From IMG/VR virus record IMGVR_UViG_3300025133_000004, positions 1 to 53,281 of that record: a stretch of 53,281 nt of DNA. One strand, written 5' to 3'. Position numbers and translations under genes: made by a program. Below, in pieces: positions 1 through 53,281 of this stretch (positions are counted from its first letter, which is position 1; the number at the start of each line of letters is the position of its first letter). Below the pieces are notes generated by a model. It was not told the DNA's origin and made no database searches. It was given only the letters and a program-made list of their open reading frames with translations. The stretch is from a virus.

Positions 1-69
1 TTGATATTTCAGGTAATGCCGATATAGATGGTACACTTGAAGCAGATGCAATTACAGTTGATGGTACAG
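1..69. repeat. terminal redundancy: bases 1-69 are identical to 53212-53280
   Basis: Read directly at both ends. The match breaks only at the final window base (g at 53281 versus c at 70). Confidence 0.9.
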
Positions 70-1298
70 CTCTAAACGAATATATTGCTGATACTGTCGG
101 TGCTATGGTTGGTTCAAATACAGAATCGGGTATAACTGTAGCATATCAAGATGGTGATAATACATTAGACTTTACAGTTGGAACACTGAACCAAGACACA
201 ACTGGAACCGCTGCTATAGCAACGACAGTAACTATAACAGACAATGAAAGCACAAATGAAAACAATGCTATTATTTTTACAGCAGGTGGTGATCTTGATG
301 GTGGCAACTTAGGTTTAGAGTCTGATGGTGATTTAATTTATAATCCTTCTACTGGATTACTATCAAGTACTGGTGTTACGGCATCTGGTACAATAACTTT
401 TGGAACACTTTCTGATGGAACAATAGGAGTTACTGCTTGGGTTGATGAAGATAATATGTCTTCAGATAGTGCGACTCTTGTGCCTACACAGCAATCTGTA
501 AAAGCTTATGTAGACAGTCAAACATCTGGTTCAGGTACAATGAGTAACTTTATTCTTGAAGATGATGATGGTACTGAAGTAACTGTTTCTAACGCTAAAG
601 AAGTAAAGTTTATTGGATCAGGTATTACAACAAACTGGACTGATACAGATAACGGCACAGATGGCGATCCCTATGATTTAACATTTACAGTAGATGCAGC
701 ACAGACAGGAATTACTTCTTTACTTGCAACAGATATAAAAATTGGTGAAGATGATCAAACTAAAATAGATTTTGAAGATGCTGATAAAATTAACTTTTAT
801 GCAGGAAATGAGAAACAATTAATTTTAGAAGATGGTGCGCTTTATCCGGGTTCTGATAATATTATTGATCTTGGTAAATCTGATAATGAATTTAAAGACG
901 CTTTCTTTGATGGTACAGTTACAGCAGATGCTTTTGCAGGGCCATTAACAGGAGATGTAACAGGCAATGCGTCTGGTACAGCAGCTACAGTAACAGGAGC
1001 AGCACAATCTAATATTACTAGTTTAGGAACTTTAACAACTCTAACAGTTGATAATGTTATTATAAATGGTTCTACTATTGGACATACTGGTGATACGGAT
1101 TTAATGACAGTAGCTAGTGGAGTACTAACAGTAGCCGGAGAAGTCTCAATGACTACTCTTGATATTGGAGGTACTAATGTTACAGCAACCGCAGCAGAAC
1201 TTAATTATTCAGACGGTGTTACTTCTGCGATACAAACGCAGTTAGACACTAAAGCATCAACAGGCAAAGCTATTGCTATGGCTATGGTCTTTGGTTAA
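1..1298 (+). CDS. tail fibre protein, 3' part (gene begins at 52261 and crosses the window junction)
   Basis: The frame is open from base 3 with no start codon, and the track ORF 105..1298 begins at an internal Met. The frame of the ORF starting at 52261 continues exactly through the 69-nt overlap. LDISGNADIDGTLEADA and EFKDAFFDGTVT modules recur. Confidence 0.75.
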   Translation, partial: DISGNADIDGTLEADAITVDGTALNEYIADTVGAMVGSNTESGITVAYQDGDNTLDFTVGTLNQDTTGTAAIATTVTITDNESTNENNAIIFTAGGDLDGGNLGLESDGDLIYNPSTGLLSSTGVTASGTITFGTLSDGTIGVTAWVDEDNMSSDSATLVPTQQSVKAYVDSQTSGSGTMSNFILEDDDGTEVTVSNAKEVKFIGSGITTNWTDTDNGTDGDPYDLTFTVDAAQTGITSLLATDIKIGEDDQTKIDFEDADKINFYAGNEKQLILEDGALYPGSDNIIDLGKSDNEFKDAFFDGTVTADAFAGPLTGDVTGNASGTAATVTGAAQSNITSLGTLTTLTVDNVIINGSTIGHTGDTDLMTVASGVLTVAGEVSMTTLDIGGTNVTATAAELNYSDGVTSAIQTQLDTKASTGKAIAMAMVFG

Positions 1299-1313
1299 AA
1301 GGAGAACTTATAA

Positions 1314-1685
1314 ATGTCAGCCCCTAATGTAGTAAATGTAGCAACGATTACCGCAAAAACAGCGCAAGTAGCTGTTGGTACGTCTGCTACAGAAATCTTA
1401 TCAAATGCCGCAAGTAGCAGTAAAGTATTAAAAGTTAATATGCTTATGATTACCAATATAGATGGTAGTGCTGCTGCGGATATTACAGTTAATTTATATC
1501 CACAGGATGATATAGGTGGAACAGGAGTAGCTATTGCTTCTACAATATCTGTACCTGCTGATTCTGCTCTTATTGTACTTGATAAAGCAACTGCTATTTA
1601 TTTAGAAGAAGATAAATCATTAGGCGGCATTGCAAGCGCAGCTAGTGATTTAGTAGCCACTATTAGTTATGAAGAAATTTCGTAA
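1314..1685 (+). CDS. hypothetical protein in the tail-fibre module (123 aa)
   Basis: Track ORF with AAGGAG upstream of the ATG, tightly packed after the fibre gene. No motif recognised. Confidence 0.6.
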   Translation: MSAPNVVNVATITAKTAQVAVGTSATEILSNAASSSKVLKVNMLMITNIDGSAAADITVNLYPQDDIGGTGVAIASTISVPADSALIVLDKATAIYLEEDKSLGGIASAASDLVATISYEEIS

Positions 1686-1695
1686 GGAATAACTT

Positions 1696-2907
1696 ATGGG
1701 TTCAAGATTTAAAGGCGGTGTAGTTTCAGCCACACCTCCTACAATAAATAGTCCTACTGATGGTGAAGGCGGTTCAACATCTGGCGTTTGGTATATGACA
1801 GACGTTACTCAAGAAGAAGGAGGAAGCACTTGGCCTAAACTTGTACCACCCAGAGAGCAATGGGCTTGGGGTAGAAATCAAAATGGTCAGTTAGGTCAAG
1901 GTGATACCACTGACTATTCTTCACCTGTTCAGGTAGGCGAACTTACTAATTGGAAAGCCAGTGCCGGAGGTCAATATATTTCAGCGGCTATTAAAACTGA
2001 CGGGACGCTTTGGACTTGGGGAGCAGGTGCTAGTGGAGGTTTAGGAGATGGCACTACTGCTAATAAAAGTTCTCCTGTCCAAGTAGGCACTGATTGGGCA
2101 ACAGTTACTCAGATGCGTAATTCTACTCTTGCTATTAAAACTAACGGAACGCTTTGGGCTTGGGGGGCTAACGGACTAGGCCAATTAGGTTTAAATAACA
2201 CCACTTACTATTCTTCCCCCGTACAAGTAGGCGCTTTAACTACTTGGTTAAAAGTGTCTTGTGGGTTATATTTTGTTACAGCCATTAAAACTGACGGAAC
2301 GCTTTGGGCTTGGGGTAAAAATACTCAAGGTCAGTTAGGTCAAGGAAATACTACCCACACTTCATCTCCCGTACAAATAGGTGCGCTTACTACTTGGTCA
2401 CAGTTAGGAGATGGTACACAAAGTAGTTTTGCTATTAAAACTGACGGAACGCTTTGGGCTTGGGGTAGAAATAACTATGGACAATTAGGTGATGGAAGCA
2501 CTACTGACCGATCTTCTCCTGTTCAAATTGGTTCGCTAACTACATGGGGTCAATTAGTAAGTGCAGGACAGTATCATTGTGGAGTTGTTAAGACAGACGG
2601 GACGCTTTGGACTTGGGGCAGGAACAATTACGGCCAAGTAGGTGACGGAAGTACTACTAATAGAAGTTCTCCAGTACAAATAGGTTCTTTAACCACATGG
2701 AGCAGATTTAGAGGTGCAAAACACAGTAGTATGGGGCTTACAACAGGCGGTACTCTTTGGGCTTGGGGTTATAATAATCGTGGTCAATTAGGTCAAGGAA
2801 ATACGACTAGCTATAGTTCTCCTGTGCAAGTTGGGGCGCTTACTACTTGGAGTAAGTTGGCAGGGCAACCAGAATCAGAACACGCACTTGTTACTAAAAC
2901 AGTTTAA
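1696..2907 (+). CDS. RCC1-repeat beta-propeller protein (paralogue 1)
   Basis: About seven repeats of the type DGTLWAWGxNxxGQLGxGxTTxxSSPVQ(I/V)G. The N-terminal 45 aa are shared with the ORF at 4698. Confidence 0.8.
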   Translation: MGSRFKGGVVSATPPTINSPTDGEGGSTSGVWYMTDVTQEEGGSTWPKLVPPREQWAWGRNQNGQLGQGDTTDYSSPVQVGELTNWKASAGGQYISAAIKTDGTLWTWGAGASGGLGDGTTANKSSPVQVGTDWATVTQMRNSTLAIKTNGTLWAWGANGLGQLGLNNTTYYSSPVQVGALTTWLKVSCGLYFVTAIKTDGTLWAWGKNTQGQLGQGNTTHTSSPVQIGALTTWSQLGDGTQSSFAIKTDGTLWAWGRNNYGQLGDGSTTDRSSPVQIGSLTTWGQLVSAGQYHCGVVKTDGTLWTWGRNNYGQVGDGSTTNRSSPVQIGSLTTWSRFRGAKHSSMGLTTGGTLWAWGYNNRGQLGQGNTTSYSSPVQVGALTTWSKLAGQPESEHALVTKTV

Positions 2908-2931
2908 TTAGTTGTACTCAGAGTTAATAAT

Positions 2932-4701
2932 ATGAAAAAACAAATACATTTTATGTCAGGTGTGCCTCGCTCCGGTTCTACGGTACTGGCGGCTATACTT
3001 AACCAAAACAAACAGACTCATGTTTCTACAACGTCAGGGTTAGTATTTGCTTTAGACGGGTTAGCTAATACTTGGCACTCACAACAGCTATTAAATAATA
3101 CAGATAAAGATAAGACCAAGTTAGCTAAAACAATGAATGCTATAATTAATACGTTTTATGAAGATTATAAAAACCCTGTTATTATAGATAAAGGCAGAGG
3201 TTGGCCCATTCCTGTTATTATGCAGTCTATGAGCCAAGTATTAGGTAGACTACCTAAAATTGTAGCTACTGTTAGATCAATACCTGATTGTATGGCATCA
3301 TTTGTTAGAGTAGCTAAACCAGATAATCTTGATAAATTTATGGAATCTGGAATACTAAGTACTCATTTAAAAGCAGCATATTTAACTTTACAAACTGGTT
3401 ATGAGTTTGCACCTGAATGTTTTTGCATAGTTGAATATGAAGACCTTATAGCTAATCCAAAAGCTCAACTTAAACGCATCCATAAATTTTTGGAGTTGCC
3501 TGATTTTAATTATGACTTTACAGCGATTGATGGGACTAGCGTTCAGGAAGATGATGAAGAGCTACATCACTATGAAGGTATGCACAATATTCAGCCTGTG
3601 CTTGGAAAGCAGCACAACGAAGACCCCAAAGATGTACTAAAGCATTATTACAATTCGTTTTGTCAGCCTGAGTTTTGGCTTAAAAACCCTCGTACAACCC
3701 CTGAAATACATGACCTAGACCTTCAGTTAGCTGCTTCAAAAAGAGGCCACTTTGCAGAGGGTTGGCGGTTAAGTCAACAAATAGAAAAAAATGAGCCTAA
3801 TAATCATAGAGCTGCTTTTAATCGTGGATGGTATTTATTACGTCAAGGAGAAATTCAAAAGGGTTATCAGTTAATGGATAGAGGACGTTTAATAGGAGTA
3901 TTTGGTAATACTGTTACTTCACAATCACCTTGTTGGGACGGAAAATCAAAAGGTACAGTTTTATTATATTTAGAAGGTGGACTAGGCGATCAAATACATC
4001 AAGTACGATATGCTAAGTCTATTGCCGAAAAAGGTTGTAAAGTAATCGTATCTTGTTCTGGACAGCTTGCATCTTTATTTGTAGATGTTGAGGGCGTGAG
4101 TTCTGTTGTTCAACATGAGATGTGTCACGGGGTTTACCATGACTTTTTAGTACACGGAATGTCAGCCGTTGTTCCACTAGGATTAGAATTAAAAGACCTT
4201 TCTGGTATACCTTATATTACTAAACCTAAAAGTATTAGAGGTTTTAAAACCCGAATTGGTTTACGATGGCAAGGACAAACTGTATTTGAAAAAGAACATC
4301 AAAAGAAATTTCCTTATGATCTTTTATTTGATGCTGTAAAAGATGCAGATGCAGAGTTTATTTCTTTACAAAAAGATGAGGGTGTAGAAGATTGTCCATC
4401 GTGGGTTAAACAAGTTCCTTTAGATACTTGGGAAGATACACGACAAGCTACTGCCTCATGTGATTTGGTTATTTCATCTTGTACTTCAGTAAGCCATTTA
4501 GCAGCCGCAATGGGTGTAGAAACTTGGACAGTAATACCTGTTATGCCTTACTTCTTATATGCACAAGAAGGAGATACTTGTCCTTATTATGATTCAATGA
4601 AACTAATACGACAAAAAGAATTTGGTAATTGGGAAGATCCTTTTAATTTAATTAAAGAAAAACTTACAAAAAATAAACAAATATTACGGAGAATTGCATG
4701 A
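2932..4701 (+). CDS. sulfotransferase / TPR-like linker / GT9-like glycosyltransferase fusion protein
   Basis: N-terminus has GVPRSGST (5'-PSB loop), VRSIPDCMAS (3'-PB-like) and YEDLIANPKAQLKRIHKFLEL. C-terminus has WDGKSKGTVLLYLEGGLGDQIHQVRYAK, typical of heptosyltransferase-like GT9 domains. Confidence 0.7.
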   Translation: MKKQIHFMSGVPRSGSTVLAAILNQNKQTHVSTTSGLVFALDGLANTWHSQQLLNNTDKDKTKLAKTMNAIINTFYEDYKNPVIIDKGRGWPIPVIMQSMSQVLGRLPKIVATVRSIPDCMASFVRVAKPDNLDKFMESGILSTHLKAAYLTLQTGYEFAPECFCIVEYEDLIANPKAQLKRIHKFLELPDFNYDFTAIDGTSVQEDDEELHHYEGMHNIQPVLGKQHNEDPKDVLKHYYNSFCQPEFWLKNPRTTPEIHDLDLQLAASKRGHFAEGWRLSQQIEKNEPNNHRAAFNRGWYLLRQGEIQKGYQLMDRGRLIGVFGNTVTSQSPCWDGKSKGTVLLYLEGGLGDQIHQVRYAKSIAEKGCKVIVSCSGQLASLFVDVEGVSSVVQHEMCHGVYHDFLVHGMSAVVPLGLELKDLSGIPYITKPKSIRGFKTRIGLRWQGQTVFEKEHQKKFPYDLLFDAVKDADAEFISLQKDEGVEDCPSWVKQVPLDTWEDTRQATASCDLVISSCTSVSHLAAAMGVETWTVIPVMPYFLYAQEGDTCPYYDSMKLIRQKEFGNWEDPFNLIKEKLTKNKQILRRIA

Positions 4702-5972
4702 GCAAGGAGTGGCCGGGAGGAATTGTAAATAAAACTGCTCCTACTATTACTGCACCTACTGATGGAGAGGGAGGCAGTGCTTCTGGTGTGTGGTCATTAG
4801 ATGAAGTAATGGTTCATGAAAAAGCAGGTAATTGGCCTAAGCCGAATAAAAAAAGACAGTTATGGGGTTTTGGCCGCAATGCTAATGGACAATTAGGATT
4901 AGGTGCTACTGGTGGAGATGGTGAAACACAAGCTCATACTTCTCCTATGCAAATAGGTTCATTAACTGATTGGGCGCAAGTTGCTTTGGGTGGGGCACAT
5001 TCTATAGCAACAAAAACAGACGGTACATTATGGTCATGGGGTTATAATTCTACTGGTCAATTAGGACAAGATAACACTACTCAGCTTGTTTCCCCAAATC
5101 AAGTGGGTGCATTAACTACTTGGGGTTCTGATGTAGGACCATCAGGCGATGGTAATGCTCAAATATCTTGTGGAAATGGCACATCACATATGATTATGAA
5201 TGATGGTACATTGTGGAGTATGGGTAGAGGTAGTCAAGGTCAATTAGGTATGAATAATACTACTATTTATTCTTCACCCGTTCAGGTTGGATCATTAACT
5301 AATTGGCGAGAATTAGCTGTTGGTGGCGGTTACAAGTTTATGCACTCAATTAAAACTGATGGAACTTTATGGGCTTGGGGAAAACAAGACAATGGACAAC
5401 TGGGTGACGGCTCTACTACTGCTAGAAGTTCTCCAGTTCAAATTGGATCAGTAACAACTTGGGTAACTGTTGCTTGTGGTTATTCTCATACAATAGCAGT
5501 AAAAGAAGACGGTACTTTATGGGCAGTAGGTCACAACGATGATGGACAATTAGGAGATGGTTCTACTACTGATAGAAGTTCTTTAGTACAAATAGGTTCA
5601 CTTACTAATTGGAAATTTGTAGCGGCAGGAGATAGAAATAGTCTTGCCGTTAAAACTGATGGCACTATGTGGGCTTGGGGAAATAACGGTTACGGAGTAG
5701 TAGGTGATGGTTCTACCACTAATAGAAGTTCTCCAGTACAAATAGGTTCTTTAACAACTTGGAGAAAAGTATTCACGCGACACAGAAATTCAGGTGCGAT
5801 TAAATCAGACGGCACTTTGTGGGGTTGGGGTTATAACGATGAAGGAATATTAGGTATTGGTGCAGGTACTAATAGAAGCTCTCCAGTACAAGTAGGTACA
5901 GCAACTAACTGGCTTAGTAGTGGGCCTGGAGATTCACAAGGTATTCATTCATTATATTTGAGAGAAGGATAG
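4698..5972 (+). CDS. RCC1-repeat beta-propeller protein (paralogue 2)
   Basis: RCC1-type repeats (DGTLWAWGxxxxGQLGDGSTTxRSSPVQIG), ATGA overlap with the upstream ORF, and an N-terminal segment shared with 1696..2907. Confidence 0.8.
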   Translation: MSKEWPGGIVNKTAPTITAPTDGEGGSASGVWSLDEVMVHEKAGNWPKPNKKRQLWGFGRNANGQLGLGATGGDGETQAHTSPMQIGSLTDWAQVALGGAHSIATKTDGTLWSWGYNSTGQLGQDNTTQLVSPNQVGALTTWGSDVGPSGDGNAQISCGNGTSHMIMNDGTLWSMGRGSQGQLGMNNTTIYSSPVQVGSLTNWRELAVGGGYKFMHSIKTDGTLWAWGKQDNGQLGDGSTTARSSPVQIGSVTTWVTVACGYSHTIAVKEDGTLWAVGHNDDGQLGDGSTTDRSSLVQIGSLTNWKFVAAGDRNSLAVKTDGTMWAWGNNGYGVVGDGSTTNRSSPVQIGSLTTWRKVFTRHRNSGAIKSDGTLWGWGYNDEGILGIGAGTNRSSPVQVGTATNWLSSGPGDSQGIHSLYLREG

Positions 5973-5983
5973 AGGAAAATATT

Positions 5984-6379
5984 ATGTCATTATTTGTAAA
6001 AGTAGTAAATGAAGAAGTAAGAGAAGTTTGGGATACACAACCTCCCGCAGGTGAGGCTAATTGGTATGCAGCTATTGAAGTGCGTCCTGAAATTACTGAT
6101 GGCAAGCAAATTTATACTGGACATACGTTTGATCTTACTACTGATCCGGTACAGATTGTTTACGGTGTAAATAATTTAACTGTAGATCAGCGTAAATCAA
6201 ATCTTATTAGTAAGGCTAAAGGTGCATATCAGGAAGTCGCTAATGATCAAACGCGCCTTGAAACTGAGGATGGTTCTGGTGATGCCGCATTAGTAAGTGA
6301 TGCTAAAGATGCTAAAGATCAAAACATTACCGCTATTAATGCTTGTACTACTCACGACCAATTAGATAATTTAGGATAA
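5984..6379 (+). CDS. hypothetical protein (131 aa)
   Basis: Track ORF, co-directional and closely spaced. No motif recognised. Confidence 0.55.
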   Translation: MSLFVKVVNEEVREVWDTQPPAGEANWYAAIEVRPEITDGKQIYTGHTFDLTTDPVQIVYGVNNLTVDQRKSNLISKAKGAYQEVANDQTRLETEDGSGDAALVSDAKDAKDQNITAINACTTHDQLDNLG

Positions 6380-6423
6380 TAAAATGCCTGCTAAAAAAGT
6401 AAATAAGGTTAAATGGTAGTGAG

Positions 6424-6675
6424 GTGGACATTATGACCGAAACAGAACTAGAAAGGATTATACATCAAGCAGCGCATGAGGGAGCAAAAGAAGCATTGAA
6501 AGAGATAGGTCTTTCAGATGAAGAAGCTTATGACGATGTAAAAGAACTAAGAGGATTACTAGATTCTTGGAGAGCTACTAAAGTTACAGTGGGGCAAACA
6601 GTAGCTAGGATAGTAACAACTGCATTATTAACTGCTTTAGCTGTAGGCATTTATATGGGTTGGGGAAGTGACTGA
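6424..6675 (+). CDS. small membrane protein with a C-terminal TM helix (lysis-cassette candidate)
   Basis: Track ORF with hydrophobic VARIVTTALLTALAVGIYMGWG at the C-terminus. The ATG at 6433, preceded by GAGGTG, is a likelier start than the GTG at 6424. Confidence 0.6.
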   Translation: MDIMTETELERIIHQAAHEGAKEALKEIGLSDEEAYDDVKELRGLLDSWRATKVTVGQTVARIVTTALLTALAVGIYMGWGSD

Positions 6676-6820
6676 GTTTTTTATAAGATTTGGAATTGCT
6701 TTTTGTATCGTTGTAATAATAATTTGTTTAAAAATTTTAATACAAGGGAATATAGAATTAACTAGGATAGTTTATTATCACTATAAAGATAAATTTAAAA
6801 GATGGTGGAGAAATTTATGA
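6668..6820 (+). CDS. unlisted small ORF, 50 aa, one TM helix
   Basis: Hand translation gives (V/M)TEFFIRFGIAFCIVVIIICLKILIQGN...RWWRNL. The GTG start overlaps the upstream stop and the stop overlaps the next ATG. It falls below the track length cutoff. Confidence 0.4.
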   Translation: MTEFFIRFGIAFCIVVIIICLKILIQGNIELTRIVYYHYKDKFKRWWRNL

Positions 6821-6960
6821 TAGAGTTTTTAGACAAGTTAAAAGATTTAGTAATAAGAACTAAAGAAAAACTAAGCGAACCTGTAAGCGCACCTAGACGT
6901 AAGGTTATTCTTGTAGGTGTAGGTATCTTAATTGTAATTGGTATTGCACTGGTTATCTAA
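6817..6960 (+). CDS. unlisted small ORF, 47 aa, C-terminal TM helix
   Basis: Hand translation gives MIEFLDKLKDLVIRTKEKLSEPVSAPRRKVILVGVGILIVIGIALVI. ATGA overlap upstream and TAATG overlap with the holin gene downstream. Confidence 0.5.
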   Translation: MIEFLDKLKDLVIRTKEKLSEPVSAPRRKVILVGVGILIVIGIALVI

Positions 6961-7367
6961 TGTTAGGACTTATTGATAGGCTTATCGGCCCTGTATCAAC
7001 AATACTTGATAAGGTAGTAAGCGATAAAGACCTAAAAGAAAAGTTAGCTCACGACATTGCGACAATGGCAGAACGTCACGGCCACGATGTTATTAAAGCA
7101 CAGATAGAAGTTAATAAAGAAGAAGCTAAACATAGAAGTTTGTTTGTTAGTGGTTGGAGGCCGGCAGTCGGTTGGACTTGTACACTGGCGCTTTTGTCAA
7201 ACTTTATCTTAATCCCTATGACTAATTTTATATTAGTTTTAGCAGATTCAGATATTGCAATACCTTTAATTGATGTTTCTACTATGATGCCTGTTCTTAT
7301 GGGTATGCTCGGTTTAGGTACAATGAGAACGGTAGAGAAAATAAATAAAGTTGAGAGAAATACATAG
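6960..7367 (+). CDS. holin, 3-TM GTA-type (DUF3154-like)
   Basis: SLFVSGWRPAVGWTCTLALLSNFILIPM plus two further hydrophobic segments. The pattern matches my memory of the Holin of 3TMs family. Confidence 0.6.
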   Translation: MLGLIDRLIGPVSTILDKVVSDKDLKEKLAHDIATMAERHGHDVIKAQIEVNKEEAKHRSLFVSGWRPAVGWTCTLALLSNFILIPMTNFILVLADSDIAIPLIDVSTMMPVLMGMLGLGTMRTVEKINKVERNT

Positions 7368-7375
7368 GAATTATT

Positions 7376-10300
7376 ATGGCCGGAAAAAGAGCAAGAGCGC
7401 AAAAGAAAAGAGCAGACTACCGTAAAGGTGGTAGAGTTCATGCTGAACAGGGTTGGAACCCAAATGATATTACAAGGATGGTTGGAGGAATGTATGATAA
7501 AGCTAAAAATAAAGCAAGTTTAGCTTTAGGGCAAGAAAGAAATATGTACTCTGGGCCTCCTGTAGACAGGGGTGCGCCTGTTTATGACAGAGGTGCTCCT
7601 AAAGAATATAGTCCGTGGGATGATATTAATTCTGGTGGTGGTGTAAACACAACAAGTACCGATCCTACTGCTGATGCTAATAGAACTACTGGTTCAGTTT
7701 ATAATGCAGCAGGAGCAGATTTAAACAGAGTTGCTATGTTTGATAACACTGTAAAACCAATTGGCGTTCAAGAAACTTTTAATCCTGATGCTGTTGAAGC
7801 CGAAAATACTACTACAACTACAACACCTGCTTATACTCAGGCAGACATAGACCAAGCAGTTGCCGATCTTAATTCAGGAAAAATAACTGCTGCACAATTA
7901 GCGGCACAGTATGGCGTTTCAGAAGACTATGTAAATCAAAATTTAAAAGCTATAAATACTCAAGCTGCTGCTGCTGAGACGGCAACTACTGACACTACAA
8001 CTACTGATACTACGACTACTGGTACTGCTATAGACCCCGATGATGGTTTTATAAGTTTCCCCCGTGATGATTTTACTGCTACTACAACAACTGCCGCTGA
8101 CGTAGCTGATATTCCAGTTGACGGGTCTTATACAGAATTTGAAACTGAACAAGTTGTAGAAGCTATTAATAGTGGAGCAATGACAGTAAAAGAAGTTGCT
8201 GATACTTTTGGAGCAACAGAAGCACAAGTACAGGCAGAATTAGATCGTCAAAATCAAAAGGCAGCAGGTGAAGAAGTAACTGGTACAGACCCCTTTTCGG
8301 AAGGAGTAAAGGATGCTACTAAAGAACTTGTAGGTAAACAAGAAGCTGCTAAATCACAAGAAGCTATAAAAGAAACAATAAAAGATACAGGGTTTAAAAA
8401 TAAACCTGTTAATTTTGATACAGAAAGTTTAAAGTCTCAAATTTTAGCATTAGATGAACAACTTAAAGCAAGAGGATTAACACCGGACACTCCTGAGTAT
8501 ATAGCGGCACAAGAACAAGCAAGAGCAGAGTTTGTAAAACTTGCTCAAGGAACTGGGCAGGTTAATTTTTCTATAGAAGAGTTTGCAGCAGCAACAGGAT
8601 TAACAGTAGCTCAAGCACAGAATCAATATTATAATTATAATCACGAAGGCAAAGTTCCTCTTGGTTTATCTTATAAAAATAATGTTACTAAAGCACAAGA
8701 AGAAACTTATGTACCGGGAAGTTATTTAAGAAATTATAAACCTGTAGATAAACAAAAATTAATACAGCAACAAACAGCCGAAGGTATTAGTAGAGAAGGA
8801 ACTACTACTTCTGAAGAAGCTATACAACAATTAAATACTTTTTCTGGTATTGATTATAGTGGTATGGATAAAGCTGTTGCTAAAGACATAGAAGAAACTA
8901 TTGGTACTTTAAAAGAAGCAGTAAATGATGGAACAGTATCGCCCGAAGATTACGAAGCTGAGTTAGCCCGTTCGTTGGGAGATATAATTCCGGCTTTTAA
9001 AGGTGCCCCAGTAGAAGCAGTAATGGAAGAAATTAGAGCTTTAACTGATCCTGCTGTAGCTGCTCAAGTAGCAGAACAAGAGGCAGCATCTAGAAGGGCA
9101 AAAGGGGTTGATTATATTATAGACCCTAAAAGTTTTATATCTAAAGTAACAGGAGAAACAGCAGTATTATCTGAGTCTCCTGAAGCTGAGTTTGCAACGA
9201 GATCAGCAATTACGGGTAAACCCGCTACGCCTAGAGAAGCTGCACAGATAGATCAAATAGGTTATGAAGCAAGACAAAGAGCTAAAGTAACTGGAGAAGC
9301 TGCTAAAGGAGCTGCTGCAAATGCTGTGGTTGCTATTGGTAATATACCTGCTGAGTTAGCAGAACAAACAATAGAAGATGCTGCATCTGTAAGTGAAAGA
9401 ATAGATACTGAAGATATAGATGTTCAAGCAGCCGTAGCTGCACTACCGCCAGAACTTTTAGTTTCGGCTCAAATGGAAAATTTATTAGGTGGTATGGAGT
9501 CTGGAAATATTCCAACTTGGGCAAAACCCGCTGTATCGGCAGTAGAACAAGGTTTAGCCGCTAGAGGTTTGGGTGTTTCTACAGTAGGTAGAGATGCTTT
9601 GTTTAATGCTATTATACAAACTGCTTTACCTATGGCACAAAGCAACGCACAAGCTTTACAAACTAGAGCAACAAATAATTTAAATAGAGAGCAACAGGCT
9701 AACTTAGAAGAAGCACGTTTAAATGCAACTAGACGATTAAGTAATTTATCTAATCAACAAACAGCTTCTTCACAAACAGCTCAGTTTGCACAAAATATAA
9801 ATGTTCTTGAAACTCAACAAAGACAACAAACGGCTTTAACTAGCGCACAGCTTATACAACAAACAGAATTACAAAATTTACAAAATCGTCAAAGAACAGC
9901 AGAATTAGAATCTCAAAACCGACAACAAATTAATTCTCAAGAATTAGGCAATGCTCAACAAATAGAATTAGCTGAGTTAGAAATAAAGAACCAAACTGAG
10001 CAGCAAAACATGACTGCTGATAATCAAATGCGTCTTGCAAATATGCAGGTAGCTGCTGATTTTCTGTCTAAAAATGCAGGGTTCAAACAACAAATGGAGC
10101 TTGCTAATCTTTCTAATGAACAGCAAATGGAACTGGCTAATTTAAGCGCACAAAATCAAGCCAATGCAGAATCATTAACAAATGAACAGCAAGCTTTAAT
10201 GGCAGATTTAAATGCTACAATGCAAAGTAATCTGGCTCAAGGCAGAATAGCTGCTGAAATGAATGTTGCTCAATTAAATGTTGATCAACAAAGAGCAGTA

Positions 10301-11182
10301 ACTAATGCTACAAAACAAGCCAATATAGATTTAACTAAATTTTCTACAGCACAACAAGTTGAACTAGCTAATAGTCAGTTTATGCAAAACACTACATTAA
10401 CTAATATGAATGCTAGACAACAAGCAGCAATGCAAAGAGCTACGTCTATGGCATCTTTAGATTTGAGTGCAGCCGATTCAAGAACTAAATTATCAATAGA
10501 AAATGCTAGAAACTTTTTACAATTAGATGTAACAAATTTAAATAATGAACAGCAAGCTTCTGTATTAGATGCTCAGATGGAGCAACAAAGATTATTATCT
10601 GATCAAGCAGCAGAAAATGTAGCAAGACAATTTGGAGCTACGTCCACTAATCAAGTTAATATGTTTCTTAAATCTCAAAAAGATACTATGGAACAATTTA
10701 ACGCAACACAAAGCAATGCAATGGAACAGTTTAATGCTTCTGAAAAAAACAGAATAGCAGCTATAGAAGCTAATAATTCATTAGACGCTTCAAAATTTAA
10801 TGCTCAAGTAGAATTACAAGTAGAACAATTTAATGAAAACATTACTAACCAAAGAGATATTTGGAACGCTTCTAATGCACAAGCAATAGAACAGGCTAAT
10901 ACTAACTGGCGTAGACAGGCTAATACTGCTGATACTGCTGCTATTAATGCTGCTAATGCACAAAATGTACAAAATGCTTATGGTGTCACAACACAGGAAT
11001 TAGATTTTGTTTGGAACTCTTTAAGAGATGAAGCTACTTTTTTAAGAAAAGAATCTTTAGATACAGCTAATCAAAAAACAAATTTATATATTACAGCTAT
11101 GAATAATGAAGCTAATACAGCTATAAATAGTACGGGTGTTGCAGACGGTGTTAAAAATTTAATTAACGAAATGTTTAATTAG
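7376..11182 (+). CDS. large virion-associated protein, 1268 aa, Thr-rich N-terminal part and Q/N-rich coiled-coil C-terminal part
   Basis: Track ORF in the structural arm. Tandem ELANLSNEQQM-type repeats and two or three repeats of an NSG..T..(Q/E)(L/V)A..(Y/F)G..E module. Confidence 0.7.
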   Translation: MAGKRARAQKKRADYRKGGRVHAEQGWNPNDITRMVGGMYDKAKNKASLALGQERNMYSGPPVDRGAPVYDRGAPKEYSPWDDINSGGGVNTTSTDPTADANRTTGSVYNAAGADLNRVAMFDNTVKPIGVQETFNPDAVEAENTTTTTTPAYTQADIDQAVADLNSGKITAAQLAAQYGVSEDYVNQNLKAINTQAAAAETATTDTTTTDTTTTGTAIDPDDGFISFPRDDFTATTTTAADVADIPVDGSYTEFETEQVVEAINSGAMTVKEVADTFGATEAQVQAELDRQNQKAAGEEVTGTDPFSEGVKDATKELVGKQEAAKSQEAIKETIKDTGFKNKPVNFDTESLKSQILALDEQLKARGLTPDTPEYIAAQEQARAEFVKLAQGTGQVNFSIEEFAAATGLTVAQAQNQYYNYNHEGKVPLGLSYKNNVTKAQEETYVPGSYLRNYKPVDKQKLIQQQTAEGISREGTTTSEEAIQQLNTFSGIDYSGMDKAVAKDIEETIGTLKEAVNDGTVSPEDYEAELARSLGDIIPAFKGAPVEAVMEEIRALTDPAVAAQVAEQEAASRRAKGVDYIIDPKSFISKVTGETAVLSESPEAEFATRSAITGKPATPREAAQIDQIGYEARQRAKVTGEAAKGAAANAVVAIGNIPAELAEQTIEDAASVSERIDTEDIDVQAAVAALPPELLVSAQMENLLGGMESGNIPTWAKPAVSAVEQGLAARGLGVSTVGRDALFNAIIQTALPMAQSNAQALQTRATNNLNREQQANLEEARLNATRRLSNLSNQQTASSQTAQFAQNINVLETQQRQQTALTSAQLIQQTELQNLQNRQRTAELESQNRQQINSQELGNAQQIELAELEIKNQTEQQNMTADNQMRLANMQVAADFLSKNAGFKQQMELANLSNEQQMELANLSAQNQANAESLTNEQQALMADLNATMQSNLAQGRIAAEMNVAQLNVDQQRAVTNATKQANIDLTKFSTAQQVELANSQFMQNTTLTNMNARQQAAMQRATSMASLDLSAADSRTKLSIENARNFLQLDVTNLNNEQQASVLDAQMEQQRLLSDQAAENVARQFGATSTNQVNMFLKSQKDTMEQFNATQSNAMEQFNASEKNRIAAIEANNSLDASKFNAQVELQVEQFNENITNQRDIWNASNAQAIEQANTNWRRQANTADTAAINAANAQNVQNAYGVTTQELDFVWNSLRDEATFLRKESLDTANQKTNLYITAMNNEANTAINSTGVADGVKNLINEMFN

Positions 11183-11191
11183 GAGATTAAA

Positions 11192-12541
11192 ATGGGTTTC
11201 TTTAAAAAAGTATTTGGCGGTGTTGCTAAAACCTTTAGAAAAATAGGTAGGGGCATAAAGAAAGTTGTTGGTAAAATAGGCCAATTTATGAATAAAATAG
11301 GTATTGTCGGTCAAATAGCTATGGCTTTTATACTACCCGGAATAGGGAATATGTTAATGAATGGGATAGGTGGAATAGCTTCTAGTATGGTAACTAATAC
11401 TTTAGGGGGTATTGGTGGGGCTATAGTTAAAGGAGCAGGTCATGTAGTTAGTGCCGCTCATAAGTTTGTAACAGTTGGAAAAAATGCTTTTAATACTGTA
11501 ACTCAAGGAGTTACAAAGTTTGTAGGAGAGTTTACTAAAACTGCTTTAAATAAAATTCCGGGCGTTAATATTCAAAGTGCTTCTAAAAATTTCTTTGGTA
11601 CTGGTGGAGCTTGGGACACTGTTCAAAAAGATATAACTAAGAATTATAAAAATATTATGAACCCATTTAAATCTACTGTAAACATAAAAGAAGGAATGGA
11701 TATAAAAGATGTAGTAAACAGCACTGGAGTTTCTAAACAAAGAATTCAAGACATGAATATTGGTGTTGATTTAAATAATTTAAAAGTCGGAGAAAGTTTA
11801 AATTTTGATGCAGGAAGTATAGGCAAGCCTATGACGGGTGATCAAATTAAAGAACTTACTGGTGTAGATTTTGGTGGAACCACCCCTAAACCAGATTATC
11901 TTTCTGCTCAAGATGTTAGAAATATGACAGGTGTAGATTTTGGTGGAGGAACCGTATCACCTAGCGTTGCTCGCGCTCAAGCCGGAGCAGAGGCGTTTGG
12001 AATAACAGACCCCTTAACAATGGATCAATCAGGAGTTTTTGGCCCTCCTCCTGCTCCTCTTACTCCTACTGCTCCATATACGCAAGCCGAAATAGATAGT
12101 ATGAACTTAGGTTTTGATACTCGTAAGTATCAGACAAGTATACTATCTGCTCCTAATAATAATGTACCGCTTTCTTCTATTGTCCCTGATCCTGATCCCG
12201 GTGTAATGCAGCGTATGTGGACAGGAGCGAAAGGAGAGCTTGAAAATAGATATAGTTTAGATAAACCATTTACATCTGCATATCAAGCTGCTCAAGATAT
12301 AGCAACAGCACAAGCAGTAATTGAACCAGAAGTAGATTACGATACTTGGGGTTCTTATAGCGCTCCTATGTATCTTGCTTCAGGGGCACAAGATTATGAT
12401 GTTACAGTTCAATCTCCTCCAAGAAATTTCCAAGCTTATTCAAGTATGGGGCAGTATGGTTCAACCGCAAGAATATATGATACTATTTTAATGAATCCTG
12501 TATCTACTTGGTCAAGAGATTTATCGTCTAGATTTGCTTAA
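11192..12541 (+). CDS. virion-associated protein with a glycine-zipper N-terminus and a LysM-like segment
   Basis: N-terminus has IGGIASSMVTNTLGGIGGAIVKGAG. TVNIKEGMDIKDVVNSTGVSKQRIQDMNIGVDLNNLKVGESLNF fits the LysM pattern. (L/M)TGVDFGG is duplicated. Confidence 0.6.
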   Translation: MGFFKKVFGGVAKTFRKIGRGIKKVVGKIGQFMNKIGIVGQIAMAFILPGIGNMLMNGIGGIASSMVTNTLGGIGGAIVKGAGHVVSAAHKFVTVGKNAFNTVTQGVTKFVGEFTKTALNKIPGVNIQSASKNFFGTGGAWDTVQKDITKNYKNIMNPFKSTVNIKEGMDIKDVVNSTGVSKQRIQDMNIGVDLNNLKVGESLNFDAGSIGKPMTGDQIKELTGVDFGGTTPKPDYLSAQDVRNMTGVDFGGGTVSPSVARAQAGAEAFGITDPLTMDQSGVFGPPPAPLTPTAPYTQAEIDSMNLGFDTRKYQTSILSAPNNNVPLSSIVPDPDPGVMQRMWTGAKGELENRYSLDKPFTSAYQAAQDIATAQAVIEPEVDYDTWGSYSAPMYLASGAQDYDVTVQSPPRNFQAYSSMGQYGSTARIYDTILMNPVSTWSRDLSSRFA

Positions 12542-12552
12542 AGGTAATAATT

Positions 12553-13137
12553 ATGTTAAAAGAAATAACTCCTGATTATGTAAATACTGCTTCTAAAATG
12601 AAGCGTTCAATTCCGGGTGAAGCATTAGCAAATGATCCTGCTAATCCTTATCCATTTGAATCTTCTCCAGAGTTTACAGTACAGCGTGAAGCTTTAGAAT
12701 ATTTATTTTTAACTATAACGGATGAAGAAAAATATCCTGATATTCTTGTAGCTATAGATAATGGTGTGCCAATAATGGAATTAACACAAGTAATATTATT
12801 TAAAGGTTTTACAGAAGGTAAATGGAATCCTGATTTATTAATGTTACTAGCTGAACCATTAGCTTATATGTTAATAGCTTTAGCAGAAAGACAAGGAATT
12901 GATTATATTATTAATAGAGATGATGTTAAAGAAGATACTATAGCAGAAAGTAAATTAAATAGTACAGGATTAGAAAACCGATTAAAAGACAAACAAAATA
13001 AAATTAAAAAAAATAGTCCTATTCCTCCTGAAATTAAAACACTTGTTGAGGAAGCACCCATTATAGAACAAAGTTTATTAGACAAACCAGAAGGCATAGA
13101 ACCTATGGATAACAGTCTTTTAGCGCAGGGGGTATAG
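12553..13137 (+). CDS. hypothetical virion-module protein (194 aa)
   Basis: Track ORF, co-directional and tightly packed. Confidence 0.6.
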   Translation: MLKEITPDYVNTASKMKRSIPGEALANDPANPYPFESSPEFTVQREALEYLFLTITDEEKYPDILVAIDNGVPIMELTQVILFKGFTEGKWNPDLLMLLAEPLAYMLIALAERQGIDYIINRDDVKEDTIAESKLNSTGLENRLKDKQNKIKKNSPIPPEIKTLVEEAPIIEQSLLDKPEGIEPMDNSLLAQGV

Positions 13138-13138
13138 T

Positions 13139-15373
13139 ATGTACAAAGAAGTAGAAGATTTAGGTTCCTCTCTTTTAGCTAGAGGAAGAGAAACTAGAAA
13201 AAGAACTGAAAAAAGATATAAAAAAGATGTCAGAAATCAAGCTGCCCTTCAAGTAGTTGGTAAAGGTGTACAACTATTTAATCAAGCAATAAAAGATCGT
13301 ACTAATACTTTTATTAATGAACAAGAAGATTTAGTAGGTGAAAGATTAAGATATGAAGCTACTTTAAAAGATAGAGATGCAATTATAACTAACTATGAAA
13401 CATCTACTGCACACGCAGGAGGAAGAAAAGGTTACTGGGCAGAAGAATTTGCAGGAGAAATATTAAGTAATTTAAAATTAAATTTTGATGAATCTCAGTG
13501 GGATGAAGATTCTATGAATTTGTATGCCCAAGCTGAAGGTTTAAAAGCGGCTGAAGAATATTTACCTAAGTTTGAAGAAGCTTATCAAGCTTCTTTACAA
13601 ATGCCAGATTTAGGAGACTATGATGCGTGGGTAAGAACAAAAGATGGTAGAGCAAGTAATGCAGGTGGTTGGCTTTTTAACAGAGCCGAAAGAGCTATAA
13701 CCGGAAAAACTCAAGCAGATGTTGATAATGAACTTATAGATGCAGTTATTAATAGTCGGTATGGTGACGCTGCTACAAAAGTTAGCGCTTTTAAAAATGC
13801 TTTAGAGCAAGGATATGGTCTACGGGCTGCAAAAAAATTCGGTGACTTAACGCCTGAGAATTTAAACATACGTCCCGCAGGATTAAAGATTACATCAGTT
13901 GAAAGAAAGGAAAGAGAAGTTCCGTATTTTGATGTAACTCTTAAAGTGCCCTTTAATGTTATTAAAGGAACAATGAACGGAAGACCTATTATATTTGAAG
14001 AAGCTCCATATGATATTGATCCTAATACTGGAGAATATATACGAGATGAAGAAGGTAAGAAAACAATAGAACCACAGCATTTAAGAAATTGGAATATAAT
14101 GAGCCGAACAGCACAAGGACAAGACACCCTTACAGAAAGCGATAATGTTACTAGTGTAGAAGATAGGGTTGTAGTAGCACGACCAGAGGGCGCACCTAGA
14201 GTAGGTAAGGGGGAAATGTGGGGACAAGCGGGAACGTGGCAAACATATAAGGTAATAGGAGAGAGAGGAGAGTTAGTAGAAAGGTTTGAAGAATTCACAC
14301 CTCATACTCCAGACGAAGAACTTTCTTTAGATCAAAAAATATCTACTTTATCTGAAGCTTCAATAACTCAAATGCAAGGAGCTATTACAGAAGCTTCTAC
14401 TATGTTTACAGCAGGATCAAGTGGTTTTTTTGGTAAAGTGCCTTCTGTATTAGAAGGAAATGTTATGGGTTTTTATTTGGCAGGAGATGATGTAACTGCT
14501 GATGTAATGGATGAACTAAAAAGGAATGAACAATTAGGTACAAGAGCTACGGCTGAATATCAACGATTAGCTGTTAAAGCTAAAGAACTAACTGTAACAA
14601 CTGGATTAGGAACAGAAGAAACTACAAAACTAATTGCCGATGCTTATATTTTTAGTATTCTTACTGGCATGGAAAATTCTGAGTATAAAGCTTTTTCTGA
14701 AAATGAAAATTTTTTAGGATTTCAAAATTTTGAAAATACAATATTATTGGCGGCTGATGCAGAAAGAGAAGACGTTTCTGTTGAATCTGTTTCAATACCA
14801 CCAAAAGAATATAGTTCTATTCTTGCAGGAGTTATAGAAGAAATATCTTATGATAAAGATGATGATATGAGAACTACATTACAAAAACAAAGAGCAAGAG
14901 ATTTAATAGGTAATTCTCAACGGTTTATGTCGCAAGAAGTAACTTTAATAGATACAGAATCAGGTGAGCCACTAACTAAATTAATAAATGAACTTGCTAC
15001 TACAAATCATACAGTAGTAGATAACAAAATATCTATGGGAAACCTTGTAGAGCATTGGAACATATCGGCTACACCACCGCCACCACCGCCACCACCACCT
15101 GTTAATACGGGTTTGCCCAACGATAATCCTTATTATGATCCAACTTCGGACGTTTTTGGAGAACCGGAACCTCTCAGCTATACCTTTAGAGGGGTTATGC
15201 CTTGGATTAATAAACAGCTTGGGATAATTAGTGGCTCACGGGAATCAGTACTTAAACAACAAGAGCTTACGCGTTTGGTCAGGCAAATTATGGAAACCGA
15301 GGACGTTTCTTATGAGGATGCAATGTTCTTGGCTGCGAAGCAATTAGGAGGCGGTGAAGACGAGGAAAAGTAA
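13139..15373 (+). CDS. hypothetical internal-virion-type protein, 744 aa, with a Pro9 tract
   Basis: Track ORF. The run ccaccgccaccaccgccaccaccacct near 15070-15100 encodes PPPPPPPPP. Confidence 0.65.
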   Translation: MYKEVEDLGSSLLARGRETRKRTEKRYKKDVRNQAALQVVGKGVQLFNQAIKDRTNTFINEQEDLVGERLRYEATLKDRDAIITNYETSTAHAGGRKGYWAEEFAGEILSNLKLNFDESQWDEDSMNLYAQAEGLKAAEEYLPKFEEAYQASLQMPDLGDYDAWVRTKDGRASNAGGWLFNRAERAITGKTQADVDNELIDAVINSRYGDAATKVSAFKNALEQGYGLRAAKKFGDLTPENLNIRPAGLKITSVERKEREVPYFDVTLKVPFNVIKGTMNGRPIIFEEAPYDIDPNTGEYIRDEEGKKTIEPQHLRNWNIMSRTAQGQDTLTESDNVTSVEDRVVVARPEGAPRVGKGEMWGQAGTWQTYKVIGERGELVERFEEFTPHTPDEELSLDQKISTLSEASITQMQGAITEASTMFTAGSSGFFGKVPSVLEGNVMGFYLAGDDVTADVMDELKRNEQLGTRATAEYQRLAVKAKELTVTTGLGTEETTKLIADAYIFSILTGMENSEYKAFSENENFLGFQNFENTILLAADAEREDVSVESVSIPPKEYSSILAGVIEEISYDKDDDMRTTLQKQRARDLIGNSQRFMSQEVTLIDTESGEPLTKLINELATTNHTVVDNKISMGNLVEHWNISATPPPPPPPPPVNTGLPNDNPYYDPTSDVFGEPEPLSYTFRGVMPWINKQLGIISGSRESVLKQQELTRLVRQIMETEDVSYEDAMFLAAKQLGGGEDEEK

Positions 15374-15441
15374 CAACGGAAACCCCTGAGCCTCAAGTTG
15401 CAGAGGTTTCCGAACAACCATATGTAGAACAGGAAGAAGAT

Positions 15442-15963
15442 ATGTCACTTAGCGGATTAGACATTACTCTAGCAGAAGAAGATAAATTTGAAAACGATAC
15501 TTTAATTACTGTAGCTATAAAAAGTAAAGAAGGTTTTCTTAGGACTCCTGAATGGGATAATGCACAATGGACATGGGGATATGGAACAGAAGCACCTCTT
15601 CCAAAAGACCGAAATGCAGAAGTTCCTACAGATTTAACCATAACTAGAGAACAAGCTCAAGAAGAACTTCTTGGTTATTTAGATAGAGAAATAATAAATA
15701 AATTAAATACTTATTCAGAAAGAAATAATTATAATTGGAATGATACTCAAAAAGAAGGTCTTACAAGTTTCTTATATAATTTAGGTTTTGGCGCACTAAA
15801 TCAACTTACTGCTAATGGTACACGTACTGATGAAGAAATAGCAGAAAAGATGCTAGAATATAATAAAGAAAGAAATCCAGAAACAGGAGAACTTGAAGTA
15901 AGCAGAGGCTTAACAAAAAGAAGAATAGACGAAAGTGATTATTTTAGAAGAGGCATGAATTAG
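15442..15963 (+). CDS. GH24 (T4/lambda-type) lysozyme
   Basis: KEGFLRTPEWDNAQWTWGYGTE (catalytic Glu context) and GLTKRRIDESDYF (RRxxExxLF-like). AGGAAG lies upstream of the ATG. Confidence 0.75.
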   Translation: MSLSGLDITLAEEDKFENDTLITVAIKSKEGFLRTPEWDNAQWTWGYGTEAPLPKDRNAEVPTDLTITREQAQEELLGYLDREIINKLNTYSERNNYNWNDTQKEGLTSFLYNLGFGALNQLTANGTRTDEEIAEKMLEYNKERNPETGELEVSRGLTKRRIDESDYFRRGMN

Positions 15964-18900
15964 TGGGAATAAAAAAGAATACTGAAAATATCTGGGGTGT
16001 TTTAAATGCCGATAATATTATAGCGCCTGAAAAAACACAAATAGGATTAAGTGGGCCTTCTAGTTTTATTCAAAAAAATCATGCTGATTTAAGGAATGAT
16101 CCACGTTATCAAGCAGAAGCCGAAAAGTTTCTTAGTTACTTATCAGAACAAGAAGGGATGGCAGAAAAATTAACAGGTGGTGCAATATCTAACGATATTT
16201 TTGAAACACTTAGAGATGAAGAAGGCCGTTTACTTACAGTAATTGATAGAGCTAGAGTTTTAAGAGAGGCTCCTGAAGAAATTAAACAAACATATAGATA
16301 TCTTAGAGATAATTTTGAAGCTTCTAAAGCAGGTAGTTTTGGCGAAATGTTAAAAGCTACTTTTGATAGAGGTGTAGATATGTTTGCTGATCCTATTAAT
16401 TTAGCTTTTGCATTGGTAGCTCCGGGTTTAGGTAGTGCTGTTGCTAGGACTTCTACAGGCGCAGCAACTAGAGTTTTAACAAGTCAAGCAGGTAAACAAA
16501 ATGTTAAAAAGACTTTAAATAATATTGCAGCGGCTAATGCAGATTCTTTATCTCCAACAGTTACAGGCGTATCCGCAGCATTTGAAGGCGGTATTTGGAC
16601 AGGCGTAGAAAATGCTAATAGACAAGATATAAATATAACTACTGGATTACAAGATGCTTTTAGTGATGGGGACTTTGCCTTGTCTGTAGGATTAGGTATT
16701 GGGCTTGGAGGTAGTTTAGGTTATGGTGCAAGTAAATTATTTTCTAGACGTACAACTAATGTAGCTGAAACTGGACAAAGTACTACCCCCACAGTATTGC
16801 CTCCTCCAAATTCTTCAATTAATTCAAGTGCTAGTAGTACTGCTGAACAAGAAGCAGAAACGCTTGTATCAGGATTATTTAATAAAGTTGAATTAAAAAC
16901 TGATAGAAGAGGTAAACAATATTACGATAGGCAAGGAAATCCTGAAGTAAATTTAACATTATTAAAAAATTTAAAAAAAGAATTAGGCAATCAATACGAT
17001 GATGTAAGAATAGCTAATATAATACTGGCAATTAAAGATACTATTTTTAAAAAACTTACACCTGACGAAGTAAAGCAAGGTTTAAACTTTGCTACTAAAC
17101 AAAGAACTTTACAAATTAATGATATTGATCCTGAAGTATTAAAATTGTTTGAACAATATGGATTAAAAAATTCTGAAATTCAAACAGCTATAACTTTTGT
17201 TAAAAATACTTATATGAAAGATGCAGAAAAAACTGCAACAAAAGTTTTAAAAGGTCAAAAAGTAAAAGTAACTCAAACTATAGATTTAGACGATGCACAA
17301 ATAGGCAGTCTTGCCGACCAACTAGCTGCTAAAACTGGTGGAGGACAAAGAACTTCTGAAATTTTAACAGATGCTATACAAGAAGCTAATGCTACCAGAG
17401 GTATAACTAATATAGCTAGAGAAAGTTCTATACTAAGAAAAGTTTTAGATAAAACTTCTGACTTTAATGCTAGATATTTAACAGGAAAAGTTACTGGTAT
17501 TTTTAATAAGTATCAGGGTCTTAGCCCTAATGTTATAAATTCTTTTCAAGAAAGAATTGTATCTGCTGTATCTAATTCTTGGAAAAGAGGAGAGTCTATA
17601 GTAAGAGATACAAATGATTATGGTAATGTATTTAATATAGAATTTGGTAGACTTGGAATGGCTTGGAAAGCTATTTATGATCCTATTGCTGAAACAACTC
17701 TTAAAGGTGGATATAAAGAAGAAATAGATACTTTACTTTCTAATGCTATTAGAACTAATGATATAAAAACTTTAGCTAGAGAAACACAACATTTAGGTAA
17801 AGATGTAAGAAAATCTTTATTTAATATAGTTAAATTTGGTAGAAGTCAACTAAAAGAAATGGGTGATGAATCACAAGGAAAAGGATTAGTAAATAATTTA
17901 ATAGATAATTACCTACCTAGATTATGGAAAAGATCAGAAATAGAAAATAATAAAGAAGATTTTATTAGTCTTCTTGAAAAGAATGTTAATTGGAAACAAC
18001 ACGTAGATTTAGAAGAAACTATTGATGCCAATGGAAATATAATTAGACGGCAGCTTACTAATAAAGAAAAAGCAGAAAAAGTATGGGAAGAATTATTAGA
18101 TATTAAATTTCAATTTGGTAATGATTCTGGTACAGGCATGAATAGTTTTTTTGCTAGAAGACAATTAGAATTAAAAGATGAAACTGCCTTTACTAAATAT
18201 TTAGATAACGATTTAAATAATGTAATGCTTAGTTATCATCGTTCTACTGCTAAAGCTATAGCAAAAGATACCGTATTTGGTGTAAGAAATATAGAAGATT
18301 TTAATACTACTTGGTTTCCGGCTTTAGAAAAAGAAATGAGAGCTAATGGAGCTACAACAGAATTAATAAACCAAGCAAAGAAAGACATGACTGATGTATA
18401 TCAAAATGTTACTGGAGAAGGTTTAGATAGATATAAGGGGTGGAAAGGCACGGCAGCAGATTCATATATGTTATTTAATAGAATGGCTTTATTACCCTTA
18501 TCAACACTATCAAGTCTTTCAGAAATATTTATTAACATTTCTAAAGCAGGTGTTAAAACATCTTTCGCAGGATACAGAGATGCTATATTTAGTGGTTCTA
18601 AAAAAATGTTTGATGATTCTTTAAACGGTCTTCAAAAATCTTTTAATATGACTAGTAAAGAAGCAATGCACGAACTCAATCAAATGGGTACGGCTTTAGA
18701 TCAAGCTTTTGCTGACTACGCAGATAGATTAGGAGGTGATGCACTATCTAGTCCTAGAATGAGAAATGTTAGTAATAAATTTTTTAGGTTTACACTTTTA
18801 GACCAATGGACTAAAGGAGTTCAAACAGCTTCATATATTATTGGAAAAAGATTAATAGCAGAAAATTTAGAAAGCATTGCTTCACATATGCCTTTAATAC

Positions 18901-21900
18901 AAACAGGTAAAATATCTAGAAGAGTACAAAGACAAATAGATGAACTAGCTGATCTTGGTATAAATTATAATGAAGGTGTATCTTGGCTAAATAAAGGAGC
19001 TAATATAGAAGACGATTTTTACAGAAAACTTAAAGAAGGAGCAAATACATATACTAATGAAGTTATTTTAAATCCTAGCGCACAGTCAGGTATAAAACCT
19101 ATGTATATGTCAAATCCAAAAACTGCAATCCTCGGTCAACTATTAGGTTACCCCGCAGCTTTTACTAATACAGTTATGAAAAATATGGCTAGACAAATAG
19201 CTAGAAATCCTGAGACTGCTTTAACTCAACATATTCCTGCTGTAGGAATTATGACAGCAGTAGCTATGTTTACTAATGCTGCTAGAACTCAAGGCGAATC
19301 TTTGGAGGGTAAACCCCATGAAGTAATTGGTGGTGCTTTGGCTAGAGCAGGATTTAATGGTTTACCTGCTGATATGTTTACAAGAGGTAGAACGGCTGCT
19401 GAAATTTATCAAAGTCCTACTGCTTATATGACAGGGTTTGGACCGCTTTGGGGTGATGCTTATAAACTGGGAGTTAGTGCAGATGTATTTTCTATACTAG
19501 GACAAAAAATTCCGGGCTACGGAGCTTTTAATGCAATTTTTGGTGCTACTGAAGCCACTGAAGATTGGCCTGATAAGTATAGAGAAATGTTACGGGCCGG
19601 AGATACTTTTTTTCAAAAATCTACTACTCCAGAACAAGATGTAGTTTCTAGAAAAAACTGGGAAAAAGGCGGTGAAGTTTATAATGTACCACAAGTTACT
19701 GAAGAACCTGATGAACGTATAGATAGAATGACAGGACTTCCATATGATGTACAAGCGGGAGGAGCTTTTATAGACGAAGAAGATCGCCAAGGTTTTGCAT
19801 TAGGAACAATAGTTTCAAAGGCGGCTCCGGTTTTAAAATCTAAACTATCAGAAGCTCTTGGTGAATTAGCAGATAAAGGTGAAAATATTCCTATTAATAG
19901 GTTAGTAAAAAGATTACAAAACAGAGGTGTTCGGAAAGATGAAATAGAGGCGGCAGGTATTGATGAAGACGGTAATGCATGGCATTCACCAACACAAGAA
20001 TCCGAAGAAGCAGCCGCTCAAATTAGGACTGTAGTTACTAGATCAGGTAATCTAGCTTATACTCCTGATGGTTTAAGAGCTATAGATAAAGCTAGAATGG
20101 ATAAACCTTTAATTGATTCTAACTTTGTAACTGCAAAAGAAACTTTATTAGAACATAATACAGCATTAGAAAAATTAGAATTTGATGCTGAGCTTGCCGA
20201 ACGAGGAATTCCTTATGATGGCAAACAGCTTGAGGCAGATTTAATAATAAATGAAGAAGGCGCATTTTTTGACGAATATACTCCCCTAGATGTTAATGAT
20301 TTAACATTAGAAACTAGAATATTTCGTGATCCTAGAGGCAAGCAAATAGGTGCTGAATCTAAACATTTTGTTCTTAATTTGCCAAAGGGTAGTGCGGCTA
20401 TTAAAGCGGGATATAAAGACGATCCTTATAGTTATCATGTAAGATTTGATGAGATTGATCCCGCTCTTAGAGTTTTTGAAATGCAAAGTGATTTAGCAAT
20501 AGGTAGAAAAACTAGGTTGGCCTTATATGATATTGTGTTTGAGCCAACGAAGTGGAAGAAAAAATCTAATGATAATGTGTATAATGTATTGTTAGATTCA
20601 TTTAATGTTAATAAAAAAGATATTAAATTTTCAAAAGAACAAGGCAAACAACTAGGTATAGATGTAAAAAACTTAAATGCTTTATATAAAGAAGCTGCAA
20701 GTATGCGTAAAAACATTAAAGAATTTGCTTTGGAAGATGAAAAGCTTTATCACTTAGATACATTATTCGTGCAATATGACTTAAATTTAGAAAGTTTTGT
20801 AAAAGAAAGTGATCTTATAGCCGATTTAAAATCTTATATAGAAAAAACAAAATATTTACCCCAACGTGGAATAAATAAAGATATAAAAAATTATATATCA
20901 AAATTTGAGTCCCAAAATATTTTAAAAAATAAAATAACAGATAAAGTACAAGATACTCTTAATGCAATTAATATATCAAAAGTTATACCTGAAATAGATG
21001 TTTCTCAAAATATAATAAATAGAATGATAGCTGAAACAAAAGAAAGAGGGCTTCCCGAAATTAGTTTTTTGATTGGTAGAGATACTCCAGAAAGTAGAAA
21101 ATATATGGGTGTCCCGGCTTATAAAGAATGGAAGGTTAAGCCTAATAGATCAAAAGGTCATATGCAAAGAAGTTATCATATTCAAGAATATTATGAAGAT
21201 ACAGTAGCTCCACAAGTACAAAAAATTGCAAAAAAAATAGGAGCTACTACTCGTTGGGACGATAAAGGATACTTAACTATAGTATTACCTGAAAAAGAAT
21301 TTACTTTGCCTATATATAAAAATGAAGGTGGATATATTTCTCGTCAAAAATATATGGCAGGTACGTTAGCTAGAACAGGTGCTAATATAATAAAAGGTTT
21401 ATGGCACGGTTCTCCACATAGTGTTCCTACTTTAAAAGCTAGTAAATCTATTGATTCTAATGCTCTTCAATTAGGCAGAGGAGTAGCTGCAACAAAAGAT
21501 AAAAAAATAGCTGAGTCATATCTTGATGCAACACCCAACCGTTCTGTAGGTTTATCAGAAAAAGCTCTTTTAGAAGAAAGAACTGCTAGAGGTTCTTCTA
21601 CTCCTACTTTATATGAATTAGAAGCACATATAAATGAGGATGAAATAATTAGAACAGGTACAAAGTTTGCCGATCAACCGACTCCTGTGCAGACTAGAAT
21701 AGATGCTATAGCAAAAGACTATGATATTCAGTTGTCAGATAAAGACAAAGATAGTAAAAGAATATTTTATATTTTAAAAAGAAACTTAGAAGATAAAGAT
21801 TTAAAAGCAGAAGATATTTTTAAAAACTATGGAATTAAAGCTGCAAAAAGAGATTTAAGGGAAACTTCTTTAGAAGGATTAAGTCTTGGAGGAAATGAAG

Positions 21901-23354
21901 AATATTCTTTTTATGATGATAGTGTACTAGAAATTGTAAGTAAAAACATTAAAACAGGAGGGCCAGAAAATCTTATACAAGGAGGTACAGCTTTAATAAA
22001 GAAAGCAAAAGAAGCGGGAATGGATACTGAGCGCATAGTGTATCACGCTGCTGGTGAGCGATGGGCTACAGACGGAATAACTTTTGATGAAAAATATTTT
22101 CTAGATAATTACATGGATGATATTAGTCCCGAAAATCATATGGTCTATTTAGGTACTGATGCAGATATATCTTCTTTTTATGCACAAAAAAAATGGAACA
22201 GTAAAGCTGAAGCAGCCGACAGAGCAGCAGGAAGAAAAATTAAAAAAGACTACTGGACAACCCCCGAAATACTTCCTATGTTTTTAAAGGGACCGGGATT
22301 AAAATTAAAAATAGATAAATGGGCACCCTCTACTTATAAATCTCCAGACAACAAGGCTATGCCGTGGGGAAAATGGTTTATACAGGATGCTATGGATCAA
22401 TTAAATATTAAAACCCCTGTAACTAAAAAGTCTGATATGATAAAAGAAATTTGGAAGGAAGCAAAAAAACAAGGCTATGGATATATAGAATTTATTAATG
22501 TTGAAGATGTTAGCAAAGCTGCTGATATAACTCCCCAAACTCAGATCATACCTTTAGGCCCAGATAAAGTAAAATCAATTTATGCAAACTATAATCCAGA
22601 TGCTACTAAAGAAGACCTAATGCGAAATCTATTTTCAGCCACAGGCGGCTCAATCAGAAAGCAATACAAAGACGGTGGAATTCTTAAAGGCGGTTTAGGA
22701 AACAGAATTGTTAGAAGTTTAAGATTTTTACTTAATACAAAAGATGCTATAAACTATTATAAAGAAGGCTATAGACAAGAAGCAATAGAAGCAGGAGCTA
22801 GAGCAGTTGGAATAGGTGCAAGAGAACAACGTCTTAATGAAAGAGATGCAGCTAAAGCTATTAATGATGCAGTAGCAGAAGGAATACTTAAAGAAGAACA
22901 CGCTGTACCAGTAGATGATTATGGGTTTACTAAAGGAAATGTTGACGAACTTTTTAATGCGGTCAACCACGGTCTTTTATCTTTCAGATATGGTACTAAT
23001 CCTGCTATGAGAGGGCTTCTTCAATTAAAAGAAGGTGAAAAATTTGGACAAGCGGCAGAAAATCCAATAGATAGTTCTGTAGATTCTTTTAATAATTCAA
23101 GAGGTTTTTATTTAGAACAACAAGGACTAACTGAATCCGCAGCTTTACAAGAAATGATTAGAAGTAAACAAAGAACAGATTTAAAATTAAATCTAGGCTT
23201 ACCTCTAGTGCGAGGGCAAGATTTTATTTTTAATTCAGAAGATTTAAAAGCCGTAGGAACACAAGAAACATTAGGCCCATTATATACTGGTAGGATTGAA
23301 CGCAATAAAGGCGGTAAATTACTAGGCAGCTTACATAGGAGCAACTGTAAATGA
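15963..23354 (+). CDS. giant virion-associated protein (2463 aa), candidate polyvalent ejected protein
   Basis: Single uninterrupted ORF with a GTG start overlapping the lysozyme stop (TAGTG). Glycine-zipper hydrophobic segments near the N-terminus. Two ART-PolyVal-like segments (LWHGSP...GRGVAATKDKKIAESY...LYELEAHI and VYHAAG...VYLGTDADISSFYA...MFLKGPGLKL). Confidence 0.8.
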   Translation: MGIKKNTENIWGVLNADNIIAPEKTQIGLSGPSSFIQKNHADLRNDPRYQAEAEKFLSYLSEQEGMAEKLTGGAISNDIFETLRDEEGRLLTVIDRARVLREAPEEIKQTYRYLRDNFEASKAGSFGEMLKATFDRGVDMFADPINLAFALVAPGLGSAVARTSTGAATRVLTSQAGKQNVKKTLNNIAAANADSLSPTVTGVSAAFEGGIWTGVENANRQDINITTGLQDAFSDGDFALSVGLGIGLGGSLGYGASKLFSRRTTNVAETGQSTTPTVLPPPNSSINSSASSTAEQEAETLVSGLFNKVELKTDRRGKQYYDRQGNPEVNLTLLKNLKKELGNQYDDVRIANIILAIKDTIFKKLTPDEVKQGLNFATKQRTLQINDIDPEVLKLFEQYGLKNSEIQTAITFVKNTYMKDAEKTATKVLKGQKVKVTQTIDLDDAQIGSLADQLAAKTGGGQRTSEILTDAIQEANATRGITNIARESSILRKVLDKTSDFNARYLTGKVTGIFNKYQGLSPNVINSFQERIVSAVSNSWKRGESIVRDTNDYGNVFNIEFGRLGMAWKAIYDPIAETTLKGGYKEEIDTLLSNAIRTNDIKTLARETQHLGKDVRKSLFNIVKFGRSQLKEMGDESQGKGLVNNLIDNYLPRLWKRSEIENNKEDFISLLEKNVNWKQHVDLEETIDANGNIIRRQLTNKEKAEKVWEELLDIKFQFGNDSGTGMNSFFARRQLELKDETAFTKYLDNDLNNVMLSYHRSTAKAIAKDTVFGVRNIEDFNTTWFPALEKEMRANGATTELINQAKKDMTDVYQNVTGEGLDRYKGWKGTAADSYMLFNRMALLPLSTLSSLSEIFINISKAGVKTSFAGYRDAIFSGSKKMFDDSLNGLQKSFNMTSKEAMHELNQMGTALDQAFADYADRLGGDALSSPRMRNVSNKFFRFTLLDQWTKGVQTASYIIGKRLIAENLESIASHMPLIQTGKISRRVQRQIDELADLGINYNEGVSWLNKGANIEDDFYRKLKEGANTYTNEVILNPSAQSGIKPMYMSNPKTAILGQLLGYPAAFTNTVMKNMARQIARNPETALTQHIPAVGIMTAVAMFTNAARTQGESLEGKPHEVIGGALARAGFNGLPADMFTRGRTAAEIYQSPTAYMTGFGPLWGDAYKLGVSADVFSILGQKIPGYGAFNAIFGATEATEDWPDKYREMLRAGDTFFQKSTTPEQDVVSRKNWEKGGEVYNVPQVTEEPDERIDRMTGLPYDVQAGGAFIDEEDRQGFALGTIVSKAAPVLKSKLSEALGELADKGENIPINRLVKRLQNRGVRKDEIEAAGIDEDGNAWHSPTQESEEAAAQIRTVVTRSGNLAYTPDGLRAIDKARMDKPLIDSNFVTAKETLLEHNTALEKLEFDAELAERGIPYDGKQLEADLIINEEGAFFDEYTPLDVNDLTLETRIFRDPRGKQIGAESKHFVLNLPKGSAAIKAGYKDDPYSYHVRFDEIDPALRVFEMQSDLAIGRKTRLALYDIVFEPTKWKKKSNDNVYNVLLDSFNVNKKDIKFSKEQGKQLGIDVKNLNALYKEAASMRKNIKEFALEDEKLYHLDTLFVQYDLNLESFVKESDLIADLKSYIEKTKYLPQRGINKDIKNYISKFESQNILKNKITDKVQDTLNAINISKVIPEIDVSQNIINRMIAETKERGLPEISFLIGRDTPESRKYMGVPAYKEWKVKPNRSKGHMQRSYHIQEYYEDTVAPQVQKIAKKIGATTRWDDKGYLTIVLPEKEFTLPIYKNEGGYISRQKYMAGTLARTGANIIKGLWHGSPHSVPTLKASKSIDSNALQLGRGVAATKDKKIAESYLDATPNRSVGLSEKALLEERTARGSSTPTLYELEAHINEDEIIRTGTKFADQPTPVQTRIDAIAKDYDIQLSDKDKDSKRIFYILKRNLEDKDLKAEDIFKNYGIKAAKRDLRETSLEGLSLGGNEEYSFYDDSVLEIVSKNIKTGGPENLIQGGTALIKKAKEAGMDTERIVYHAAGERWATDGITFDEKYFLDNYMDDISPENHMVYLGTDADISSFYAQKKWNSKAEAADRAAGRKIKKDYWTTPEILPMFLKGPGLKLKIDKWAPSTYKSPDNKAMPWGKWFIQDAMDQLNIKTPVTKKSDMIKEIWKEAKKQGYGYIEFINVEDVSKAADITPQTQIIPLGPDKVKSIYANYNPDATKEDLMRNLFSATGGSIRKQYKDGGILKGGLGNRIVRSLRFLLNTKDAINYYKEGYRQEAIEAGARAVGIGAREQRLNERDAAKAINDAVAEGILKEEHAVPVDDYGFTKGNVDELFNAVNHGLLSFRYGTNPAMRGLLQLKEGEKFGQAAENPIDSSVDSFNNSRGFYLEQQGLTESAALQEMIRSKQRTDLKLNLGLPLVRGQDFIFNSEDLKAVGTQETLGPLYTGRIERNKGGKLLGSLHRSNCK

Positions 23355-24649
23355 AAACATTACTTGGTTTAATAATAGCTACTGCACTACTGGTATCAGC
23401 TAGTAAAGTATATTCAAATGAACCTACTTATGTAGATGATGTAGCTTCTATTATTAATAACAACTGTGTTGTCTGTCACCGCGAAGGCGGTATAGGCCCA
23501 ATGCAGTTTGAAAACTACGAACAGGTTCGCCCGTGGAGTCCTTTGATTCAGCTTAAAGTAGCTAACAGAGAAATGCCGCCCTATGCTTATGATGAAGGCA
23601 TTGGCATACAGGAATTACATGGTGATTGGAGGCTCTCTCAGGCCGATATAGACACGATAGTAGAGTGGGTTAATACAGGATCAGAGTACGGAGATACTGA
23701 CGTTGTAGTGCAGCCTCCGAGCCTCTCAGACCCCGATCAGTGGAACTTCTACGAAAACTTTGGAGAGCCTACGTTGGTTATACCATCTACTCCAATAGAT
23801 ATTCCGGCTACAGGAAACGATCTCTGGCACAAACATAATGTAGCCAGTGGACTAACTGAGGACAGGTGCATTAAAGCCATCCAAGTTAAGCCAAGAGGAG
23901 AGGCTAAGAGTGTGGTTCACCACGCTAACAGTACTGTTACTTTAGAAGGCGAGAGGTACGGTATGCTCACTGAATACGCTATGGGTAAGTGGGGTGAAAT
24001 AGTACCAGAGGGGGTGTGTAGAACCATACCTGCTAACGCAGAGATAGCTTGGGACATTCATATGTTCCCCGGAGGTCTTGGAGCTATAGCCCCCGGAACT
24101 ATTATTAAAGATAATGTAGTAGAGATAGGGCTGTGGTTGTATTCTCCAGAGGAATCCCAAGAACTTGCTTACGAACAAGACCTGAGACTATACAGGATTA
24201 GCGATCAAGCTGATATTGTTATCCCGCCCAATGGTTATTCTATGACACAAGGCTTTCACTCCTTTGATCACCCAGTTCGTATAGACTCATGGCAACCACA
24301 TGGACATTTAAGAATGAATGCAGCAAGCTTTGAGATATTCTACCCCGATACTGGGAGAACAGAGCAGATCAGTCAGGTATCTAACTGGAGTGCAACGTGG
24401 CATCACAGTCATTTGTATGATCCAGACTATGCCCCACTACTACCAACAGGAGCAGTGTTAGTTTTAAAACAATGGTATGACAACACAGCAAACAACCCTA
24501 ACAATCCTGATCCTGATATGTGGGTTGTAGGAGGTAGTAGGACAGGGGATGAGATGACTCACGCATGGATAGCAGTAACACATCTTGATGAAGAGAAGTA
24601 TCAAGAACTTATAACTGAGAGAAACAACAAGAGGTTAGTAGCTCAATGA
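23351..24649 (+). CDS. secreted cytochrome c domain fused to a PHM/DBH-like copper monooxygenase-like domain
   Basis: Signal peptide MKTLLGLIIATALLVSASKVYS. CVVCH at aa 39-43 with REMPPY. His/Met pattern HH(190-191), H237, HGH(317-319), M402 as in type II copper monooxygenases. ATGA overlap with the giant ORF. Confidence 0.65.
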   Translation: MKTLLGLIIATALLVSASKVYSNEPTYVDDVASIINNNCVVCHREGGIGPMQFENYEQVRPWSPLIQLKVANREMPPYAYDEGIGIQELHGDWRLSQADIDTIVEWVNTGSEYGDTDVVVQPPSLSDPDQWNFYENFGEPTLVIPSTPIDIPATGNDLWHKHNVASGLTEDRCIKAIQVKPRGEAKSVVHHANSTVTLEGERYGMLTEYAMGKWGEIVPEGVCRTIPANAEIAWDIHMFPGGLGAIAPGTIIKDNVVEIGLWLYSPEESQELAYEQDLRLYRISDQADIVIPPNGYSMTQGFHSFDHPVRIDSWQPHGHLRMNAASFEIFYPDTGRTEQISQVSNWSATWHHSHLYDPDYAPLLPTGAVLVLKQWYDNTANNPNNPDPDMWVVGGSRTGDEMTHAWIAVTHLDEEKYQELITERNNKRLVAQ

Positions 24650-24831
24650 AACATTTAATACTTACAGCTTTACTACTGACAGGCTGTAGCAACTTCGGAG
24701 CGCCTAGTGGAATGTCCTTACACTTACAAGAGTACCCTCAATTTAACTGGATTGATCAAGATATTTTTATGTTGAATGTTAGGACTTGTAGAAGCTTAGA
24801 CTACTGCGCTGCGGAACAACTATTTAATTAA
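24646..24831 (+). CDS. small lipoprotein (61 aa)
   Basis: MKHLILTALLLTGCSN has a lipobox (LTGC). ATGA overlap with the upstream ORF. Confidence 0.6.
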   Translation: MKHLILTALLLTGCSNFGAPSGMSLHLQEYPQFNWIDQDIFMLNVRTCRSLDYCAAEQLFN

Positions 24832-24847
24832 TATAGAAGGTGAATAT

Positions 24848-25036
24848 ATGTTAGCTTTATATACAGAAGAACAATTAGGTGCAGCGTATCAAGTATATGC
24901 GCGGGTACACGCCTCAAAAGAAATAGAGATAGTAGACTTTGAAACATACAGAAGTATATTTGAATATCAATATATGGCTATGACTAAAGCTGATGAAATT
25001 TTTGACGGCACATTTGACACAACGATAGAGCATTAA
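24848..25036 (+). CDS. hypothetical protein (62 aa), last gene of the rightward arm
   Basis: Track ORF with GAAGGTG upstream of the ATG. Confidence 0.5.
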   Translation: MLALYTEEQLGAAYQVYARVHASKEIEIVDFETYRSIFEYQYMAMTKADEIFDGTFDTTIEH

Positions 25037-25251
25037 GATAAACTTTGCACTTCCTTTTCTATATAAGTATGCAAGTCTTCTAGTTTAAAGCACCCTTCTT
25101 TAACTATTTTATTAATAATAGGTATGTAATCTTTATTAAATATTTTTTCTATTTCCTTTACTGGTAAGTGTTTAAATTCAGATATTATATTCCCATCTCT
25201 TGCAATAAATATTCTAAACGAAACAAGATTCCCTTCTTTTTTATTGTTCAT
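25033..25251 (-). CDS. hypothetical protein (72 aa), last gene of the leftward arm
   Basis: Track ORF. A strong AGGAGGT lies 4 nt upstream of the ATG and begins directly after the nrdB stop codon. Confidence 0.6.
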   Translation of the reverse strand: MNNKKEGNLVSFRIFIARDGNIISEFKHLPVKEIEKIFNKDYIPIINKIVKEGCFKLEDLHTYIEKEVQSLS

Positions 25252-25260
25252 ACTACCTCC

Positions 25261-26241
25261 TTAGTCTTCTAAACGCAGACTTTTAAATTGAACAGTTTCT
25301 ATATTACCTTTGATGCCTCCTTTCATATAAGTAGTAGCTCTCCCTTCAAAAAAGTTTTGATGCTCTACTCCTAGTACATCATCTAACCAAACAAGCGGGT
25401 TATCTTTTACTTCAAAATTAGGTTTTAAACCTAGTTGTAGTAAACGCCTGTCTGCTATATATCTAATATACTCCTTCATTTCAGACTTAGTAAGTCCTTG
25501 AATGTCTCCCATTTCAAATACTAAATCTAAAAACTTATCTTCTAACTTAACCATTTCTCTGCAAGCTTGGTATATTTCTTTCTTAAAATCATCTGTCCAA
25601 AGATGTATATTCTCTTTCATAAATTCTCTAAAGAGATTAGTCATTGCTTCAACGTGTAACGACTCATCTCTTATACTGTAAGTTACTATCTGTCCCATGC
25701 CTTTCATCTTACCAAAGCGCGGGAAGTTTAAAAGAATTGCAAAGCTGCTAAAGAGTTGTAGTCCCTCAGTAAAGCCTGAATAGATTGCTAAGTTTTTAGC
25801 TATGCTTTCTTTGTTAGATACTTTAAAGGGCACCGCGTTAATGTAGTCGTGCTTGTCGGCCATAGCTTCATATTCAGAAAAAGCTTTGTACTCTGTATCA
25901 GGCATATTTACAGTATCTAATAACAAGCTGTAAGCGTGTTGATGTATTGATTCCATGTTCGCAAAAGAAGACATCATCATTCTAGCTTCTGGTTTCTTAA
26001 AAGCCCTCATGTATTTATCTATATAACAAGACGCTACATCCACATCAGACTGCGTAAAGAGTCTAAATATCTGAGTCAATAAATTCTTTTCAGACTCATC
26101 CATGTCCTGCCAATCTTTAACATCATTGTGCAGGGGTACATCTTCCGGCAACCATATCATTTGATTCTGCTGCACGTAGTAATCAAACATCCACGGGTAA
26201 TCAAAAGGTTTATAATAATCTCTTGTTCCTAATAAGCTCAT
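25261..26241 (-). CDS. nrdB: ribonucleotide reductase class I beta subunit
   Basis: Di-iron ExxH motifs (MESIHQHAYS, RDESLHVEAM) and the FTEGLQLFSSF helix. Size is 326 aa. Confidence 0.9.
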   Translation of the reverse strand: MSLLGTRDYYKPFDYPWMFDYYVQQNQMIWLPEDVPLHNDVKDWQDMDESEKNLLTQIFRLFTQSDVDVASCYIDKYMRAFKKPEARMMMSSFANMESIHQHAYSLLLDTVNMPDTEYKAFSEYEAMADKHDYINAVPFKVSNKESIAKNLAIYSGFTEGLQLFSSFAILLNFPRFGKMKGMGQIVTYSIRDESLHVEAMTNLFREFMKENIHLWTDDFKKEIYQACREMVKLEDKFLDLVFEMGDIQGLTKSEMKEYIRYIADRRLLQLGLKPNFEVKDNPLVWLDDVLGVEHQNFFEGRATTYMKGGIKGNIETVQFKSLRLED

Positions 26242-26528
26242 TTAGATTCCTTCATTAAATTAGTTATTGATTCAAAATCATTTTTTGCATTAGTTAATTT
26301 GTTGTGTAAGTACATAGCAGACCAACACCCTAAGACTGCTCCGGTTGCAAGCTTCCACACTAAGTCCCAACTAGCCCCTAGTTTTACTATGTTAATAATT
26401 ATATATACTTCTGTAAAGGCCATAGCCAAACTAAATACAGGTACAAATAAATAATTATTAAACGCAACATTGCGTTGTTGAAATGCTTTAACGAATACAG
26501 AAATATAACTAGCTATTATTAAGTACAT
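26238..26528 (-). CDS. small integral membrane protein (96 aa) between nrdA and nrdB
   Basis: Track ORF with about three hydrophobic helices. Overlaps both neighbours. Confidence 0.55.
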   Translation of the reverse strand: MYLIIASYISVFVKAFQQRNVAFNNYLFVPVFSLAMAFTEVYIIINIVKLGASWDLVWKLATGAVLGCWSAMYLHNKLTNAKNDFESITNLMKESK

Positions 26529-26829
26529 TAAACTCTGCTCCTATCTCTGCTATAATTTCCCAATATCTTGTAACCATTCCTTTTGGAATTACCATGACAG
26601 CATTAACATACTCTTCATCCTTTTTGCTGTGGTAACGATCAGTACATAATATAATTTCATTATCATTATCCGCTACTAAATAACCTACGCTTGATCTAAG
26701 CACAGGTTTTAATTTTCTAGCATCAGATATGAGATGATCCTCAGTATCTATCCAAGCATCTTCCCACTCAACCTGCATGATACAACCTAATAGTGCATCA
26801 TGGTGCGGATTATTTGGTTTATCCTTCAC
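26509..26829 (-). CDS. hypothetical protein (106 aa) between nrdA and nrdB
   Basis: Track ORF overlapping the nrdA 3' end. Confidence 0.55.
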   Translation of the reverse strand: MKDKPNNPHHDALLGCIMQVEWEDAWIDTEDHLISDARKLKPVLRSSVGYLVADNDNEIILCTDRYHSKKDEEYVNAVMVIPKGMVTRYWEIIAEIGAEFNVLNNS

Positions 26830-28648
26830 AACTTATACACCCCTCTTCCTCTAAATTAATTTTAGGTATTTTAATATTAACATTCTCTGTACTACGGGCA
26901 GCGTTAGAACGTAAGTAGTATAAAGATTTAAGTCTATGTATACCCGCCCAATGTATATCGTTTAAATACTGTAAGAAATTGTTGTGAGTTTCTTGGTCTG
27001 CTTCTATAGGTGGAGATTTAAAAAATAAATTAACACTTTGACTTTGACATATATACTCTTGACGCATAGCAGCGTGTTCTATAATCCATATTTGATTTAT
27101 CTCTGGTGCTGTTTTAAATATTTTCTTTTGTTCATCAGATAAAATATCTAGGTGCTGCACTGAACCTTCATTTGCTGCTATATCTTTCCATATCTCTTCT
27201 CGTTTTTTTCCAGTAGGAACAAGCTCATATAATAAATCATCAAGATATTTGTTTCTAACTTTAAAGCTGCCAGATAATGTCTTGTGTGTATAGACATTAG
27301 CTCTATTAGGTTCTATAGAGGGGCTAGTAGCACCACATATAATAGAACTAGAAGCGTTAGGAGCTACGGCAAGAAGATGTGCGTTGCGTTTACCACTACC
27401 TTTCATGTCGGGAGCCTCACCCCGTTCTTCTCCTAGTTGTCTTGTGGCTTTGTCGGCTCTGTCTTTTATAAAAGAAAAAGCTTTGTTGTTAAAACTTGCA
27501 GCATACATACTTTCAAAAGGTATGTTATTCTTTTGTAAGTAACTATGGAAACCCATTGCCCCTAAACCAATAGACCTTTCTCGCATAGCTGAGTAGGCTG
27601 CTTTAGAATATCCGGGCTTATCACCAACTAAATCAATAAAGTTTTCTAGTACATTATCTAGCATAGTAATTAAATCAGATATAAAGTTATCTTCTTTAGA
27701 CCACTCATTAAAGTATTCTAGGTTCACACTAGATAAACAGCAAACCGCTGTTCTATTTTCATCAGTTGGCAAAGTTATTTCAGAACATAAATTACTTTGC
27801 TTTATTGTTAAGCCTAGTTTCTTTTGTTCCTCTGGCAGAGCAGCATTACAATTATCTATGTTAATTAAATAAGGCTCACCAGTTTCCATTCGGGTCTGTA
27901 TTATTTGAAACCATAAATCTCTTGCTTGTACAATCTTTACTGCTGTATTAGTTTTAGGGTCTATCAATCTCCACTCATCATCTTCTGCTACAGCATTTAA
28001 AAATTCATTAGTAATATTAATTGCATTGTGTAGATTCAAACACTTCCTATTTAAATCACCGCCCGTAGTCTTACGCATATTAATAAACTCTTCTACTTCG
28101 GGGTGTGATATATTTATATAAGCGGCATAGCTTCCTCTTCTAGTTACGCCTTGGTTAAAGGCCAACATCTGAGAGTCTACAACGTGCATAAAGGGTATTG
28201 ATCCAGTACTGCGGCTACCGTTAGAAGTATCCACGCCATTGCTGCGAATATCACCCCAATGTCCACCGATGCCTCCACCTCCACTTGCAAGCCAAATGTT
28301 CTCATCATAGTGAGCAGATAAACCATCCCTAGAGTCAGGTACATAATTAAGAAAACAACTGATAGGTAAACCCCTACTTGTACCCCCATTAGAAAGTATA
28401 GGAGTACTGAAGCTAAACCAATGATTACTAGCGTACTCGTAAAGTCTCTGTCCAAGATTAAAATCAGTATGTCCTTTATAAGTTGCACCAAAAATAGCGG
28501 CCCTAGCAAAAGCTTGTTGAGCATGAGTTTCACCTTCCCATAAATATCTGTCTGTTATAGTTTCTTTAGAAAAAGAATTTAATAAGTTTTCTTTTTCATA
28601 GTTAATATGAATACCTAAATATGGCTGAACACCAATCTTCTCAGTCAT
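26819..28648 (-). CDS. nrdA: ribonucleotide reductase class I alpha subunit (no ATP-cone)
   Basis: SNLCSEITLP active-site motif, LAVAPNASSS, C-terminal CISCEG redox pair. The N-terminus starts directly in the catalytic core. Confidence 0.9.
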   Translation of the reverse strand: MTEKIGVQPYLGIHINYEKENLLNSFSKETITDRYLWEGETHAQQAFARAAIFGATYKGHTDFNLGQRLYEYASNHWFSFSTPILSNGGTSRGLPISCFLNYVPDSRDGLSAHYDENIWLASGGGGIGGHWGDIRSNGVDTSNGSRSTGSIPFMHVVDSQMLAFNQGVTRRGSYAAYINISHPEVEEFINMRKTTGGDLNRKCLNLHNAINITNEFLNAVAEDDEWRLIDPKTNTAVKIVQARDLWFQIIQTRMETGEPYLINIDNCNAALPEEQKKLGLTIKQSNLCSEITLPTDENRTAVCCLSSVNLEYFNEWSKEDNFISDLITMLDNVLENFIDLVGDKPGYSKAAYSAMRERSIGLGAMGFHSYLQKNNIPFESMYAASFNNKAFSFIKDRADKATRQLGEERGEAPDMKGSGKRNAHLLAVAPNASSSIICGATSPSIEPNRANVYTHKTLSGSFKVRNKYLDDLLYELVPTGKKREEIWKDIAANEGSVQHLDILSDEQKKIFKTAPEINQIWIIEHAAMRQEYICQSQSVNLFFKSPPIEADQETHNNFLQYLNDIHWAGIHRLKSLYYLRSNAARSTENVNIKIPKINLEEEGCISCEG

Positions 28649-28740
28649 TGACTTGCTTCTCCTTACGTTTAACTTTTTGTTTTTTAGGCTTAGGTTTTTC
28701 TTGTTTCTTTTTTCTGTTATATCTTTCGGTTCTTTCTAAT

Positions 28741-29028
28741 TTACGATCCCACATTTTCCGTTACCTTAGAAATAAGTTTGTCTAAGTACCATCGGGCCTT
28801 TCGTAAATCTGTTACATTATCTTTGTATCTAAATCGCCATACATATTTTAACACATTATTACGCAAGTAACCTTCAAACTCTTCTTTAGTTGAGGCTGCT
28901 TCAATAGCATCAATACATTCTATATTGCCTTTGTTGTAATGTGCCGGACTAGAAACATTACTACTTTGGTTCTTTAATTGTTGGTGTACCCTATCCCATT
29001 CTTCTGGTGTTGCATTATCAATACTCAT
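28741..29028 (-). CDS. DUF3310-family protein
   Basis: SPAHYNKGNIECIDAIEAA...NVLKYVWRFRYKDNVTDLRKARWYLDKLI matches the DUF3310 pattern. Confidence 0.7.
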   Translation of the reverse strand: MSIDNATPEEWDRVHQQLKNQSSNVSSPAHYNKGNIECIDAIEAASTKEEFEGYLRNNVLKYVWRFRYKDNVTDLRKARWYLDKLISKVTENVGS

Positions 29029-29036
29029 AGTGTCTC

Positions 29037-29525
29037 CTACTCACTCTCAATGTTTAAAGTATTATCTTTACGATAGTTTATATCTACCCATTCACTTGGT
29101 AAAGAGTCTTCACTGTACCATGCAAATCCATTTGCTGATGCCCATTCTCCATGACTTCTTTTTGTACCATCCTTTCTTCTCTTAGCTTGTGGCATAGGAG
29201 CAGAAGGATTGGCAAACAAAAAAACTAATTCTGTATTAGGAGGCAATGCTTTTTTAACCCATATATATTTACTGTATTCGGCAAAGTCCCAGAACCTTCC
29301 TTTAGCTTCTAACAAAATTATTTTATTGCCCATAATTCTAACAAAGTCAGGCTCATAAACGTGTTCAATTATATAAGCTATTTCTTTAGTATGATGATTC
29401 CATTGTTTTAACAGCCCATTGTGAAGCTCATGTTCCCAATTAGAATCATAGCTAGGAGGTACGTTCTTTTCTTTAGGCCGTTTAATTCTAGGCTTTCTAA
29501 ATCCCTTGCGAATTTTTTTATTCAA
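29037..29525 (-). CDS. T7 endonuclease I-like Holliday junction resolvase
   Basis: YEPDFVRIMGNKIILLEAKGRF resembles the Y(T/E)PDF...E(V/A)KG core of phage endonuclease I. Confidence 0.65.
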   Translation of the reverse strand: MNKKIRKGFRKPRIKRPKEKNVPPSYDSNWEHELHNGLLKQWNHHTKEIAYIIEHVYEPDFVRIMGNKIILLEAKGRFWDFAEYSKYIWVKKALPPNTELVFLFANPSAPMPQAKRRKDGTKRSHGEWASANGFAWYSEDSLPSEWVDINYRKDNTLNIESE

Positions 29526-29784
29526 TGTCCTTTAACCTCACTGTAGTAACGTCCATGTTAGTCTTTCTAATTAAAGTTTTTATTTTTTTAACTGTCCACT
29601 TAAAAGAGTAGGCACTTAAAAATATTTGATTGTTAGCAAAGACATGAGTTTGACTAGAAAGATATGAGAGTATATTACTTTCATTTATATTTTCTGATTC
29701 TTTTTTAGATACTAAAGTTTTAAACCATTCAACTAGAACAGTCTTAGATTGTTTCCGTATCTGCTTGCAAAGCTTGGAATTCAT
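29518..29784 (-). CDS. hypothetical protein (88 aa)
   Basis: Track ORF in the operon, overlapping its neighbours. Confidence 0.5.
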   Translation of the reverse strand: MNSKLCKQIRKQSKTVLVEWFKTLVSKKESENINESNILSYLSSQTHVFANNQIFLSAYSFKWTVKKIKTLIRKTNMDVTTVRLKDIE

Positions 29785-30655
29785 GATCTACCTCCTGTAC
29801 TTTAGGCTCTGCTACTACTTTAGTCAAGAAGGCATAGCCCTTAGAATATTGAAACACCCGTAATCCTTTACCGTTATTAGAGTCTTTAAAGCATTCAAAC
29901 TTATAAGGACACCAAGCACAGTTCTTATGTATCTTTTCATTGCCCTTTGTACCATCAGCTACAGGTTTAAAACAGAGGTCAGCCGGAGGCGTATTCTTTT
30001 TAAGAGCTTTGTTTATATTCTTTATCTTACTTCTGATGTTTGGTTTATCTAAATCCTCTGGTTGGTAGAAACATAGCTCACCGTTTTCTTTATTGATAAC
30101 TAATAAACCACCGTTGCTTGTACCTTCAGACTCTTCATACCCTGCAAGTTGCCCCAAGTAACCGAAGGGATCATCATCTCTGAGTGTTCCGTTTTTAAAT
30201 TTACTAAAGGCAAAGCCCGATGCAGTTTTAATATCAACAACTTCATTGTCAATGATACAATCTATGTGGCCTGATACACTATCTACTACAACTTCTTTTT
30301 GTTCTCCAGTTAAGTCGTGACCAGATATAGTTACAAAAAGTTTTACTAGTTCTTCTAGCATATGACCATACAAAAATTTAATTTGAGTAGGAGGATTAGG
30401 TTTAGATTCAGACTGTTTGTTTTTATATTTGTTATCAAACCATAAGCGCCTTGTACCCTTACCAACATTAGACATCCTTATAGAAAAGTTAGAATCTCTT
30501 TTAGTTGGATTAGCCCAAGAACGCATGACATCTTTCATAGCCTCACCGAAGTCTTCTATCTGTTGTTCAGATATGTCTAAGGCTTGGCCGTCTGATAAAG
30601 GCTCTATGGTTTTGTATATATCTTCAATCAGATTTTTCATTTCTATGCTCCACAA
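29744..30655 (-). CDS. PD-(D/E)XK exonuclease with a Cas4/RecB-type Cys cluster
   Basis: GHIDCIIDNEVVDIKTAS (D...E/D-x-K) and C-terminal CAWCPYKFEC (CX2CX5C) plus an upstream Cys. The Met at 30640 (MKNLIEDIY) is a possible true start. Confidence 0.7.
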   Translation of the reverse strand: MWSIEMKNLIEDIYKTIEPLSDGQALDISEQQIEDFGEAMKDVMRSWANPTKRDSNFSIRMSNVGKGTRRLWFDNKYKNKQSESKPNPPTQIKFLYGHMLEELVKLFVTISGHDLTGEQKEVVVDSVSGHIDCIIDNEVVDIKTASGFAFSKFKNGTLRDDDPFGYLGQLAGYEESEGTSNGGLLVINKENGELCFYQPEDLDKPNIRSKIKNINKALKKNTPPADLCFKPVADGTKGNEKIHKNCAWCPYKFECFKDSNNGKGLRVFQYSKGYAFLTKVVAEPKVQEVDHEFQALQADTETI

Positions 30656-30947
30656 ATCTAAGTTGTCTAGTAGCAGGATTATATCCTAATAGTTTTACTC
30701 CTAGTTCTTTTTGTAATTCAGTTCTTACTTGATGAGTACAATAATAATTCCCCTCTTTGCGGGGATCATGTGATTCTGTTTTTACATCTATTAGTGTAGC
30801 ATTTCCATCCTTATAAGCAATTAAATCTATTGGCCCTTGAGTACCTGCATTAAGGAAAACTTCATAACCATTATCCCACAGCCAAGTAACAGCATAAAAT
30901 TCTGATAAATCCCCAACCCTACTATTAGAATGTTTAATGTGTTTCAT
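30624..30947 (-). CDS. small PD-(D/E)XK endonuclease (Hjc-like)
   Basis: GDLSEFYAVTWLWDNGYEVF...GPIDLIAYKDGNATLIDVKT fits the E...D...(D/E)xK small nuclease fold pattern. Confidence 0.55.
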   Translation of the reverse strand: MKHIKHSNSRVGDLSEFYAVTWLWDNGYEVFLNAGTQGPIDLIAYKDGNATLIDVKTESHDPRKEGNYYCTHQVRTELQKELGVKLLGYNPATRQLRFVEHRNEKSD

Positions 30948-31225
30948 TAATGGATGTCTCCATAGTTGTGAGAAAAAGTTTCTTCACCCGTCCAAATACA
31001 TAAATTATAAATAGGGTACTTGTCTTTTTTCTTATCCTTTATAATACAAAACTCTAACTTAACTTTTCTTAGGGCAGGGTCTTGCTGTGCAGCATCATAC
31101 CCCCATATAGCATTCCTTACACTTTTGGTTGTTATAACATCAACCGGAAACCAAGTGTCATCACATCCATATTCTTCACCCCAAACTGTGTATTCGTATT
31201 TCCCATATTTGTTAATGTGTTTCAC
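30947..31225 (-). CDS. hypothetical protein (92 aa)
   Basis: Track ORF in the operon. Confidence 0.5.
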   Translation of the reverse strand: MKHINKYGKYEYTVWGEEYGCDDTWFPVDVITTKSVRNAIWGYDAAQQDPALRKVKLEFCIIKDKKKDKYPIYNLCIWTGEETFSHNYGDIH

Positions 31226-32960
31226 TCCAGTTATCTCCTATATGATACTCACCATCTAAAGGACATTTTGTATTAAACTCTAGCCCTGCATTTTGTATAG
31301 CCAATACACCTAGCTCACCCACTTTCTTGGCATCTTTCTTTACTACTTCTATCTGCCATTCATCATGGATGTTAGCAACAAAGTGTGCGTCTAGATCATG
31401 CTCTATAATATAATCATTCAAAAGCTCTAGTGCTTTCTTCATAACTATACTACCACCGCCCTGTAGTAAAGCATTAAGGGCTGAGTGTGCTGATCTAATG
31501 TATATCTTTCTACCATCTAATCCCTTGATATATCCCTTGGACGCTGCTCTTGTAACTCTATCTTTAAGATTTCTAAGTGATGGGAGATTAGCAAGGAAGC
31601 GTTGTTTAAGTCGTTGACCATCTTGTTTGCCTCCTCCAACCACACTTCCAAGCTTTTCATTTCCCGCTCCGTAGATGAAGGCATATATGAAAGTTTTAGC
31701 CTGATTTCTAGATTTAAGTCCTGCAATTTTTTGATTAGCGGAGTGTATGTCTCCGTGCAAAATTTCATTTGTAAACTCCTTATCGTTCATGTAATGTGAA
31801 AGCATCCTTAACTCTAGACCAGAAGCATCTATACCTACTAGATTATAACCTTTGGGAACTGTCCAACAAGCTCTACAATCCTTACCATAAGGTGAGTTAG
31901 AGCTAGGAACTTGGGCTAAGTTAGGTTCTCTATGGGTCATACGACCCGTAATTGTACCGTTGTGATTAACAAAACCATGTACTCTGTCTTGATTATCTAC
32001 ACTATCTAACCAAGATTTTATCTGAGCTATACGCTTTTGGTACATAAGATAGTTAGCAATAAGTTTTGCTTGCGGTATACTGTCAATCTTTTTAAGAGTT
32101 GATTCATCTACAATAGGCTGACCAGTAGGTGTAAACTTGGTAGGCTTCCAACCAAACTTTTGTAAGTACTCACCTATCTGTTTGCGGGAGCCTAAGTTAA
32201 ACTCTGTTCTGCTTCTCCTTGCTATCTGATCCTGCTCATTTAAAACATCGTACTCATCAGAGTTTAATCTGTACTTAACACCGTTAGCATCTACGGCCAT
32301 CTTAGATAACTTACCCGCACTAGTCTTAGTAGGATAAAGAATTAAAGTATGTTCTTCTGGCTTGAACTCTTTATGTACCTCTGCAACTGTAGAGTCTAAT
32401 CTATCTTTTAATGTAGCAAGCAGGAGAGAGGCAAACTTAACATTTAATAAGAAACCTTTTTCTCTCTGCTTATTTAAGATACCCGCAATGCTTTGCTCTA
32501 GTTCTATAGATTCCCTAGAGAAACCATGCTTCTCTTTACTTAGAGCATCATACACTCTCTTGTTAAGTAGTACATCTCTCTCACAATATGTCACCATCTC
32601 CTGTGAGAAGTTACCATAGTCTGTAAACTCTATCTTAGGAAAGTCTAATCTAAATCCCCAAGATTCAAGACCATGATTACCTTCTCTCACTGGATTAAAC
32701 AAACGCGAAAGGACTAAAGTATCTACTAATTTCTTAGAAGATAAATCAACTCCCGTAAGTTTATGTATCACAGGTATATCAAAACCAATTATGTTGTGAC
32801 CAATTAATTTATCTGCACCCTGCAATTTCTTAATGCCTTCTTGTAATGTATCTCCATAATAAGAATTAAGTTCTTCTGTTTGGACATCACAAGTACTAAG
32901 ACACCAAATCTTAGTAGCTTTAAGATCATCAGTTTCTATATCAAATACTAGAGAACTCAT
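31212..32960 (-). CDS. family A DNA polymerase with 3'-5' exonuclease (T7-like)
   Basis: Exo motifs LVFDIETD, HNIIGFDIPV, YCERDV. Polymerase motifs DASGLELRMLSH (A), RNQAKTFIYAFIYGAG (B), NIHDEWQIE (C). Confidence 0.92.
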   Translation of the reverse strand: MSSLVFDIETDDLKATKIWCLSTCDVQTEELNSYYGDTLQEGIKKLQGADKLIGHNIIGFDIPVIHKLTGVDLSSKKLVDTLVLSRLFNPVREGNHGLESWGFRLDFPKIEFTDYGNFSQEMVTYCERDVLLNKRVYDALSKEKHGFSRESIELEQSIAGILNKQREKGFLLNVKFASLLLATLKDRLDSTVAEVHKEFKPEEHTLILYPTKTSAGKLSKMAVDANGVKYRLNSDEYDVLNEQDQIARRSRTEFNLGSRKQIGEYLQKFGWKPTKFTPTGQPIVDESTLKKIDSIPQAKLIANYLMYQKRIAQIKSWLDSVDNQDRVHGFVNHNGTITGRMTHREPNLAQVPSSNSPYGKDCRACWTVPKGYNLVGIDASGLELRMLSHYMNDKEFTNEILHGDIHSANQKIAGLKSRNQAKTFIYAFIYGAGNEKLGSVVGGGKQDGQRLKQRFLANLPSLRNLKDRVTRAASKGYIKGLDGRKIYIRSAHSALNALLQGGGSIVMKKALELLNDYIIEHDLDAHFVANIHDEWQIEVVKKDAKKVGELGVLAIQNAGLEFNTKCPLDGEYHIGDNWSETH

Positions 32961-34609
32961 AGTTCTTCTCCATCATCCTCAAAGTCTGCGGCATCTAATT
33001 CTTTAAGTCTACCAGTATCTTGATCATATAGCAAATGAGTTGCCATACCCACATCACCAGTATATCTAGATTTAAGTACACGCATATGAGTTGTTTGTGC
33101 ATCTGTAGGGTCTTCAGATTGTTGGTTACGTTCTAAAGCTATAACACAATCAGATAGCTGAGCAATAGATTGAGAACCTCTAAGATGATTTAACCCTACA
33201 GTAACACCATTCTCATGCCCCCTGTTACCCTCTACTCTACGAAGGTGAGACACTAGTACCATCCCTGCCCCTGTTTCTTCAACAATAGATCGTAGCCTAG
33301 TCATAATACTATCTATAGTTCTACGTTCATCTCCTTCTGTTGTCGCTGATACAAGCATATGAAGGTGGTCAACTATAATCCACTTACAGTCGCAACCAAT
33401 AATCATAAATCTAATCTTACTAAAGATTTCATCTATGTCATTTGATCCAAAGTGTGCGTGAATCCATACTCTACCATTGTCATATATCTTACTATAGACT
33501 TCATCTAAATAACTTTTATCGTAGCCTTCTCTGATATGGTCTACATATAATCTGTCGTTTGCCTCTATTGACATTAGACAATCAAGGGTTCTCATATCAT
33601 GTTCTTCAAGGGCTACAATGCCTACGTTATCTTGAGTGTGAGTTATTAACCAATGCTCTAGCTCTCTTGTAATACTAGATTTACCTAGCCCAGTACCACC
33701 AGTTAAAGTAATTAACTCTCCGGCTCTGAGTCCGTATAGCTTTTTATTTAAACCCTCCCAAGGAAAAGGTACTGACTCTTTTTTCTCCCTGTTAAAATAC
33801 TTTTCCTTTAAGTCTTTAGCATTGACCACTCCACTAGGCGTATAAATTCTAGCGTTCCACCAAGCAGCGGTATAAGCATGAGCCGATCCTTTACGGAGCA
33901 TATCATTAGCATCTTTAAACTCTTCTGAAAGATGTAGTATCTTTGCTTTGCCCGGAGTTAATAAAGTAGCTACTTTCTTAGCTGCTTCTCTTCCGGGTTT
34001 ATCATTATCAAAGTTTATAACTACAGTTTCATACTGCTCAAGAAATTCTAAAGATTGTTTAACATCTTTGACTGCACCAGACGCACCGTTCTTAATAGAA
34101 ACTACAGGCCACTTAGAACCTAACAGTTCATAAGCAGCCATAGCATCACACTCACCCTCTACAATAGTAATATATTTCCCACCTGACGATCTACATAACT
34201 GCTCACCAAAGAGGCCACTCCCTTGGCCCGTTCCCTTCCATGTAAACATCTTGTTTTGCTCTCTAACTTTATAGCCCACAATTTCATTCGCTATATAGTA
34301 AGGGTACAAGTGTTTAATTATCTTACCTTCAAAGTTTTTTACGGCCTTAACTCCGAAAGTCTTGGCTGAGTTTAAAGATATTCCTCGGTCAGTAAGGGCT
34401 AAGAACTCTCCTTCTGCATAGTTCATAGTATTATTCCTATAAGGTTTTATATCTATAGGAGTTGAATCTATACTGCCATCGCAAGCCTCCTCATAATTTT
34501 TAAATCTAGTCTTACAACTAAAACAATATCCCGATCCATCTTCATTTATAGACACAGGATCACTCCCGCCACAATCAGGGCAGGGCAAATGATATTTAGC
34601 AAACGCCAT
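32957..34609 (-). CDS. bifunctional primase-helicase (T7 gp4-like)
   Basis: Zn finger CPDCGGSD...CFSC, TOPRIM IVEGECDAMA / FDNDKPG, Walker A GGTGLGKSS, Walker B IIVDHLHML. Confidence 0.9.
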   Translation of the reverse strand: MAFAKYHLPCPDCGGSDPVSINEDGSGYCFSCKTRFKNYEEACDGSIDSTPIDIKPYRNNTMNYAEGEFLALTDRGISLNSAKTFGVKAVKNFEGKIIKHLYPYYIANEIVGYKVREQNKMFTWKGTGQGSGLFGEQLCRSSGGKYITIVEGECDAMAAYELLGSKWPVVSIKNGASGAVKDVKQSLEFLEQYETVVINFDNDKPGREAAKKVATLLTPGKAKILHLSEEFKDANDMLRKGSAHAYTAAWWNARIYTPSGVVNAKDLKEKYFNREKKESVPFPWEGLNKKLYGLRAGELITLTGGTGLGKSSITRELEHWLITHTQDNVGIVALEEHDMRTLDCLMSIEANDRLYVDHIREGYDKSYLDEVYSKIYDNGRVWIHAHFGSNDIDEIFSKIRFMIIGCDCKWIIVDHLHMLVSATTEGDERRTIDSIMTRLRSIVEETGAGMVLVSHLRRVEGNRGHENGVTVGLNHLRGSQSIAQLSDCVIALERNQQSEDPTDAQTTHMRVLKSRYTGDVGMATHLLYDQDTGRLKELDAADFEDDGEEL

Positions 34610-34611
34610 AC

Positions 34612-34905
34612 TTATTCCTCTAATAAACTACCTTGCATTGATTCTTCTCTAGCTTGAGAGCCTAGTACAATCCAGTAAAGCCATAGTCCGTTCCTTACAT
34701 ATTCCTTTTCAACTGAATAACTACCATACTTTTTCTTTCTAAAGTCTCTAAGAGCAGCACTAGCTGATGCTTCTGGAGAGTTGGTAATTAAACTAATCTC
34801 AGAGAGGCTGCGCTTCATGCCATCTTTCATAAGATTAAATATGCGATCTCTCTGTTTAGTTAATCGCGGTTCATCACGATGATAATTATATCCGTTAGTA
34901 ACCAT
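34612..34905 (-). CDS. hypothetical protein (97 aa), possibly a winged-helix DNA-binding protein
   Basis: Track ORF. RSLSEISLITNSPEASASAALRDFRKK resembles a wHTH recognition segment (weak). Confidence 0.5.
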   Translation of the reverse strand: MVTNGYNYHRDEPRLTKQRDRIFNLMKDGMKRSLSEISLITNSPEASASAALRDFRKKKYGSYSVEKEYVRNGLWLYWIVLGSQAREESMQGSLLEE

Positions 34906-34916
34906 ACTTATTCCTC

Positions 34917-35222
34917 TTATTTATATGCTTCATTAATATCTGGAGTTGATGGATCGTCACCTACATACTGACCCTTATCATCTCTAGCCCGTTCACGTTC
35001 TATTAAAGTTTCTTCATGGCATTCAGTATCCATGATGTCAGACCTTAAAGATTGAAGTGCTTCTCTAAGTATCATTACCTTATCACTTAGATCACTCAAT
35101 TCTTTTAGAGCTTTCTGTGCAAGTTTAAACTTTAACTTACCTTCAGCACTAAAAAGGGAGACATTAAAGTCTCCCTCATCAGTCCTAAAGATTGCTGTAG
35201 AATCTTCAGGGATTAAACTCAT
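34917..35222 (-). CDS. hypothetical acidic protein (101 aa)
   Basis: Track ORF in the operon. Confidence 0.5.
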   Translation of the reverse strand: MSLIPEDSTAIFRTDEGDFNVSLFSAEGKLKFKLAQKALKELSDLSDKVMILREALQSLRSDIMDTECHEETLIERERARDDKGQYVGDDPSTPDINEAYK

Positions 35223-35665
35223 AGCTCATCTTCCTCTTCTAAAGATTCTTCTACATCAAACTCATCTCCGGCTTGGTTGTAGGAAACTAAGTCTAGGATT
35301 TGTACAGCCTGAAGATCAAGACCTTTATAAGTCTTACCCTGCCGGACAACTTCCCATTCTTTATACTGGACATTACCAATAGAACCATTACCAACTGACA
35401 CATCTATTTCATTCTTAGACTTGTCAAATAGTTTTGGTGCAGGACGAGTAATTCCATTAGGGCCACTGACCTTACGCTTAACTACAACTGCCGGACCTTC
35501 ATCCATTTCTTTAATGTTGAAGCCACGATCTTTAAAATCAGCAGCAGTTGCGTCATCTACTATTACATTAACCGAGTATACTGGTTCATAAGTAGTGTTA
35601 GGTACAGTGATTGAAGCCCAAACTAGTGGGCGATTTTTTAGTACAGCCATGCTATATACCTCCAA
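35219..35665 (-). CDS. ssDNA-binding protein (DUF2815 / T7 gp2.5-like)
   Basis: LVWASITVPNTTYEPVYSVNVIVDD OB-fold-type N-terminus and an acidic C-terminal tail EESLEEEDEL, located beside the replisome genes. The likely start is the Met at 35650. Confidence 0.6.
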   Translation of the reverse strand: MEVYSMAVLKNRPLVWASITVPNTTYEPVYSVNVIVDDATAADFKDRGFNIKEMDEGPAVVVKRKVSGPNGITRPAPKLFDKSKNEIDVSVGNGSIGNVQYKEWEVVRQGKTYKGLDLQAVQILDLVSYNQAGDEFDVEESLEEEDEL

Positions 35666-35685
35666 AGGTATGGTTTAAAAATAAG

Positions 35686-35856
35686 TTAAGTAACATCCTT
35701 GTCAGTTTCTCCTTTATGCTTTTTATAGCCCCTCTTTGATTCCTTATACTTGTCAGAGTGTACCATAAATTTGTTAAACTTCCTAGCATTTTTTGCTACA
35801 GGATTGTTTTTATTTCTGAGTTGATTGGGCGGTGATCTACGCATTTTCTTCCTCAT
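35686..35856 (-). CDS. unlisted small ORF, about 56 aa, very basic
   Basis: Hand translation gives MRKKMRRSPPNQLRNKNNPVAKNARKFNKFMVHSDKYKESKRGYKKHKGETDKDVT. It fills an otherwise empty gap. Confidence 0.35.
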   Translation of the reverse strand: MRKKMRRSPPNQLRNKNNPVAKNARKFNKFMVHSDKYKESKRGYKKHKGETDKDVT

Positions 35857-35977
35857 ATGTTTCTACAAGTAATCTAATTGCTTCACGATACAATATACTT
35901 TTCTTGTTGTCAAATGGTATACCTTCTAGTGTATCTAAAAGTAACCGAAGATCATCATAAGTTTCTTTTGTTATCAT
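35837..35977 (-). CDS. unlisted small ORF, 46 aa
   Basis: Hand translation gives MITKETYDDLRLLLDTLEGIPFDNKKSILYREAIRLLVETYEEENA. GGAGGA lies 6 nt upstream of the ATG. Confidence 0.5.
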   Translation of the reverse strand: MITKETYDDLRLLLDTLEGIPFDNKKSILYREAIRLLVETYEEENA

Positions 35978-36092
35978 ATATATCCTCCGTTAATTTTTTC
36001 CACGTTCCATCAAAATACATAGAGACCATTGCATAGATAGCTATGTCTACACCTATGATAATTAAAAACATTACATATCCAAGTACATTCAT
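35955..36092 (-). CDS. unlisted small ORF, 45 aa, one TM helix
   Basis: Hand translation gives MNVLGYVMFLIIIGVDIAIYAMVSMYFDGTWKKLTEDIYDNKRNL. ATGA overlap with the upstream gene. Confidence 0.45.
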   Translation of the reverse strand: MNVLGYVMFLIIIGVDIAIYAMVSMYFDGTWKKLTEDIYDNKRNL

Positions 36093-36346
36093 TTGTAAAA
36101 TTTCTCGCTCATGTTATTAATTGTTCTTCTGTGCGTAGTACCAAGTGTTTCTTTTTCGTCATCTGAATATGCAAAAGGCGTACACTTTTGTATATGTCCA
36201 CCAGAATTTACATAAGCTATTGTTTGTTGTTCAATTTTTTTACTGAGTAATTCTTTATCTAATACTGGTTCTTCTCCTTTTTTATTTCTATTAAACAAGA
36301 AAGCTCTGTCTGTCATTTGATTTCTTCTATTCTTTAATGTTGTCAT
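36089..36346 (-). CDS. hypothetical protein (85 aa)
   Basis: Track ORF in the operon. Confidence 0.5.
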   Translation of the reverse strand: MTTLKNRRNQMTDRAFLFNRNKKGEEPVLDKELLSKKIEQQTIAYVNSGGHIQKCTPFAYSDDEKETLGTTHRRTINNMSEKFYK

Positions 36347-36968
36347 TATATTCTCCAGTTAAATAAGTGTAATGTAATTCAGACACATGGTTGCCATCAA
36401 CAAAATCTTTAGGATACTTACTTGCTATCATTGAACACCAAGAGTTCCATAGATTTTCTGTACCATAATCGTGGCACAGTGTAATATATTTTTCTATCCT
36501 GCGTCTGTTATTTTCTTTTGCTTTTTTACCTGTAAGTTTCTTGTTATATTTCAACAGGTTAATATCAACACCATAAGTTTTAATGTTATGTACATCCATA
36601 CATCCAACCAAACCCGCTACAAGTTGACATACAAAGCCTGCTTTGGCTATTCCTAAACCCGGAATTTTTAGAAAGATTTTCATTAACGATACTGCTTGAG
36701 CATGAGGCGTAAGGTTTTTAGAATTTATTACTGCCATCATTTGTCCATAAATAAAATACTTATGTATTGTCATATAGTTAAAAGCAAACTGTTTACTACC
36801 CCATATATATTTAGAGTTTGATTTGTTTATCAACATATCAAACAACATACTACCAACCAATGACCATTTTTGTTGTATGCTTAATGATACCATCATAACA
36901 ACTAAAAAGAAATTGTCTGGATTTCTTTGAGCAAAAGAATTTATTTTTGGATTGTGTACTTTAAACAT
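36327..36968 (-). CDS. hypothetical protein (213 aa) with a helix-hairpin-helix-like motif
   Basis: Track ORF. IPGLGIAKAGFVCQL resembles an HhH motif (weak). Confidence 0.55.
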   Translation of the reverse strand: MFKVHNPKINSFAQRNPDNFFLVVMMVSLSIQQKWSLVGSMLFDMLINKSNSKYIWGSKQFAFNYMTIHKYFIYGQMMAVINSKNLTPHAQAVSLMKIFLKIPGLGIAKAGFVCQLVAGLVGCMDVHNIKTYGVDINLLKYNKKLTGKKAKENNRRRIEKYITLCHDYGTENLWNSWCSMIASKYPKDFVDGNHVSELHYTYLTGEYNDNIKE

Positions 36969-37095
36969 TCTTAACTCTCCTACGATTCATAGTTCTTATT
37001 AGATAATGTGTATAACAATTTGCACACCATAACAATCCATTTGTGGTGACAACAGCTTTACATTCTTTACATATAGAACACTTAGAATCAGACAT
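36961..37095 (-). CDS. unlisted small ORF, 44 aa, zinc-ribbon-like
   Basis: Hand translation gives MSDSKCSICKECKAVVTTNGLLWCANCYTHYLIRTMNRRRVKNV, with CxxC...CxxC. Overlaps both neighbours. Confidence 0.5.
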   Translation of the reverse strand: MSDSKCSICKECKAVVTTNGLLWCANCYTHYLIRTMNRRRVKNV

Positions 37096-37330
37096 ACCAT
37101 TCTCCTATAATTTCAACTGGCTCCTCAGTTTCAATCCATACCTTTGCACCACAAGATAATGGTTTATCAGGACTATAAATAACTTTACCGTTAGTAAAAT
37201 TAACTTCATTACATTTTCTGTTTTGTTTGTAATCCTTTACAGTTAATACAGCTTTGTTATCTCCTTTAGCATTAGCTTTAATGTTGTGTTGGTTTACATG
37301 AATATAAGTTTTCATTAGGCTTGCCCCCAT
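37088..37330 (-). CDS. hypothetical protein (80 aa)
   Basis: Track ORF in the operon. Confidence 0.5.
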   Translation of the reverse strand: MGASLMKTYIHVNQHNIKANAKGDNKAVLTVKDYKQNRKCNEVNFTNGKVIYSPDKPLSCGAKVWIETEEPVEIIGEWYV

Positions 37331-37521
37331 TTATATCTTAAAGGATCTACATCTTGGTTAATAAAAGTAGAATCACAGATACTCATTTCTTTAAGTTCAT
37401 ACTCAGTATCAAAATCTTCTTTCATTTTATTTTTTATAAAAATCGCGTTGTCTTTATTAATATAGCAAGAATCTGGAAGATAAGTATCTGCTTTCTTTAA
37501 TACTAATATATATATTTTCAT
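37315..37521 (-). CDS. hypothetical protein (68 aa)
   Basis: Track ORF, first gene after the internal terminator. Confidence 0.5.
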   Translation of the reverse strand: MKIYILVLKKADTYLPDSCYINKDNAIFIKNKMKEDFDTEYELKEMSICDSTFINQDVDPLRYKWGQA

Positions 37522-37531
37522 AATATTTTCC

Positions 37532-37560
37532 TTAAAAAGAGGGGGCTTTTACACCCCCTA
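37532..37560 (-). terminator. rho-independent terminator or attenuator inside the leftward arm
   Basis: On the minus strand: AGGGGG-TGTAAAAG-CCCCCT stem-loop followed by CTTTTTAAGG. Confidence 0.6.
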
Positions 37561-37580
37561 AAGTACTACCACCACACAAG

Positions 37581-38573
37581 TTATGCTGCTATTGTAAATC
37601 CTAAACTATCATTATCTAAAACCTTTTGTATTCTCTTGCCTCTATGTTGTTGGATACCTGCAACATTTGTTGACTTACCTCTAACATGAGTAGCCCAATC
37701 AGTAAGTGTATTGTAAACACCCCAAAGATTAGAACCTAATACACCACGATAATGAGTGTTCCACTTGTCCCACAAATACATAAGATTTCTTGAGTGTTTA
37801 ATTTCTTTTCTATCAAATAAATACTCACCCCTGATAGTTAGAAAAAGTCCTCTGTCTCCACCAAATTCACTGTGAGCCATGTGTTGTTGCACTATACCTT
37901 TAAGCTCAGAATTTTCTAAAACTTCTGTAAAGATTAATAATGCTTTGTAATCATCTACACTAGTACCATACCACTCATGCCATAGTTCTGATTGTTGCAT
38001 AAATATTGGGATAGCTCTAGTAATTACATCAGCAGCATGAGCAATATCTAAGTGTCTGTTATGCCTAGATTTATATAGCGTAGCAGAATTACTAGTAAAT
38101 ATTTGCCCATTAAAACAAGCTCCTTGTACTGCTCCGGCTGAAGTAATGTAAGGCCATGAACCATTAAAACTATTGATGGCTAAGAATTTTAAATGTGCGC
38201 TATCACCATCGGGAGTAGTTATAGAATGATTAGGTAACTCATGAGTAACAAAAGATCGTTTACCTGTAGCATCTAATCTTATAGTTTCTATTACAGAACT
38301 GTCAGCTAAACCTGACCGAGCTATAATATCTCTTTGATTATCTATCATATCTTTATGTGATAAAGGTTTATAAGAATCACTGTGTATCCCTAATACAACA
38401 CCATTATCATCATTTACACTAGCAAATTTATTAGGAATGCGAGTGCCATCTTCAAGATAAAGTGGTGAATACTCTACAGGAAAGTCAGCTCCATCATAAC
38501 TTAATCCACGTAGTGCCAAGTTAGCTTCTTGTTGTGCAGTTGTATTTAAAGTTGTTACGTTGTTGTATTGCAT
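37581..38573 (-). CDS. DUF932/DUF945-like protein (phage/plasmid TIGR03299-type)
   Basis: NKFASVNDDNGVVLGIHSDSYKPLSHKDMID matches the characteristic N-terminal pattern of this family. Size is 330 aa. Confidence 0.65.
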   Translation of the reverse strand: MQYNNVTTLNTTAQQEANLALRGLSYDGADFPVEYSPLYLEDGTRIPNKFASVNDDNGVVLGIHSDSYKPLSHKDMIDNQRDIIARSGLADSSVIETIRLDATGKRSFVTHELPNHSITTPDGDSAHLKFLAINSFNGSWPYITSAGAVQGACFNGQIFTSNSATLYKSRHNRHLDIAHAADVITRAIPIFMQQSELWHEWYGTSVDDYKALLIFTEVLENSELKGIVQQHMAHSEFGGDRGLFLTIRGEYLFDRKEIKHSRNLMYLWDKWNTHYRGVLGSNLWGVYNTLTDWATHVRGKSTNVAGIQQHRGKRIQKVLDNDSLGFTIAA

Positions 38574-38595
38574 GGTGTTTCTCCAGTTGTATAAA

Positions 38596-38859
38596 TTAAT
38601 AATCTTCTAAGTAACCAATCCTTTTATTTGAATCGTCCTTTACTACCACTATAAAATAACCCCCATCATTTTTATTATACTCTACATTATAAATATAATC
38701 GGGGTGATAATGATACTTCATTGCTTCGTAAGCACTTTTTAAATTGCTAAAACGAACTTCTTTTTCTTTTATATCAGGCACTTCTTGTATTGGAGTACCT
38801 TCATAATCTATATATCCATTGCTATCTGCCCCACTCATTTTAATGTAACTCCTTATCAT
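38596..38859 (-). CDS. hypothetical early protein (87 aa)
   Basis: Track ORF in the operon. Confidence 0.5.
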   Translation of the reverse strand: MIRSYIKMSGADSNGYIDYEGTPIQEVPDIKEKEVRFSNLKSAYEAMKYHYHPDYIYNVEYNKNDGGYFIVVVKDDSNKRIGYLEDY

Positions 38860-39100
38860 CTTCGGTAACTAAAACAAAATTTTCTGCTGCTATTTGAAAC
38901 TTTTCTTTATCCCATTCTTCATCTTCTATAATTTTATTTACTAAACTCTGCATAGCTAATGAACCATTTATAATACTAATTTCAGCTTTACCTAAAATTA
39001 ATGCTATCAATGTCTTAGCTCTCATTATTTCTTCTAGCATTTCATCAGACTCTTCAGTATCTTTAGCTTCTATTTTTTTAAACTCAATTACATCACCCAT
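38840..39100 (-). CDS. hypothetical highly acidic early protein (86 aa)
   Basis: Track ORF with GGAGGAAATAAA before the ATG. Roughly a quarter of the residues are D/E. Confidence 0.55.
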   Translation of the reverse strand: MGDVIEFKKIEAKDTEESDEMLEEIMRAKTLIALILGKAEISIINGSLAMQSLVNKIIEDEEWDKEKFQIAAENFVLVTEDDKELH

Positions 39101-39151
39101 TTTATTTCCTCCATTAATTTAACAAATGTATTATGATCTAAATCTTCCATA

Positions 39152-39460
39152 CTAATATGCCTCCTTCCAATTTTTAGGTAGTGATTTTCTTTTAGTTGAA
39201 ACACAATACCAATACCAAGCATGGTTTTTAGCAGCGTTCCAATATCTATTATGTAAAATTCTTTTACCTTCTTTCAGAGATTTTTTAATAACCTTACCGC
39301 CAAAAGTAACTTTAAAGTATATCCACTTTCTACCTATTCTAACACTGTGCATTCTTTGACCATCATTTAAATTAATATCTAAAGTAAATTTGTCTCCCAT
39401 TTTTGGTTCAGTTAATTGTGTTTTATTATTTAAAATGTTAATGCTTGTAATTGTAGTCAT
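39152..39460 (-). CDS. hypothetical basic early protein (102 aa, shortened start)
   Basis: An internal ATG at 39458-39460 is preceded by AGGAGGTAAC. The longer track ORF (to 39589) would overlap the upstream gene in another frame. Confidence 0.55.
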   Translation of the reverse strand: MTTITSINILNNKTQLTEPKMGDKFTLDINLNDGQRMHSVRIGRKWIYFKVTFGGKVIKKSLKEGKRILHNRYWNAAKNHAWYWYCVSTKRKSLPKNWKEAY

Positions 39461-39461
39461 G

Positions 39462-39728
39462 TTACCTCCTGTAATTTTTAGGGTAGTTATCTTGCCACCA
39501 TGTCCATTCAGGCATAGACCTATCTGTTGGTGGGATTTCTTTAATTGTACCTCCTGTTTTAAAGAACTCCTCAATCTGAGAAGCAACATTCAGGGGTTCT
39601 TTTGTTTTTACTTTGTCGGGGTTGTTGATTACCTCTTGATGGGCCATCAGTTTAGCTAGACCTGATGGGAAAGTGATGTGTTTCTCTCCGTTGATTTCGT
39701 TATAGGGCACCTTTAGTTTGTTGCTCAT
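39462..39728 (-). CDS. hypothetical early protein (88 aa, shortened start), first gene of the leftward operon
   Basis: The ATG at 39726-39728 is preceded by AAGGAGATTGCAAG. The longer track ORF would include the promoter. Confidence 0.55.
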   Translation of the reverse strand: MSNKLKVPYNEINGEKHITFPSGLAKLMAHQEVINNPDKVKTKEPLNVASQIEEFFKTGGTIKEIPPTDRSMPEWTWWQDNYPKNYRR

Positions 39729-39777
39729 CTTGCAATCTCCTTGTTTTTCAGGCAGTTGGGTGGCTTTTGTGATGTTC

Positions 39778-39807
39778 AGCCTAGCACACTCTGGCACCCA
39801 GTGTCAA
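39778..39807 (-). promoter_or_regulatory. sigma70-type promoter of the leftward operon
   Basis: On the minus strand: TTGACA (39807-39802), 18-nt spacer, TAGGCT (39783-39778), about 50 nt upstream of the first ATG. Confidence 0.5.
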
Positions 39808-39817
39808 CCCCCCCTAA

Positions 39818-39840
39818 ATATATATTGGTTTAATATATAT
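39818..39840. promoter_or_regulatory. perfect 9-bp AT inverted repeat next to the -35 element
   Basis: ATATATATT-GGTTT-AATATATAT read directly. Candidate operator or UP-like element. Confidence 0.35.
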
Positions 39841-39875
39841 GGTGAAGGTTTAAATTTTTAGTTACTGATTATTAC

Positions 39876-39901
39876 AATAAAAAATGGAACATCCTTGTTC
39901 C
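39876..39901 (-). terminator. short hairpin plus U-run (weak terminator or attenuator)
   Basis: On the minus strand: GGAACA-AGGA-TGTTCC followed by ATTTTTTATT. Confidence 0.3.
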
Positions 39902-39932
39902 TAATACTACTACAGGAATTTATTTAACTCTT

Positions 39933-40000
39933 TAATTTTCGGTCAACGCTATTTAAATTTTCGGTCCACTTCAATACAAATATTTTTAATTTCGGACTAC
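39933..40000. repeat. three direct iteron-like repeats AATTT(T)CGG(T/A)C(A/C/T)AC
   Basis: taattttcggtcaac (39933-39947), aaattttcggtccac (39955-39969) and ttaatttcggactac (39986-40000). On the minus strand the first reads TTGACC-18 nt-TAAATT, which is promoter-like. Confidence 0.55.
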
Positions 40001-40016
40001 ATAAATCTAATCACTG

Positions 40017-40060
40017 CAAAAAAAAATAAACTCTCTTAATTCAATTAAGAACTAAGAGAG
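40017..40060 (-). terminator. rho-independent terminator of the 68-aa gene
   Basis: On the minus strand: CTCTCTTA...TAAGAGAG stem followed by TTTATTTTTTTTT, directly after the stop at 40070. Confidence 0.7.
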
Positions 40061-40069
40061 CTTAGTAAG

Positions 40070-40276
40070 TTACTTAACTCTAGAGATTAAACCTTTTGAG
40101 ATAGTAACTTCAGCGTAAAATTCTCGCTTAAAACCAGTGATGTGAGGTCGGTTAGAGCCATAAATTACTTTATTAGGAGCATATTCTTCTCCGAATATTG
40201 AAGTCTCTGTGTAATTCAGTGGCTCACCGACCGCCTCGGCTAAAACTTTTTTAGTAGGATAATTTAAAACTAACAT
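40070..40276 (-). CDS. hypothetical protein (68 aa), stand-alone cassette
   Basis: Track ORF with AGGAGAACATT before the ATG and its own terminator. Confidence 0.6.
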   Translation of the reverse strand: MLVLNYPTKKVLAEAVGEPLNYTETSIFGEEYAPNKVIYGSNRPHITGFKREFYAEVTISKGLISRVK

Positions 40277-40380
40277 AATGTTCTCCTGTAGTGAGTAAAA
40301 TTTTTTGAGTCCTTCACCCGCTGAGGGCGAACAAAAATTTTACGGTAGGAGAACATTATGTGCAAGTAAATTATCCTACA
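40252..40380. repeat. imperfect palindrome 1: mirror copy of the RBS, start codon and first ~12 codons of the 68-aa gene
   Basis: Left-arm blocks aggataattta, acataatgttctcct and taaaattttt recur as reverse complements at 40331-40380. A GC-rich apical hairpin sits at about 40311-40330. Confidence 0.8.
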
Positions 40381-40433
40381 ATAAAATAAAAAAAAATAAA
40401 AAAAAACTCAAAACCTTTTTATAACATATAAAT

Positions 40434-40462
40434 AAAAAAATCCCCGCTATAAAGCAGGGATT
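40434..40462 (-). terminator. rho-independent terminator of the 129-aa gene
   Basis: On the minus strand: AATCCCTGC-TTTATA-GCGGGGATT followed by TTTTTTATTT. Confidence 0.7.
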
Positions 40463-40480
40463 CTTTGACTTCTAAGATGA

Positions 40481-40870
40481 TTAAAATGCAGGTAAACCAT
40501 CTCTCTTGTAGCGCTTCATAACTTTAGGCTGAAGCTTTAGCTTCGTGCTTGTAAGTTTCTTGGGAAACATTCCACTGAACTTAACTGATGAAAAATGCTT
40601 ACGGGGATTTCCATCATATCCAAGGATGGTCTTTCCCTCTGAATCCTTCATCTCTACGATGCATTCAGAACCTATCAGACCCAAGAAGCGTTTGTAACAA
40701 ATGCCTCTCATTGAAAGAGGAATACTTACTTCATCCTCTAAAGTTACATTCAACTGATACGCTGCGGGTTTTGCAACGGTGTTCCAATCAAGAGTAGTGT
40801 CTTGAGTGTCTGCTCCGTTGGCACGAATTAACTCAAGTTTATCTTGAGTTGTGTTAGGTTGTTTAGCCAT
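40481..40870 (-). CDS. hypothetical protein (129 aa, shortened start), stand-alone cassette
   Basis: The ATG at 40868-40870 (MAKQPNTTQDK...) is preceded by CAGGAGAAACACT. The longer track ORF (to 40996) runs through the leader hairpin. Confidence 0.6.
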   Translation of the reverse strand: MAKQPNTTQDKLELIRANGADTQDTTLDWNTVAKPAAYQLNVTLEDEVSIPLSMRGICYKRFLGLIGSECIVEMKDSEGKTILGYDGNPRKHFSSVKFSGMFPKKLTSTKLKLQPKVMKRYKRDGLPAF

Positions 40871-40984
40871 AGTGTTTCTCCTGTAGTGGCTAGTGGATTT
40901 AGCGGAGAGATTTTTTATCCCCCTCACACTTGCAGGGGGGCAATGAAAAATATTGGAGCGCTTTAAATCCACTAGGCTCTTCAG

Positions 40985-41372
40985 GTCTAGAAACACTTGA
41001 GCTAGACGGCCTGACGCGGCTCTTAGATGAACTAAGTTAATTCGGGCGCAGACACTCTTAGACCTACGTTGAATTGGGAGATTGTTGCAGGCAGCGTATC
41101 ATGCTCGTTTAATGTAACTTTAGACGCTTGGATGAAGTAACAGTTATTTCTCTATGAGAGGCATTTGTAATGCTTCTTGGGTTGCATTGATAGGTTCAAT
41201 CGTAGAGAGCTTTGAAGGATGGGAAAGCCCATTTGGATAGTACTGATGGAAATGTAAGCATTGGCTTTGAAGAGGTTAAGTTCGTTCTGTTTAATGTTAG
41301 AAACTTACAAGCAATCTTGCCTAATATGAAGTGTGGAGAAAGAGATGGTGCCCTTACCTGCTTTTGAATCTT
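40985..41372 (+). pseudogene. degenerate plus-strand mirror copy of the 129-aa gene (no intact ORF)
   Basis: Aligns block-wise to the reverse complement of 40481-40870 with many frame-breaking indels. The start codon position reads TTG AGC. The terminator-like hairpin at 41387-41411 has lost most of its U-tract. Confidence 0.5.
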
Positions 41373-41441
41373 AGAAGTTGTATTAGAATCCCTACACTTT
41401 GGGCGGGGATTTTTGAGATTTGTATGTTATATATTAATAAA

Positions 41442-41641
41442 CTCCATAGGATAATTGTGGTTGAAGTTATTAATTAAATAAATTATTGAAATCTTTGAAG
41501 TTCTCCAGAGTTTTAAAATAACTCTACATACTCAGGAGTTTCTGTAATACTTTGGAAACCTGATGTTGAAATCTTGGGAGAACTTCAAAGTTCCTCAAGT
41601 CTTTTACATACAAATCTTCAACCACACTTTCTAGAATGGAG
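41442..41641. repeat. imperfect palindrome 3 / candidate multi-stem structured element without an ORF
   Basis: Paired blocks are ctccat/atggag, tgtggttgaag (41456-41466)/cttcaaccaca (41616-41626) and ctttgaagttctcc (41493-41506)/ggagaacttcaaag (41577-41590). Two local hairpins lie inside. Confidence 0.7.
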
Positions 41642-41723
41642 CAATCTTAGAATTCTACATTGACCTCCAGAGTTCTTAGAGGGTACGCAGAAGCCCCATA
41701 CCCCCCACTAGGGTATATTGTAG

Positions 41724-41752
41724 TTGACATACATTTTATGGTGATTTATAGT
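41724..41752 (+). promoter_or_regulatory. sigma70-type promoter (rightward)
   Basis: TTGACA (41724-41729), 17-nt spacer, TATAGT (41747-41752). Confidence 0.55.
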
Positions 41753-41900
41753 GTAAACTAGTTAGCGCGGGAACTTTAAAGACTTCAAAGGGTCTTTAGG
41801 GGAGGGATGTTGTATTTACTAGGTACGTTAAGGACGGGGGGTGGTTATGTGATGTAGTGAACCTCGGTGGGTTCTATAGTATTATACACCCAAATTACAG

Positions 41901-41925
41901 TTTTGTCAATATGCACTTGACAAAA
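41901..41925. promoter_or_regulatory. perfect 9-bp inverted repeat overlapping the -35 element (candidate operator)
   Basis: TTTTGTCAA-tatgcac-TTGACAAAA read directly. Confidence 0.45.
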
Positions 41926-41945
41926 GCTCAAAATGACTGTATAAT
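41917..41945 (+). promoter_or_regulatory. consensus sigma70 promoter immediately upstream of terS
   Basis: TTGACA (41917-41922), 17-nt spacer, TATAAT (41940-41945). The terS ATG lies at 41956. Confidence 0.7.
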
Positions 41946-41955
41946 ACTGTATATT

Positions 41956-42351
41956 ATGAAAAAAGAATTAACAACAAAGCAACAGACTTTCTTAGACCAT
42001 CTTGTTCAAACGGGAGGTGATCCTAAAGAAGCTGCAAAGTTAGCCGGGTATTCCGAGAATGGACATTGGCAGGTTGTACACGCACTTAAAAATGAAATTA
42101 TAGACTTAGCCTCTAACATACTCGCACAATCCGCACCTAAAGCAGCTATGAAACTTGTGGATATAATGGAATCCAATAGTCCAATTCCGCAAGCTAACAT
42201 TAGAGTACAGGCAGCACAGACAATTTTAGACCGTACAGGTTTAGGAAAACAAGAAAGACTAGATGTTAGTCATAAAGTAGAAGGAGGATTGTTTATACTT
42301 CCGGCTAAAGAAGAGATAGTTATTAATGGAGACACGACAGAGAACGAGTAG
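41956..42351 (+). CDS. terminase small subunit (Terminase_2/P27-like), shortened start
   Basis: LTTKQQTFLDHLVQTGGDPKEAAKLAGYS matches the small-terminase HTH pattern. The longer track ORF (from 41857) would contain the consensus promoter. Confidence 0.7.
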   Translation: MKKELTTKQQTFLDHLVQTGGDPKEAAKLAGYSENGHWQVVHALKNEIIDLASNILAQSAPKAAMKLVDIMESNSPIPQANIRVQAAQTILDRTGLGKQERLDVSHKVEGGLFILPAKEEIVINGDTTENE

Positions 42352-42586
42352 CACAATACCTTTTGGGTATGAATTGGCTGAAGACAATAAAACTTTAAAG
42401 CCTATAGAGACTCAACTATCAATTCTTAAAACTGTAGCTGATCTTGTACAACAAGAAACACTTTCTTTAAGAGAAGGTAGTTTATGGATAGAAGAAAAAA
42501 CTGGGAGGTCTTTAAGCCATACAGGGCTAAAGAAAATTATAGATAATGGAAGATTGGAAACAAAACCCCCAGAACTATCTAACTGA
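42326..42586 (+). CDS. hypothetical small protein (86 aa), possibly DNA-binding
   Basis: Track ORF between terS and terL. IPFGYEL...SLREGSLWIEEKTGRSLSHTGLKKI is reminiscent of resolvase-type HTH segments (weak). Confidence 0.5.
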   Translation: METRQRTSSTIPFGYELAEDNKTLKPIETQLSILKTVADLVQQETLSLREGSLWIEEKTGRSLSHTGLKKIIDNGRLETKPPELSN

Positions 42587-44222
42587 TGAAGACGGTAACT
42601 TTATATTAAAAAAAGATGGTACACCACGTAAAAGAACAGGAAGACCTAAAGGTTCAAAGAGTAGAGGCTATAATTATCACTCAGAAACTAAAGCCAAGAT
42701 AAAAGCAAGACGAGCAGTACGAACTAAAGAAAAGGGCGCAGAAAGATTAAAACAAAGACTAGATGCTAAAAGAGATTCATTAAACGCATCTAAAGAAACT
42801 TTAAATAAGTTAGATAAAAAGACAACAAATAAAGTTGTAACAGAAGATATACTTGATAAAGTTCCAAAAGCTTTAAAAGAAGAAGTCAATGACAATGTTA
42901 TATTTAAGCCTAATAATGGGCCACAGACAGACTTCTTAGCAGCCCCAGAAAGAGATGTTCTTTATGGTGGTGCAGCAGGTGGTGGTAAGTCTTATGCAAT
43001 GCTTATAGACCCACTACGGTTTGCACATAGAGCAGCACACAGAGCGTTAATACTTAGGCGCTCAATGCCAGAGCTAAGAGAACTTATAGATAAAAGTAGA
43101 GAACTATACCCGAAAGCCTTTCCGGGCTGTAAGTATAAAGAAGTTGAAAAACTTTGGAACTTCCCTAGCGGAGCCAAAGTAGAGTTCGGCTTCTTAGAGC
43201 GAGATGCCGATGTTTATCGGTATCAAGGCCAAGCCTATTCTTGGATTGGTTTTGACGAGATAACTCACTTACCCACTGAGTTTGGATGGAACTATCTCGC
43301 TTCTCGCCTAAGAACGACCGACCCTGAGATAAGTACATACATGAGATGTACAGCTAATCCGGGTGGTGTAGGAGCTAATTGGGTTAAGAAAAGATATGTT
43401 GATCCATATCCTCCTAATGAATCGTTTACAGGAGAAGATAACTTAACAAGAAAGTTTATTCCGGCTAGATTAGATGATAATCCTTATTTAGCTAAAGATG
43501 GACGATATGAAGAAATGCTGATGGCTTTGCCGCCTACTCAGCGCAAGCAGTTGCTAGAAGGTAACTGGGATGTTAATGAAGGCGCAGCCTTTACGGAATT
43601 TGAACAAGATGTTCATGTAATTACTCCTTTTGAGATACCTATCTCTTGGGAGCGTGTCAAAGGTATTGACTATGGTTACGCATCTGAAAGTGCTTGTATC
43701 TGGGGATCAGTAGACCCTTCAGACGGCACATTAATTATTTATAGAGAATTATATAGAAAAGGGTTGACAGGTGTTGATTTAGGACAACTAATAACCCAAA
43801 TGGAATTACAAGACCCATATTCGGTTCAAGGAGTTTTAGATACGGCAGCGTGGGCTAGGACAGGAACAACAGGCCCAACAGTAGGTGAGTCCCTAATTCG
43901 TGCAGGTCATAAACTACGAAGGGCTGATAAGAATCGGATACAGGGTAAAATACAAATCCATGAATACTTGAGGATACAACAAAGCGGTAGGCCACGATTG
44001 CAAATATTTAATAACTGCCCTAGCCTGATACGTGAACTTCAAAGTATTCCTCTGGATCGTTCTAACCCAGAAGATGTAGATACACACGCGCCAGATCATG
44101 CTTATGATGCTCTGCGCTATTTAATAATGTCTAGACCAAGAATACAAGATTCATTTAGTAGAATAAGAAATCTGCATTTGGAACAGGCTTATACCCCGGC
44201 TGATAGCGAATTTGGATATTAA
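42546..44222 (+). CDS. terL: terminase large subunit
   Basis: Walker A GGAAGGGKSYAM, Walker B-like WIGFDEITH, C-terminal nuclease region with DTAAWA and HAPDHAYDALRY. The N-terminal extension is basic. Confidence 0.9.
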   Translation: MEDWKQNPQNYLTDEDGNFILKKDGTPRKRTGRPKGSKSRGYNYHSETKAKIKARRAVRTKEKGAERLKQRLDAKRDSLNASKETLNKLDKKTTNKVVTEDILDKVPKALKEEVNDNVIFKPNNGPQTDFLAAPERDVLYGGAAGGGKSYAMLIDPLRFAHRAAHRALILRRSMPELRELIDKSRELYPKAFPGCKYKEVEKLWNFPSGAKVEFGFLERDADVYRYQGQAYSWIGFDEITHLPTEFGWNYLASRLRTTDPEISTYMRCTANPGGVGANWVKKRYVDPYPPNESFTGEDNLTRKFIPARLDDNPYLAKDGRYEEMLMALPPTQRKQLLEGNWDVNEGAAFTEFEQDVHVITPFEIPISWERVKGIDYGYASESACIWGSVDPSDGTLIIYRELYRKGLTGVDLGQLITQMELQDPYSVQGVLDTAAWARTGTTGPTVGESLIRAGHKLRRADKNRIQGKIQIHEYLRIQQSGRPRLQIFNNCPSLIRELQSIPLDRSNPEDVDTHAPDHAYDALRYLIMSRPRIQDSFSRIRNLHLEQAYTPADSEFGY

Positions 44223-44231
44223 GGTTTTTAT

Positions 44232-46412
44232 ATGGCTGAAGAAGAAAATAGTTTAATACAAAATGCTGACGGTATTTATTTTGAAACAGTAGAAAATGAA
44301 GAAGGTATGAGTTTAAATCTTGAAGAAGATTTAAATAACCGTCTTGCAGGACTTATTGAAGATAGATTCTCATCTGCTGAAATGGCTAGAGACTCTGATG
44401 AAGGCAGATGGATGACGGCCTACCACAACTATCGTGGCTTGTATCCAAAGAATGTTAAATTCAGAGAATCAGAAAAGTCTAGAGTCTTTGTAAAAATAAC
44501 TAAAACAAAAGTACTAGCAGCCTTTGGGCAGTTAGTAGATGTTATTTTTGGAGGCAACAAGTTTCCTATTGGCGTATCTGAAACAAAAGTACCAGAAGGT
44601 ATTTCAGAAATTGCTCATTTAGATACAGCTAATCCTGTACCCGGAATTGAAACAAGTTCAGCAGAGATTGGAGAAGAAACACCCACTAATCCTTTTGATG
44701 TAGGATACGAAGGAGATGGTAAAAATTTAAAAGCGGGTGAAACCTTTAACCAAAGAGAACCTTTAGACAAACAAGCAGCAGATTCTTTAGTTGACGGCCC
44801 ATCTGCTAATCCACAAATTCCTGAAATGAAACCTGCTCAAAAAGCAGCAAGGAGAATGGAAAAGCTTATACATGATCAAATAGAAGAATCTAATGGTTCC
44901 AGTGAAATAAGAAATGCTTTATTTGAGGCATCTTTATTTGGCACAGGTATTGTTAAAGGACCATTTAATTTTAATAAAACTCTTAACAGATGGACAGATG
45001 AAGACGGTGAACGTACATACAATCCACTAGAAGTTCGTGTACCACGAATTGAGTTTGTAAGTATTTGGGATTTTTTTCCAGACCCTAATGCTACTACAAT
45101 GGATGAATGTGAATATGTTGTACATAGGCATAAACTAAATCGTTCACAATTTAGAAGCCTTTCTAAACTTCCGTATTTTGATAAAGATAAAATACGAGGC
45201 TGTTTAGAAATGGGGCCAAACTACGAAGAAAAAGATTATGAGTATGAACTAAAAGACGATAACCGAATGTCTGATGCTAGTGCAGCTAAGTACGAAGTAC
45301 TAGAATACTGGGGCATTATGGATGCTGAGTATGCTAGAGAAATTGGAATGGAACTTGATGATAATGTAGATGACTTAGATGAAGTTCAAATTAATGCTTG
45401 GGTTTCAAGCGGTAAAGTATTACGTGCGGTAGTTAATCCATTTTCGCCACACAGGATTCCTTATCATTCTTTTTCGTATGAAAAGAATCCTTATAGTTTC
45501 TTTGGCATAGGCGTAGCTGAAAACATGGATGACTCTCAAAAGATTATGAACGGTCATGCACGTATGGCAATAGACAACCTAGCTTTATCAGGTTCAGTAA
45601 TATTTGATGTAGACGAGACTGCTCTTGTGGGTGGTCAAAGCATGGACATATATCCGGGTAAAGTCTTTCGCAGACAAGCAGGAGTTCCGGGTACAGCCAT
45701 TAATGGTTTAAAGTTTCCTAATACATCAAATGAAAACATGATGATGTTTGATAAGTTTAGACAACTTGCAGATGAACAAACAGGCATACCAAGCTACTCG
45801 CATGGTCAAACTGGTGTTCAAAGTATGACAAGAACAGCGTCAGGGATGTCAATGCTACTTGGAGCAGCTTCACTAAACATAAAGACAGTAATTAAAAATC
45901 TTGATGACTTTCTTTTAAAACCTTTAGGCGAAGCATACTTCCAGTGGAATATGCAGTTTTTAGAAAGTAAACTAGGAGTAGAAGGAGATTTAGAAGTTAA
46001 GGCTACTGGTACAGCAAGTCTTATGCAGAAAGAAGTAAGAAGCCAAAGGCTAACTACTTTTCTTCAAAGTATTCAAAATCCTGCTATTGCTCCGTTTGTT
46101 AAAATTAATAAACTCATTGGAGAGCTTGCGTACTCGCTTGATCTTGATCCTGATGAAATACTCAATGATCCAGAAGAAGCAGCTATTATGGCTCAAATTA
46201 TAGGGATGCAAAATAATGTTGGACAAGCAACTGGCGAAACGCCTCTCACTCCTAACGAGCAACAAGGAGGCATGGGAGGGCTTGAAGGAGCACCTACAGA
46301 ACCTACGCCACTTGGAGTTACGGGTACTGGTGGGGGCAACATCGGAACAGGAAATGTACCGCAGTCAGGGGAAGATCAATTCTCTGGAACTCCTAGAGCG
46401 GTTGAAGGATGA
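44232..46412 (+). CDS. portal protein (putative)
   Basis: A 726-aa ORF directly downstream of terL with a Gly-rich, acidic C-terminus. Assigned from position and size. Confidence 0.65.
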   Translation: MAEEENSLIQNADGIYFETVENEEGMSLNLEEDLNNRLAGLIEDRFSSAEMARDSDEGRWMTAYHNYRGLYPKNVKFRESEKSRVFVKITKTKVLAAFGQLVDVIFGGNKFPIGVSETKVPEGISEIAHLDTANPVPGIETSSAEIGEETPTNPFDVGYEGDGKNLKAGETFNQREPLDKQAADSLVDGPSANPQIPEMKPAQKAARRMEKLIHDQIEESNGSSEIRNALFEASLFGTGIVKGPFNFNKTLNRWTDEDGERTYNPLEVRVPRIEFVSIWDFFPDPNATTMDECEYVVHRHKLNRSQFRSLSKLPYFDKDKIRGCLEMGPNYEEKDYEYELKDDNRMSDASAAKYEVLEYWGIMDAEYAREIGMELDDNVDDLDEVQINAWVSSGKVLRAVVNPFSPHRIPYHSFSYEKNPYSFFGIGVAENMDDSQKIMNGHARMAIDNLALSGSVIFDVDETALVGGQSMDIYPGKVFRRQAGVPGTAINGLKFPNTSNENMMMFDKFRQLADEQTGIPSYSHGQTGVQSMTRTASGMSMLLGAASLNIKTVIKNLDDFLLKPLGEAYFQWNMQFLESKLGVEGDLEVKATGTASLMQKEVRSQRLTTFLQSIQNPAIAPFVKINKLIGELAYSLDLDPDEILNDPEEAAIMAQIIGMQNNVGQATGETPLTPNEQQGGMGGLEGAPTEPTPLGVTGTGGGNIGTGNVPQSGEDQFSGTPRAVEG

Positions 46413-46576
46413 AGTTGAAGAAGCTAAAAGAAGAGACACCTAAGTATGAAGGTAGGTTTTGGTCTTATGCTAAAAGAAAGTTTGTAGCTTATGATGAGTG
46501 GATAAAAGAAACAAATTGTTGTAATGAAAAAAATACATTAACAGAGGAAAAGGATAATGAGAGTAGAAGCTCCTAA
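46409..46576 (+). CDS. unlisted small ORF, 55 aa
   Basis: Hand translation gives MKLKKLKEETPKYEGRFWSYAKRKFVAYDEWIKETNCCNEKNTLTEEKDNESRSS. ATGA overlap with the portal stop. Confidence 0.4.
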   Translation: MKLKKLKEETPKYEGRFWSYAKRKFVAYDEWIKETNCCNEKNTLTEEKDNESRSS

Positions 46577-46703
46577 AGGTTTCCATTGGATGAAACAAAA
46601 AAAGGGCGGCTATAAACTTATGAAACATACTGGTAAGTTTAAACCACATAAAGGAGCTACTTTAAAAGCAACCTTTCCTGTACAGAAAGAACATAAAGGC
46701 TGA
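46557..46703 (+). CDS. unlisted small ORF, 48 aa, basic
   Basis: Hand translation gives MRVEAPKGFHWMKQKKGGYKLMKHTGKFKPHKGATLKATFPVQKEHKG. GAGGAAAAGGATA precedes the ATG, and the stop overlaps the next ATG. Confidence 0.4.
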   Translation: MRVEAPKGFHWMKQKKGGYKLMKHTGKFKPHKGATLKATFPVQKEHKG

Positions 46704-47026
46704 TGAACGAAACAGTTGAAGTAAAACAAAACACACAATTTCAACTTGATTTAAAAACCTTAATTGGTCTTTTAGCAGGGTTTCTTAGTATTGCAGGTGT
46801 TTATTTTACTTTAACTTCAGAAATTGCACAGCTTCAAATAGATAGTATTAGAGTTCAGTCTTCTGTTTTGCTTAACGAAGAGTTCCGAATTAAGTGGCCT
46901 AGAGGTGAACTTGGTGCATTACCAGATGATGCAAGACAAGATTTGCGTATTGAGTATCTTCAAAGAGATTTAGCAGCACTTGAAGAAATGATTAAAGAAC
47001 ATCTTAGTGAACATGATGAACAATAG
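46703..47026 (+). CDS. hypothetical protein (107 aa) with one TM helix
   Basis: Track ORF containing LIGLLAGFLSIAGVYFTLT. Confidence 0.55.
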   Translation: MNETVEVKQNTQFQLDLKTLIGLLAGFLSIAGVYFTLTSEIAQLQIDSIRVQSSVLLNEEFRIKWPRGELGALPDDARQDLRIEYLQRDLAALEEMIKEHLSEHDEQ

Positions 47027-47037
47027 GGGTAGTATAG

Positions 47038-47673
47038 ATGGCTAATAAATCCAGAAGAAATAAACGTAGAAAAGCAAAGAAAAAATCTTTACTGGCTCCT
47101 GATGTTGCTATAACTGTAGCAGTTGCTGAACCTAAAGAAAGAGAACAAAAACAAGAAGGCGGTTCTATGATGGTTCCTCCAGAAATGGAAGGAGCACCAG
47201 TAGACACATACCCAAATATACCGCCAGAAGAAATGGCAGAAGTAAAAGCTTCACAACTTCCAGATGAAGAAATGGAAAGTGATTATGTAGATTTCGTAAT
47301 GAATGAAGCTTTAGAACAAGAAGAACAAATGTATTTAATGAATGCTTTGGAGGCAGACCCACAACTTAGTATGATTTTTGACAAAGTTGTAGATACTGCT
47401 TCTGAGTTTTCTGGAGCCGGAGAAGTAAGCGGCCCCGGAGATGGTGTCTCAGATTCAATACCCGCCAGATTATCTGACGGTGAATTTGTGATGACCAAAA
47501 AGGCCACTGATCAAATAGGTGCAGACAATCTCCAAGTTATGATGGATGACGCTGAACGTGCTTATGACGGTGGTTTAATGAGAAAAGACGAGGAAGATGA
47601 TTATAGAAGCAACATAAATAAAACTATGCTGTCTGCTAATCAAATGCCTAGTCTTAATGTTAGACAACGATAA
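47038..47673 (+). CDS. hypothetical head-module protein (211 aa), basic N-terminus and acidic body
   Basis: Track ORF starting MANKSRRNKRRKAKKK, between the portal and scaffold genes. Confidence 0.6.
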   Translation: MANKSRRNKRRKAKKKSLLAPDVAITVAVAEPKEREQKQEGGSMMVPPEMEGAPVDTYPNIPPEEMAEVKASQLPDEEMESDYVDFVMNEALEQEEQMYLMNALEADPQLSMIFDKVVDTASEFSGAGEVSGPGDGVSDSIPARLSDGEFVMTKKATDQIGADNLQVMMDDAERAYDGGLMRKDEEDDYRSNINKTMLSANQMPSLNVRQR

Positions 47674-47726
47674 CGGCTACCTTGAAGTAAAAGCACCATT
47701 CTGAATTATCTGTACAAATAATTCAT

Positions 47727-47732
47727 TATAAT
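47727..47732 (+). promoter_or_regulatory. consensus -10 hexamer TATAAT upstream of the scaffold gene (no convincing -35)
   Basis: Read directly. It lies in the 100-nt gap before 47774. A 9-nt direct repeat GGCTACCTT occurs at 47675-47683 and 47733-47741. Confidence 0.25.
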
Positions 47733-47773
47733 GGCTACCTTTTAAAACTTACAAGCCCCGTGGAGGAAGTATT

Positions 47774-48628
47774 ATGGCTGAAACACAAACTAATCCTGTG
47801 GAGGAAAAAGCACCTAATCCTTATAATGCAAAGAAAAGTTGGCACACTCCCGACAGACCAAGAACGGAAAATGCTGATGGTTTATTCTACGCACCATCTC
47901 AAGAACAACAGGCTACGCCTTCAGAAGATTCTGAAACGCCCCCTGCTAAAAATTCTAAAGATGTTAATTATAAGAAAAGGTATGATGATCTAAAGAAACA
48001 TTACGATAGTAGACTTTCTGAGTTTAAACAAAGAGAGACAGAACTTCTTGCGGAGGCAGCAGAAAAAGCTCCTGCGTATCAAGCTCCAAAAACTTTGGAA
48101 GAACTTGAAAGGTTTAAAGCGCAGAATCCAGACCTGTATGAAACTGTTGAAACTGTGGCTCATTTACAAAGTGAAAACCAAACTGAACAACTGCGACAGC
48201 AATTATCAGCTTTGCAAGACCGTGAAACTGATATTTTAAAACGTGAAGCTGAAACAGTTCTAAGAGAGCGTCACCCCGATTTTGAAGATATAAGGGGCGA
48301 TGAAGCTTTTCATGAATGGGCTAAAGAGCAACCAGAAGATATACAAAGATGGGTTTATGCAAATAATAGTGATGCGACTTTAGCTAGTCGTGCTATAGAC
48401 CTTTACAAAATGGAAAAGGGCATGGCTCAGTCACCACAAAAGAGGCAGTCCAAAAGAAAGGAAAGAGGCTCTGCTGCTGATATGGTGTCTACAAAAACAA
48501 CAGCGGTGGATGCGAAAGCTCCTAAAATTTGGACAGAAAAAGAAATTGCTAAGATGTCTATTGATCAATTTGACAGATATGAAGATGAAATCAAATTGGC
48601 TTTATCAGAAGGGAGAATAGCAAAATAA
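47774..48628 (+). CDS. scaffolding protein (putative)
   Basis: Charged, coiled-coil-like 284-aa ORF directly upstream of the capsid gene, with GGAGGAAGT before the ATG. Confidence 0.6.
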   Translation: MAETQTNPVEEKAPNPYNAKKSWHTPDRPRTENADGLFYAPSQEQQATPSEDSETPPAKNSKDVNYKKRYDDLKKHYDSRLSEFKQRETELLAEAAEKAPAYQAPKTLEELERFKAQNPDLYETVETVAHLQSENQTEQLRQQLSALQDRETDILKREAETVLRERHPDFEDIRGDEAFHEWAKEQPEDIQRWVYANNSDATLASRAIDLYKMEKGMAQSPQKRQSKRKERGSAADMVSTKTTAVDAKAPKIWTEKEIAKMSIDQFDRYEDEIKLALSEGRIAK

Positions 48629-48649
48629 GTTTTATGAGGAGATATTATA

Positions 48650-49639
48650 ATGGCTTATAACCAATCTGACCAATATTTTGAACCGAGTACGGATACCAAT
48701 GCTAACTTTGGTAACTCCGTAAGTGGTCAAAATAATTCGTTTTTCTTACCTTCTGTCTATTCCAAGACAGTTCTGAATTTTTTCAGAAAATCATCTGTAG
48801 CGGAAGCAATTACCAATACAGATTATGCAGGTGAGATTGCAAATTTTGGTGATTCTGTAAAGATCATCAAAGAACCCGAAATCACTGTTTATCAGTATGA
48901 AAGAGGGGCAGACGTAACAGCGACTAAGTTGACAGACCAAGAACTAACTTTGGTTGTTGATACAGCAAACGCATTTAAATTCATCGTAGATGACATTGAA
49001 ACTAATATGTCTCACGTTAATTTTCGTGACGTTGCTGCATCATCCGCAGCTTATTCACTAAAGGATGCCTTTGACGAGGGTGTTATTGCAGCAATGTTCT
49101 CAGGAGTATCTGCATCTAGCCCAAATCACGTTCTAGGTTCTGACAGCGCAACTGACCTTGCAGCCGGAACTTTTGACGGTACTGGTAATCTTGACATTGG
49201 CTTTGGTACATCTGAACATGATCCTATTGATGTGCTTTCACATATGGCACGTTTATTGGATGAGCAGAATGTACCAGAAGAAGGACGTTGGTTTCTAGCG
49301 AATCCAGAGTTCTATGAAGTACTTGTTCAAAGTTCTTCTAAGCTTCTGTCTGTTGATTACAATGCAGGACAGGGTTCAATCCGTAACGGCTTAGTATCAT
49401 CTGGAAAGTTACGTGGCTTTGATATGTACAAGACCAACAATATTGCATCTACTTCAAATGCAGCAGGTAAATGTATTGCAGGTCATATGTCATCTACAGC
49501 AACGGCACAGACCATTACGAATACTGAAGTCATTCGTGATCCTGATAGCTTTGGCGATATAGTACGAGGACTCCATGTTTATGGTTCTAAAGTACTACGC
49601 AGCGAAGCATTAGTTTCCGCGTTCTACGGTATTGACTAG
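48650..49639 (+). CDS. major capsid protein (putative)
   Basis: A 329-aa ORF after the scaffold with a strong RBS (GAGGAG), followed by a terminator. Assigned from position and size. Confidence 0.65.
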   Translation: MAYNQSDQYFEPSTDTNANFGNSVSGQNNSFFLPSVYSKTVLNFFRKSSVAEAITNTDYAGEIANFGDSVKIIKEPEITVYQYERGADVTATKLTDQELTLVVDTANAFKFIVDDIETNMSHVNFRDVAASSAAYSLKDAFDEGVIAAMFSGVSASSPNHVLGSDSATDLAAGTFDGTGNLDIGFGTSEHDPIDVLSHMARLLDEQNVPEEGRWFLANPEFYEVLVQSSSKLLSVDYNAGQGSIRNGLVSSGKLRGFDMYKTNNIASTSNAAGKCIAGHMSSTATAQTITNTEVIRDPDSFGDIVRGLHVYGSKVLRSEALVSAFYGID

Positions 49640-49646
49640 TAAGTTT

Positions 49647-49686
49647 AGGTTGGGGGGCTGTAAAAAGCCCTCCTTCCTTTTTATTT
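49647..49686 (+). terminator. rho-independent terminator after the capsid gene
   Basis: GGGGGGCT-GTAAAA-AGCCCTCC stem followed by TTCCTTTTTATTT. Confidence 0.6.
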
Positions 49687-49698
49687 AAGGAGTAAGAA

Positions 49699-49875
49699 AT
49701 GCCACAATTAGGAAGCGAAAGAACTCCTATAATTATGTCTAAAAAGAAAACAGGCAGGACTCTTGGACTTATGGGGCGTTGGTATACAAAAGAAAACAGA
49801 GAAAAGTATGCCGAAGGTTACAAAAGAATTTATGGCGATAAGAAAAAAACAACAACCTCTAGAGACTCTGAATAA
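49699..49875 (+). CDS. unlisted small ORF, 58 aa, basic
   Basis: Hand translation gives MPQLGSERTPIIMSKKKTGRTLGLMGRWYTKENREKYAEGYKRIYGDKKKTTTSRDSE. AAGGAG lies 7 nt upstream of the ATG. Confidence 0.5.
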   Translation: MPQLGSERTPIIMSKKKTGRTLGLMGRWYTKENREKYAEGYKRIYGDKKKTTTSRDSE

Positions 49876-49877
49876 TT

Positions 49878-50648
49878 ATGGCTACAACATTCTTACAATT
49901 AACAAACGAATTGCTACGTGAGTTGAATGAAGTTGTATTAACTTCTTCAACTTTTTCTAGTGCTGTAGGAATACAGCAACACGCAAAAGACTGTATTAAT
50001 AGATCATACTTAGATATATCAAATGAAGAACCGCAATGGCCTTTTCTAGCTGCCGCTGAAAGTGGAGCTACTGATCCTATGTATGGTAATGTTTCTGTAG
50101 ATACTGTAGCAGCAACAAGATGGTATGAGTTAAAAGCTTCTAGTTCATCTGTTGCAGACGATTATGGTTCTATAGATTGGAATAATTTTTATTTAACAAC
50201 AGTAGGAGTAAGCGGTGAATCGGCTCCTTATGTTTCTAAAAATTTAAGATTCTTAACTACAGAACAATGGAAAGACTTTAGACGAACAGAAGAAAACGCA
50301 GATGACGCTGATCAAGCTACAGGCGGTGAGCCTCGCTTTGTTATTAGAAGTCCTGATGCAAGAAAATTTGGTTTAAGCCCTATACCAGATCAAGTATATA
50401 AAGTTTGGTTTTTTGCTTACAACCTACCCACACAACTATCTGCACATGACGATGCAATAGTTTTTCCTGATTTATACAAAACAGTAATATTATCTAAAGC
50501 AAGATATTACACACATCAATTTAAAGACAACCCTCAAATGGCTGCTTTTGCTCTGGAAGATTTTAAAAAGGGATTAAAAAGCATGAGGGAAAATTTACTA
50601 GGGACTGTTCCAACTTATATGTCTGATGACAGAATTAGGTTTGATTAA
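49878..50648 (+). CDS. putative head-tail adaptor / tail tubular A-like protein
   Basis: A 256-aa ORF in the position expected from podovirus gene order. No motif recognised. Confidence 0.4.
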   Translation: MATTFLQLTNELLRELNEVVLTSSTFSSAVGIQQHAKDCINRSYLDISNEEPQWPFLAAAESGATDPMYGNVSVDTVAATRWYELKASSSSVADDYGSIDWNNFYLTTVGVSGESAPYVSKNLRFLTTEQWKDFRRTEENADDADQATGGEPRFVIRSPDARKFGLSPIPDQVYKVWFFAYNLPTQLSAHDDAIVFPDLYKTVILSKARYYTHQFKDNPQMAAFALEDFKKGLKSMRENLLGTVPTYMSDDRIRFD

Positions 50649-50650
50649 CT

Positions 50651-52258
50651 ATGCAAGCATTTGGTTTATCTTGTCAAGGGGGTTTAAACACTAATCTCAA
50701 CCAGTTTCAAATGTTACAACAACCCGGATTTGCTACAGAGTTAGAAAACTTTGAAGTTGATCCTGATGGTGGTTACAGAAGAATAAATGGTTACACACTT
50801 TACGGTGGGGGTAGTGCAGCAAGACCTAACAGCTCTAATGCTATATTAGGGCTTTTTGTTTATGGCGATGGCGTAATTGCTTGTTCAGGGACTAATATTT
50901 ATTTTAGTTTAGATGGAACAAGTTGGTTACAAATAAATCGTTCAAGCGTAAGTGGTTCAGGAGATAATTACTCTACATTTACAGGAAGAAGCACAGCGGC
51001 TAGAACAAGCCAAGCACAAGCTTCTTTTGCTTTGTTTGAAGGGTCTAGTACTTATGGTGAAGTAGTAATTACCGATAAAGGTTCTGGTGTAAAACCTGCT
51101 TTATTTAAAATGACAGGTACAGGAGCTTTAACAGATAGAACTTTCTTTTATGAAGAAATTACAGTTAGCGGTACGCACTATCCAAAATTTTGTACTATTC
51201 ACGATAAACACTTAGTAGTTGCCGGAGCAGCTACCGCACTTAATACAATATTTTATAGCGGCACAAGTGACATAAATGATTTTACTTCAAGCGGCTCTGG
51301 AAGTATTGTACTAGATGATCAGGTAGTAGGAATAAAAAGTTTCCGTGGTGATTTAATTATATTCTGTAAAAATAGTATTTATAAATTATCAGACATAAAT
51401 ATTTCTGCTTCTATAGCTGTAACACCTATTACACAAAACGTAGGTTGTTTGGATGGACATAGTATTCAAGAAATAGGAGGCGATCTTTTATTTTTAAGCC
51501 CCGATGGATTTCGTTTAGTTGCAGGTACAGCACGTATTGGTGACGTAGAGTTAAGCTCTGTATCTAGAAACATACAATCTATAGTATCAAAAATAGCAGC
51601 TTCTATAGATACATTTACTATTAGTAGTGCAGTATTAAGAAGTAAATCTCAATACAGATTATTTTATAGTGCAAGTTCAGGTTCTACATCTACATCAAAA
51701 GGTTTGATAGGTACAATAACTCCTAATGGGTTTGAATGGTCTGAAACAATAGGCATTCAAGCACATGGATTTACATCAGGTTTTAATAACGATAGTGTAG
51801 AAAAAATATATCATGGTGATAAAGATGGATATGTTTATAACCATAACACAGGAAATGATTTTAATCCGGCAGGAACACAAACAAATATAGATGCTAGATA
51901 TAAAACACCTAACTTAGATTTTGGAGATGCAGGTACACTTAAAACATTACATTATACAAAAATATCTTTTACACCTGAAGGTACAATAGAACCTACATTA
52001 AAGATAACATATGATTTTGATGATACGAATAGACCACAGCCTCCAAATTATGAACTAGATTCAATACCAACTCCCGCAGTATTTGGTTCAGGAACTTTTA
52101 ATACATCAGTATTTGGAGCTTCTCAAGACCCTATGGCAAGACAAGCAGTACAGGGAAGTGGACACAATATAGCCTTTAAAATATTTAGTCAAGATACTAA
52201 AGCACCTTATTCAATAAATGGTTTTTATGTAGATTATAGACCATCCGGTAGGAGATAG
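50651..52258 (+). CDS. putative tail tubular B / nozzle-like protein
   Basis: A 535-aa ORF between the adaptor-like gene and the fibre gene. Assigned from position only. Confidence 0.4.
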   Translation: MQAFGLSCQGGLNTNLNQFQMLQQPGFATELENFEVDPDGGYRRINGYTLYGGGSAARPNSSNAILGLFVYGDGVIACSGTNIYFSLDGTSWLQINRSSVSGSGDNYSTFTGRSTAARTSQAQASFALFEGSSTYGEVVITDKGSGVKPALFKMTGTGALTDRTFFYEEITVSGTHYPKFCTIHDKHLVVAGAATALNTIFYSGTSDINDFTSSGSGSIVLDDQVVGIKSFRGDLIIFCKNSIYKLSDINISASIAVTPITQNVGCLDGHSIQEIGGDLLFLSPDGFRLVAGTARIGDVELSSVSRNIQSIVSKIAASIDTFTISSAVLRSKSQYRLFYSASSGSTSTSKGLIGTITPNGFEWSETIGIQAHGFTSGFNNDSVEKIYHGDKDGYVYNHNTGNDFNPAGTQTNIDARYKTPNLDFGDAGTLKTLHYTKISFTPEGTIEPTLKITYDFDDTNRPQPPNYELDSIPTPAVFGSGTFNTSVFGASQDPMARQAVQGSGHNIAFKIFSQDTKAPYSINGFYVDYRPSGRR

Positions 52259-52260
52259 CA

Positions 52261-53281
52261 ATGGGTACAAGTTATGTAAGACAAAGCTCAATGGCAGATG
52301 GAGATACGATAACTGCTGCTTTATTTAATGATGAATTTAATAGACTTCTAACTGCTTTTTCATATGCTTCTAGTAGTACTACAGGTCATCAACACGATGG
52401 TACAGCCGCAGAAGGCGGTAATATACATACAATAGGTGATCAAGATTTTTTAAATAAAATTGTAGCTGATAGCACAAACAACCGTTGGGGTTTCTTTGTA
52501 GAAGTTTCTAGCTCTGCTGTAGAACAAATTCGTATTCAAGACGGAGCTATCGTACCTGTTACAGATAATGATATTGATTTAGGCACAAGCTCCTTAGAAT
52601 TTAAAGATGCTTACTTTGATGGCACAGTAACAACAGATGCTCTGGTTGCAGATACAGCAGATATTAATGGTGGCTCAGTAGATGGAGCAACGCTAGGAAC
52701 AAATAGTGCAATTACTCAAGCAGTTATAGATAATGTAAATATAAATGGTACAACAATAGGACATACAGATGATACTGATTTAATTACACTTGCTGATGGT
52801 GTTGTAACAATAGCGGGTGAACTAGACGCAACTACTTTAGATATTTCAGGTAATGCAGATATTGATGGAACTTTAGAAGCAGATGCTTATACGGTAGATG
52901 GAACAGCCTTAAATGAATATATAGCAGATACAGTAGGAGCTATGGTTGGCTCTAATACAGAGACAAATATTACAGTTACCTATGAAGACGGAGATAATAC
53001 TCTAGATTTTGTAATAGGTACTCTCAACCAAGATACTACAGGTACAGCAGATAATTTTACAGTATCAGCTAATAACTCTACAGACGAGACAGTTTATCCA
53101 ATCTTTGTAGATGGTGCTACTGGAAGTCAAGGAGCAGAAAGCGACACAGGCTTAACATATAATCCTTCTAGTGGTCTTCTGACAATTTCAGGAGAACTAG
53201 ATGCAGGATCACTTGATATTTCAGGTAATGCCGATATAGATGGTACACTTGAAGCAGATGCAATTACAGTTGATGGTACAG
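52261..53281 (+). CDS. tail fibre protein, 5' part (continues at base 1 of the window)
   Basis: ATG at 52261 two nt after the upstream stop, and an open frame to the window end (MGTSYVRQSSMADGDTITAALFNDEFNRLL...). Not in the track because no stop is reached. Confidence 0.75.
   Translation, partial: MGTSYVRQSSMADGDTITAALFNDEFNRLLTAFSYASSSTTGHQHDGTAAEGGNIHTIGDQDFLNKIVADSTNNRWGFFVEVSSSAVEQIRIQDGAIVPVTDNDIDLGTSSLEFKDAYFDGTVTTDALVADTADINGGSVDGATLGTNSAITQAVIDNVNINGTTIGHTDDTDLITLADGVVTIAGELDATTLDISGNADIDGTLEADAYTVDGTALNEYIADTVGAMVGSNTETNITVTYEDGDNTLDFVIGTLNQDTTGTADNFTVSANNSTDETVYPIFVDGATGSQGAESDTGLTYNPSSGLLTISGELDAGSLDISGNADIDGTLEADAITVDGT
52837..53281 (+). repeat. 375-nt (125-aa) tandem duplication inside the fibre gene; unit 2 starts at 53211 and runs across the junction
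   Basis: LDISGNADIDGTLEADA(Y/I)TVDGTALNEYIADTVGAMVGSNTE...DGDNTLDF..GTLNQDTTGTA occurs twice in tandem. The nucleotide copies are diverged. Confidence 0.8.
53212..53280. repeat. terminal redundancy: identical to bases 1-69
   Basis: Read directly at both ends. Confidence 0.9.

Follow-up and report, generated by a model that had tools for sequence, protein, structure and literature searches.

The 53,281-nucleotide stretch analysed here (the window) comes from an uncultured HMO-2011-type podovirus, a marine phage, and carries a 69-nt direct repeat at both ends (the assembly is circular). All features described below lie on the + strand. Read across the junction, the tail fibre gene has its 5′ part at 52261..53281 and its 3′ part at 1..1298, resuming at position 70 via the 69-nt overlap; the complete gene (52261..53281 plus 70..1298) encodes 749 aa, provided that the overlap is simple. 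The fibre gene of the original prediction stands, but not its length of 397 aa, which describes ORF 105-1298, the stretch after an internal ATG. Tail tubular A/B homologues precede the gene, fibre residues 4–58 are 46% identical to the N terminus of HTVC115P gp66, and the protein ends in GKAIAMAMVFG. Four ORFs follow at exactly the predicted positions: 1314-1685 (123 aa), 1696-2907 (403 aa), 2932-4701 (589 aa) and 4698-5972 (424 aa), with the expected ATGA overlap between the stop of the third and the start of the fourth at 4698-4701. These genes form a cassette within the late structural operon, with the fibre gene on one side and the genes for internal virion proteins on the other; no excess of promoters or terminators was found in the cassette region.

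The 403- and 424-aa proteins, predicted to be built of RCC1-type blades, match PF00415 with E = 5e-70 (RCC1-A, 1696..2907) and 9.5e-58 (RCC1-B, 4698..5972), with seven repeats each; WD40_RLD (PF25390) also scores above gathering in both. Each consists of a class I N-terminal anchor motif, recognised by comparing RCC1 paralogues, and a seven-bladed RCC1 propeller (residues 1–54 and 55–403 of RCC1-A), and the two are 52% identical. The blade motif G-x-L-G-x-[GN]-x-T-T-x-x-S-S-P-V-Q-[VI]-G is present in all seven blades of RCC1-A. The S-S-P-V-Q-V motif is common in bacterial RCC1 repeats and is therefore no marker of an acceptor.

Between the propellers, the 589-aa ORF encodes a fusion of a sulfotransferase, a short TPR and a GT-B domain (AF2 pLDDT 92). 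The PAPS-type sulfotransferase domain (residues 1–244, 2932..3663) is confirmed by Sulfotransfer_3 (PF13469; residues 7–190, 56.1 bits against a cut-off of 27) and by PF00685 (35.4 bits). The motifs on which the original prediction rested (G10xPRSGST17, R115, D119 and S123) are invariant in 37 fused homologues, and the 5′-PSB and 3′-PB motifs are among them. Foldseek ranks tyrosylprotein sulfotransferases (TPSTs; E = 5e-7 to 5e-6) as the best matches of this domain, with CurM/OLS sulfotransferases and heparan sulfate 3-OST next. The catalytic Glu of TPSTs aligns with an invariant Thr, and tyrosine sulfation is therefore not specifically supported. NCBIfam gives a single, weak match on the fusion, to the nodulation protein NoeE.

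Residues 261–321 (3712..3894) form two TPR-like helical hairpins (AF2 helices 261–270, 274–287, 292–304 and 308–321), far shorter than the TPR of OGT, SPY or FlmG; the predicted TPR-like linker falls below threshold in Pfam (E = 0.03) but is recovered when a family profile is compared with consensus TPR structures (E = 2.7e-16). The remaining part (residues ~335–589, 3934..4701) is a GT-B glycosyltransferase domain, for which the proposed GT9 assignment holds at the fold and superfamily level but not as a direct family match (PF01075 on the fusion, E = 0.16, 11.7 bits versus 22, over 24 residues). Because the fold search returns TibC (1.2e-5), the GT9 structure 3tov (3.2e-5) and WaaC/WaaF, and because the homologues P0121, P0123, P0124 and P0143 pass PF01075 with 58–118 bits, we place the domain, on sequence and model comparisons, in the GT9 superfamily. 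Viral ‘GT family 9’ models also match it (2.4e-14), and SPY and OGT are among the fold-search matches. A profile of the domain had no match among PDB sequences even at E = 10, and GT41 (PF13844) had none in the fusion. Invariant residues include E348-G-G-x-G-D353 and S516-C-T-S-x-x-H522. An invariant Cys presumably occupies the position of WaaC Asp261, on a motif comparison rather than a computed alignment, so the donor and chemistry may differ.

Two small genes flank this core. The first (p123, 1314..1685) encodes a small jelly-roll protein (AF2 pLDDT 88, nine beta strands) with weak, generic jelly-roll matches and 3,061 metagenomic homologues. Its copies, 41–50% identical, occupy the same position in the related loci L004–L010 and are present in most IMG/VR loci; wherever detected, p123 lies 5′ of the first RCC1 gene or of the fusion itself. 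With the fibre, it is putatively the part of the tail onto which the propellers dock. The second (p131, 5984..6379) has no match in Pfam, PHROG or NCBIfam; copies that are 47–65% identical lie 3′ of the last RCC1 gene in L004–L010 and are also found in IMG/VR loci. In most loci p131 closes the cassette, and in some it separates the fusion from the RCC1 gene 3′ of it. Genes for a DUF6127 protein (6424-6675; PF19622, E = 2.7e-21) and a holin with three TM segments (6960-7367; PF11351, E = 3.8e-16) accompany the cassette in several relatives (6424..7367 in the window), in the same order in L004 and L012. Lysis genes border the cassette.

In IMG/VR, relatives of the TPR and glycosyltransferase part of the fusion (TPR–GT) are encoded at no fewer than 565 loci. 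The general order is fibre, 123-aa jelly-roll protein, one to five propeller-gene equivalents (estimated from spacing) around the fusion, and 131-aa protein. The closest 80 of these loci share one arrangement (p123, RCC1 genes, fusion, RCC1 genes, p131), and an RCC1 gene touches the fusion in 77 of them. A reverse search seeded by RCC1-A gave 75 new loci, 62 of them with a TPR–GT and/or sulfotransferase. The combination had been called unusual and uncharacterised; the former needs qualifying, as many uncultured aquatic phages carry the cassette, and the latter agrees with literature searches, which found no published description of a propeller/TPR–GT system. APS kinase, a textbook sulfur-assimilation enzyme that supplies PAPS, is encoded beside the cassette in 34 of the 45 loci with enough downstream sequence, 3′ of p131 in most relatives. 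Its presence there argues that the sulfotransferase is probably active and that PAPS matters. The cassette of the window is a minimal version with two propellers; neither an APS kinase nor sugar-nucleotide genes were found anywhere in the window.

RCC1 and TPR–GT genes also adjoin in two cultured cyanomyoviruses. BUCT-ZZ01 has the order fibre, chaperone-like protein (166 aa), double RCC1, TPR–GT; in S-SRM01, one RCC1 gene adjoins the TPR–GT and a second adjoins a sulfotransferase. The podovirus MW202512 encodes a distant TPR–GT homologue directly 3′ of the capsid gene, where genes for a methyltransferase and a GalT-like protein also lie. The same adjacency occurs in genome records of Bdellovibrionota, Planctomycetota and Bacteroidota, and in Chlamydiae (the last three as MAGs). 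It was found in 42 of 80 genome loci, and in 39 of the 65 with a glycosyltransferase at least 31% identical; the Bdellovibrionales loci are orthologous, so independent lineages are far fewer than loci. In the one complete Bdellovibrio chromosome examined, that of Bdellovibrio bacteriovorus Bd16, the glycosyltransferase gene is followed by a methyltransferase-like gene and then by a gene for a 1,091-aa triple-RCC1 protein with a Tat signal, which is therefore predicted to be exported folded. The cellular RCC1/TPR–GT loci are without APS kinase. The kinase near the phage cassettes, and the mobility of the cassette among phage lineages with different head modules, would suit an auxiliary metabolic gene that makes a sulfated small molecule or an activated-sulfate store and hitch-hikes among propeller genes. 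We give this very little credence, as fusion to a TPR and a GT-B domain, a linkage to RCC1 that is strict whichever gene seeds the search, and cellular adjacency without APS kinase are all unexpected for such a gene.

Several features argue for a structural role of the propellers: the position next to the fibre, the ATGA overlap and three comparisons with other phages. In L014, the class I anchor is joined to a non-RCC1 domain, and exchange of the C-terminal domain behind a constant N-terminal anchor is the signature of modular tail proteins. In L172–L174, the fibre and p123 genes are followed by three paralogues of another, non-RCC1 repeat protein, which is taken to be a propeller, and the enzyme is absent; the fibre-like gene 5′ of the p123 homologue in L172 ends in GKAIAAAIVFG, similar to the window fibre. 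The cultured phage PollyC has, in the T7 fibre slot, a protein that terminates in RCC1 blades. RCC1 domains elsewhere are GTPase regulators or scaffolds. The propellers could instead be intracellular or released effectors, or lectin-like factors, outside the virion, acting together with the enzyme on some target in the host. The PHROGs category for phage RCC1 families is ‘DNA, RNA and nucleotide metabolism’, an assignment made from the name alone, and no PHROG tail family is a strong match to the RCC1 proteins (the best, E = 9.7e-11, covers a partial stretch). This alternative is improbable given the location inside the late structural operon, the exchange of domains behind the shared anchor, the PollyC protein and a copy number that varies from one to five, as it typically does in arrays of receptor-binding genes.

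The analysis shows which domains are present, that their cofactor motifs are intact, that the cassette is conserved, and that RCC1 and TPR–GT genes adjoin in phages and bacteria alike; the gene set points to an undescribed system, the probable role of which is to add sugar and sulfate to propeller adhesins. We propose, with middling confidence, that the propellers are interchangeable proteins of the distal tail with an anchor in common, and that a cytoplasmic enzyme, attaching to them via its TPR, adds both a sugar and sulfate. RCC1-A and RCC1-B would be exchangeable beta-propeller ‘heads’, each docked by its N-terminal anchor of ~50 residues to the fibre/p123 part of the tail, and may bind the receptor or mediate adhesion. 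The enzyme, of 589 aa, would be soluble, bifunctional and produced late in infection, and its short TPR would recognise the propellers. Its GT9-like domain would move a sugar from a host nucleotide-sugar to the propellers, with the exposed loop N/S-T-T-x-x-S-S-P, repeated in every blade, as a candidate site; the PAPS-dependent sulfotransferase domain would then sulfate the added glycan or a protein side chain. APS kinase would supply PAPS in most relatives, whereas the window phage would rely on host PAPS. Within this scheme, we infer that the propellers are in the virion, what the acceptor is, which of the two reactions comes first and what the donor sugar is. The original prediction of receptor-binding or fibre-decorating propellers, with an enzyme acting on virion proteins or host glycans, fits all findings, and is strengthened by the conserved cassette, APS kinase in relatives and the cross-phylum adjacency.

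Gene adjacency alone cannot name the substrate. The classical substrate of GT9 enzymes is the LPS core, and glycolipids are frequent targets of bacterial sulfotransferases. Tail receptor-binding propellers might accompany an enzyme that works from the cytoplasmic side of the host envelope and alters one of its glycans (LPS core, capsule or glycolipid), possibly blocking superinfection, keeping progeny off debris, or creating or masking a receptor. Consistent with this are the WaaC/WaaF, heparan sulfate 3-OST and CurM/OLS fold matches, the NoeE match, the bordering lysis genes, and the cyanophages S-SKS1 and S-SCSM1, which encode the sulfotransferase alone, with no RCC1 match. We nonetheless consider it rather unlikely, because it leaves unexplained the TPR–GT beside RCC1 in unrelated phages and several bacterial phyla, the absence of the enzyme where the slot holds another type of repeat protein, and the TPR module and translational coupling to RCC1-B. 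By analogy, decoration of proteins is favoured, as the nearest structural relatives (TibC, SPINDLY, OGT and TPSTs) modify proteins.

The closest known kind of system is an adhesin with a dedicated glycosyltransferase. One example is the GT9 heptosyltransferase TibC, whose gene neighbours that of its adhesin; PDB entries 4RAP and 4RB4 belong to the bacterial TibC/Aah group of autotransporter heptosyltransferases. As is proposed for the fusion, TibC/Aah are soluble cytoplasmic GT9-type GT-B enzymes encoded beside a repeat-rich beta-structure adhesin (TibA/AIDA-I), which they O-glycosylate before export, and TibC is among the best fold matches. In contrast, they have no detectable sequence similarity to the fusion glycosyltransferase, which adds a TPR and a sulfotransferase, and their partner is a beta-helix rather than an RCC1 propeller. 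FlmG of Caulobacter crescentus binds its substrate protein by a TPR domain (PMC7591256). FlmG and GT41 enzymes (OGT, SPINDLY and HMW1C) share with the fusion an N-terminal TPR or all-alpha domain before a GT-B domain, and have folded cytoplasmic protein targets, whereas the fusion has two hairpins only, a GT9-like rather than GT41 catalytic domain and an added sulfotransferase. TPST1/2 and bacterial RaxST share the GxPRSG(S/T)T 5′-PSB loop and the R...S 3′-PB motif but are only ~19% identical, and the TPST catalytic Glu is replaced.

Chloroviruses glycosylate their capsids, and mycobacteriophage virions, as Freeman et al. reportedly described in 2023, are glycosylated by phage-encoded glycosyltransferases. 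These viruses encode the enzymes in or beside the structural module and modify virion proteins, as proposed here; they differ in enzyme family, host group and target (capsid or tail tube versus tail propellers). To our knowledge, sulfation of a phage particle is undescribed. RCC1-type propellers also end other phage tail proteins, namely gp12 of Pseudomonas phage PollyC and PHROGs 20500 and 11922 (‘tail protein’), with blades likewise in a podovirus fibre slot. In PollyC, the blades are less regular and form the C terminus of the fibre, with no glycosyltransferase or sulfotransferase, whereas the cassette propellers are separate genes, in two to five copies, with a short anchor.

The open reading frames of the cassette lie exactly where they had originally been placed: p123, a 123-aa jelly-roll protein (1314–1685); the propeller RCC1-A (1696–2907, 403 aa); the 589-aa fusion of a sulfotransferase, a short TPR and a glycosyltransferase (2932–4701); and the propeller RCC1-B (4698–5972, 424 aa). 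The gene overlap claimed at 4698/4701 is likewise real and takes the form of an ATGA at 4698–4701. RCC1-B is followed by the conserved p131 (5984–6379, 131 aa), a DUF6127 gene, a 3-TM holin and a 1268-aa protein. Intergenic gaps within the cassette are 10–24 nt, and a scan of positions 1–8000 of the window found promoter and terminator sites no more numerous than in shuffles; the short gaps and the lack of such an excess fit one late transcript.

The genome is that of an uncultured HMO-2011-type podovirus, a placement based on gene content, capsid identities and the lack of near-identical phage DNA. Genes for the terminase, portal, capsid and tail tubular proteins A and B occupy 42.5–52.3 kb, internal virion proteins are encoded at 7.4–24.6 kb, and a replication module (RNR, PolA, primase-helicase and endonuclease I) lies on the minus strand. 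The capsid protein is 60% identical to that of Pelagibacter phage HTVC115P and 44% identical to that of Puniceispirillum phage HMO-2011. A near-identity DNA search of window positions 1–12000 against 50,697 phage records returned no match, and the nearest isolate is linked to the window through the 60% capsid protein identity only. HTVC115P has in common with the window the fibre N terminus, the tubular proteins and the internal proteins only; genome comparison found p123, the propellers, the enzyme and p131 all absent from it. Because HTVC115P shares the flanks and lacks the cassette, the cassette sits in a variable region that runs from the fibre to the ejection proteins.

The assembly is circular, with a 69-nt terminal direct repeat (1–69 = 53213–53281). 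A fibre gene is indeed present where the original prediction put a 397-aa fibre, but that stretch is only its 3' part: the gene wraps around the ends (52261..53281 + 70..1298) and encodes approximately 749 aa, a length that is uncertain because a repeat unit may have collapsed at the assembly junction. This junction falls inside an internal fibre duplication of approximately 130 aa, in which LDISGNADIDGTLEADA-x-TVDGTALNEYIADTVGAMVGSNTE... is present twice. A 2463-aa ORF (15963–23354) has no Pfam match, and the 1268-aa ORF (7376–11182), the C-terminal half of which is long, Gln/Asn-rich and repetitive, is 35% identical to HTVC115P gp47; both are presumably ejection or internal virion proteins. 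The lysozyme gene (15442–15963) lies amid the internal-protein genes, far from the holin gene (6960–7367).

Both ORFs that flank the fusion had been predicted to be RCC1 propellers, and both products prove to be seven-bladed, with PF00415 and PF25390 over threshold. RCC1-A matches PF00415 in seven stretches at 232 bits (cut-off, 21.7; E = 5e-70) and PF25390 at 245 bits (cut-off, 150); RCC1-B, which is 52% identical to RCC1-A, matches them at 193 bits (E = 9.5e-58) and 230 bits (above gathering threshold), respectively. An exposed blade loop, x-[GN]-x-T-T-x-x-S-S-P-V-Q, recurs regularly in all seven blades of RCC1-A. The GC content over RCC1-A (0.436 at 2001–3000) is raised relative to the genome (approximately 0.36); the presumed cause is that the repeats are rich in Gly and Thr, not that the gene was recently transferred.

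Both window propellers open with a motif of approximately 50 residues, class I (GG-x-V...P-T-I...PTDGEGGS-x-SGVW...G-x-WPK), which was compared at 1696–1857, at 4698–4859 and in relatives. Four N-terminal classes occur among RCC1 relatives (class I; a shorter SG-x-W-x-L...G-x-WP; LG-x-[IV]KPGFN; and MNQVNAA-x-AAGTW), and RCC1 paralogues of one cassette can differ in class. The existence of four classes suggests that each RCC1 copy has a docking site of its own or attaches to another copy. In one related locus (L014, 2044–3315), a 423-aa gene in ATGA overlap with the fusion joins a class I N terminus to a non-RCC1 body of 370 residues, which is rich in Ser, Thr, Tyr and Asn and has no Pfam match. 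This gene is a predicted head swap on the class I anchor; receptor-binding proteins usually combine a constant anchor with heads that can be exchanged. In three other loci (L172–L174), a fibre-like gene ending in GKAIA-x-A-x-VFG and a p123 homologue are followed by three paralogues of approximately 860 aa built from another repeat, and neither RCC1 nor the enzyme is present in the slot. We take these paralogues to be another type of propeller that forms an alternative array in the same slot. In L172, a Tara contig from a podovirus of the SU10-adaptor type, the array spans 7375–14375, has the repeat FDSNSNK-x-V-x-x-Y-x-D-x-GN and contains an 87-aa gene between paralogues.

The propeller genes share an operon with the genes for the fibre and the internal virion proteins and are located between them, and in the cultured phage PollyC the T7 fibre-slot protein has RCC1 blades at its end. 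Position, the shared anchor, the head swap in L014, the slot occupied by another array in L172–L174 and the fibre-slot blades of PollyC together point to the propellers probably being tail proteins. That the RCC1 proteins are instead non-structural effectors appears improbable, more so than the modification of host glycans considered below. p123 is a confident jelly-roll in its AF2 model (pLDDT, 88), for which a fold search gave generic matches only, with no function assignable; our guess is that it is an adaptor.

The sulfotransferase predicted in the middle ORF was recovered by Pfam at fusion residues 7–190, with PF13469 (Sulfotransfer_3; 56.1 bits; cut-off, 27) above its gathering threshold and PF00685 at 35.4 bits (cut-off, 22). 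The 5'-PSB loop G10-x-P-R-S-G-S-T17 and the 3'-phosphate-binding R...S motif are conserved: across 37 fused homologues (39–83% identity), neither the loop nor R115, D119 or S123 varies. Foldseek searches of the PDB with the AF2 model of the N-terminal domain ranked tyrosylprotein sulfotransferases (TPSTs) first (E = 5e-7 to 5e-6), followed by CurM/OLS sulfotransferases and heparan sulfate 3-OST; a PDB sequence search with the whole fusion protein gave weak TPST matches only. A TPST or RaxST type was rejected: in a HMMER alignment of approximately 19% identity and uncertain register, the Glu-Glu pair of TPST1 (Glu99 in TPST2) faces Thr33-Thr34. Thr34-Ser-Gly-Leu is invariant across the fusion family and, because an invariant Thr occupies the position of the catalytic Glu, the domain is not a canonical TPST. 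An NCBIfam search yielded nothing useful.

The AF2 model of the fusion, built on a diverse 81-sequence alignment (mean pLDDT, 92; pTM, 0.82), comprises a P-loop sulfotransferase (residues 1 to approximately 245), four TPR-like helices (261–321) and two Rossmann-like halves (approximately 340–560). The TPR of the fusion protein is below threshold in Pfam (E = 0.03); a profile of the TPR–glycosyltransferase (TPR-GT) family matched consensus TPR structures and designs in the PDB (E = 2.7e-16). For the C-terminal part, the HMM check proposed with the original GT9 assignment fails: PF01075 gives E = 0.16 and 11.7 bits against a cut-off of 22, over 24 residues only, and it stays below threshold for the whole fusion and for two C-terminal fragments. 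Sub-threshold PF01075 matches also occur in 9 of 24 single-module family members (best E, 0.0022). Multi-module homologues retrieved with the C-terminal part of the window protein (E = 1e-84 to 1e-148) do pass PF01075, at 58–118 bits in the four that were scanned, and one further homologue (P0351) has a precomputed PF01075 match.

Structure comparison with the PDB using Foldseek matched the GT-B folds of TibC (4RAP, 1.2e-5), GT9 3TOV, WaaC (2H1H/2GT1) and WaaF (1PSW), all with probability 1.0 and E values of 1e-5 to 4e-4, and the phage models matched in BFVD include 'Glycosyl transferase, family 9' (E = 2.4e-14; TM, 0.73) and 'Aah/TibC'. A GT-only profile had zero matches to PDB sequences even at E = 10. 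Given GT9 folds and PF01075-passing intermediates, while the sequence itself is remote and sub-threshold, we assign the domain to the GT9 superfamily, outside the GT9 family of Pfam. In an exhaustive search, 26,674 representative clusters proved to be relatives of the TPR+GT part. GT41 identity (OGT/SPINDLY/HMW1C) was rejected, with no PF13844 match at E up to 10; SPINDLY and OGT, which combine TPR with GT-B, appear among the Foldseek matches at the level of architecture only (TM, 0.17–0.25).

Among the invariant residues of the GT domain are those of E348-G-G-x-G-D353 and S516-C-T-S-x-x-H522. By motif position relative to WaaC, rather than by computed superposition, we take D353 to be the heptosyltransferase catalytic Asp, and the invariant C517 presumably stands for the second catalytic or sugar-binding Asp of D-[TS]-G-x-x-H. 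Both catalytic domains are likely to be active. The fusion has no signal peptide or membrane segment (in the model, its N terminus is the first strand of the fold and the P-loop), and it therefore acts in the cytoplasm. Tandem TPR-GT modules number 3–6 in giant homologues. Four homologues (P0121, P0123, P0124 and P0126) are giants of 2232–3140 aa with dozens of TPR repeats and 5–6 tandem TPR + GT9-like modules. In a Pfam scan of four giant multi-module homologues, the families listed include no Rosetta-stone fusion to RCC1.

Metagenomic homologues of the fusion number more than 1000; the best 120 are all 581–600 aa in length and 70–100% identical to the window protein. On long contigs, flanking genes without a recorded Pfam match all prove to be RCC1 propellers, 47–57% identical to those of the window. 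The cassette is common, with at least 565 IMG/VR loci that encode a TPR-GT relative and more than 1000 protein clusters. The 80 closest IMG/VR loci follow one order (p123, one or two RCC1 genes, the fusion, zero to two RCC1 genes, p131), many of them with DUF6127 and holin genes after the cassette, and an RCC1 gene touches the fusion in 77. Estimated from the spacing of landmark genes, 40 complete cassettes hold 1–5 propeller-gene equivalents (mode, 3–4), which makes the window a minimal version. A search seeded with RCC1-A found 383 loci; a TPR-GT, a sulfotransferase or both are present in 62 of the 75 best new ones. The cassette also occurs behind another head module (Phage_capsid_4 with an SU10-type adaptor and portal) and therefore moves between phage lineages. 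Because it is common, mobile and variable in propeller number, it probably bears on the host range of abundant marine and freshwater phages.

In 34 of the 45 IMG/VR loci with enough sequence, for example L025 (11348–11761), the p131 homologue is followed by a gene for an adenylylsulfate (APS) kinase, as it is in L005 (12455–12904) and L008 (6054–6491); the kinase (PF01583) is 145–149 aa in length. Searches with the proteins of two relatives found no APS kinase in the window, and its other ORFs (RNR, PolA, primase-helicase, endonuclease I, lysozyme and DUF932) include no sugar-nucleotide or sulfur genes. The usual label for a phage APS kinase is that of a sulfur auxiliary metabolic gene; beside the cassette, it looks like a source of PAPS for the sulfotransferase. 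It is highly improbable, and less likely than host-glycan modification, that the enzyme is itself a free-standing sulfur auxiliary metabolic gene. That most relatives carry the kinase speaks for PAPS supply as the limiting factor of the reaction in their hosts. SAR11 reportedly lacks genes for assimilatory sulfate reduction, which would fit such a limitation, although the window phage has no kinase of its own.

RCC1 and TPR-GT genes are also adjacent beyond this phage group. In the cultured cyanomyovirus BUCT-ZZ01, the tail fibre gene is followed by genes for a 166-aa protein that weakly matches tail-assembly chaperones, for the double RCC1 propeller UTS52180.1 (700 aa) and for the TPR-GT UTS52179.1 (571 aa). 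Another, S-SRM01, has one RCC1 gene directly 5' of a TPR-GT and a second directly 5' of a stand-alone sulfotransferase, the four products being QPX48302, QPX48303, QPX48309 and QPX48310, and the marine virus AG-345-E08 has the same trio. In both cyanophages the partner genes are located after fibre genes, and the host of one of the two is the genetically tractable Synechococcus elongatus PCC 7942. Among records of cellular genomes, 42 of 80 GT loci have RCC1 coding sequence at a distance of no more than 1.7 kb (39 of the 65 with a GT identity of at least 31%, and 3 of the 15 below). On the complete chromosome of Bdellovibrio bacteriovorus Bd16 (L110; CP168971.1, 2812309–2827301), a 336-aa TPR-GT9-like GT (6995–8005 of the locus) is followed by a SAM-methyltransferase-like gene (8007–8573) and a 1091-aa triple-RCC1 protein (8625–11900; PF25390 E = 1.9e-279). 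The N-terminal twin-arginine (Tat) signal of this last protein, SRRAFLLNSATAATAAAGA, implies export after folding in the cytoplasm. A second RCC1 region lies at 12097–14988 of the same locus. In a Planctomycetota MAG, the stop of an RCC1 gene and the start of the GT gene overlap. Many top-scoring 'genome' matches are probably phage contigs binned into MAGs, and the Bdellovibrionales loci are orthologues, which leaves a modest number of independent lineages: several phage groups, Bdellovibrionota, Planctomycetota, Bacteroidota and Chlamydiae.

Adhesins encoded alongside a dedicated cytoplasmic glycosyltransferase are known (TibC/TibA, Aah/AIDA-I, HMW1C/HMW1 and FlmG/flagellins), with TibC glycosylating the adhesin encoded beside it, and phage-encoded virion glycosylation is known in mycobacteriophages. 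We propose that the enzyme would be made late in infection as a soluble protein and that its TPR would bind folded propellers; the TPR of FlmG binds flagellins (PMC7591256). The GT9-like domain would transfer a sugar onto the propeller, and the sulfotransferase domain would next use PAPS to sulfate either this sugar or a side chain. That the two catalytic domains are joined in one polypeptide suggests that they work one after the other on a single acceptor. The blade loop, whose Ser/Thr, Asn-x-Thr and, in some blades, Tyr sites recur seven-fold, is only a candidate acceptor, since bacterial RCC1 repeats often have this motif too. We put the chances that the propellers are the acceptor at about even.

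The main competing explanation is that the enzyme modifies a host envelope glycan and that the propellers are independent receptor-binding proteins. Such a role agrees with what GT9 enzymes and many bacterial sulfotransferases classically act on, but it leaves unexplained the RCC1/TPR-GT adjacency across phyla, the TPR and the absence of the enzyme where another type of repeat protein fills the slot, and we consider it unlikely. A broader reading, which we consider somewhat less likely than not, is that phages and bacteria have in common an as yet unrecognised system of post-translational modification: a dedicated TPR-GT9-like enzyme would modify RCC1 adhesins in the cytoplasm and, in phages, would be fused or linked to a sulfotransferase and supported by an APS kinase of the phage, giving the first sulfated (sulfo-glycosylated) phage particles. 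The modification would tune adsorption or mask the propellers, in carriers that may be among the most abundant uncultured aquatic podoviruses.

New here are the RCC1 propeller as a glycosyltransferase partner, a TPR-GT9-like subfamily whose version of the GT9 signature has an invariant Cys, the fusion or linkage of a TPR-GT to a sulfotransferase together with a phage APS kinase, and the location of such an enzyme among the tail genes of phages that are abundant in aquatic habitats. Literature searches found nothing relevant on phage RCC1 with a sulfotransferase or heptosyltransferase, phage APS kinase with a sulfotransferase, or phage tyrosine sulfation, and the paper on HMO-2011-type genomics mentions no such genes. 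If the enzyme decorates the propellers, bacterial-type protein glycosylation would gain a new class of substrate in RCC1 propellers and the phage would provide the first case of sulfate on a virion; the APS kinase of many aquatic phages would then be explained as serving particle maturation, not sulfur metabolism. The Bdellovibrio counterpart suggests that bacterial predators use the same chemistry on their surfaces or on proteins that they secrete. A distant TPR-GT homologue is also encoded directly 3' of the major capsid gene of a podovirus (MW202512.1, 6305–9738), next to an FkbM methyltransferase and a GalT-like gene and without RCC1, in what is a possible capsid-glycosylation cluster.

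Follow-up and report, generated by a model that had tools for sequence, protein, structure and literature searches.

A predicted exported cytochrome c and copper monooxygenase fusion, paired with a small lipoprotein, as a probable auxiliary cassette of ocean phages

The stretch of viral DNA analyzed here (53,281 nucleotides, hereafter the window) is a phage genome, with genes for terminase, portal, major capsid, DNA polymerase I, primase-helicase and RNR, and it carries a two-gene cassette that is common to many unrelated ocean phages. The first gene encodes P0, which on the evidence of sequence profiles and a predicted structure combines a cytochrome c with a fold of the PHM/DBH type, and the second encodes P1, a small lipoprotein. 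In the role that we consider most likely, P0, for which no substrate is indicated, is the product of an auxiliary metabolic gene and works as a periplasmic hydroxylase fed with electrons by cytochromes. The explanation as a whole, in which a Sec-exported, self-wired haem-copper monooxygenase was captured from Gammaproteobacteria and serves as a phage auxiliary cassette with P1 as its accessory, has in our estimate a probability of about 60%. The parts of P0 on which this reading depends are the following.

23351..24649, + strand: P0, a 432-aa predicted exported fusion of cytochrome c and PHM/DBH-type copper monooxygenase (ORF, family profile, AlphaFold2 (AF2) with Foldseek, homologues, dN/dS)
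23351..23416, + strand: predicted Sec signal peptide, aa 1-22, MKTLLGLIIATALLVSASKVYS, by inspection only; cleavage after VSA17 or VYS22
23417..23695, + strand: mono-haem c-type cytochrome domain, about aa 23-115 (sub-threshold Pfam matches, matches of relatives, helical in the model)
23465..23479, + strand: CVVCH haem c attachment motif, aa 39-43 (C39, C42, H43), read from the sequence and invariant in 262/262 distinct homologues examined
23573..23581, + strand: M75-P76-P77, family-invariant; M75 is the probable sixth (distal) haem ligand, a role that is inferred
23768..24586, + strand: PHM/DBH-like two-domain beta-sandwich catalytic core, about aa 140-412 (AF2 model, Foldseek, profile alignment)
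23918..23923, + strand: H190-H191, proposed ligands of CuH, the electron-transfer copper, aligned on the HH of DBH and PHM
24059..24061, + strand: H237, proposed third CuH ligand, invariant and aligned on the H of 'lqvHY' in PHM and DBH
24299..24307, + strand: H317-G-H319, proposed ligands of CuM, the oxygen-activating copper, aligned on the HtH of DBH and PHM
24554..24556, + strand: M402 in G-D-E-M, proposed CuM methionine ligand, from conservation and whole-domain superposition; residue-level equivalence to the PHM methionine is not shown

A preliminary description, made from the sequence alone, had placed CVVCH, REMPPY (aa 73-78), HH at 190-191, H237, H-x-H at 317-319 and M402 in the 432-aa ORF, and each was found in its place, as was WRLSQADIDTIVEWVNTG at aa 93-110. 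The signal-peptide-like N-terminus that it proposed is also apparent on inspection: the n-region is basic, residues 4-15 form a hydrophobic core (Kyte-Doolittle about 2.8), and V-S-A / V-Y-S comes after them; in the AF2 model the pLDDT is low at residues 16-21, and a folded domain follows. Searched against Pfam by itself, P0 of the window gave only sub-threshold cytochrome c matches (PF13442 and PF00034, aa 29-109) and no match to Cu2_monooxygen, the gathering thresholds being missed for both domains. The expected Pfam assignment thus failed for the single protein and held for the family: a cytochrome c model was matched by 28 of 31 diverse relatives (best E=4.8e-6), Cu2_monoox_C (PF03712) by 13 (best 3.6e-6) and PF01082 by three.

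When a profile of the same 31 relatives was compared with the PDB, it recovered human DBH (E=1.1e-7) and rat PHM (about 8e-6) over DBH residues 177-431 and PHM residues 22-207, and the HH, H and HxH of the family coincided with those of both enzymes. A less diverse profile of 60 sequences found nothing in the PDB, and a C-terminal sub-profile did not recover PHM. The AF2 model of P0 (pLDDT 83.7, pTM 0.82) has beta strands at 142-263 and 274-411, and the best 31 Foldseek matches were all DBH or PHM structures, including 4zel and 1phm (E 8e-12 to 6e-9; about 300 aligned columns; TM about 0.6 normalized to PHM), the first match after these standing at 1.7e-5. Profiles and model together show that P0 is a member of a cytochrome c family with a predicted PHM/DBH-type fold, which supports the earlier interpretation of a cytochrome c/copper-monooxygenase-like fusion carried as cargo. 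The histidine part of the copper ligand pattern is likewise upheld by the alignment, while the equivalence of M402 rests on its conservation and on the whole-domain superposition, and a geometry with two copper sites remains a proposal.

P0 has at least 2702 homologues. Among the 31 relatives, which reach down to 25-30% identity, 10 of the 12 haem and copper residues are invariant (the invariant columns include C39, C42, H43, M75, P76, P77, H190, H237, H317 and H319), and H191 and M402 are conserved at 90% or more. All 12 are present in 84/84 distinct phage copies; M402 is found in all of these and in 175/176 cellular copies, and H317-x-H319, invariant in phages, is replaced by R, N or S in 29/176 cellular paralogues. 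As judged from these alignments, the conservation is far beyond chance. The dN/dS of P0 among phage copies (0.056-0.078) shows purifying selection at the sequence level and, together with the presence of the cassette on at least 199 IMG/VR contigs and nine or more backbones (among them HMO-2011-type podoviruses, T4-like myoviruses and jumbo phages of about 335 kb), indicates that P0 is functional in phages.

The setting of the cassette in the window is defined by three further features.

15963..23354, + strand: gene for a 2463-aa giant virion-associated protein (phrog_7348, E=6e-120; phrog_6958, 'virion structural protein')
23351..23354, + strand: ATGA stop/start overlap of the 2463-aa gene and the enzyme gene, read from the sequence
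24646..24649, + strand: ATGA stop/start overlap of the enzyme and lipoprotein genes, a -4 overlap kept in most relatives

Both couplings had been pointed out in the preliminary description, as had the virion nature of the 2463-aa gene, with which its PHROG matches agree; phrog_7348 is a giant virion-associated lysin family. This gene is the last backbone gene of a rightward late operon and is followed by the cassette and then by convergent RNR genes, an order that recurs in about 30 independent IMG/VR contigs at 82-96% identity. The window phage shares 60% capsid identity with Pelagibacter phage HTVC115P, and its capsid relatives infect SAR11 and SAR116. At the same junction HTVC115P has Hsp20 and small ORFs in place of the cassette, the enzyme gene was not found in cultured relatives of the window phage, and GC3 is 0.37 in the enzyme gene versus 0.14-0.29 in neighboring phage genes; on these sequence grounds, the best explanation is that the enzyme gene is foreign cargo. 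That it is expressed with the late genes is an inference drawn solely from its place in the operon.

The search for a bacterial donor lineage led to marine Pseudomonadales, which hold the closest cellular relatives (65-75% identity), with Pseudohongiellaceae and SAR86 also among the nearest lineages. Cellular loci contain arrays of 2-5 diverged paralogues together with a secreted partner (F1), GMC flavoprotein dehydrogenases with a small subunit and without a cytochrome subunit, and secreted NHL propellers that match the lyase PAL (3fvz, E=2e-29) in about 14 of 77 loci. One distant homologue adjoins a quinohaemoprotein PQQ dehydrogenase, and many others are fused to AhpC/TSA redoxin domains. 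In phages, the cassette is in some cases extended by another paralogue, or by a stand-alone cytochrome c (PF00034, 32 bits) that may sit between two paralogues. F1, an ancient partner in cells, is missing from phages, and the phage enzyme may therefore differ from the cellular one in how it works; moreover, the host may lack the surrounding pathway, since phages related by capsid infect SAR11 and SAR116 and the closest homologues in cells belong to Gammaproteobacteria.

In the mechanism we propose, Sec would export P0 to the host periplasm, where the cytochrome c maturation system of the host would place haem on C39 and C42. Haem c, with H43 and M75 as axial ligands, would take up single electrons from the host pool of periplasmic c-type cytochromes or dehydrogenases and hand them to the CuH-equivalent copper (H190, H191, H237), from which they would reach the catalytic CuM-equivalent copper (H317, H319, M402). 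There the enzyme would activate O2 and, like PHM and DBH, hydroxylate a C-H bond of a substrate in the periplasm. The logic of this relay rests on the stand-alone cytochrome c between paralogues, the GMC clusters without a cytochrome subunit, the PQQ neighbor and the AhpC/TSA fusions, and the PHM-like chemistry on the recurrence of PAL-like propellers in cellular loci. Marine Gammaproteobacteria (Pseudomonadales, Pseudohongiellaceae or SAR86-like) would have been the source of the gene, which phages would maintain as a mobile, non-structural auxiliary cassette in a cargo slot that closes the late operon. It is by inference that we speak of metal loading, of hydroxylase chemistry and of electrons flowing in this direction, and the same holds for what P1 does and how the phage benefits.

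The second gene of the cassette has the following parts.

24646..24831, + strand: P1, a 61-aa small lipoprotein gene translationally coupled to the enzyme gene (ORF, ATGA overlap)
24646..24687, + strand: lipoprotein signal peptide and lipobox L-T-G-C (aa 11-14, lipidated Cys14), a regular-expression match; C14 is invariant in 51 homologues
24736..24828, + strand: C-terminal 'knob', aa 31-61, conserved in alignments and present in the AF2 model

The lipobox LTGC falls where it had first been reported, in a hydrophobic N-terminal segment. The knob has the motif P-x-F/W-N-W ... N-V-R-x-C48-R-x4-C54-A-A-E-x-L-F and is modeled at pLDDT 76-95 with helices at 38-50 and 56-59; it is probably a helix-turn-helix with a C48-C54 disulfide, the disulfide being inferred. 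P1 follows the enzyme gene in 44 of the viral loci examined, including the window, and was absent from 77/77 cellular loci examined; its 101 clusters in a global database are restricted to contigs no longer than 350 kb, with none on Mb-scale contigs, and the family is thus shown, from its distribution, to be found only on phage-sized contigs. Its dN/dS is 0.05-0.27, and its -4 ATGA overlap with the enzyme gene is retained across unrelated backbones. The coupling described for the window is therefore frequent in relatives without being universal: some cassettes hold the enzyme alone and some T4-like phages P1 alone, and the linkage, as gene order has it, is strong and not obligate. We see P1 as a phage-specific accessory in which a flexible tether joins the lipid anchor to a helical knob stapled by a disulfide; most likely it would dock or localize either the enzyme or a partner of it at a membrane.

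The alternative that survives best, which we regard as possible and unlikely, is envelope remodeling or superinfection exclusion, in which an exported oxidase anchored by P1 would modify a receptor, a peptidoglycan stem peptide or a lipoprotein, so that secondary infection is blocked or the envelope conditioned and metabolism is not fed. The moron-like position in a variable cargo slot ending the late operon would suit such a role, small phage lipoproteins are classic exclusion factors, and the P1 family is confined to phages, some of which retain it where the enzyme is absent; one other backbone has a different small lipoprotein (P38) immediately before the enzyme gene. However, the match of P1 to Cor in PHROG is weak, covers the signal-peptide region only and is not significant (E=0.022), the cellular homologues lie in catabolic-looking clusters of transporters, dehydrogenases and PAL-like lyases and not among envelope genes, and the jumbo-phage cassette is surrounded by typical metabolic cargo (ThyX, PhoH, MazG, ferredoxin, 2OG oxygenase).

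We find it rather improbable that P0 handles oxygen, reactive oxygen or copper, as a periplasmic cytochrome-c-dependent oxidase, peroxidase-like sink or copper buffer that would dump electrons of the cytochrome pool on O2 or H2O2 without an organic substrate. PHM-type enzymes are capable of uncoupled turnover, the domains fused to distant relatives are of the peroxiredoxin type, an AhpC/TSA gene lies two genes upstream of the cassette in T4-like loci, and no substrate-specific neighbor is conserved in phages. Nevertheless, 2-5 diverged paralogues per cellular locus are typical of substrate diversification and not of a housekeeping oxidase, the nearby PAL-like lyases point to a hydroxylated organic product, and strict retention of the Met-containing CuM triad fits monooxygenase chemistry.

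It is more doubtful still that P1 is an ordinary lysis lipoprotein, similar to an o-spanin, that merely adjoins a solitary cargo enzyme, the pair forming no functional unit. P1 resembles Rz1-type o-spanins in its length of about 60 aa, its lipobox and its conserved cysteines, it occurs alone in some T4-like phages, and lysin-type genes are close by (the giant lysin-like protein, and a 122-aa endolysin/peptidase gene in relatives); the PHROG match to an Rz-like spanin is weak (E=0.062). A coiled-coil membrane protein (P2) often follows P1 in relatives, but it is absent from the window and its anchor is C-terminal rather than N-terminal, and the window has no adjacent i-spanin with an N-terminal transmembrane segment and a periplasmic coiled coil. 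Furthermore, the enzyme/P1 overlap is the same in unrelated backbones, P1 stands amid metabolic cargo in jumbo phages and between clamp-loader genes, outside any lysis cassette, in T4-like phages, and phages of one backbone may lack it or have a second enzyme paralogue in its place, which is unexpected for an essential lysis gene. Finally, mis-joining of a bacterial gene to phage DNA during assembly or binning, which the higher GC of the enzyme gene and one homologue-bearing contig labeled as a Marinimicrobia MAG might suggest, is effectively refuted by an identical protein on 18 contigs of up to 54 kb, the recurrent gene order, the ATGA overlaps with phage genes on both sides and the phage-like content of the 'Marinimicrobia' contig itself (ThyX, PhoH, MazG, GH108, clamp loader).

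If P0 is the periplasmic hydroxylase that we favor, its most plausible use, though only a guess, is to strengthen or supply a step in the oxidative processing of peptide-like or N-acylglycine-like dissolved organic matter in the periplasm during infection. The animal enzymes of the DBH/PHM type make noradrenaline and amidated peptide hormones, and the phage protein differs from them in its fusion to a cytochrome c: whereas ascorbate delivers the reductant to the animal enzymes, the haem domain is proposed to take that role in P0.

All of the motifs that a preliminary description had placed in the 432-aa enzyme, read there as a cytochrome c joined to a copper monooxygenase of the PHM/DBH type, were found at the residues named: CVVCH at aa 39, REMPPY at 73, WRLSQADIDTIVEWVNTG at 93, HH at 190-191, H237, H-G-H at 317-319 and M402, the last within D-E-M. 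The two genes of the cassette and the haem site are as follows.

Window 23351-24649 (+): enzyme (P0), 432 aa
Window 24646-24831 (+): lipoprotein (P1), 61 aa
Enzyme aa 39-43: haem c motif C39-V-V-C42-H43, invariant across the family

The N-terminus of the enzyme, in which MK is followed by a hydrophobic core and then VSA/VYS, resembles a Sec signal peptide, as judged by inspection and hydropathy only. In an alignment of 31 diverse family members reaching down to 25-30% identity (A1), C39, C42, H43, M75, P76, P77, H190, H237, H317 and H319 were invariant, and H191 and M402 were conserved in at least 90%. M75 lies within M-P-P, and its role as the distal haem ligand is inferred. The N-terminal domain is predicted by AF2 to be helical over residues 29-108. 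With Pfam, the window enzyme remained below the cut-offs of the cytochrome c models (PF13442, 18.9 bits with a cut-off of 27; PF00034, 18.9 bits with a cut-off of 21.3), and 28 of the 31 relatives, scanned singly, matched a cytochrome c model (best E=4.8e-6).

PHM (EC 1.14.17.3), DBH (EC 1.14.17.1) and tyramine beta-monooxygenase are non-coupled binuclear, ascorbate-dependent type II copper monooxygenases, in which a solvent cleft separates two copper ions by about 11 A and which carry out an O2- and reductant-dependent hydroxylation of C-H bonds. Assignment of the enzyme to this class by Pfam succeeded only in part: the window protein itself had no match to PF01082 or PF03712 at E<=1, whereas among 31 relatives Cu2_monoox_C (PF03712) was found in 13 (best E=3.6e-6) and Cu2_monooxygen (PF01082) in three. 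Since the enzyme is sub-threshold and its relatives match in part, we regard it as a divergent branch of the superfamily and not as a canonical Pfam member. Scanning the window enzyme against NCBIfam gave nothing, and against PHROGs nothing meaningful. Of the sequence and profile searches of the PDB, neither that with the single window sequence nor that with a profile from a less diverse 60-sequence alignment dominated by one subfamily (A2) found anything; only the more diverse A1 profile reached human DBH (4zel, E=1.1e-7) and rat PHM (E ~8e-6). In the A1 alignments, H190/H191 and H237 of the proposed electron-transfer copper site (CuH) fall on the HH and H of DBH (4zel) and PHM (1opm, 1yjk), and H317-G-H319 of the proposed oxygen-activating site (CuM), which is invariant in the phage copies, falls on the H-t-H of both enzymes. 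In PHM these positions are the known histidines of CuH (H107/H108/H172) and CuM (H242/H244). M402, in the context G-x-x-x-D-E-M, is present in 84/84 distinct phage copies and 175/176 cellular copies. Its equivalence to the PHM methionine could not be read from the profiles: the A1 alignments end before M402, and a C-terminal sub-profile retrieved only noise and neither PHM nor DBH.

An AF2 model of the enzyme built on 60 sequences (pLDDT 83.7, pTM 0.82) has two beta-sandwich domains behind an N-terminal domain that is helical. Comparison of this model with the PDB by Foldseek bore out the proposed fold, as the top 31 matches were all DBH or PHM (E 8e-12 to 6e-9) over approximately 300 columns with a TM of ~0.6 on PHM length, the next match having E=1.7e-5. 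As modelled, the tandem beta-sandwich (jelly-roll) domains meet the topology of the PHM catalytic core.

The window phage has genes for a large terminase, a portal, the major capsid protein, DNA polymerase I, a primase-helicase, a Cas4-type exonuclease and class I RNR. Its capsid protein shares 60% identity with the one of Pelagibacter phage HTVC115P and 44% with the one of Puniceispirillum phage HMO-2011, which places the phage among the HMO-2011-type podoviruses. No tRNAs were found in the window. The rightward late operon has the cassette at its 3' end, at the point where it runs up against the convergent RNR genes. The ATGA overlaps from which coupling of the enzyme gene to both neighbours had been claimed were seen in the sequence: at 23351-23354 its ATG overlaps the TGA of a 2463-aa ORF, the product of which matches a family of giant lysins associated with the virion (phrog_7348, E=6e-120; also phrog_6958), and its own TGA overlaps the ATG of the 61-aa ORF in the same manner. 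The equivalent junction of HTVC115P carries an Hsp20 gene and small hypothetical genes, indicating that it is a variable cargo slot. The enzyme gene (GC 44%) is compositionally foreign to the phage: its GC3 is 0.37, whereas the giant gene has 0.14 and the capsid gene 0.29. A scan for promoters and terminators around the cassette found nothing that exceeded shuffled expectation, so a separate transcription unit cannot be claimed.

The 62-aa ORF that follows the lipoprotein gene (24848-25036) was kept in 31 related HMO-2011-type contigs whatever the make-up of the cassette and is thus part of the backbone; it has only a weak DUF7700 match and no hydrophobic segment. Elsewhere in the window, two genes of ~400 aa (1696-2907 and 4698-5972) are composed of 150-nt tandem units that encode RCC1-like repeats; PHROG labels them 'regulator of chromosome condensation' or tail protein, and they are probably propellers of a tail fibre or receptor-binding protein. 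Imperfect direct repeats (~76%) were also present near the window ends (3-216 with 52840-53053, and 52797-52906 with 53172-53281). These do not amount to an exact terminal repeat and could mean genome ends or a duplicated regulatory region.

Relatives of the enzyme were present on at least 199 IMG/VR contigs and, by clustering of the flanking genes, on at least nine backbones. The gene is always located between the giant gene and RNR in HMO-2011-type podoviruses, between ThyX and PhoH in a jumbo phage of ~335 kb, and between the clamp-loader genes gp44 and gp62 in T4-like myoviruses, and several further backgrounds of 50-340 kb carry the cassette. Against 50,697 GenBank phages (INPHARED), no match was obtained by tblastn with the enzyme or with the C-terminus of the giant 2463-aa protein, and a Foldseek search of BFVD returned only generic jelly-rolls (TM<=0.29) and no similar structure. 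All 12 haem and copper residues are kept in 84/84 distinct phage copies, and the dN/dS of the window copy against other phage copies is 0.056-0.078. Taken together, these data demonstrate that a haem c motif and a PHM/DBH-type core are intact in one protein, exported as far as its N-terminus can be judged by inspection and hydropathy, and kept under strong selection in many phages; they do not include copper-site geometry, metal content or activity.

The cassette itself is variable. The simpler forms consist of the enzyme alone, with the lipoprotein or with two lipoproteins, while others contain the enzyme and a second, distant paralogue, or the enzyme, the lipoprotein and then the paralogue. 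At three loci (L053, L080 and L082 in our set of compared loci) the enzyme is followed by a stand-alone cytochrome c and then the paralogue; in L082 the start of the cytochrome gene overlaps the stop of the first enzyme paralogue.

L082:7266-7634: stand-alone cytochrome c, 122 aa, CAACH, PF00034 at 32 bits (above the cut-off), N-terminal hydrophobic segment

Other small genes recur near phage cassettes. One backbone that lacks P1, seen in L039 (5763-5969) and seven other loci (L023, L024, L032, L033, L035, L036 and L038), has a different, 68-aa lipoprotein (lipobox P-I-G-C) directly 5' of the enzyme gene. P2, a conserved 154-aa coiled-coil protein with a transmembrane segment at its extreme C-terminus (L009:6528-6992; phrog_32327, unknown function), was found in 33 further viral loci, often 3' of the cassette in podovirus and jumbo-phage backbones, and was absent from the window and from cellular loci. 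The T4-like loci L187-L192, those with the enzyme and those without it alike, have a 206-aa AhpC/TSA redoxin gene two genes upstream of the site of the cassette; many distant bacterial relatives carry an AhpC/TSA domain as part of the enzyme itself, and the parallel may be a coincidence. In L001, the enzyme gene is followed by a 37-aa gene call with a 'PqqA' Pfam tag, which we regard as spurious because the call overlaps the 3' part of a second lipoprotein copy (11412-11633).

A cassette is also carried by GenBank PBPT01000016.1 (L090/L001; 335,231 bp), which is labelled as a 'Candidatus Neomarinimicrobiota/Marinimicrobia bacterium' MAG. Around it are genes for ThyX, PhoH, MazG, a GH108 lysozyme, a clamp loader and DnaJ/ClpB, together with fragments of DNA pol III alpha and a YHYH protein of 1800 aa near the cassette; L002, L085 and L086 are related, and IMG/VR holds near-identical contigs of 219-340 kb. 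This contig is apparently the genome of a jumbo phage that was binned into the MAG by mistake, and Marinimicrobia were rejected as donor of the enzyme since the contig is jumbo-phage-like sequence.

For the donor lineage that had been left to be identified, a scan of GTDB gave 77 cellular loci with the closest cellular relatives, 65-75% identical to the phage enzyme; all belonged to marine Gammaproteobacteria (Pseudohongiella/Pseudohongiellaceae, other Pseudomonadales and SAR86), several of them on complete chromosomes of 3.5-6.6 Mb. The wider family is an uncharacterised bacterial cytochrome c/PHM-like group with identical invariant residues, comprising 8867 representatives at 50% clustering, named in databases 'mono/diheme cytochrome c family protein', 'cytochrome c' or 'hypothetical'; many members have an N-terminal AhpC/TSA redoxin domain and some have PQQ-propeller or EF-hand extensions. 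The cellular genes form arrays of 2-5 paralogues (176 copies in the 77 loci). In 29/176 of these copies (L091-L167) the CuM histidines are replaced, H317 by R and H319 by N or S, while haem motif, CuH histidines and methionine are all retained; these array members may lack catalytic activity or may be metallated differently.

In 57/77 loci a conserved secreted protein of 311 aa (F1) is encoded directly upstream of an array gene. It has no match in Pfam or NCBIfam, and the family has ...GDQCCW... in its C-terminal part. F1 is homologous to the product of the gene that follows enzyme homologues of only 32-34% identity on Mb-scale contigs (E=2e-18 and 4e-13), and is for this reason an ancient partner; it was found in no phage locus. 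Recurrent neighbours of the arrays include a GMC flavoprotein dehydrogenase with a small gluconate-2-dehydrogenase subunit 3-like subunit and no cytochrome subunit, an MFS transporter, a cupin, a STAND/TPR regulator, a beta-lactamase-family hydrolase, a 2OG-Fe(II) oxygenase and an amino-acid permease, and one distant homologue adjoins a quinohaemoprotein PQQ dehydrogenase. Secreted NHL-repeat propellers were present in about 14 of the 77 loci, and matched rat PAL, in one case with E=2e-29 over a single colinear stretch of ~170 residues and in another with 6e-13. Examples of both families are listed here.

L091:4752-5687 (+): F1
L088:9356-10309: F1-type protein
L089:9329-10201: F1-type protein
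L118:83-1174 (-): NHL-repeat propeller
L100:4020-5264 (+): NHL-repeat propeller
L092:11723-12676 (+): NHL-repeat propeller

PAL is the lyase partner of PHM, as the lyase domain of PAM, and the propellers beside the arrays hint at a bacterial two-enzyme pathway of PHM and PAL-like proteins, although their catalytic residues are unchecked. In contrast to the cellular copies, the phage copy lacks the setting of paralogues, F1, GMC dehydrogenase, MFS transporter, cupin and PAL-like protein as well as the redoxin domain, and has the phage-only lipoprotein instead. In a neighbour-joining tree without bootstrap, the window copy falls into a phage clade of 64 tips with three gammaproteobacterial sequences nested inside; the second phage paralogue makes up a clade of its own, and the sister of that clade is a different cellular paralogue. 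This implies at least two captures by phages, without support values.

The enzyme fulfils the criteria for an auxiliary metabolic gene, namely cellular homologues (65-75% identity to marine Pseudomonadales chromosomes), phage flanks (the virion gene and RNR), dispensability (cultured relatives lack the gene) and purifying selection (dN/dS ~0.06). Most probably it is auxiliary cargo that works in the host periplasm during infection, in a role that may be metabolic or directed at the envelope. We cannot exclude that the cassette serves to modify the envelope or to prevent superinfection; nor can it be excluded that the enzyme handles oxygen, reactive oxygen species or copper.

The lipobox proposed for the 61-aa product was present as L-T-G-C at aa 11-14 behind a hydrophobic N-terminus, and among 51 homologues Cys14 was invariant and Gly13 conserved in at least 90%. 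In HMM searches, 44 of the viral loci examined, including the window, had the lipoprotein gene as the direct successor of the enzyme gene, usually with a -4 overlap; some viral loci have tandem pairs. The lipoprotein was absent from 77/77 genuinely cellular loci, and across 5.8 billion proteins the family comprised only 101 clusters, the longest contigs carrying it being <=350 kb. When viral contigs were searched with the lipoprotein as query, the enzyme was upstream in 18/18 loci. This search, with a 5-sequence pattern, reaches close relatives only, and the linkage frequencies are biased, as the viral loci had been chosen for the presence of the enzyme. Divergent T4-like loci show that the pair is separable: L189 has both genes, L187 and L191 have an intact lipoprotein without the enzyme in the same position, and L195 (1501-1734) and L196 (1939-2172) have a 77-aa chimeric ORF in which the signal peptide and CVVCH region of the enzyme are joined to the C-terminal motif of the lipoprotein, immediately downstream of a SegE GIY-YIG homing endonuclease gene. 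The chimera is a deletion scar of the cassette.

In the AF2 model of the lipoprotein, aa 15-30 form a disordered tether and aa 31-61 a confidently predicted helix-turn-helix knob (pLDDT 76-95), with the invariant C48 and C54 on either side of the turn; the dN/dS of the lipoprotein is 0.05-0.27. It is probably a membrane tether or docking knob. A function as substrate of the PHM-type enzyme was rejected, as no C-terminus ends in glycine and the protein is not universally present. A lysis-type lipoprotein unrelated to the enzyme is not excluded. The protein is like Rz1-type o-spanins and the Cor/Llp exclusion lipoproteins in its length of ~60 aa, its lipobox signal peptide, its conserved cysteines and its restriction to phages, but it has no significant match to them (E=0.02-0.06, in the signal-peptide region only), has a distinctive knob motif, and is coupled to an oxidoreductase gene and not to an i-spanin or a receptor-related locus. 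In o-spanin systems, an adjacent or embedded i-spanin gene, encoding an N-terminal transmembrane segment and a periplasmic coiled coil, lies in the lysis cassette. No adjacent i-spanin was found here, the next ORF of the window (24848-25036) being without a hydrophobic segment, and the o-spanin criterion was not met, since the anchor of P2 is C-terminal, P2 is absent from the window, and the T4-like lipoprotein gene lies between gp44 and gp62. Mis-assembly is effectively excluded; a protein identical to the window enzyme was present on 18 contigs.

For the enzyme as periplasmic cargo, we infer a mechanism in which haem c would take electrons from periplasmic cytochromes or dehydrogenases and pass them to CuH (H190/H191/H237), from where they would reach CuM (H317/H319/M402) and allow O2 to be activated for C-H hydroxylation; the haem domain would then take over the delivery of reductant, for which the animal enzymes use ascorbate. 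The stand-alone cytochrome c of some cassettes, the GMC dehydrogenase without a cytochrome and the quinohaemoprotein neighbour fit such a relay. The PAL-like neighbours suggest, as a lead and not a result, a chemistry near that of PHM, with alpha-hydroxylation followed by cleavage by a lyase. In the most far-reaching reading, the cassette would be the first viral and first prokaryotic PHM-type system, a cytochrome-c-wired alpha-hydroxylase, installed in the host periplasm by many marine phage lineages, which alone or with PAL-like lyases of the host would oxidatively cleave glycine-terminated peptides or N-acylglycines of dissolved organic matter to amides and glyoxylate, with the lipoprotein, as an invention of the phages, replacing the ancient F1 as the membrane dock. 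We consider this reading improbable as a whole, at roughly 15%. If it were true, carbon and nitrogen flow would be redirected in infected cells, and the fusion would show in what way PHM-class enzymes are reduced without ascorbate.

PHM and DBH are textbook animal enzymes, the copper chemistry and long-range electron transfer of which are still debated, and a natural PHM-type enzyme with a built-in haem c entry would give a new experimental handle on mechanism. With thousands of representatives in the uncharacterised bacterial family, it would also give a handle on the bacterial role of such enzymes. The gene is abundant marine viral cargo under strong purifying selection, carried by podoviruses, by T4-like myoviruses and by jumbo phages of ~335 kb. 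It would bring a haem-copper oxygenase into the periplasm of the cells that these phages infect, and is a candidate for a new viral route by which the oxidation of dissolved organic matter is altered. The phage-only lipoprotein and the modular variants, with a second paralogue or a stand-alone cytochrome c, are testable clues to partners, and the cellular clusters of paralogue arrays, F1, GMC dehydrogenase and PAL-like propeller offer a starting point for the substrate search.

In fold and ligand set the enzyme belongs to a known class. What is new is its covalent union with a cytochrome c, its occurrence in the periplasm of prokaryotes, its wide spread in phage cassettes and the lipoprotein confined to phages. 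The literature searched, including that on HMO-2011-type phages and on PAM evolution, gave no description of bacterial or phage cytochrome c/PHM fusions or of the other new features. The enzyme shares with PHM and DBH the two-domain beta-sandwich fold and the ligand order HH...H then HxH...M, in which profile alignment places the five histidines and the methionine is inferred, but is only 12-14% identical to them and lies below the Pfam thresholds. Whereas PHM relies on external ascorbate and DBH has a DOMON domain, it carries an N-terminal c-type cytochrome domain as the presumed point of electron entry, and, unlike the animal enzymes, it is prokaryotic, periplasmic and phage-encoded.

In the fungal cellobiose dehydrogenase (CDH)/LPMO relay, a GMC flavodehydrogenase and a cytochrome domain reduce a copper monooxygenase. 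By analogy, the haem domain of our enzyme would give single electrons to a copper monooxygenase, and a GMC oxidoreductase neighbours the cellular clusters. The folds are unrelated, with a haem b cytochrome and a mononuclear histidine-brace copper on one side and haem c and a PHM-type two-copper core on the other, and the haem domain is fused to the monooxygenase here but to the dehydrogenase in CDH. The inferred likeness is a functional analogy only. Among viruses, no PHM/DBH-type enzyme was found in INPHARED, BFVD, PHROGs or the searchable literature. Known viral redox metalloproteins include the plastocyanin (petE), ferredoxin and PTOX of cyanophages and the LPMO-type entomopoxvirus fusolin and baculovirus GP37. 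Like these auxiliary proteins, the phage enzyme is an exported copper or redox protein of cellular origin that is kept under selection, but unlike them it combines covalent haem c and copper in one polypeptide.

What the first reader, a model, noticed from the sequence alone, without database searches (positions are those of the whole stretch)
40252..40380. Leader hairpin that buries the SD and start codon of the 68-aa gene in a mirror copy of itself
Read on the minus strand, the sequence is AGGATAATTTA..ACATAATGTTCTCCT..TAAAATTTTTG, then a GC-rich apical stem (CGCCC-TCAG-CGGGTG), then CAAAAAATTTTA..AGGAGAACATTATGT..TAAATTATCCT. The second half contains the SD (AGGAGAA), the AUG and the first ~12 codons of the 68-aa ORF. 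The first half is their near-perfect complement. On the plus strand the mirror arm retains TAGGAGAACATTATG followed by TGC AAG TAA, a 2-codon remnant. If both arms are transcribed, ribosome access would need melting or cleavage of a stem of about 45 bp. That would be a built-in translational lock, comparable in principle to the RNase III-processed hairpins of T7 early mRNAs but including the initiation region itself.
Basis: partly seen in the sequence, partly recalled or inferred. Interest (0 to 1): 0.62.

Follow-up and report, generated by a model that had tools for sequence, protein, structure and literature searches.

The report
Co-evolving hairpin burying phage gene start
In an uncultured marine phage, the ribosome-binding site, start codon and first 12 codons of a small early gene can pair with a mirror copy just upstream; relatives keep this pairing through matched changes on both sides, so it most likely works as a known kind of translational lock, here unusually long.

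Summary
An interrupted inverted repeat at 40247-40386 folds (minus strand) into a ~46-bp, four-helix hairpin: -51.3 kcal/mol, z = -8.8, 0 of 200 shuffles as stable. It buries the SD, the AUG and codons 5-8 of the 68-aa gene.

The same architecture recurs in nine distinct relatives from two diverged clades. 13 of 33 scored pairs changed on both sides (0 of 500 shuffles reach this). Right-arm changes are mostly synonymous codon changes, which the non-coding left arm follows. Unpaired internal loops persist, which argues against simple re-copying.

Opening the initiation region costs about 25 kcal/mol when the left arm is in the RNA, and 3-5 kcal/mol when the RNA starts at or after 40347. A strong terminator lies directly upstream.

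Best reading (about 0.5): fold-back silencing of transcripts that carry the left arm, as in IS200 tnpA, T4 e/I-TevI and IS10.

The neighbouring 129-aa gene has a much longer mirror, which an earlier scan report on this same window (e1-3505536) already described. This is a new variant of a known kind, of moderate interest.

The parts
40435..40466 (-). Intrinsic terminator t1 of the upstream 129-aa gene (14-bp stem, 5 G-C pairs, U7 tail), conserved in all relatives directly upstream of the hairpin
   Evidence: terminator scan; the same terminator in L052, L054-L057
40387..40434 (-). U-rich spacer between t1 and the left arm. It contains (T9A)x2, and one 10-nt unit is missing in some otherwise identical contigs
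   Evidence: indel at 40397-40406
40367..40379 (-). Left (5') strand of the outer helix, GTAGGATAATTTA. It pairs with codons 4-8 of the gene
   Evidence: covariation
40347..40361 (-). Left (5') strand of the 15-bp helix, ACATAATGTTCTCCT: a perfect complement of the SD, spacer, AUG and one further base
   Evidence: I4, 100%
40337..40365 (-). Candidate sigma70-like promoter inside the left arm, TTGCAC(40365-40360)-17-TAAAAT(40342-40337). The predicted start near 40330 would leave the anti-SD arm out of the mRNA. Not conserved in relatives
   Evidence: listed as TGCACA-16-TAAAAT, 9/12; absent in L052 and the L054 clade
40296..40342 (-). Upper part of the hairpin: the A/U helix TAAAATTTTTG/CAAAAAATTTTA enclosing the G+C apical stem-loop CGCCC-TCAGC-GGGTG (40329-40315). 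The apical stem has a G.U that pairs only on the minus strand
40288..40295 (-). Unpaired 3'-side internal loop CTCACTAC, just 5' of the SD. CACTACAGGAGAA is identical upstream of the 129-aa gene
   Evidence: (exactly two copies in the window)
40273..40287 (-). Right (3') strand of the 15-bp helix: SD AGGAGA (40287-40282), spacer ACATT, AUG (40276-40274) and the first base of codon 2
40254..40266 (-). Right (3') strand of the outer helix, TAAATTATCCTAC, within codons 4-8
40070..40276 (-). 68-aa gene (phrog_37117, function unknown). The model is confident (pLDDT 94) and has no PDB match
40027..40064 (-). Terminator t2, which closes the 68-aa cassette

Best explanation
The element is a cis-acting RNA fold-back lock on the 68-aa gene. 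Any minus-strand transcript that carries the left arm folds into a four-helix hairpin of about 46 bp. Such transcripts are either read-through past terminator t1 or starts within the 48-nt U-rich spacer. In the hairpin the SD, the AUG and codons 5-8 are double-stranded, so 30S subunits cannot bind.

Together with t1, the hairpin insulates the cassette twice from the strong leftward promoter upstream: once at transcription and once at translation. Protein would then be made only from RNAs whose 5' end lies at or beyond about 40347, for example from a promoter inside the left arm, or at a very low constitutive level.

Shown here: the structure, its statistical significance, its conservation with compensatory changes, and the dependence of the computed opening energy on the 5' end.

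Inferred: that the functional strand is the mRNA, that the left arm is co-transcribed in some RNAs, and how the lock is bypassed.
For: 1. Stability is far beyond chance: -51.3 kcal/mol, z = -8.8, 0 of 200 shuffles.
2. The same four-helix plan is found in nine distinct relatives of two clades whose 68-aa proteins are 57-85% identical: L051/L052, and L054-L057, L060, L061, L063.
3. On the two longest helices, 87% of cells pair and 13 of 33 pairs changed on both sides. 0 of 500 shuffles reach this, and slid registers give 0-3.
4. The right-arm partners of these changes are mostly synonymous or conservative codon changes (TTA to CTA, ACT to TCT, TAT to TAC, GCT to GCC, AGT to ACT), so the non-coding arm tracks the coding arm.
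5. The internal loops are non-complementary, differ in length between arms and persist within each clade, while the helices next to them co-vary. This fits selection on helices rather than wholesale re-copying.
6. In the window's own clade, the wobble pairs fit the mRNA strand: G.U in the apical stem of WIN, L051 and L052, plus U.G in the SD helix and apical stem of L052.
7. The cost of opening -13..+13 is 24.8-25.3 kcal/mol with the whole left arm and 16.7 with a 5' end at 40365. It is 3.3-4.7 with a 5' end at 40347, 40330 or 40300.
8. Only this gene and the adjacent 129-aa gene have mirror leaders, in the window and in every relative. Both are stand-alone cassettes closed by terminators, which ties the feature to gene starts.
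9. No ORF on either strand is conserved across the left arm.
10. There are documented precedents with the same logic: IS200 (PMC4513863), T4 e and I-TevI (PMC3014915) and sigG (PMC5942855).
Against: - No transcript data.
- t1 should stop most upstream transcripts. In L055, L056 and L061 only about 17-20 nt separate its U-tract from the left arm, which leaves no room for a conventional promoter upstream of the arm.
- No sigma70-type promoter is conserved at any position, either upstream of the hairpin or inside it. The route to expression is therefore unknown.
- Compensatory changes preserve a DNA palindrome as well as an RNA helix.
- In the L054 clade, two conserved C.A mismatches in the upper helix would be G.U on the opposite strand, and that strand folds 6-13 kcal/mol better.
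- In the neighbouring 1-kb palindrome, wobble positions favour the opposite strand: 26:7, 29:10 and 49:18.
- Homologues of the gene in other phages have no such leader.
Confidence: 0.5

Rival explanations
1. The functional structured molecule is, at least in part, a plus-strand (antisense) RNA transcribed across the palindrome. It could be an art200/RNA-OUT-like stem-loop RNA that pairs with the initiation region or with the left arm of the mRNA, so the mirror exists to give the antisense RNA its own stable hairpin.
For: - The plus strand folds as well as or better than the minus strand in every genome: -54.0 against -51.3 in WIN, and 6-13 kcal/mol better in the L054 clade.
- Two conserved C.A mismatches in the L054-clade upper helix become G.U on that strand.
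- The adjacent 1-kb palindrome shows a significant excess of plus-strand wobble positions and folds 15-37 kcal/mol better on the plus strand.
- A -10-like hexamer that is the reverse complement of the SD-AUG spacer (CATAAT in WIN, TACAAT in the L054 clade) sits in the right arm facing the antisense direction.
- IS200 combines exactly such a sense stem-loop with an antisense sRNA.
Against: - In the window's own clade the wobble pairs favour the mRNA strand.
- The antisense promoter matches are weak (8/12), absent in L052 and no better than chance in A+T-rich DNA.
- No terminator follows the hairpin on the plus strand.
- The strand bias of the 1-kb palindrome can equally be a deamination-type mutation bias acting on both arms of one strand.
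Confidence: 0.15
2. The hairpin is an RNase III substrate and cleavage is the regulatory step. Either cleavage unlocks the gene, or it destroys transcripts that carry both arms.
For: The geometry resembles phage RNase III sites (my own knowledge of T7 R1.1): helices of 13, 15 and 11 bp stacked across asymmetric internal loops. Long dsRNA segments of this kind are typical substrates.
Against: - Unlocking is physically implausible. After a single cut in the 3' internal loop, the SD/AUG strand stays in a 15 + 13 bp duplex with the left arm (inference).
- A double cut in the 15-bp helix falls between the SD and the AUG.
- No Rfam family matched.
- Cleavage cannot be tested here.
Confidence: 0.08
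3. The palindrome works at the DNA level, as part of a replication origin, a packaging signal or a protein-binding/cruciform site in the divergent control region. Its overlap with the gene start is incidental.
For: - It is one of three consecutive palindromes (about 140 bp, 1 kb and 200 bp). These lie next to three 17-nt direct repeats (39931-40000) and back-to-back consensus promoters, at the point where cumulative GC skew reaches its minimum.
- Compensatory changes also preserve DNA symmetry.
Against: - Both palindromes are centred about 55-65 nt upstream of a start codon, and each mirrors its own gene's SD and AUG. This is unexpected for an origin or a pac site.
- The large asymmetric internal loops (5x5, 4x8) disfavour cruciform extrusion but are normal in RNA.
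- Half-site co-variation across three separate helices, reaching into coding sequence, is not how protein operators evolve.
- The G.U pairs in the WIN clade are strand-specific.
Confidence: 0.12
4. It is a selectively neutral by-product: an old inverted duplication of the gene's 5' end, perhaps seeded by the small apical inverted repeat. It is kept similar by intramolecular template switching or gene conversion between the arms.
For: - The neighbouring gene is mirrored as a whole cassette, including a mirrored terminator, with many non-triplet indels (82% identity). That looks like a decaying inverted duplicate.
- The left arm carries a mirror SD and ATG with no conserved ORF.
- Quasi-palindrome correction is a known mutational process (my own knowledge).
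Against: - Non-complementary loops of unequal length persist between the co-varying helices in both clades, whereas conversion tracts should erase them.
- The helix that is most perfect in every genome is the one over the SD and AUG.
- The element has survived a divergence at which the proteins are only about 57-66% identical.
- Long palindromes are normally unstable and would be lost without selection.
Confidence: 0.13

Closest known systems
IS200 tnpA leader: left-end bidirectional terminator plus a 70-nt inverted repeat whose stem-loop sequesters the SD, with the antisense sRNA art200 (Ellis et al. 2015, PMC4513863)
   Same: The order of parts is the same: intrinsic terminator against impinging transcription, then a long inverted repeat forming a leader stem-loop that buries the SD, then the gene. 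The palindrome can fold on both strands.
   Different: - This hairpin is about twice as long (140 nt, about 46 bp).
- It also buries the AUG and reaches codon 8 (weaker complementarity to codon 12).
- It sits on a small phage early gene rather than a transposase.
- Neither a transcript start upstream of the repeat nor an antisense RNA has been shown here.
T4 gene e (lysozyme), I-TevI, segB and mobE hairpins with a late promoter in the 5' strand of the stem (Uzan & Miller 2010, PMC3014915)
   Same: These are phage genes whose ribosome-binding site is sequestered in transcripts that start upstream and is free in transcripts that start inside the hairpin. The computed opening energy here switches in the same way with the 5' end.
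   Different: - The T4 stems are short (roughly 6-12 bp), and their internal late promoter is defined and conserved.
- Here an internal promoter is predicted only in the window's own sequence and is not conserved.
- This phage has no recognised late sigma factor.
IS10/Tn10 fold-back inhibition of transposase read-through transcripts (Davis, Simons & Kleckner 1985; from my own knowledge, not read here)
   Same: An upstream complement of the initiation region is present only in externally initiated transcripts and blocks their translation. It acts as a second layer of protection next to transcriptional insulation.
   Different: - The IS10 element is shorter.
- Its pIN and pOUT promoters are mapped.
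- It has not been described with co-variation into the coding region.
[quoted passage not shown]
   Same: The hairpin can form only in read-through RNA, not in RNA from the gene's own promoter.
   Different: It is a cellular gene with a short stem, and its promoter is defined.
T7 early-mRNA RNase III processing sites (R0.3, R1.1 etc.; from my own knowledge)
   Same: They are phage leader or intercistronic hairpins with two helices around an asymmetric internal loop.
   Different: - T7 sites lie between cistrons and do not contain the SD or AUG.
- Cleavage there separates mRNAs, whereas here a cut would not free the initiation region.
- Membership is not supported.

Membership tests
Initiation-region-sequestering leader hairpin (fold-back inhibition of translation) | The SD and start codon are base-paired with an upstream complement in the most stable fold | tested here: met
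   a 15-bp perfect helix covers AGGAGAACAUUAUGU, and opening -13..+13 costs about 25 kcal/mol
Initiation-region-sequestering leader hairpin (fold-back inhibition of translation) | The pairing is maintained in evolution by compensatory changes | tested here: met
   13 of 33 pairs changed on both sides, 0 of 500 shuffles reach this, and slid controls give 0-3.
Initiation-region-sequestering leader hairpin (fold-back inhibition of translation) | Both strands of the helix are present in one transcript | not testable with these tools
Promoter scans are ambiguous
Initiation-region-sequestering leader hairpin (fold-back inhibition of translation) | Removing the upstream strand raises translation | not testable with these tools
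   Needs reporter fusions. Only the computed opening energies are available
T4 e / I-TevI type (hairpin plus internal promoter) | A promoter lies within the DNA that encodes the 5' strand, so the gene's own transcripts lack that strand | tested here: inconclusive
   The window has TTGCAC-17-TAAAAT (start near 40330) and TTGTAG-15-CATAAT (read by eye from the sequence; no promoter scan lists it). L052 has CGAAAT or CATAAG at the corresponding positions. The L054 clade has only TACAAT with a poor -35
IS200-type double insulation | An intrinsic terminator lies immediately upstream of the SD-sequestering inverted repeat | tested here: met
   (40466-40435). It is conserved in all relatives
IS200-type double insulation | An antisense sRNA is encoded opposite the leader | not testable with these tools
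   No RNA data. Only weak antisense promoter matches
RNase III processing site of T7 type | Intercistronic position: the hairpin does not include the next gene's initiation region, and a single cut releases a translatable downstream mRNA | tested here: not met
   the SD and AUG are inside the 15-bp helix. After a cut in the 3' loop, the initiation region stays in a 28-bp duplex (inference)
Intrinsic (rho-independent) terminator or attenuator | A G+C-rich stem directly followed by a U-tract | tested here: not met
   One search lists no terminator at 40247-40386 on either strand. The hairpin is followed by coding sequence on the minus strand and by an A-rich tract on the plus strand
Any curated RNA family (Rfam 15) | A match at or above the family's gathering score | tested here: not met
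   nothing over 40247-40386. All six weak hits in 39700-42100 are far below their gathering scores
Leader-peptide (uORF) coupled control | A conserved short ORF is translated through the 5' strand of the hairpin | tested here: not met
   the 31-codon frame that is open in the window is closed by stops in L052 and in the L054 clade

The most novel reading that the evidence does not exclude
The two mirror leaders (this 140-nt one and the 1-kb one next door) would be parts of one undescribed phage control module. Palindromes built from each gene's own start region would be transcribed on both strands, giving sense and antisense hairpin RNAs. These would lock, and through pairing with the anti-SD arm possibly unlock, two stand-alone early cassettes. 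The consistent plus-strand G.U excess would then be the footprint of the antisense partner.
Probability: 0.15. Interest if true: 0.75.

Novelty: new variant of a known kind. Interest (0 to 1): 0.45.

Why it matters
Hairpins that hide a ribosome-binding site are a classic way to keep costly or selfish genes silent. They were known from transposases and from T4 lysis and homing-endonuclease genes.

Here the same logic appears in abundant uncultured marine podophages whose closest cultured relatives are pelagiphages of the HTVC103P/115P type. The form is extreme: about 46 bp, reaching into the coding sequence, and co-evolving with it.

- It marks the 68-aa and 129-aa proteins as products whose dose or timing the phage controls tightly. 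That makes them good candidates for host-takeover or otherwise toxic functions.
- The non-coding arm tracks synonymous changes in the gene, so the first 8-12 codons are under a double constraint (protein sequence and RNA pairing).
- If the bidirectional or self-antisense reading were right, it would be a new regulatory design.

Tried and rejected
- **DNA search in the phage collection.** blastn of 39800-41000 found nothing.
- **Exact mirror pattern in IMG/VR.** Nothing found.
- **Relatives of the 129-aa protein in IMG/VR.** None found. Relatives had to be reached through protein-identity look-ups instead.
- **Near-identical population contigs (about 20).** The hairpin is invariant in them, so they give no covariation information.
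- **Upstream ORF that could open the hairpin by translation.** Rejected, because the frame is not conserved. Conserved antisense ORF: rejected.
- **Conserved sigma70 promoter upstream of or inside the hairpin.** None found. TTGAGT-17-TATTTT is disrupted by the 10-nt indel variant, and the internal TTGCAC-17-TAAAAT is specific to the window.
- **Shared motif search** (YCCRWWWWWTTTT). Uninformative.
- **Rfam.** No family matched.
- **Closest cultured relative, HTVC115P** (DNA polymerase 50% identical). No mirror leaders at its early gene starts.
- **Inversion (flip) of the apical segment** as the explanation for the clustered SNPs in L036. Rejected: it is a diverged apex, not an inversion.
- **Function of the 68-aa protein.** No Pfam hit, only a PHROG of unknown function, a confident model and no PDB fold match.
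- **Strand assignment from wobble pairs.** Contradictory for this hairpin: the WIN clade favours the mRNA strand and the L054 clade the opposite strand.

Full report
**Context**

The window is a complete 53,281-bp IMG/VR virus record.
- Structural genes run on the plus strand from terS (41956) around to 24649.
- The replication and early genes run on the minus strand from about 40870 to 25261. They include a T7-like primase-helicase, a family A DNA polymerase, endonuclease I and ribonucleotide reductase.
- No phage RNA polymerase was recognised.
- The closest cultured relatives are pelagiphages HTVC115P, HTVC103P and HTVC104P, with DNA polymerases 48-50% identical.
- Two perfect TTGACA-17-TATAAT promoters stand back to back at 41875-41951, one in each direction.

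Leftward from there lie, in order:
- an ORF-poor kilobase
- a 129-aa gene (ATG 40870) and terminator t1 (40466-40435)
- a 48-nt U-rich spacer
- the element under study
- the 68-aa gene (40276-40070) and terminator t2 (40064-40027)
- three 17-nt direct repeats, followed by the long early operon

The repeat finder reports the 15-nt perfect pair 40273-40287/40347-40361 and the 20-nt pair 40247-40266/40367-40386. On the minus strand the RNA folds into four coaxial helices:
- a 13-bp outer helix (40379-40367 with 40266-40254, within codons 4-8)
- the 15-bp helix over AGGAGAACAUUAUGU
- an 11-bp A/U helix
- a 5-bp G+C apical stem

These are separated by a 5x5 loop and a 4x8 loop. The MFE is -51.3 kcal/mol against -21.8 +/- 3.4 for shuffles, z = -8.8. 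The plus strand folds equally well at -54.0 kcal/mol. The two-codon remnant on the plus strand (ATG TGC AAG TAA) is there. It is not conserved: L052 has a different 17-codon frame, and no frame on either strand is conserved.

**The element is conserved and co-varies**

About 20 marine-metagenome contigs carry the identical 68-aa or 129-aa protein (JGI samples and ENA assemblies, one of them labelled TARA). They have an identical hairpin and differ only by a 10-nt T9A unit in the spacer.

Diverged relatives were reached through protein look-ups and one pattern scan:
- L052 (76% aa identity) and L051 (85%, cut inside the left arm) belong to the window's clade.
- L054, L055, L056, L057, L060, L061 and L063 form a second clade with the same synteny: TerL, TerS, about 1 kb, the 129-aa homologue, t1, the hairpin, then the 68-aa homologue.

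All of them have the same plan, although the sequences differ. For example, the SD-AUG spacer is ACATT in one clade and TTGTA in the other, and each left arm matches its own gene.

I excised the outer and SD/AUG helices in register, joined them with an artificial GAAA loop and counted pairs:
- 87% of cells pair.
- 13 of 33 pairs changed on both sides, which 0 of 500 shuffles reach.
- Slid registers give 0-3.

The coding-arm partners of these changes are mostly synonymous or conservative (TTA to CTA, ACT to TCT, TAT to TAC, GCT to GCC, AGT to ACT, ATC to ATT). The non-coding arm therefore follows the gene.

The loops between the helices stay non-complementary and of unequal length within each clade, while the adjacent helices co-vary. 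Examples are CTTGC/CAAGC opposite TAGTT/TAA, and ACCG/TATCG opposite CTCACTAC. That pattern fits selection on pairing better than tract-wise re-copying.

**The feature is tied to gene starts**

I scanned every ATG-ORF start for an upstream reverse complement of its own -22..+45 region. The 68-aa and 129-aa genes rank first and second in the window and in L056 and L057, and are among the top three in L054. No other gene stands out.

Homologues of the 68-aa gene in other contexts have no mirror. These comprise 26 IMG/VR loci, L053 and cultured Rhodobacter, Pseudomonas, Erythrobacter and other phages. HTVC115P has none at its early genes.

The 129-aa gene's mirror is much larger. The whole cassette, including its terminator, is mirrored upstream at 82% identity with many non-triplet indels. 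This agrees with an earlier report of this scan on the same window (e1-3505536), which I re-checked.

The two cassettes share an identical 13-nt CACTACAGGAGAA just before the start. It occurs only twice in the genome.

**What the structure would do**

I used partition-function calculations to find the cost of making -13..+13 single-stranded.

| RNA 5' end | Opening cost (kcal/mol) |
|---|---|
| t1 U-tract (read-through) or 40386 | 24.8-25.3 |
| 40365 | 16.7 |
| 40347, 40330 or 40300 | 3.3-4.7 |

The lock is therefore essentially absolute whenever the anti-SD strand (40361-40347) is in the RNA, and absent otherwise.

A single T7-style cut in the 3' loop leaves the initiation region in a 15 + 13 bp duplex with the left arm. 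A double cut in the 15-bp helix separates the SD from the AUG. A conserved upstream ORF that could open the helix by translation does not exist.

**Where the RNA starts is unresolved**

- t1 is a strong terminator (14-bp stem, U7), and in some relatives only about 17-20 nt separate it from the left arm.
- The window has TTGCAC-17-TAAAAT inside the left arm, with a start near 40330. By eye it also has TTGTAG-15-CATAAT, with a start near 40348; no scan lists this one. Either would give an unlocked mRNA, as in T4 gene e.
- These hexamers are not conserved. L052 has CGAAAT or CATAAG, and the L054 clade has only TACAAT with a poor -35.
- The host, and hence its promoter rules, are unknown.

**Which strand**

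For this hairpin the wobble evidence is split.
- In the window's clade, the apical stem has a G.U in WIN, L051 and L052 that would be A.C on the plus strand. L052 adds U.G pairs in the apical stem and in the SD helix.
- In the L054 clade, two conserved C.A mismatches in the upper helix become G.U on the opposite strand. That strand folds 6-13 kcal/mol better.
- In the 1-kb neighbour, plus-strand wobble positions outnumber minus-strand ones 26:7 (WIN), 29:10 (L056) and 49:18 (L057), but 26:21 in L054. The start-proximal 200 nt fold 15-37 kcal/mol better on the plus strand.

This could mean a functional plus-strand RNA. It could also be a strand-specific deamination-type bias (C to T and A to G on the plus strand) acting on both arms. 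A palindrome cannot separate these two explanations.

**Verdict**

The best reading is a fold-back translational lock of a known kind that, together with t1, insulates the cassette twice. The closest precedents are:
- IS200 tnpA: terminator plus an SD-sequestering 70-nt inverted repeat, with an antisense sRNA from the same repeat (PMC4513863)
- the T4 e and I-TevI hairpins, with a late promoter in the 5' strand of the stem documented for gene e (PMC3014915)
- IS10 fold-back inhibition (my own knowledge)
- sigG (PMC5942855)

It differs from these in several ways:
- its length (about 46 bp over 140 nt)
- its reach into the coding region
- its demonstrable co-evolution with synonymous sites
- its occurrence on two adjacent early cassettes of a marine podophage lineage

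I give the RNA-lock reading about 0.5. The remainder is divided among an antisense or bidirectional RNA, a DNA-level role, neutral concerted evolution and an RNase III-centred mechanism.

The 68-aa protein gives a confident model (pLDDT 94) with no PDB match and no Pfam family. Why it needs such tight control is therefore unknown.

Noticed in passing
window 40836-41032 (and the whole 40430-41420): The mirror hairpin over the start of the 129-aa gene folds far better on the plus strand (-102.7 kcal/mol, z = -11.6) than on the mRNA strand (-66.5). In the outer 22 bp, 7 of 10 expected U's in the left arm are C, giving C.A on the mRNA strand and G.U on the plus strand. Over the 1-kb palindrome, plus-strand wobble positions outnumber minus-strand ones 26:7. 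The same bias appears in L056 and L057 but not in L054. The cause could be selection for a plus-strand fold or a deamination bias; I could not tell which.
   Followed up: partly
window 40397-40406: The U-rich spacer holds two tandem T9A units. Otherwise identical contigs (L031, L036, L038, L041, L046, L047) lack one unit. This shifts the hairpin by one helical turn relative to terminator t1.
   Followed up: partly
L001 start, L051 start, L055 end: Three independent metagenome contigs end inside one or other strand of the SD/AUG helix: L001 at the position equivalent to 40353, L051 2-3 nt from it, and L055 5 nt after the ATG. The perfect arms (15-20 nt) are shorter than usual assembly k-mers, so the cause (a coverage drop at the hairpin, or something real) is open.
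   Followed up: no
window 41875-41951: Two perfect TTGACA-17-TATAAT promoters stand back to back, with 7 nt between their -35 boxes. One faces terS (ATG 41956, about 10 nt after the -10, hence near-leaderless). The other faces the roughly 1-kb ORF-poor leader.
   Followed up: partly
window 39931-40000: Three direct repeats of TTTAATTTTCGGTCAAC-like 17-mers, spaced 22 and 31 nt apart, lie just downstream of terminator t2, near the minimum of cumulative GC skew. They could be iterons or operators.
   Followed up: no
window 40332-40346; 40940-40960; equivalent places in L054-L057: Just 5' of the C-rich apical stem, both hairpin families carry TCC(G/A) or (A/T)(C/T)CG followed by an A/T hexamer ending in T (TAAAAT, CAAAAT, CGAAAT, ATATTT, TATTTT). 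This is on the same strand and is not mirrored. It could be a -10-only promoter or a binding site, but no matching -35 is conserved.
   Followed up: partly
L036 (equivalent to window 40914-40998): One otherwise 99% identical contig carries a diverged apex of the 129-aa gene's hairpin: nine SNPs plus indels, with the stem still able to pair. It looks like a patch acquired from another lineage rather than an inversion.
   Followed up: partly
window 40070-40276: The 68-aa protein (phrog_37117) gives a confident AlphaFold model (pLDDT 94, small alpha/beta fold) with no Foldseek match in the PDB below E = 2. Homologues are scattered in Rhodobacter, Pseudomonas, Erythrobacter, Tunturiibacter, Roseobacter and Pelagibacter phages.
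   Followed up: partly
window 39462-39728: An 88-aa early protein has a weak, sub-threshold hit to the SutA RNA-polymerase-binding domain (PF20661, E = 3.6e-4, 20.3 bits against a cut-off of 29.3). A different 79-aa protein in L056 carries the same weak mark. It is a possible modifier of host RNA polymerase.
   Followed up: no

Follow-up and report, generated by a model that had tools for sequence, protein, structure and literature searches.

The first gene of a leftward early operon lies in one arm of an imperfect palindrome of about 1 kb, whose other arm is a non-coding, inverted copy of the same gene cassette, in the viral DNA analyzed here, which belongs to a group of marine phages not yet cultured (IMG/VR record IMGVR_UViG_3300025133_000004, positions 1 to 53,281; the whole 53,281-nt stretch is hereafter called the window). 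The best reading, toward which we lean while holding it tentatively, is that this copy serves as a cis-antisense "mirror leader" that gates translation of the first early gene.

A gene cassette and its mirror image form the palindrome

Alignment of 40420-40930 with the reverse complement of 40930-41440 gave 395 matches, 46 mismatches and 140 gap columns (score 244; shuffled controls 3.3 +/- 2.1, maximum 10), and a repeat search returned collinear inverted blocks (I2, I4, I5, I7, I8, I9, I12 and I22) that agree with this alignment. The minus strand of the palindrome interval, the fold that had been proposed as a check, has a minimum free energy (MFE) of -419.4 kcal/mol (shuffles, -224.7 +/- 7.7; z = -25.4), and the plus strand one of -493.1 (shuffles, -267.8 +/- 9.2; z = -24.6). 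Alignment, repeat search and folding against shuffles thus all confirmed the original prediction of an imperfect palindrome of about 1 kb with its axis near 40930. An assembly artefact was rejected, as the palindrome recurs in three independent JGI and ENA assemblies at 98-99.9% identity. All matches in an Rfam 15 scan of 39800-42100 were far below the family gathering scores. The parts of the palindrome are as follows.

40435-40466, minus strand: intrinsic terminator of gene 1, a stem of 13-15 bp followed by a U-tract (terminator scan)
40481-40870, minus strand: gene 1, encoding a 129-aa orphan protein, first gene of the leftward early operon (ORF list, translation)
40871-40918, minus strand: 5' UTR of gene 1 with the Shine-Dalgarno (SD) sequence AGGAG, inner part of the gene arm (repeats I2 and I5, MFE structures)
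40919-40940, no strand: palindrome apex, a small GC-rich hairpin CCCCCTCAC..GCAGGGGGG (sequence)
40941-41431, minus strand: mirror arm, a non-coding, frameshifted inverted copy of the gene 1 cassette (arm alignment)
41111-41124: perfect mirror-arm block AATGTAACTTTAGA (repeat search)
41154-41168: perfect mirror-arm block ATGAGAGGCATTTGT (repeat search)
41299-41313: perfect mirror-arm block AGAAACTTACAAGCA (repeat search)

In the sense RNA, gene 1 makes up the 3' arm of the hairpin, and both the 129-aa minus-strand ORF and its terminator (40466-40435) are present as described from the sequence earlier. Its 5' UTR pairs with 40964-41022 in inverted repeats I2 and I5 and in the MFE structures, and the SD/AUG region (40846-40901) is complementary to the same upstream segment. 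Six homologous protein clusters of 50-98% identity were found, and the protein itself has no Pfam, PHROG, PDB or BFVD relative; an AF2 model (pLDDT 81.5) had no Foldseek match at E<=1e-3, and searches of GenBank phages with the palindrome and gene 1 gave no match at the DNA or protein level. The terminator folds at -19.1 kcal/mol on its own, and in predictions that include the leader 26 of 35 nt are paired long-range, towards the mirror arm's outer end, and none locally, with the same outcome in 7/7 lineages. Thermodynamically the leader thus displaces the terminator's own stem and might act as an anti-terminator, but the GC-rich duplex beside the U-tract may itself terminate transcription.

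The mirror arm copies the SD, start, coding sequence and terminator of gene 1 and, on the minus strand, represents an antisense leader forming the 5' arm. That it is frameshifted follows from its resemblance to the gene 1 protein, which runs through three successive frames (+2, +3 and +1). This similarity and the lack of a long ORF bear out the earlier description of a right arm without an ORF whose blocks span frameshifts, and a hidden ORF was rejected because none is conserved in position or frame among nine lineages. The mirror retains an SD-like sequence, followed by a start-like codon with an early stop, and a plus-strand T-run after the mirrored terminator. The mirrored terminator itself (41387-41411, plus strand), originally described as a hairpin, proved degenerate: in all lineages the outer stem is kept, the inner stem is lost and the loop measures 11-17 nt, and the terminator scan makes no call there. 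Every mirror also carries a mirror-specific derived trait, an interrupted T-run (GGGGATTTTTGA). The arm contains little G and U and has only weak self-structure, with a self-fold of -0.17 to -0.20 kcal/mol/nt, compared with the -0.26 to -0.28 that a perfect antisense would give.

Between the arms, the GC-rich hairpin expected on the axis was found at about 40919-40940 and has an equivalent in all lineages (axis sequences of 11 loci). Its surroundings are hypervariable among near-identical strains; 10 of the 22 substitutions between the window and its near-identical relative L003 fall within ~80 nt of the axis. At the outer ends, complementarity of the arms overruns the T-run by ~20 nt on both sides (40420-40445 versus 41406-41431).

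A conserved predicted promoter lies beyond the mirror arm

Three features outside the palindrome define the predicted transcript.

41432-41874, minus strand: outer leader of the predicted early-left transcript (six-lineage alignment)
41881-41909, minus strand: early-left promoter TTGACA-N17-TATAAT, a 12/12 sigma-70 match (promoter scan)
41917-41945, plus strand: divergent rightward promoter, 12/12, directed towards terS, terL and the structural genes (promoter scan)

The early-left promoter, ~1000 nt ahead of the gene 1 ATG in the window, is conserved at a distance of 750-1000 nt in the window, L004, L021, L006, L024 and L007, the six lineages with enough upstream sequence to be counted. Together the divergent promoters form inverted repeat I1 (41875-41951); this pair (41881-41945) comprises the sole 12/12 promoters in the 53-kb window and is conserved in relatives. 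Elsewhere, the early region has a few 10/12 matches, all inside coding sequences and probably due to chance. On the minus strand between the promoter and 40466 no terminator was predicted. Since a conserved leftward promoter lies beyond the mirror, the mirror arm would be an antisense leader on gene 1's own transcript; the promoter, the transcription start and co-transcription of both arms are predictions from sequence. At the axis of the palindrome no promoter is conserved across lineages, and weak promoter-like matches (8-9/12) flank the apex in some of them. A plus-strand antisense transcript was rejected, because the ~2 kb that adjoin the palindrome on its left contain no plus-strand promoter of at least 10/12.

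The outer leader has a mean column identity of 78% with long invariant blocks in the six-lineage alignment, and contains, besides a small hairpin at +1, repeated GAACTY..RAG motifs and the palindrome GAACTTTGAAGTTC. It may be an array of protein-binding sites (pac, ori or operator); covariation gives no support for the outer leader as a structured RNA (covariation term +3.3).

The mirror arm is retained and tracks its own gene

Gene 1 is accompanied by a mirror in ten diverged lineages, wherever upstream sequence exists, with proteins 43-57% identical to that of the window; these lineages are related and are not independent samples. The gene was therefore not found as a single copy lacking a mirror arm, the state that had been said to point to a recent neutral duplication, and the arms co-vary. 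Local alignment of each gene with its own mirror gave scores of 319, 240, 242, 92, 82 and 76, as against 22-50 for a gene and the mirrors of other clades (72 for the sister pair L021/L006) and 128-501 for orthologous genes. Between distant lineages the mirrors defy alignment, yet every mirror follows the gene of its own genome; the constraint is therefore one of complementarity.

The quartet formed by the two arms of L021 and L006 allowed this co-variation to be resolved by site. At 36 sites the arms agree within each genome and differ between the genomes, 85 gene-versus-mirror differences are conserved, and only 2 sites are of the homoplasy type. The co-varying sites lie in windows of median 14 nt and maximum 35 nt between conserved gene/mirror differences, a confinement that led us to reject long-tract gene conversion. 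Independent duplication in each lineage was rejected as well, because the mirrors share private derived characters in addition to the 85 conserved differences. Columns private to the mirror are 79% conserved and mirror-only insertions 74%, compared with about 50-55% for neutral proxies (third positions of neighboring genes, 0.49-0.60 identical; 4-fold sites, 34/66); third-codon-position identity of gene 1 between L021 and L006 is 0.70, against the same 0.49-0.60 in neighboring genes. Such mirror-private conservation cannot be accounted for by copying from the gene.

These comparisons indicate that the mirror is ancient and retained rather than a recent, decaying duplicate. Of the earlier suggestion that the palindrome is an inverted duplication with one copy in decay, the origin by duplication stands; the decay does not, given an ancient, retained mirror that tracks its gene and conserves private segments. 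Retention covers a non-coding mirror of about 270-500 nt in ten of ten lineages. Between near-identical strains the mirror and axis change faster than the gene (19 versus 3 substitutions). In one clade the mirror has been shortened, leaving unequal arms (about 275 versus 500 nt); the SD/AUG region and the 3' end with the terminator are kept and the middle is lost. In HTVC115P, the nearest relative in culture, the promoters are the same and a long leader is present, but gene 1 and the mirror are both missing; phages of this type can therefore do without the element. HMO-2011, HTVC033P and CRP-3, all HMO-2011-type phages, have a different organization upstream of terS and are hence uninformative.

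Helix interruptions point to the sense strand

Perfect helices reach at most 14-17 bp in each of the ten lineages, even if sense-strand G.U pairs are counted, against a null-model median of 20-23 (P = 0.015, 0.018 and 0.14 in three full-length lineages). The 43 isolated interruptions in the sense RNA are A.C (23), A.A (5), C.U (8) and A.G (7), all of them destabilizing in the gene-sense RNA. None is G.U, U.U or G.G, compared with 20 of 51 in the non-helical supply, which was drawn from one quartet (p = 9e-7). Strand-biased mutation as the source of this polarity was rejected because the non-helical supply is symmetric (14 versus 14 transitions); strand skew in flanking non-coding DNA is only moderate. 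The mismatch spectrum thus indicates selection on the fold of the sense strand.

In the six lineages tested, the plus strand, for which no transcript is predicted at this locus, is 21-80 kcal/mol more stable than the sense RNA, and where it has invariant U.G pairs the mRNA shows conserved A.C mismatches. Much of the mismatch spectrum is also compatible with a plus-strand structure that tolerates wobbles (36:7 versus 27:24, p = 0.002). Selection of the plus strand for its better folding is weakened as an explanation, since the z-scores are equal and a shuffled plus strand is also ~43 kcal/mol better.

The cap at 14-17 bp and the exclusive use of true mismatches look like avoidance of long perfect dsRNA. 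An uninterrupted duplex of at least 20 bp, as expected for RNase III, is present in none of the ten lineages; natural phage RNase III sites with internal loops may still be compatible with the capped helices. Of the three original readings, that of a leader antisense to its own coding sequence and acting as an RNase III-type or translational switch is the best supported in layout, by the conserved promoter and the absence of an intervening predicted terminator; its RNase III switch is disfavored by helices of 14-17 bp.

A smaller hairpin covers the start of gene 2

40234-40396, minus strand: second palindrome, a ~150-nt hairpin in the gene 2 leader (inverted repeats I6 and I11)

Gene 2 (68 aa; CDS 40070-40276, minus strand) has a leader that pairs with its own SD, AUG and first ~12 codons, an arrangement conserved in 9 lineages. 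Across the 53 pairs of this hairpin, 98.6% of cells are paired, and 13 pairs have changed on both sides compared with 6.3 in shuffles (0/500 reach 13) and 0-1 double changes in slid controls. Compensatory changes beyond controls are therefore found for both the gene 2 hairpin and the gene 1 palindrome. To judge from its sequence, the gene 2 hairpin is the same design in miniature and an independent replicate of start-site burial. The leader hairpin is absent from gene 2 homologs in cultured phages, and the gene 3 leader has no unusual structure (z = 0.21).

Proposed mechanism and alternative explanations

The element would have originated in the distant past, when the cassette of the first early gene was duplicated head to head, after which the duplicate lost its coding capacity. 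Host RNA polymerase would initiate at the consensus promoter (41909->41881) and transcribe leftward, in order, the ~430-nt outer leader, the mirror arm, the apex and gene 1, so that the emerging gene arm could zip onto the weakly structured mirror arm made earlier. If this hairpin forms in vivo, as we infer, the resulting duplex would measure roughly 370-390 bp, with no uninterrupted stretch above 17 bp, and would bury the SD and AUG along with all of the coding sequence and the region of the terminator. By analogy with fold-back inhibition, it may hold gene 1 translationally silent or tightly dosed. The interruptions would make the duplex a poor substrate for double-strand-specific RNases or keep it re-openable, and pairing of the terminator region might affect the fate of the 3' end. 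Short-range template switching during replication, filtered by selection, is probably the source of the co-variation. Burial this complete makes it hard to see how gene 1 would ever be translated, which counts against the mirror leader. Complementarity, together with one co-variation specific to the window, reaches ~20 nt beyond the U-tract, past the end of a terminated RNA, and this fits a DNA-level copying process or a read-through RNA.

The palindrome could instead act as DNA, in line with the original suggestion of a cruciform at an origin or terminus, forming a hairpin in one single strand or a cruciform for replication initiation, priming, packaging or end processing, with the gene copy as mere raw material for an arm. 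Seven of the 13 local inverted repeats of the window, including the promoter pair, cluster at 40.2-42.0 kb, the palindrome adjoins the conserved GAACTY..RAG motif array next to terS, and the cumulative GC skew has its minimum at 40-41 kb; the skew switch coincides with the switch in gene orientation, however, and so is not independent evidence for an origin. The phage also encodes a T7-type replisome, a gp2.5-like annealing protein and a Cas4-like exonuclease, and in T7 such functions expose single strands at the genome ends. The greater stability of the plus-strand hairpin in six of six lineages and the complementarity beyond the RNA termination point likewise suit this explanation. Against it, the apex is not an AT-rich unwinding element but rich in GC, the unequal arms of the shortened clade are awkward for a cruciform, and the separation of mismatch classes is perfect for the sense strand, whereas 7 anomalies remain for the plus strand. 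HTVC115P, moreover, shares the replication and packaging genes and the promoter pair and yet lacks the palindrome. Given this balance, we regard a role in DNA as unlikely. The records of related isolates begin at arbitrary positions.

It is similarly improbable, in our estimation, that the palindrome has no function and is a quasipalindrome re-copied from arm to arm by replication template switching or short-patch gene conversion, with selection acting only negatively in purging long perfect helices that are toxic as DNA hairpins or dsRNA. Template switching creates hairpins and keeps them complementary with no need for an RNA function, and this mode of hairpin maintenance is documented (PMC8794818). 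The co-variation is of the copy type, comprising CG<->GC and AU<->UA swaps with almost no one-sided changes, and multi-nucleotide co-changes are grouped in short blocks. The faster evolution of mirror and axis than of the gene, the partial deletion of the mirror in one clade, the generally palindrome-rich locus and the fact that HTVC115P does without the element also suit this explanation. Nevertheless, the non-coding mirror has been kept in every lineage as the adjacent protein diverged to about 45-57% identity, and its private segments and insertions are conserved above the neutral proxies. In addition, exactly the partners of the SD/AUG and the terminator escaped the deletion in the short clade, and the gene 2 hairpin repeats start-site occlusion with an independent sequence. 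Least probable by far is divergent transcription from the axis, which would make the mirror a separate rightward non-coding RNA, a decoy or sponge ending at the mirrored terminator: its SD-like sequence, start-like codon with early stop, plus-strand T-run and the 8-9/12 matches beside the apex would fit, but no axis promoter is conserved across lineages, the mirrored terminator is uncalled and without its inner stem in all lineages, and a sense-like decoy explains neither the complementarity-preserving co-variation nor the non-wobble interruptions of the sense strand.

A cis-antisense mirror leader gating gene 1 may further represent a new kind of cis-regulatory element, in which a pseudogenized inverted gene copy serves as antisense leader and the gene silences itself through a duplex of several hundred base pairs with RNA-tuned mismatches; we put this forward as a possibility that is itself rather doubtful. 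In such an element, template-switch copying together with selection would preserve the register, and the timing or dose of the first early protein, and possibly polymerase entry into the early operon, would be gated. Its ingredients (fold-back inhibition, long-range RNA pairing and template-switch maintenance of hairpins) are already known. In the literature searched we found no self-antisense control element of this size and, as the original prediction had supposed, no phage system with this layout. If correct, a regulatory RNA would have arisen in a single step, when its target was duplicated in inverted orientation, and errors of replication would then have held it in register, a natural case of template switching building a functional hairpin, and fold-back control in bacteria and phages would grow from tens of nucleotides to a whole gene. 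It would also offer a testable handle on early gene control in HMO-2011-type phages, which are pelagiphage-related, abundant and uncultured and whose regulation is, to our knowledge, essentially unknown. Comparison of mismatch classes with the local mutational supply may reveal from sequence which strand of a palindrome is structurally selected.

Comparison with known systems

Several established classes were considered and set aside. A cis-encoded antisense RNA or type I toxin-antitoxin system was rejected because no antisense promoter is conserved on the axis; unlike cis-encoded antisense, the antisense segment here is a copy that has diverged and occupies a separate locus within the one predicted RNA. 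A diversity-generating retroelement was rejected on account of the 140 gap columns and the placement of just 25 of 43 isolated mismatches at gene adenines, and no reverse transcriptase was present among the proteins scanned, which were part of the window's ORFs. N4-type hairpin promoters were rejected, as no virion RNA polymerase was found and the promoters present are of the consensus host type. The match of the 2463-aa virion protein is to the PHROG 7348 "endolysin"/structural family, and this protein has no PDB sequence relative. Viral palindromes of the terminal or origin type, such as the hairpin ends of parvoviruses and poxviruses, N15-type telomeres and the herpesvirus oriL, are marked by a position at a physical end or mapped origin and by a dedicated resolvase or initiator.

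In fold-back inhibition, exemplified by the read-through transposase transcripts of IS10 and IS50 and by the fbi element of hok mRNA, tens of nucleotides pair: an upstream or distal stretch of the RNA complements the initiation region, and transcripts that carry it are translationally inert. The SD/AUG regions of genes 1 and 2 are similarly paired with upstream complements on what is, at the level of sequence prediction, the same transcript. The gene 1 complement differs in copying the whole cassette with its coding sequence and terminator (about 480 nt; in one clade, about 275 nt) and in deriving from a pseudogenized duplicate that co-evolves with the gene. Long-distance RNA pairing also gates translation in the ssRNA coliphages (the Min Jou interaction of MS2, and Qbeta), and the early mRNAs of lambda N and T7 carry leader hairpins processed by RNase III. 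As in these systems, pairing of distant segments would hide a ribosome-binding site and the double-strand RNase status of the helix matters. Their helices, however, are short, and they open when an upstream cistron is translated or when they are cleaved, whereas the leader described here has no upstream ORF, and the 14-17 bp cap with true mismatches suggests avoidance of cleavage rather than its use as in lambda N and T7. Bulges in the stems of plasmid antisense RNAs such as CopA protect against RNase III and speed target pairing, and the long stem of the palindrome likewise has real mismatches and bulges at regular short intervals, some of them conserved. CopA-type RNAs are separate transcripts of 60-100 nt with their own promoters and act in trans; in the palindrome, antisense and target share one predicted RNA and the duplex is several-fold longer.

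Long inverted repeats involving protein-coding sequence also occur in the mitochondrial genes of Nematomorpha, where coding palindromes are reported to reach 284 bp, with both arms coding and the repeats perfect (PMC6649704); here, one arm is non-coding, and the repeat is imperfect and lies in a 5' leader. Similar in mode of change are template-switch quasipalindromes (Monttinen & Loytynoja 2022, PMC8794818), whose arms change together in short multi-nucleotide patches and with swaps that cannot pass through G.U; the clustered blocks of 35 nt or less, the transversion swaps and the near absence of one-sided changes place the palindrome among them. That work concerns a mutational mechanism and not function, and the retention of the mirror, the conservation of its private segments and the strand-specific interruptions go beyond it.

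Gene 1 and its inverted, non-coding copy

The palindrome is genuine; it is also ancient and conserved, and structural selection acts on it. End-to-end alignment of 40420-40930 with the reverse complement of 40930-41440 scored 244 (395 matches, 46 mismatches, 140 gap columns) compared with 3.3 +/- 2.1 in shuffled controls, and the three perfect blocks quoted in the original prediction were among the collinear blocks recovered by a repeat search. As predicted, the left arm contains a 129-aa ORF (gene 1; 40481-40870, minus strand) with a Shine-Dalgarno sequence (SD) and a strong terminator (40466-40435), and the right (mirror) arm lacks a long ORF. Since the right arm resembles the 129-aa protein in three successive reading frames, it is a frameshifted copy of the entire cassette; the mirrored terminator that had been proposed is present but degenerate, and the terminator scan made no call there. 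Folding of the proposed interval against shuffled controls, a check suggested at the outset, gave z = -25.4 for the minus strand and z = -24.6 for the plus strand. An assembly artefact was ruled out by the presence of the same structure in independent JGI and ENA assemblies. A DGR (given the 140 gap columns between the arms and the mismatch spectrum) and known RNA families as the identity of the region were tested and rejected.

No relative of the gene 1 protein was found in Pfam, PHROG, PDB or BFVD, but metagenomes contain homologs of 50-98% identity, and ten distinct lineages were recovered with flanking DNA. Wherever the sequence of a lineage extends far enough upstream, the order is terS, divergent promoters matching the sigma-70 consensus at 12/12 positions, conserved leader, mirror arm, gene 1 and gene 2, with 750-1000 nt from the gene-directed promoter to the gene 1 ATG; relatives thus carry the mirror arm and not, as the original prediction had allowed, the gene alone. 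Full-length mirrors occur in two clades (that of the window and L021/L006), and in a superclade of four lineages (L004, L007, L024, L026) the mirror is shortened to about 275 nt, retaining partners for -59 to +90 (UTR, SD, AUG and first codons) and for the final ~60 nt plus terminator. In HTVC115P, the closest cultured phage, the promoters and a leader of ~530 nt are present, but gene 1 and the mirror are both absent; no cultured phage was found with the gene 1-mirror element. Between the window and the related locus L003, strains otherwise 98% identical, the axis (40871-40990) is hypervariable: a segment of ~80 nt surrounding the apical hairpin holds 10 of the 22 substitutions, the 390-nt gene only 3.

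Co-evolution of the two arms

Local scores of the gene against its own mirror were 319, 240, 242, 92, 82 and 76, compared with 22-50 against mirrors of other clades and 72 within the sister pair L021/L006; between orthologous genes the scores were 128-501. Each gene arm matches its own mirror only, and because independent evolution after duplication would give equal own and cross scores, the arms co-evolve. The genomes of the related lineages L021 and L006 were close enough for alignment of all four arms. Within this quartet, the arms agreed inside each genome and differed between genomes at 36 sites, a gene-versus-mirror difference was kept in both genomes at 85, and the third informative pattern, our homoplasy control, occurred at 2, so that the arm covariation sought by the original prediction is evident. 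The co-varying sites occupy windows between conserved differences (median 14 nt, maximum 35 nt), which excludes long-tract gene conversion, and private derived characters common to all mirrors (e.g., GGGGATTTTTGA) argue for a single ancient duplication.

Constraint on the mirror was assessed in the L021 versus L006 comparison, where mirror positions unlike the gene in both genomes were 79% identical and mirror-only insertions 74% identical. The corresponding identities in neighbouring genes were 0.49-0.60 at third codon positions and 34/66 at 4-fold sites; third codon positions of gene 1 exceeded these (0.70), which fits an extra nucleotide-level constraint. A hidden ORF was rejected, as no ORF is conserved among mirrors. 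Between distant lineages no alignment of the mirror arms is possible, yet each arm pairs with its own gene, indicating that the mirror arm is constrained for complementarity.

Evidence for selection on the gene-sense strand

Isolated transition mismatches in helices had a single polarity (23:0), G.U on the plus strand and A.C in the mRNA sense, and the plus strand folded 21-80 kcal/mol better in six lineages, which at first seemed contrary to an RNA reading. However, shuffled plus-strand sequence also folded ~43 kcal/mol better and fold z-scores were equal for both strands, so much of the strand difference is compositional. Mutation bias as the source of the mismatch polarity was rejected because transition polarities outside helices were 14:14. 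All 43 isolated interruptions, from lineages related to each other, were sorted by the non-canonical pair formed and compared by Fisher test with the non-helical supply from one quartet (L021/L006).

Isolated interruptions by class of pair
Sense RNA, destabilising (A.C 23, A.A 5, C.U 8, A.G 7) versus stable non-canonical (G.U, U.U, G.G): helices 43:0, supply 31:20, p = 9e-7
Plus strand, stable-type versus unstable-type: helices 36:7, supply 27:24, p = 0.002

Classification on the sense strand therefore separates perfectly, and that on the plus strand leaves 7 anomalies. Equivalently, changes that add G or U to the leader are absent (0 gains, 28 losses, 15 neutral changes), and the leader arm is thus weakly self-structured, at -0.17 to -0.20 kcal/mol/nt where a perfect antisense would reach -0.26 to -0.28. 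The longest uninterrupted helix was 14-17 bp in all ten lineages, compared with null medians of 20-23 (P = 0.015, 0.018 and 0.14 for the three full-length lineages). The mismatch classes, weak leader self-fold and short helices together indicate that selection acts on the fold of the gene-sense strand, with overall complementarity retained and helices interrupted at short intervals by true mismatches. A hairpin of minus-strand DNA would leave the same mismatch signature as the RNA. As an explanation of the palindrome, a hairpin acting in DNA, whether in replication origin, packaging or genome-end function, is unlikely.

The gene 2 hairpin as a replicate

The next gene of the leftward operon has a smaller structure of the same kind.

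40070-40276, minus strand: gene 2, 68 aa, with terminator at 40027-40064
40234-40396, minus strand: gene 2 hairpin, ~150 nt, in which the leader pairs with the SD, AUG and first ~12 codons

This hairpin is kept in nine lineages, 98.6% of cells are paired, and both sides have changed in 13 pairs, compared with 6.3 in shuffles (0/500 reached 13) and 0-1 in slid controls; the leader follows even a Ser/Thr codon change. Swaps include CG<->GC and AU<->UA and one-sided changes are almost absent, a copy-type signature compatible with template switching (PMC8794818). That process could maintain a functionless quasipalindrome, with only negative selection, against long helices. We regard this reading of the gene 1 element as improbable also, set beside the conservation of mirror-only insertions. 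Several A.C mismatches (mRNA sense) in the gene 2 hairpin are invariant across all lineages. Gene 2 homologs in cultured phages lack a leader hairpin, and folding of the gene 3 leader was unremarkable. The terminator of gene 1 and the hairpin of gene 2 are separated by a very A-rich segment (40380-40440; runs of 8-9 A, plus strand).

Genome setting and promoters

The window has the look of a complete HMO-2011-type podophage genome. It encodes a large terminase that shares 65-66% identity with its counterparts in Pelagibacter phages HTVC115P, HTVC103P and HTVC104P, and a T7-type replication module (family A polymerase, primase-helicase, gp2.5-like protein and Cas4-like exonuclease). No phage RNA polymerase was detected among the window proteins scanned. 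N4-type hairpin promoters were tested and rejected, and the 2463-aa virion-module protein (15963-23354) has neither a Pfam domain nor a sequence relative in the PDB but matches PHROG 7348 (giant 'endolysin'/structural family). Rightward genes begin with terS (about 41956) and leftward genes with gene 1 (40870), and ~1 kb of non-coding DNA separates the two sets; the cumulative GC skew minimum of the window (40-41 kb) coincides with this switch in orientation, and 7 of the window's 13 local inverted repeats lie within 40.2-42.0 kb.

41909->41881, minus strand: leftward promoter, perfect sigma-70
41917->41945, plus strand: rightward promoter, perfect sigma-70

This back-to-back pair comprises the sole perfect sigma-70 promoters in the 53-kb window. 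That the mirror is transcribed divergently, into an RNA of its own, is very improbable. The pair, itself an inverted repeat (41875-41951; 35-nt arms, 74% complementary, 7 nt apart), is kept in all relatives, including HTVC115P. The mechanical small-terminase ORF (41857-42351; 164 aa, from a GTG) runs across the rightward promoter; translation probably starts instead at ATG 41956 (~131 aa), in agreement with the 130 aa called in relatives. At the predicted +1 of the early-left transcript begins a 5-bp hairpin (GAACC..GGTTC; 41859-41874, minus strand), GACCC..GGGTC in relatives (one compensatory change), which has the appearance of a 5'-terminal stabiliser.

In all lineages the primary sequence of the outer leader (41432-41874) is conserved, far above synonymous sites of neighbouring genes, with long blocks that do not vary, a GAACTY..RAG motif in four or five copies and a perfect palindrome, GAACTTTGAAGTTC. 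Covariation was not found there, so the outer leader resembles a protein-binding array, which small terminase (at a pac site), an initiator or a repressor might bind. It also contains an 11/12 rightward promoter (41724-41752, plus strand; 10/12 in L004, L021 and L007) facing the early promoter, and the predicted convergent transcripts would overlap by ~115 nt.

A proposed fold-back control model

We propose that host polymerase would initiate at ~41874 and read the outer leader, G/U-poor mirror arm, apex and gene 1, whereupon the gene arm would zip onto the mirror arm and hide the SD, AUG and coding sequence. Gene 1, and likewise gene 2, would be translationally silenced or dosed by fold-back inhibition, and the interruptions might make the duplex a poor double-strand RNase substrate, or re-openable. 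In all seven lineages tested, the MFE fold pairs the terminator region with the leader's outer end in place of a self-paired stem, and removal of the leader allows a terminator of -19 to -22 kcal/mol to form in the predicted fold; despite this pairing, the GC-rich duplex adjoining the U-tract may itself terminate. The third early gene (39462-39797), like its L006 homolog, resembles the SutA RNA-polymerase-binding domain (PF20661) weakly, under the curated cutoff, and may encode a factor that modifies host RNA polymerase; such a factor would bear on read-through of early terminators.

On sequence grounds, the best description of the element is a putative new form of fold-back (cis-antisense) control, very large in size and with a regulatory arm that arose as an inverted, since pseudogenised, copy of the gene it would regulate.
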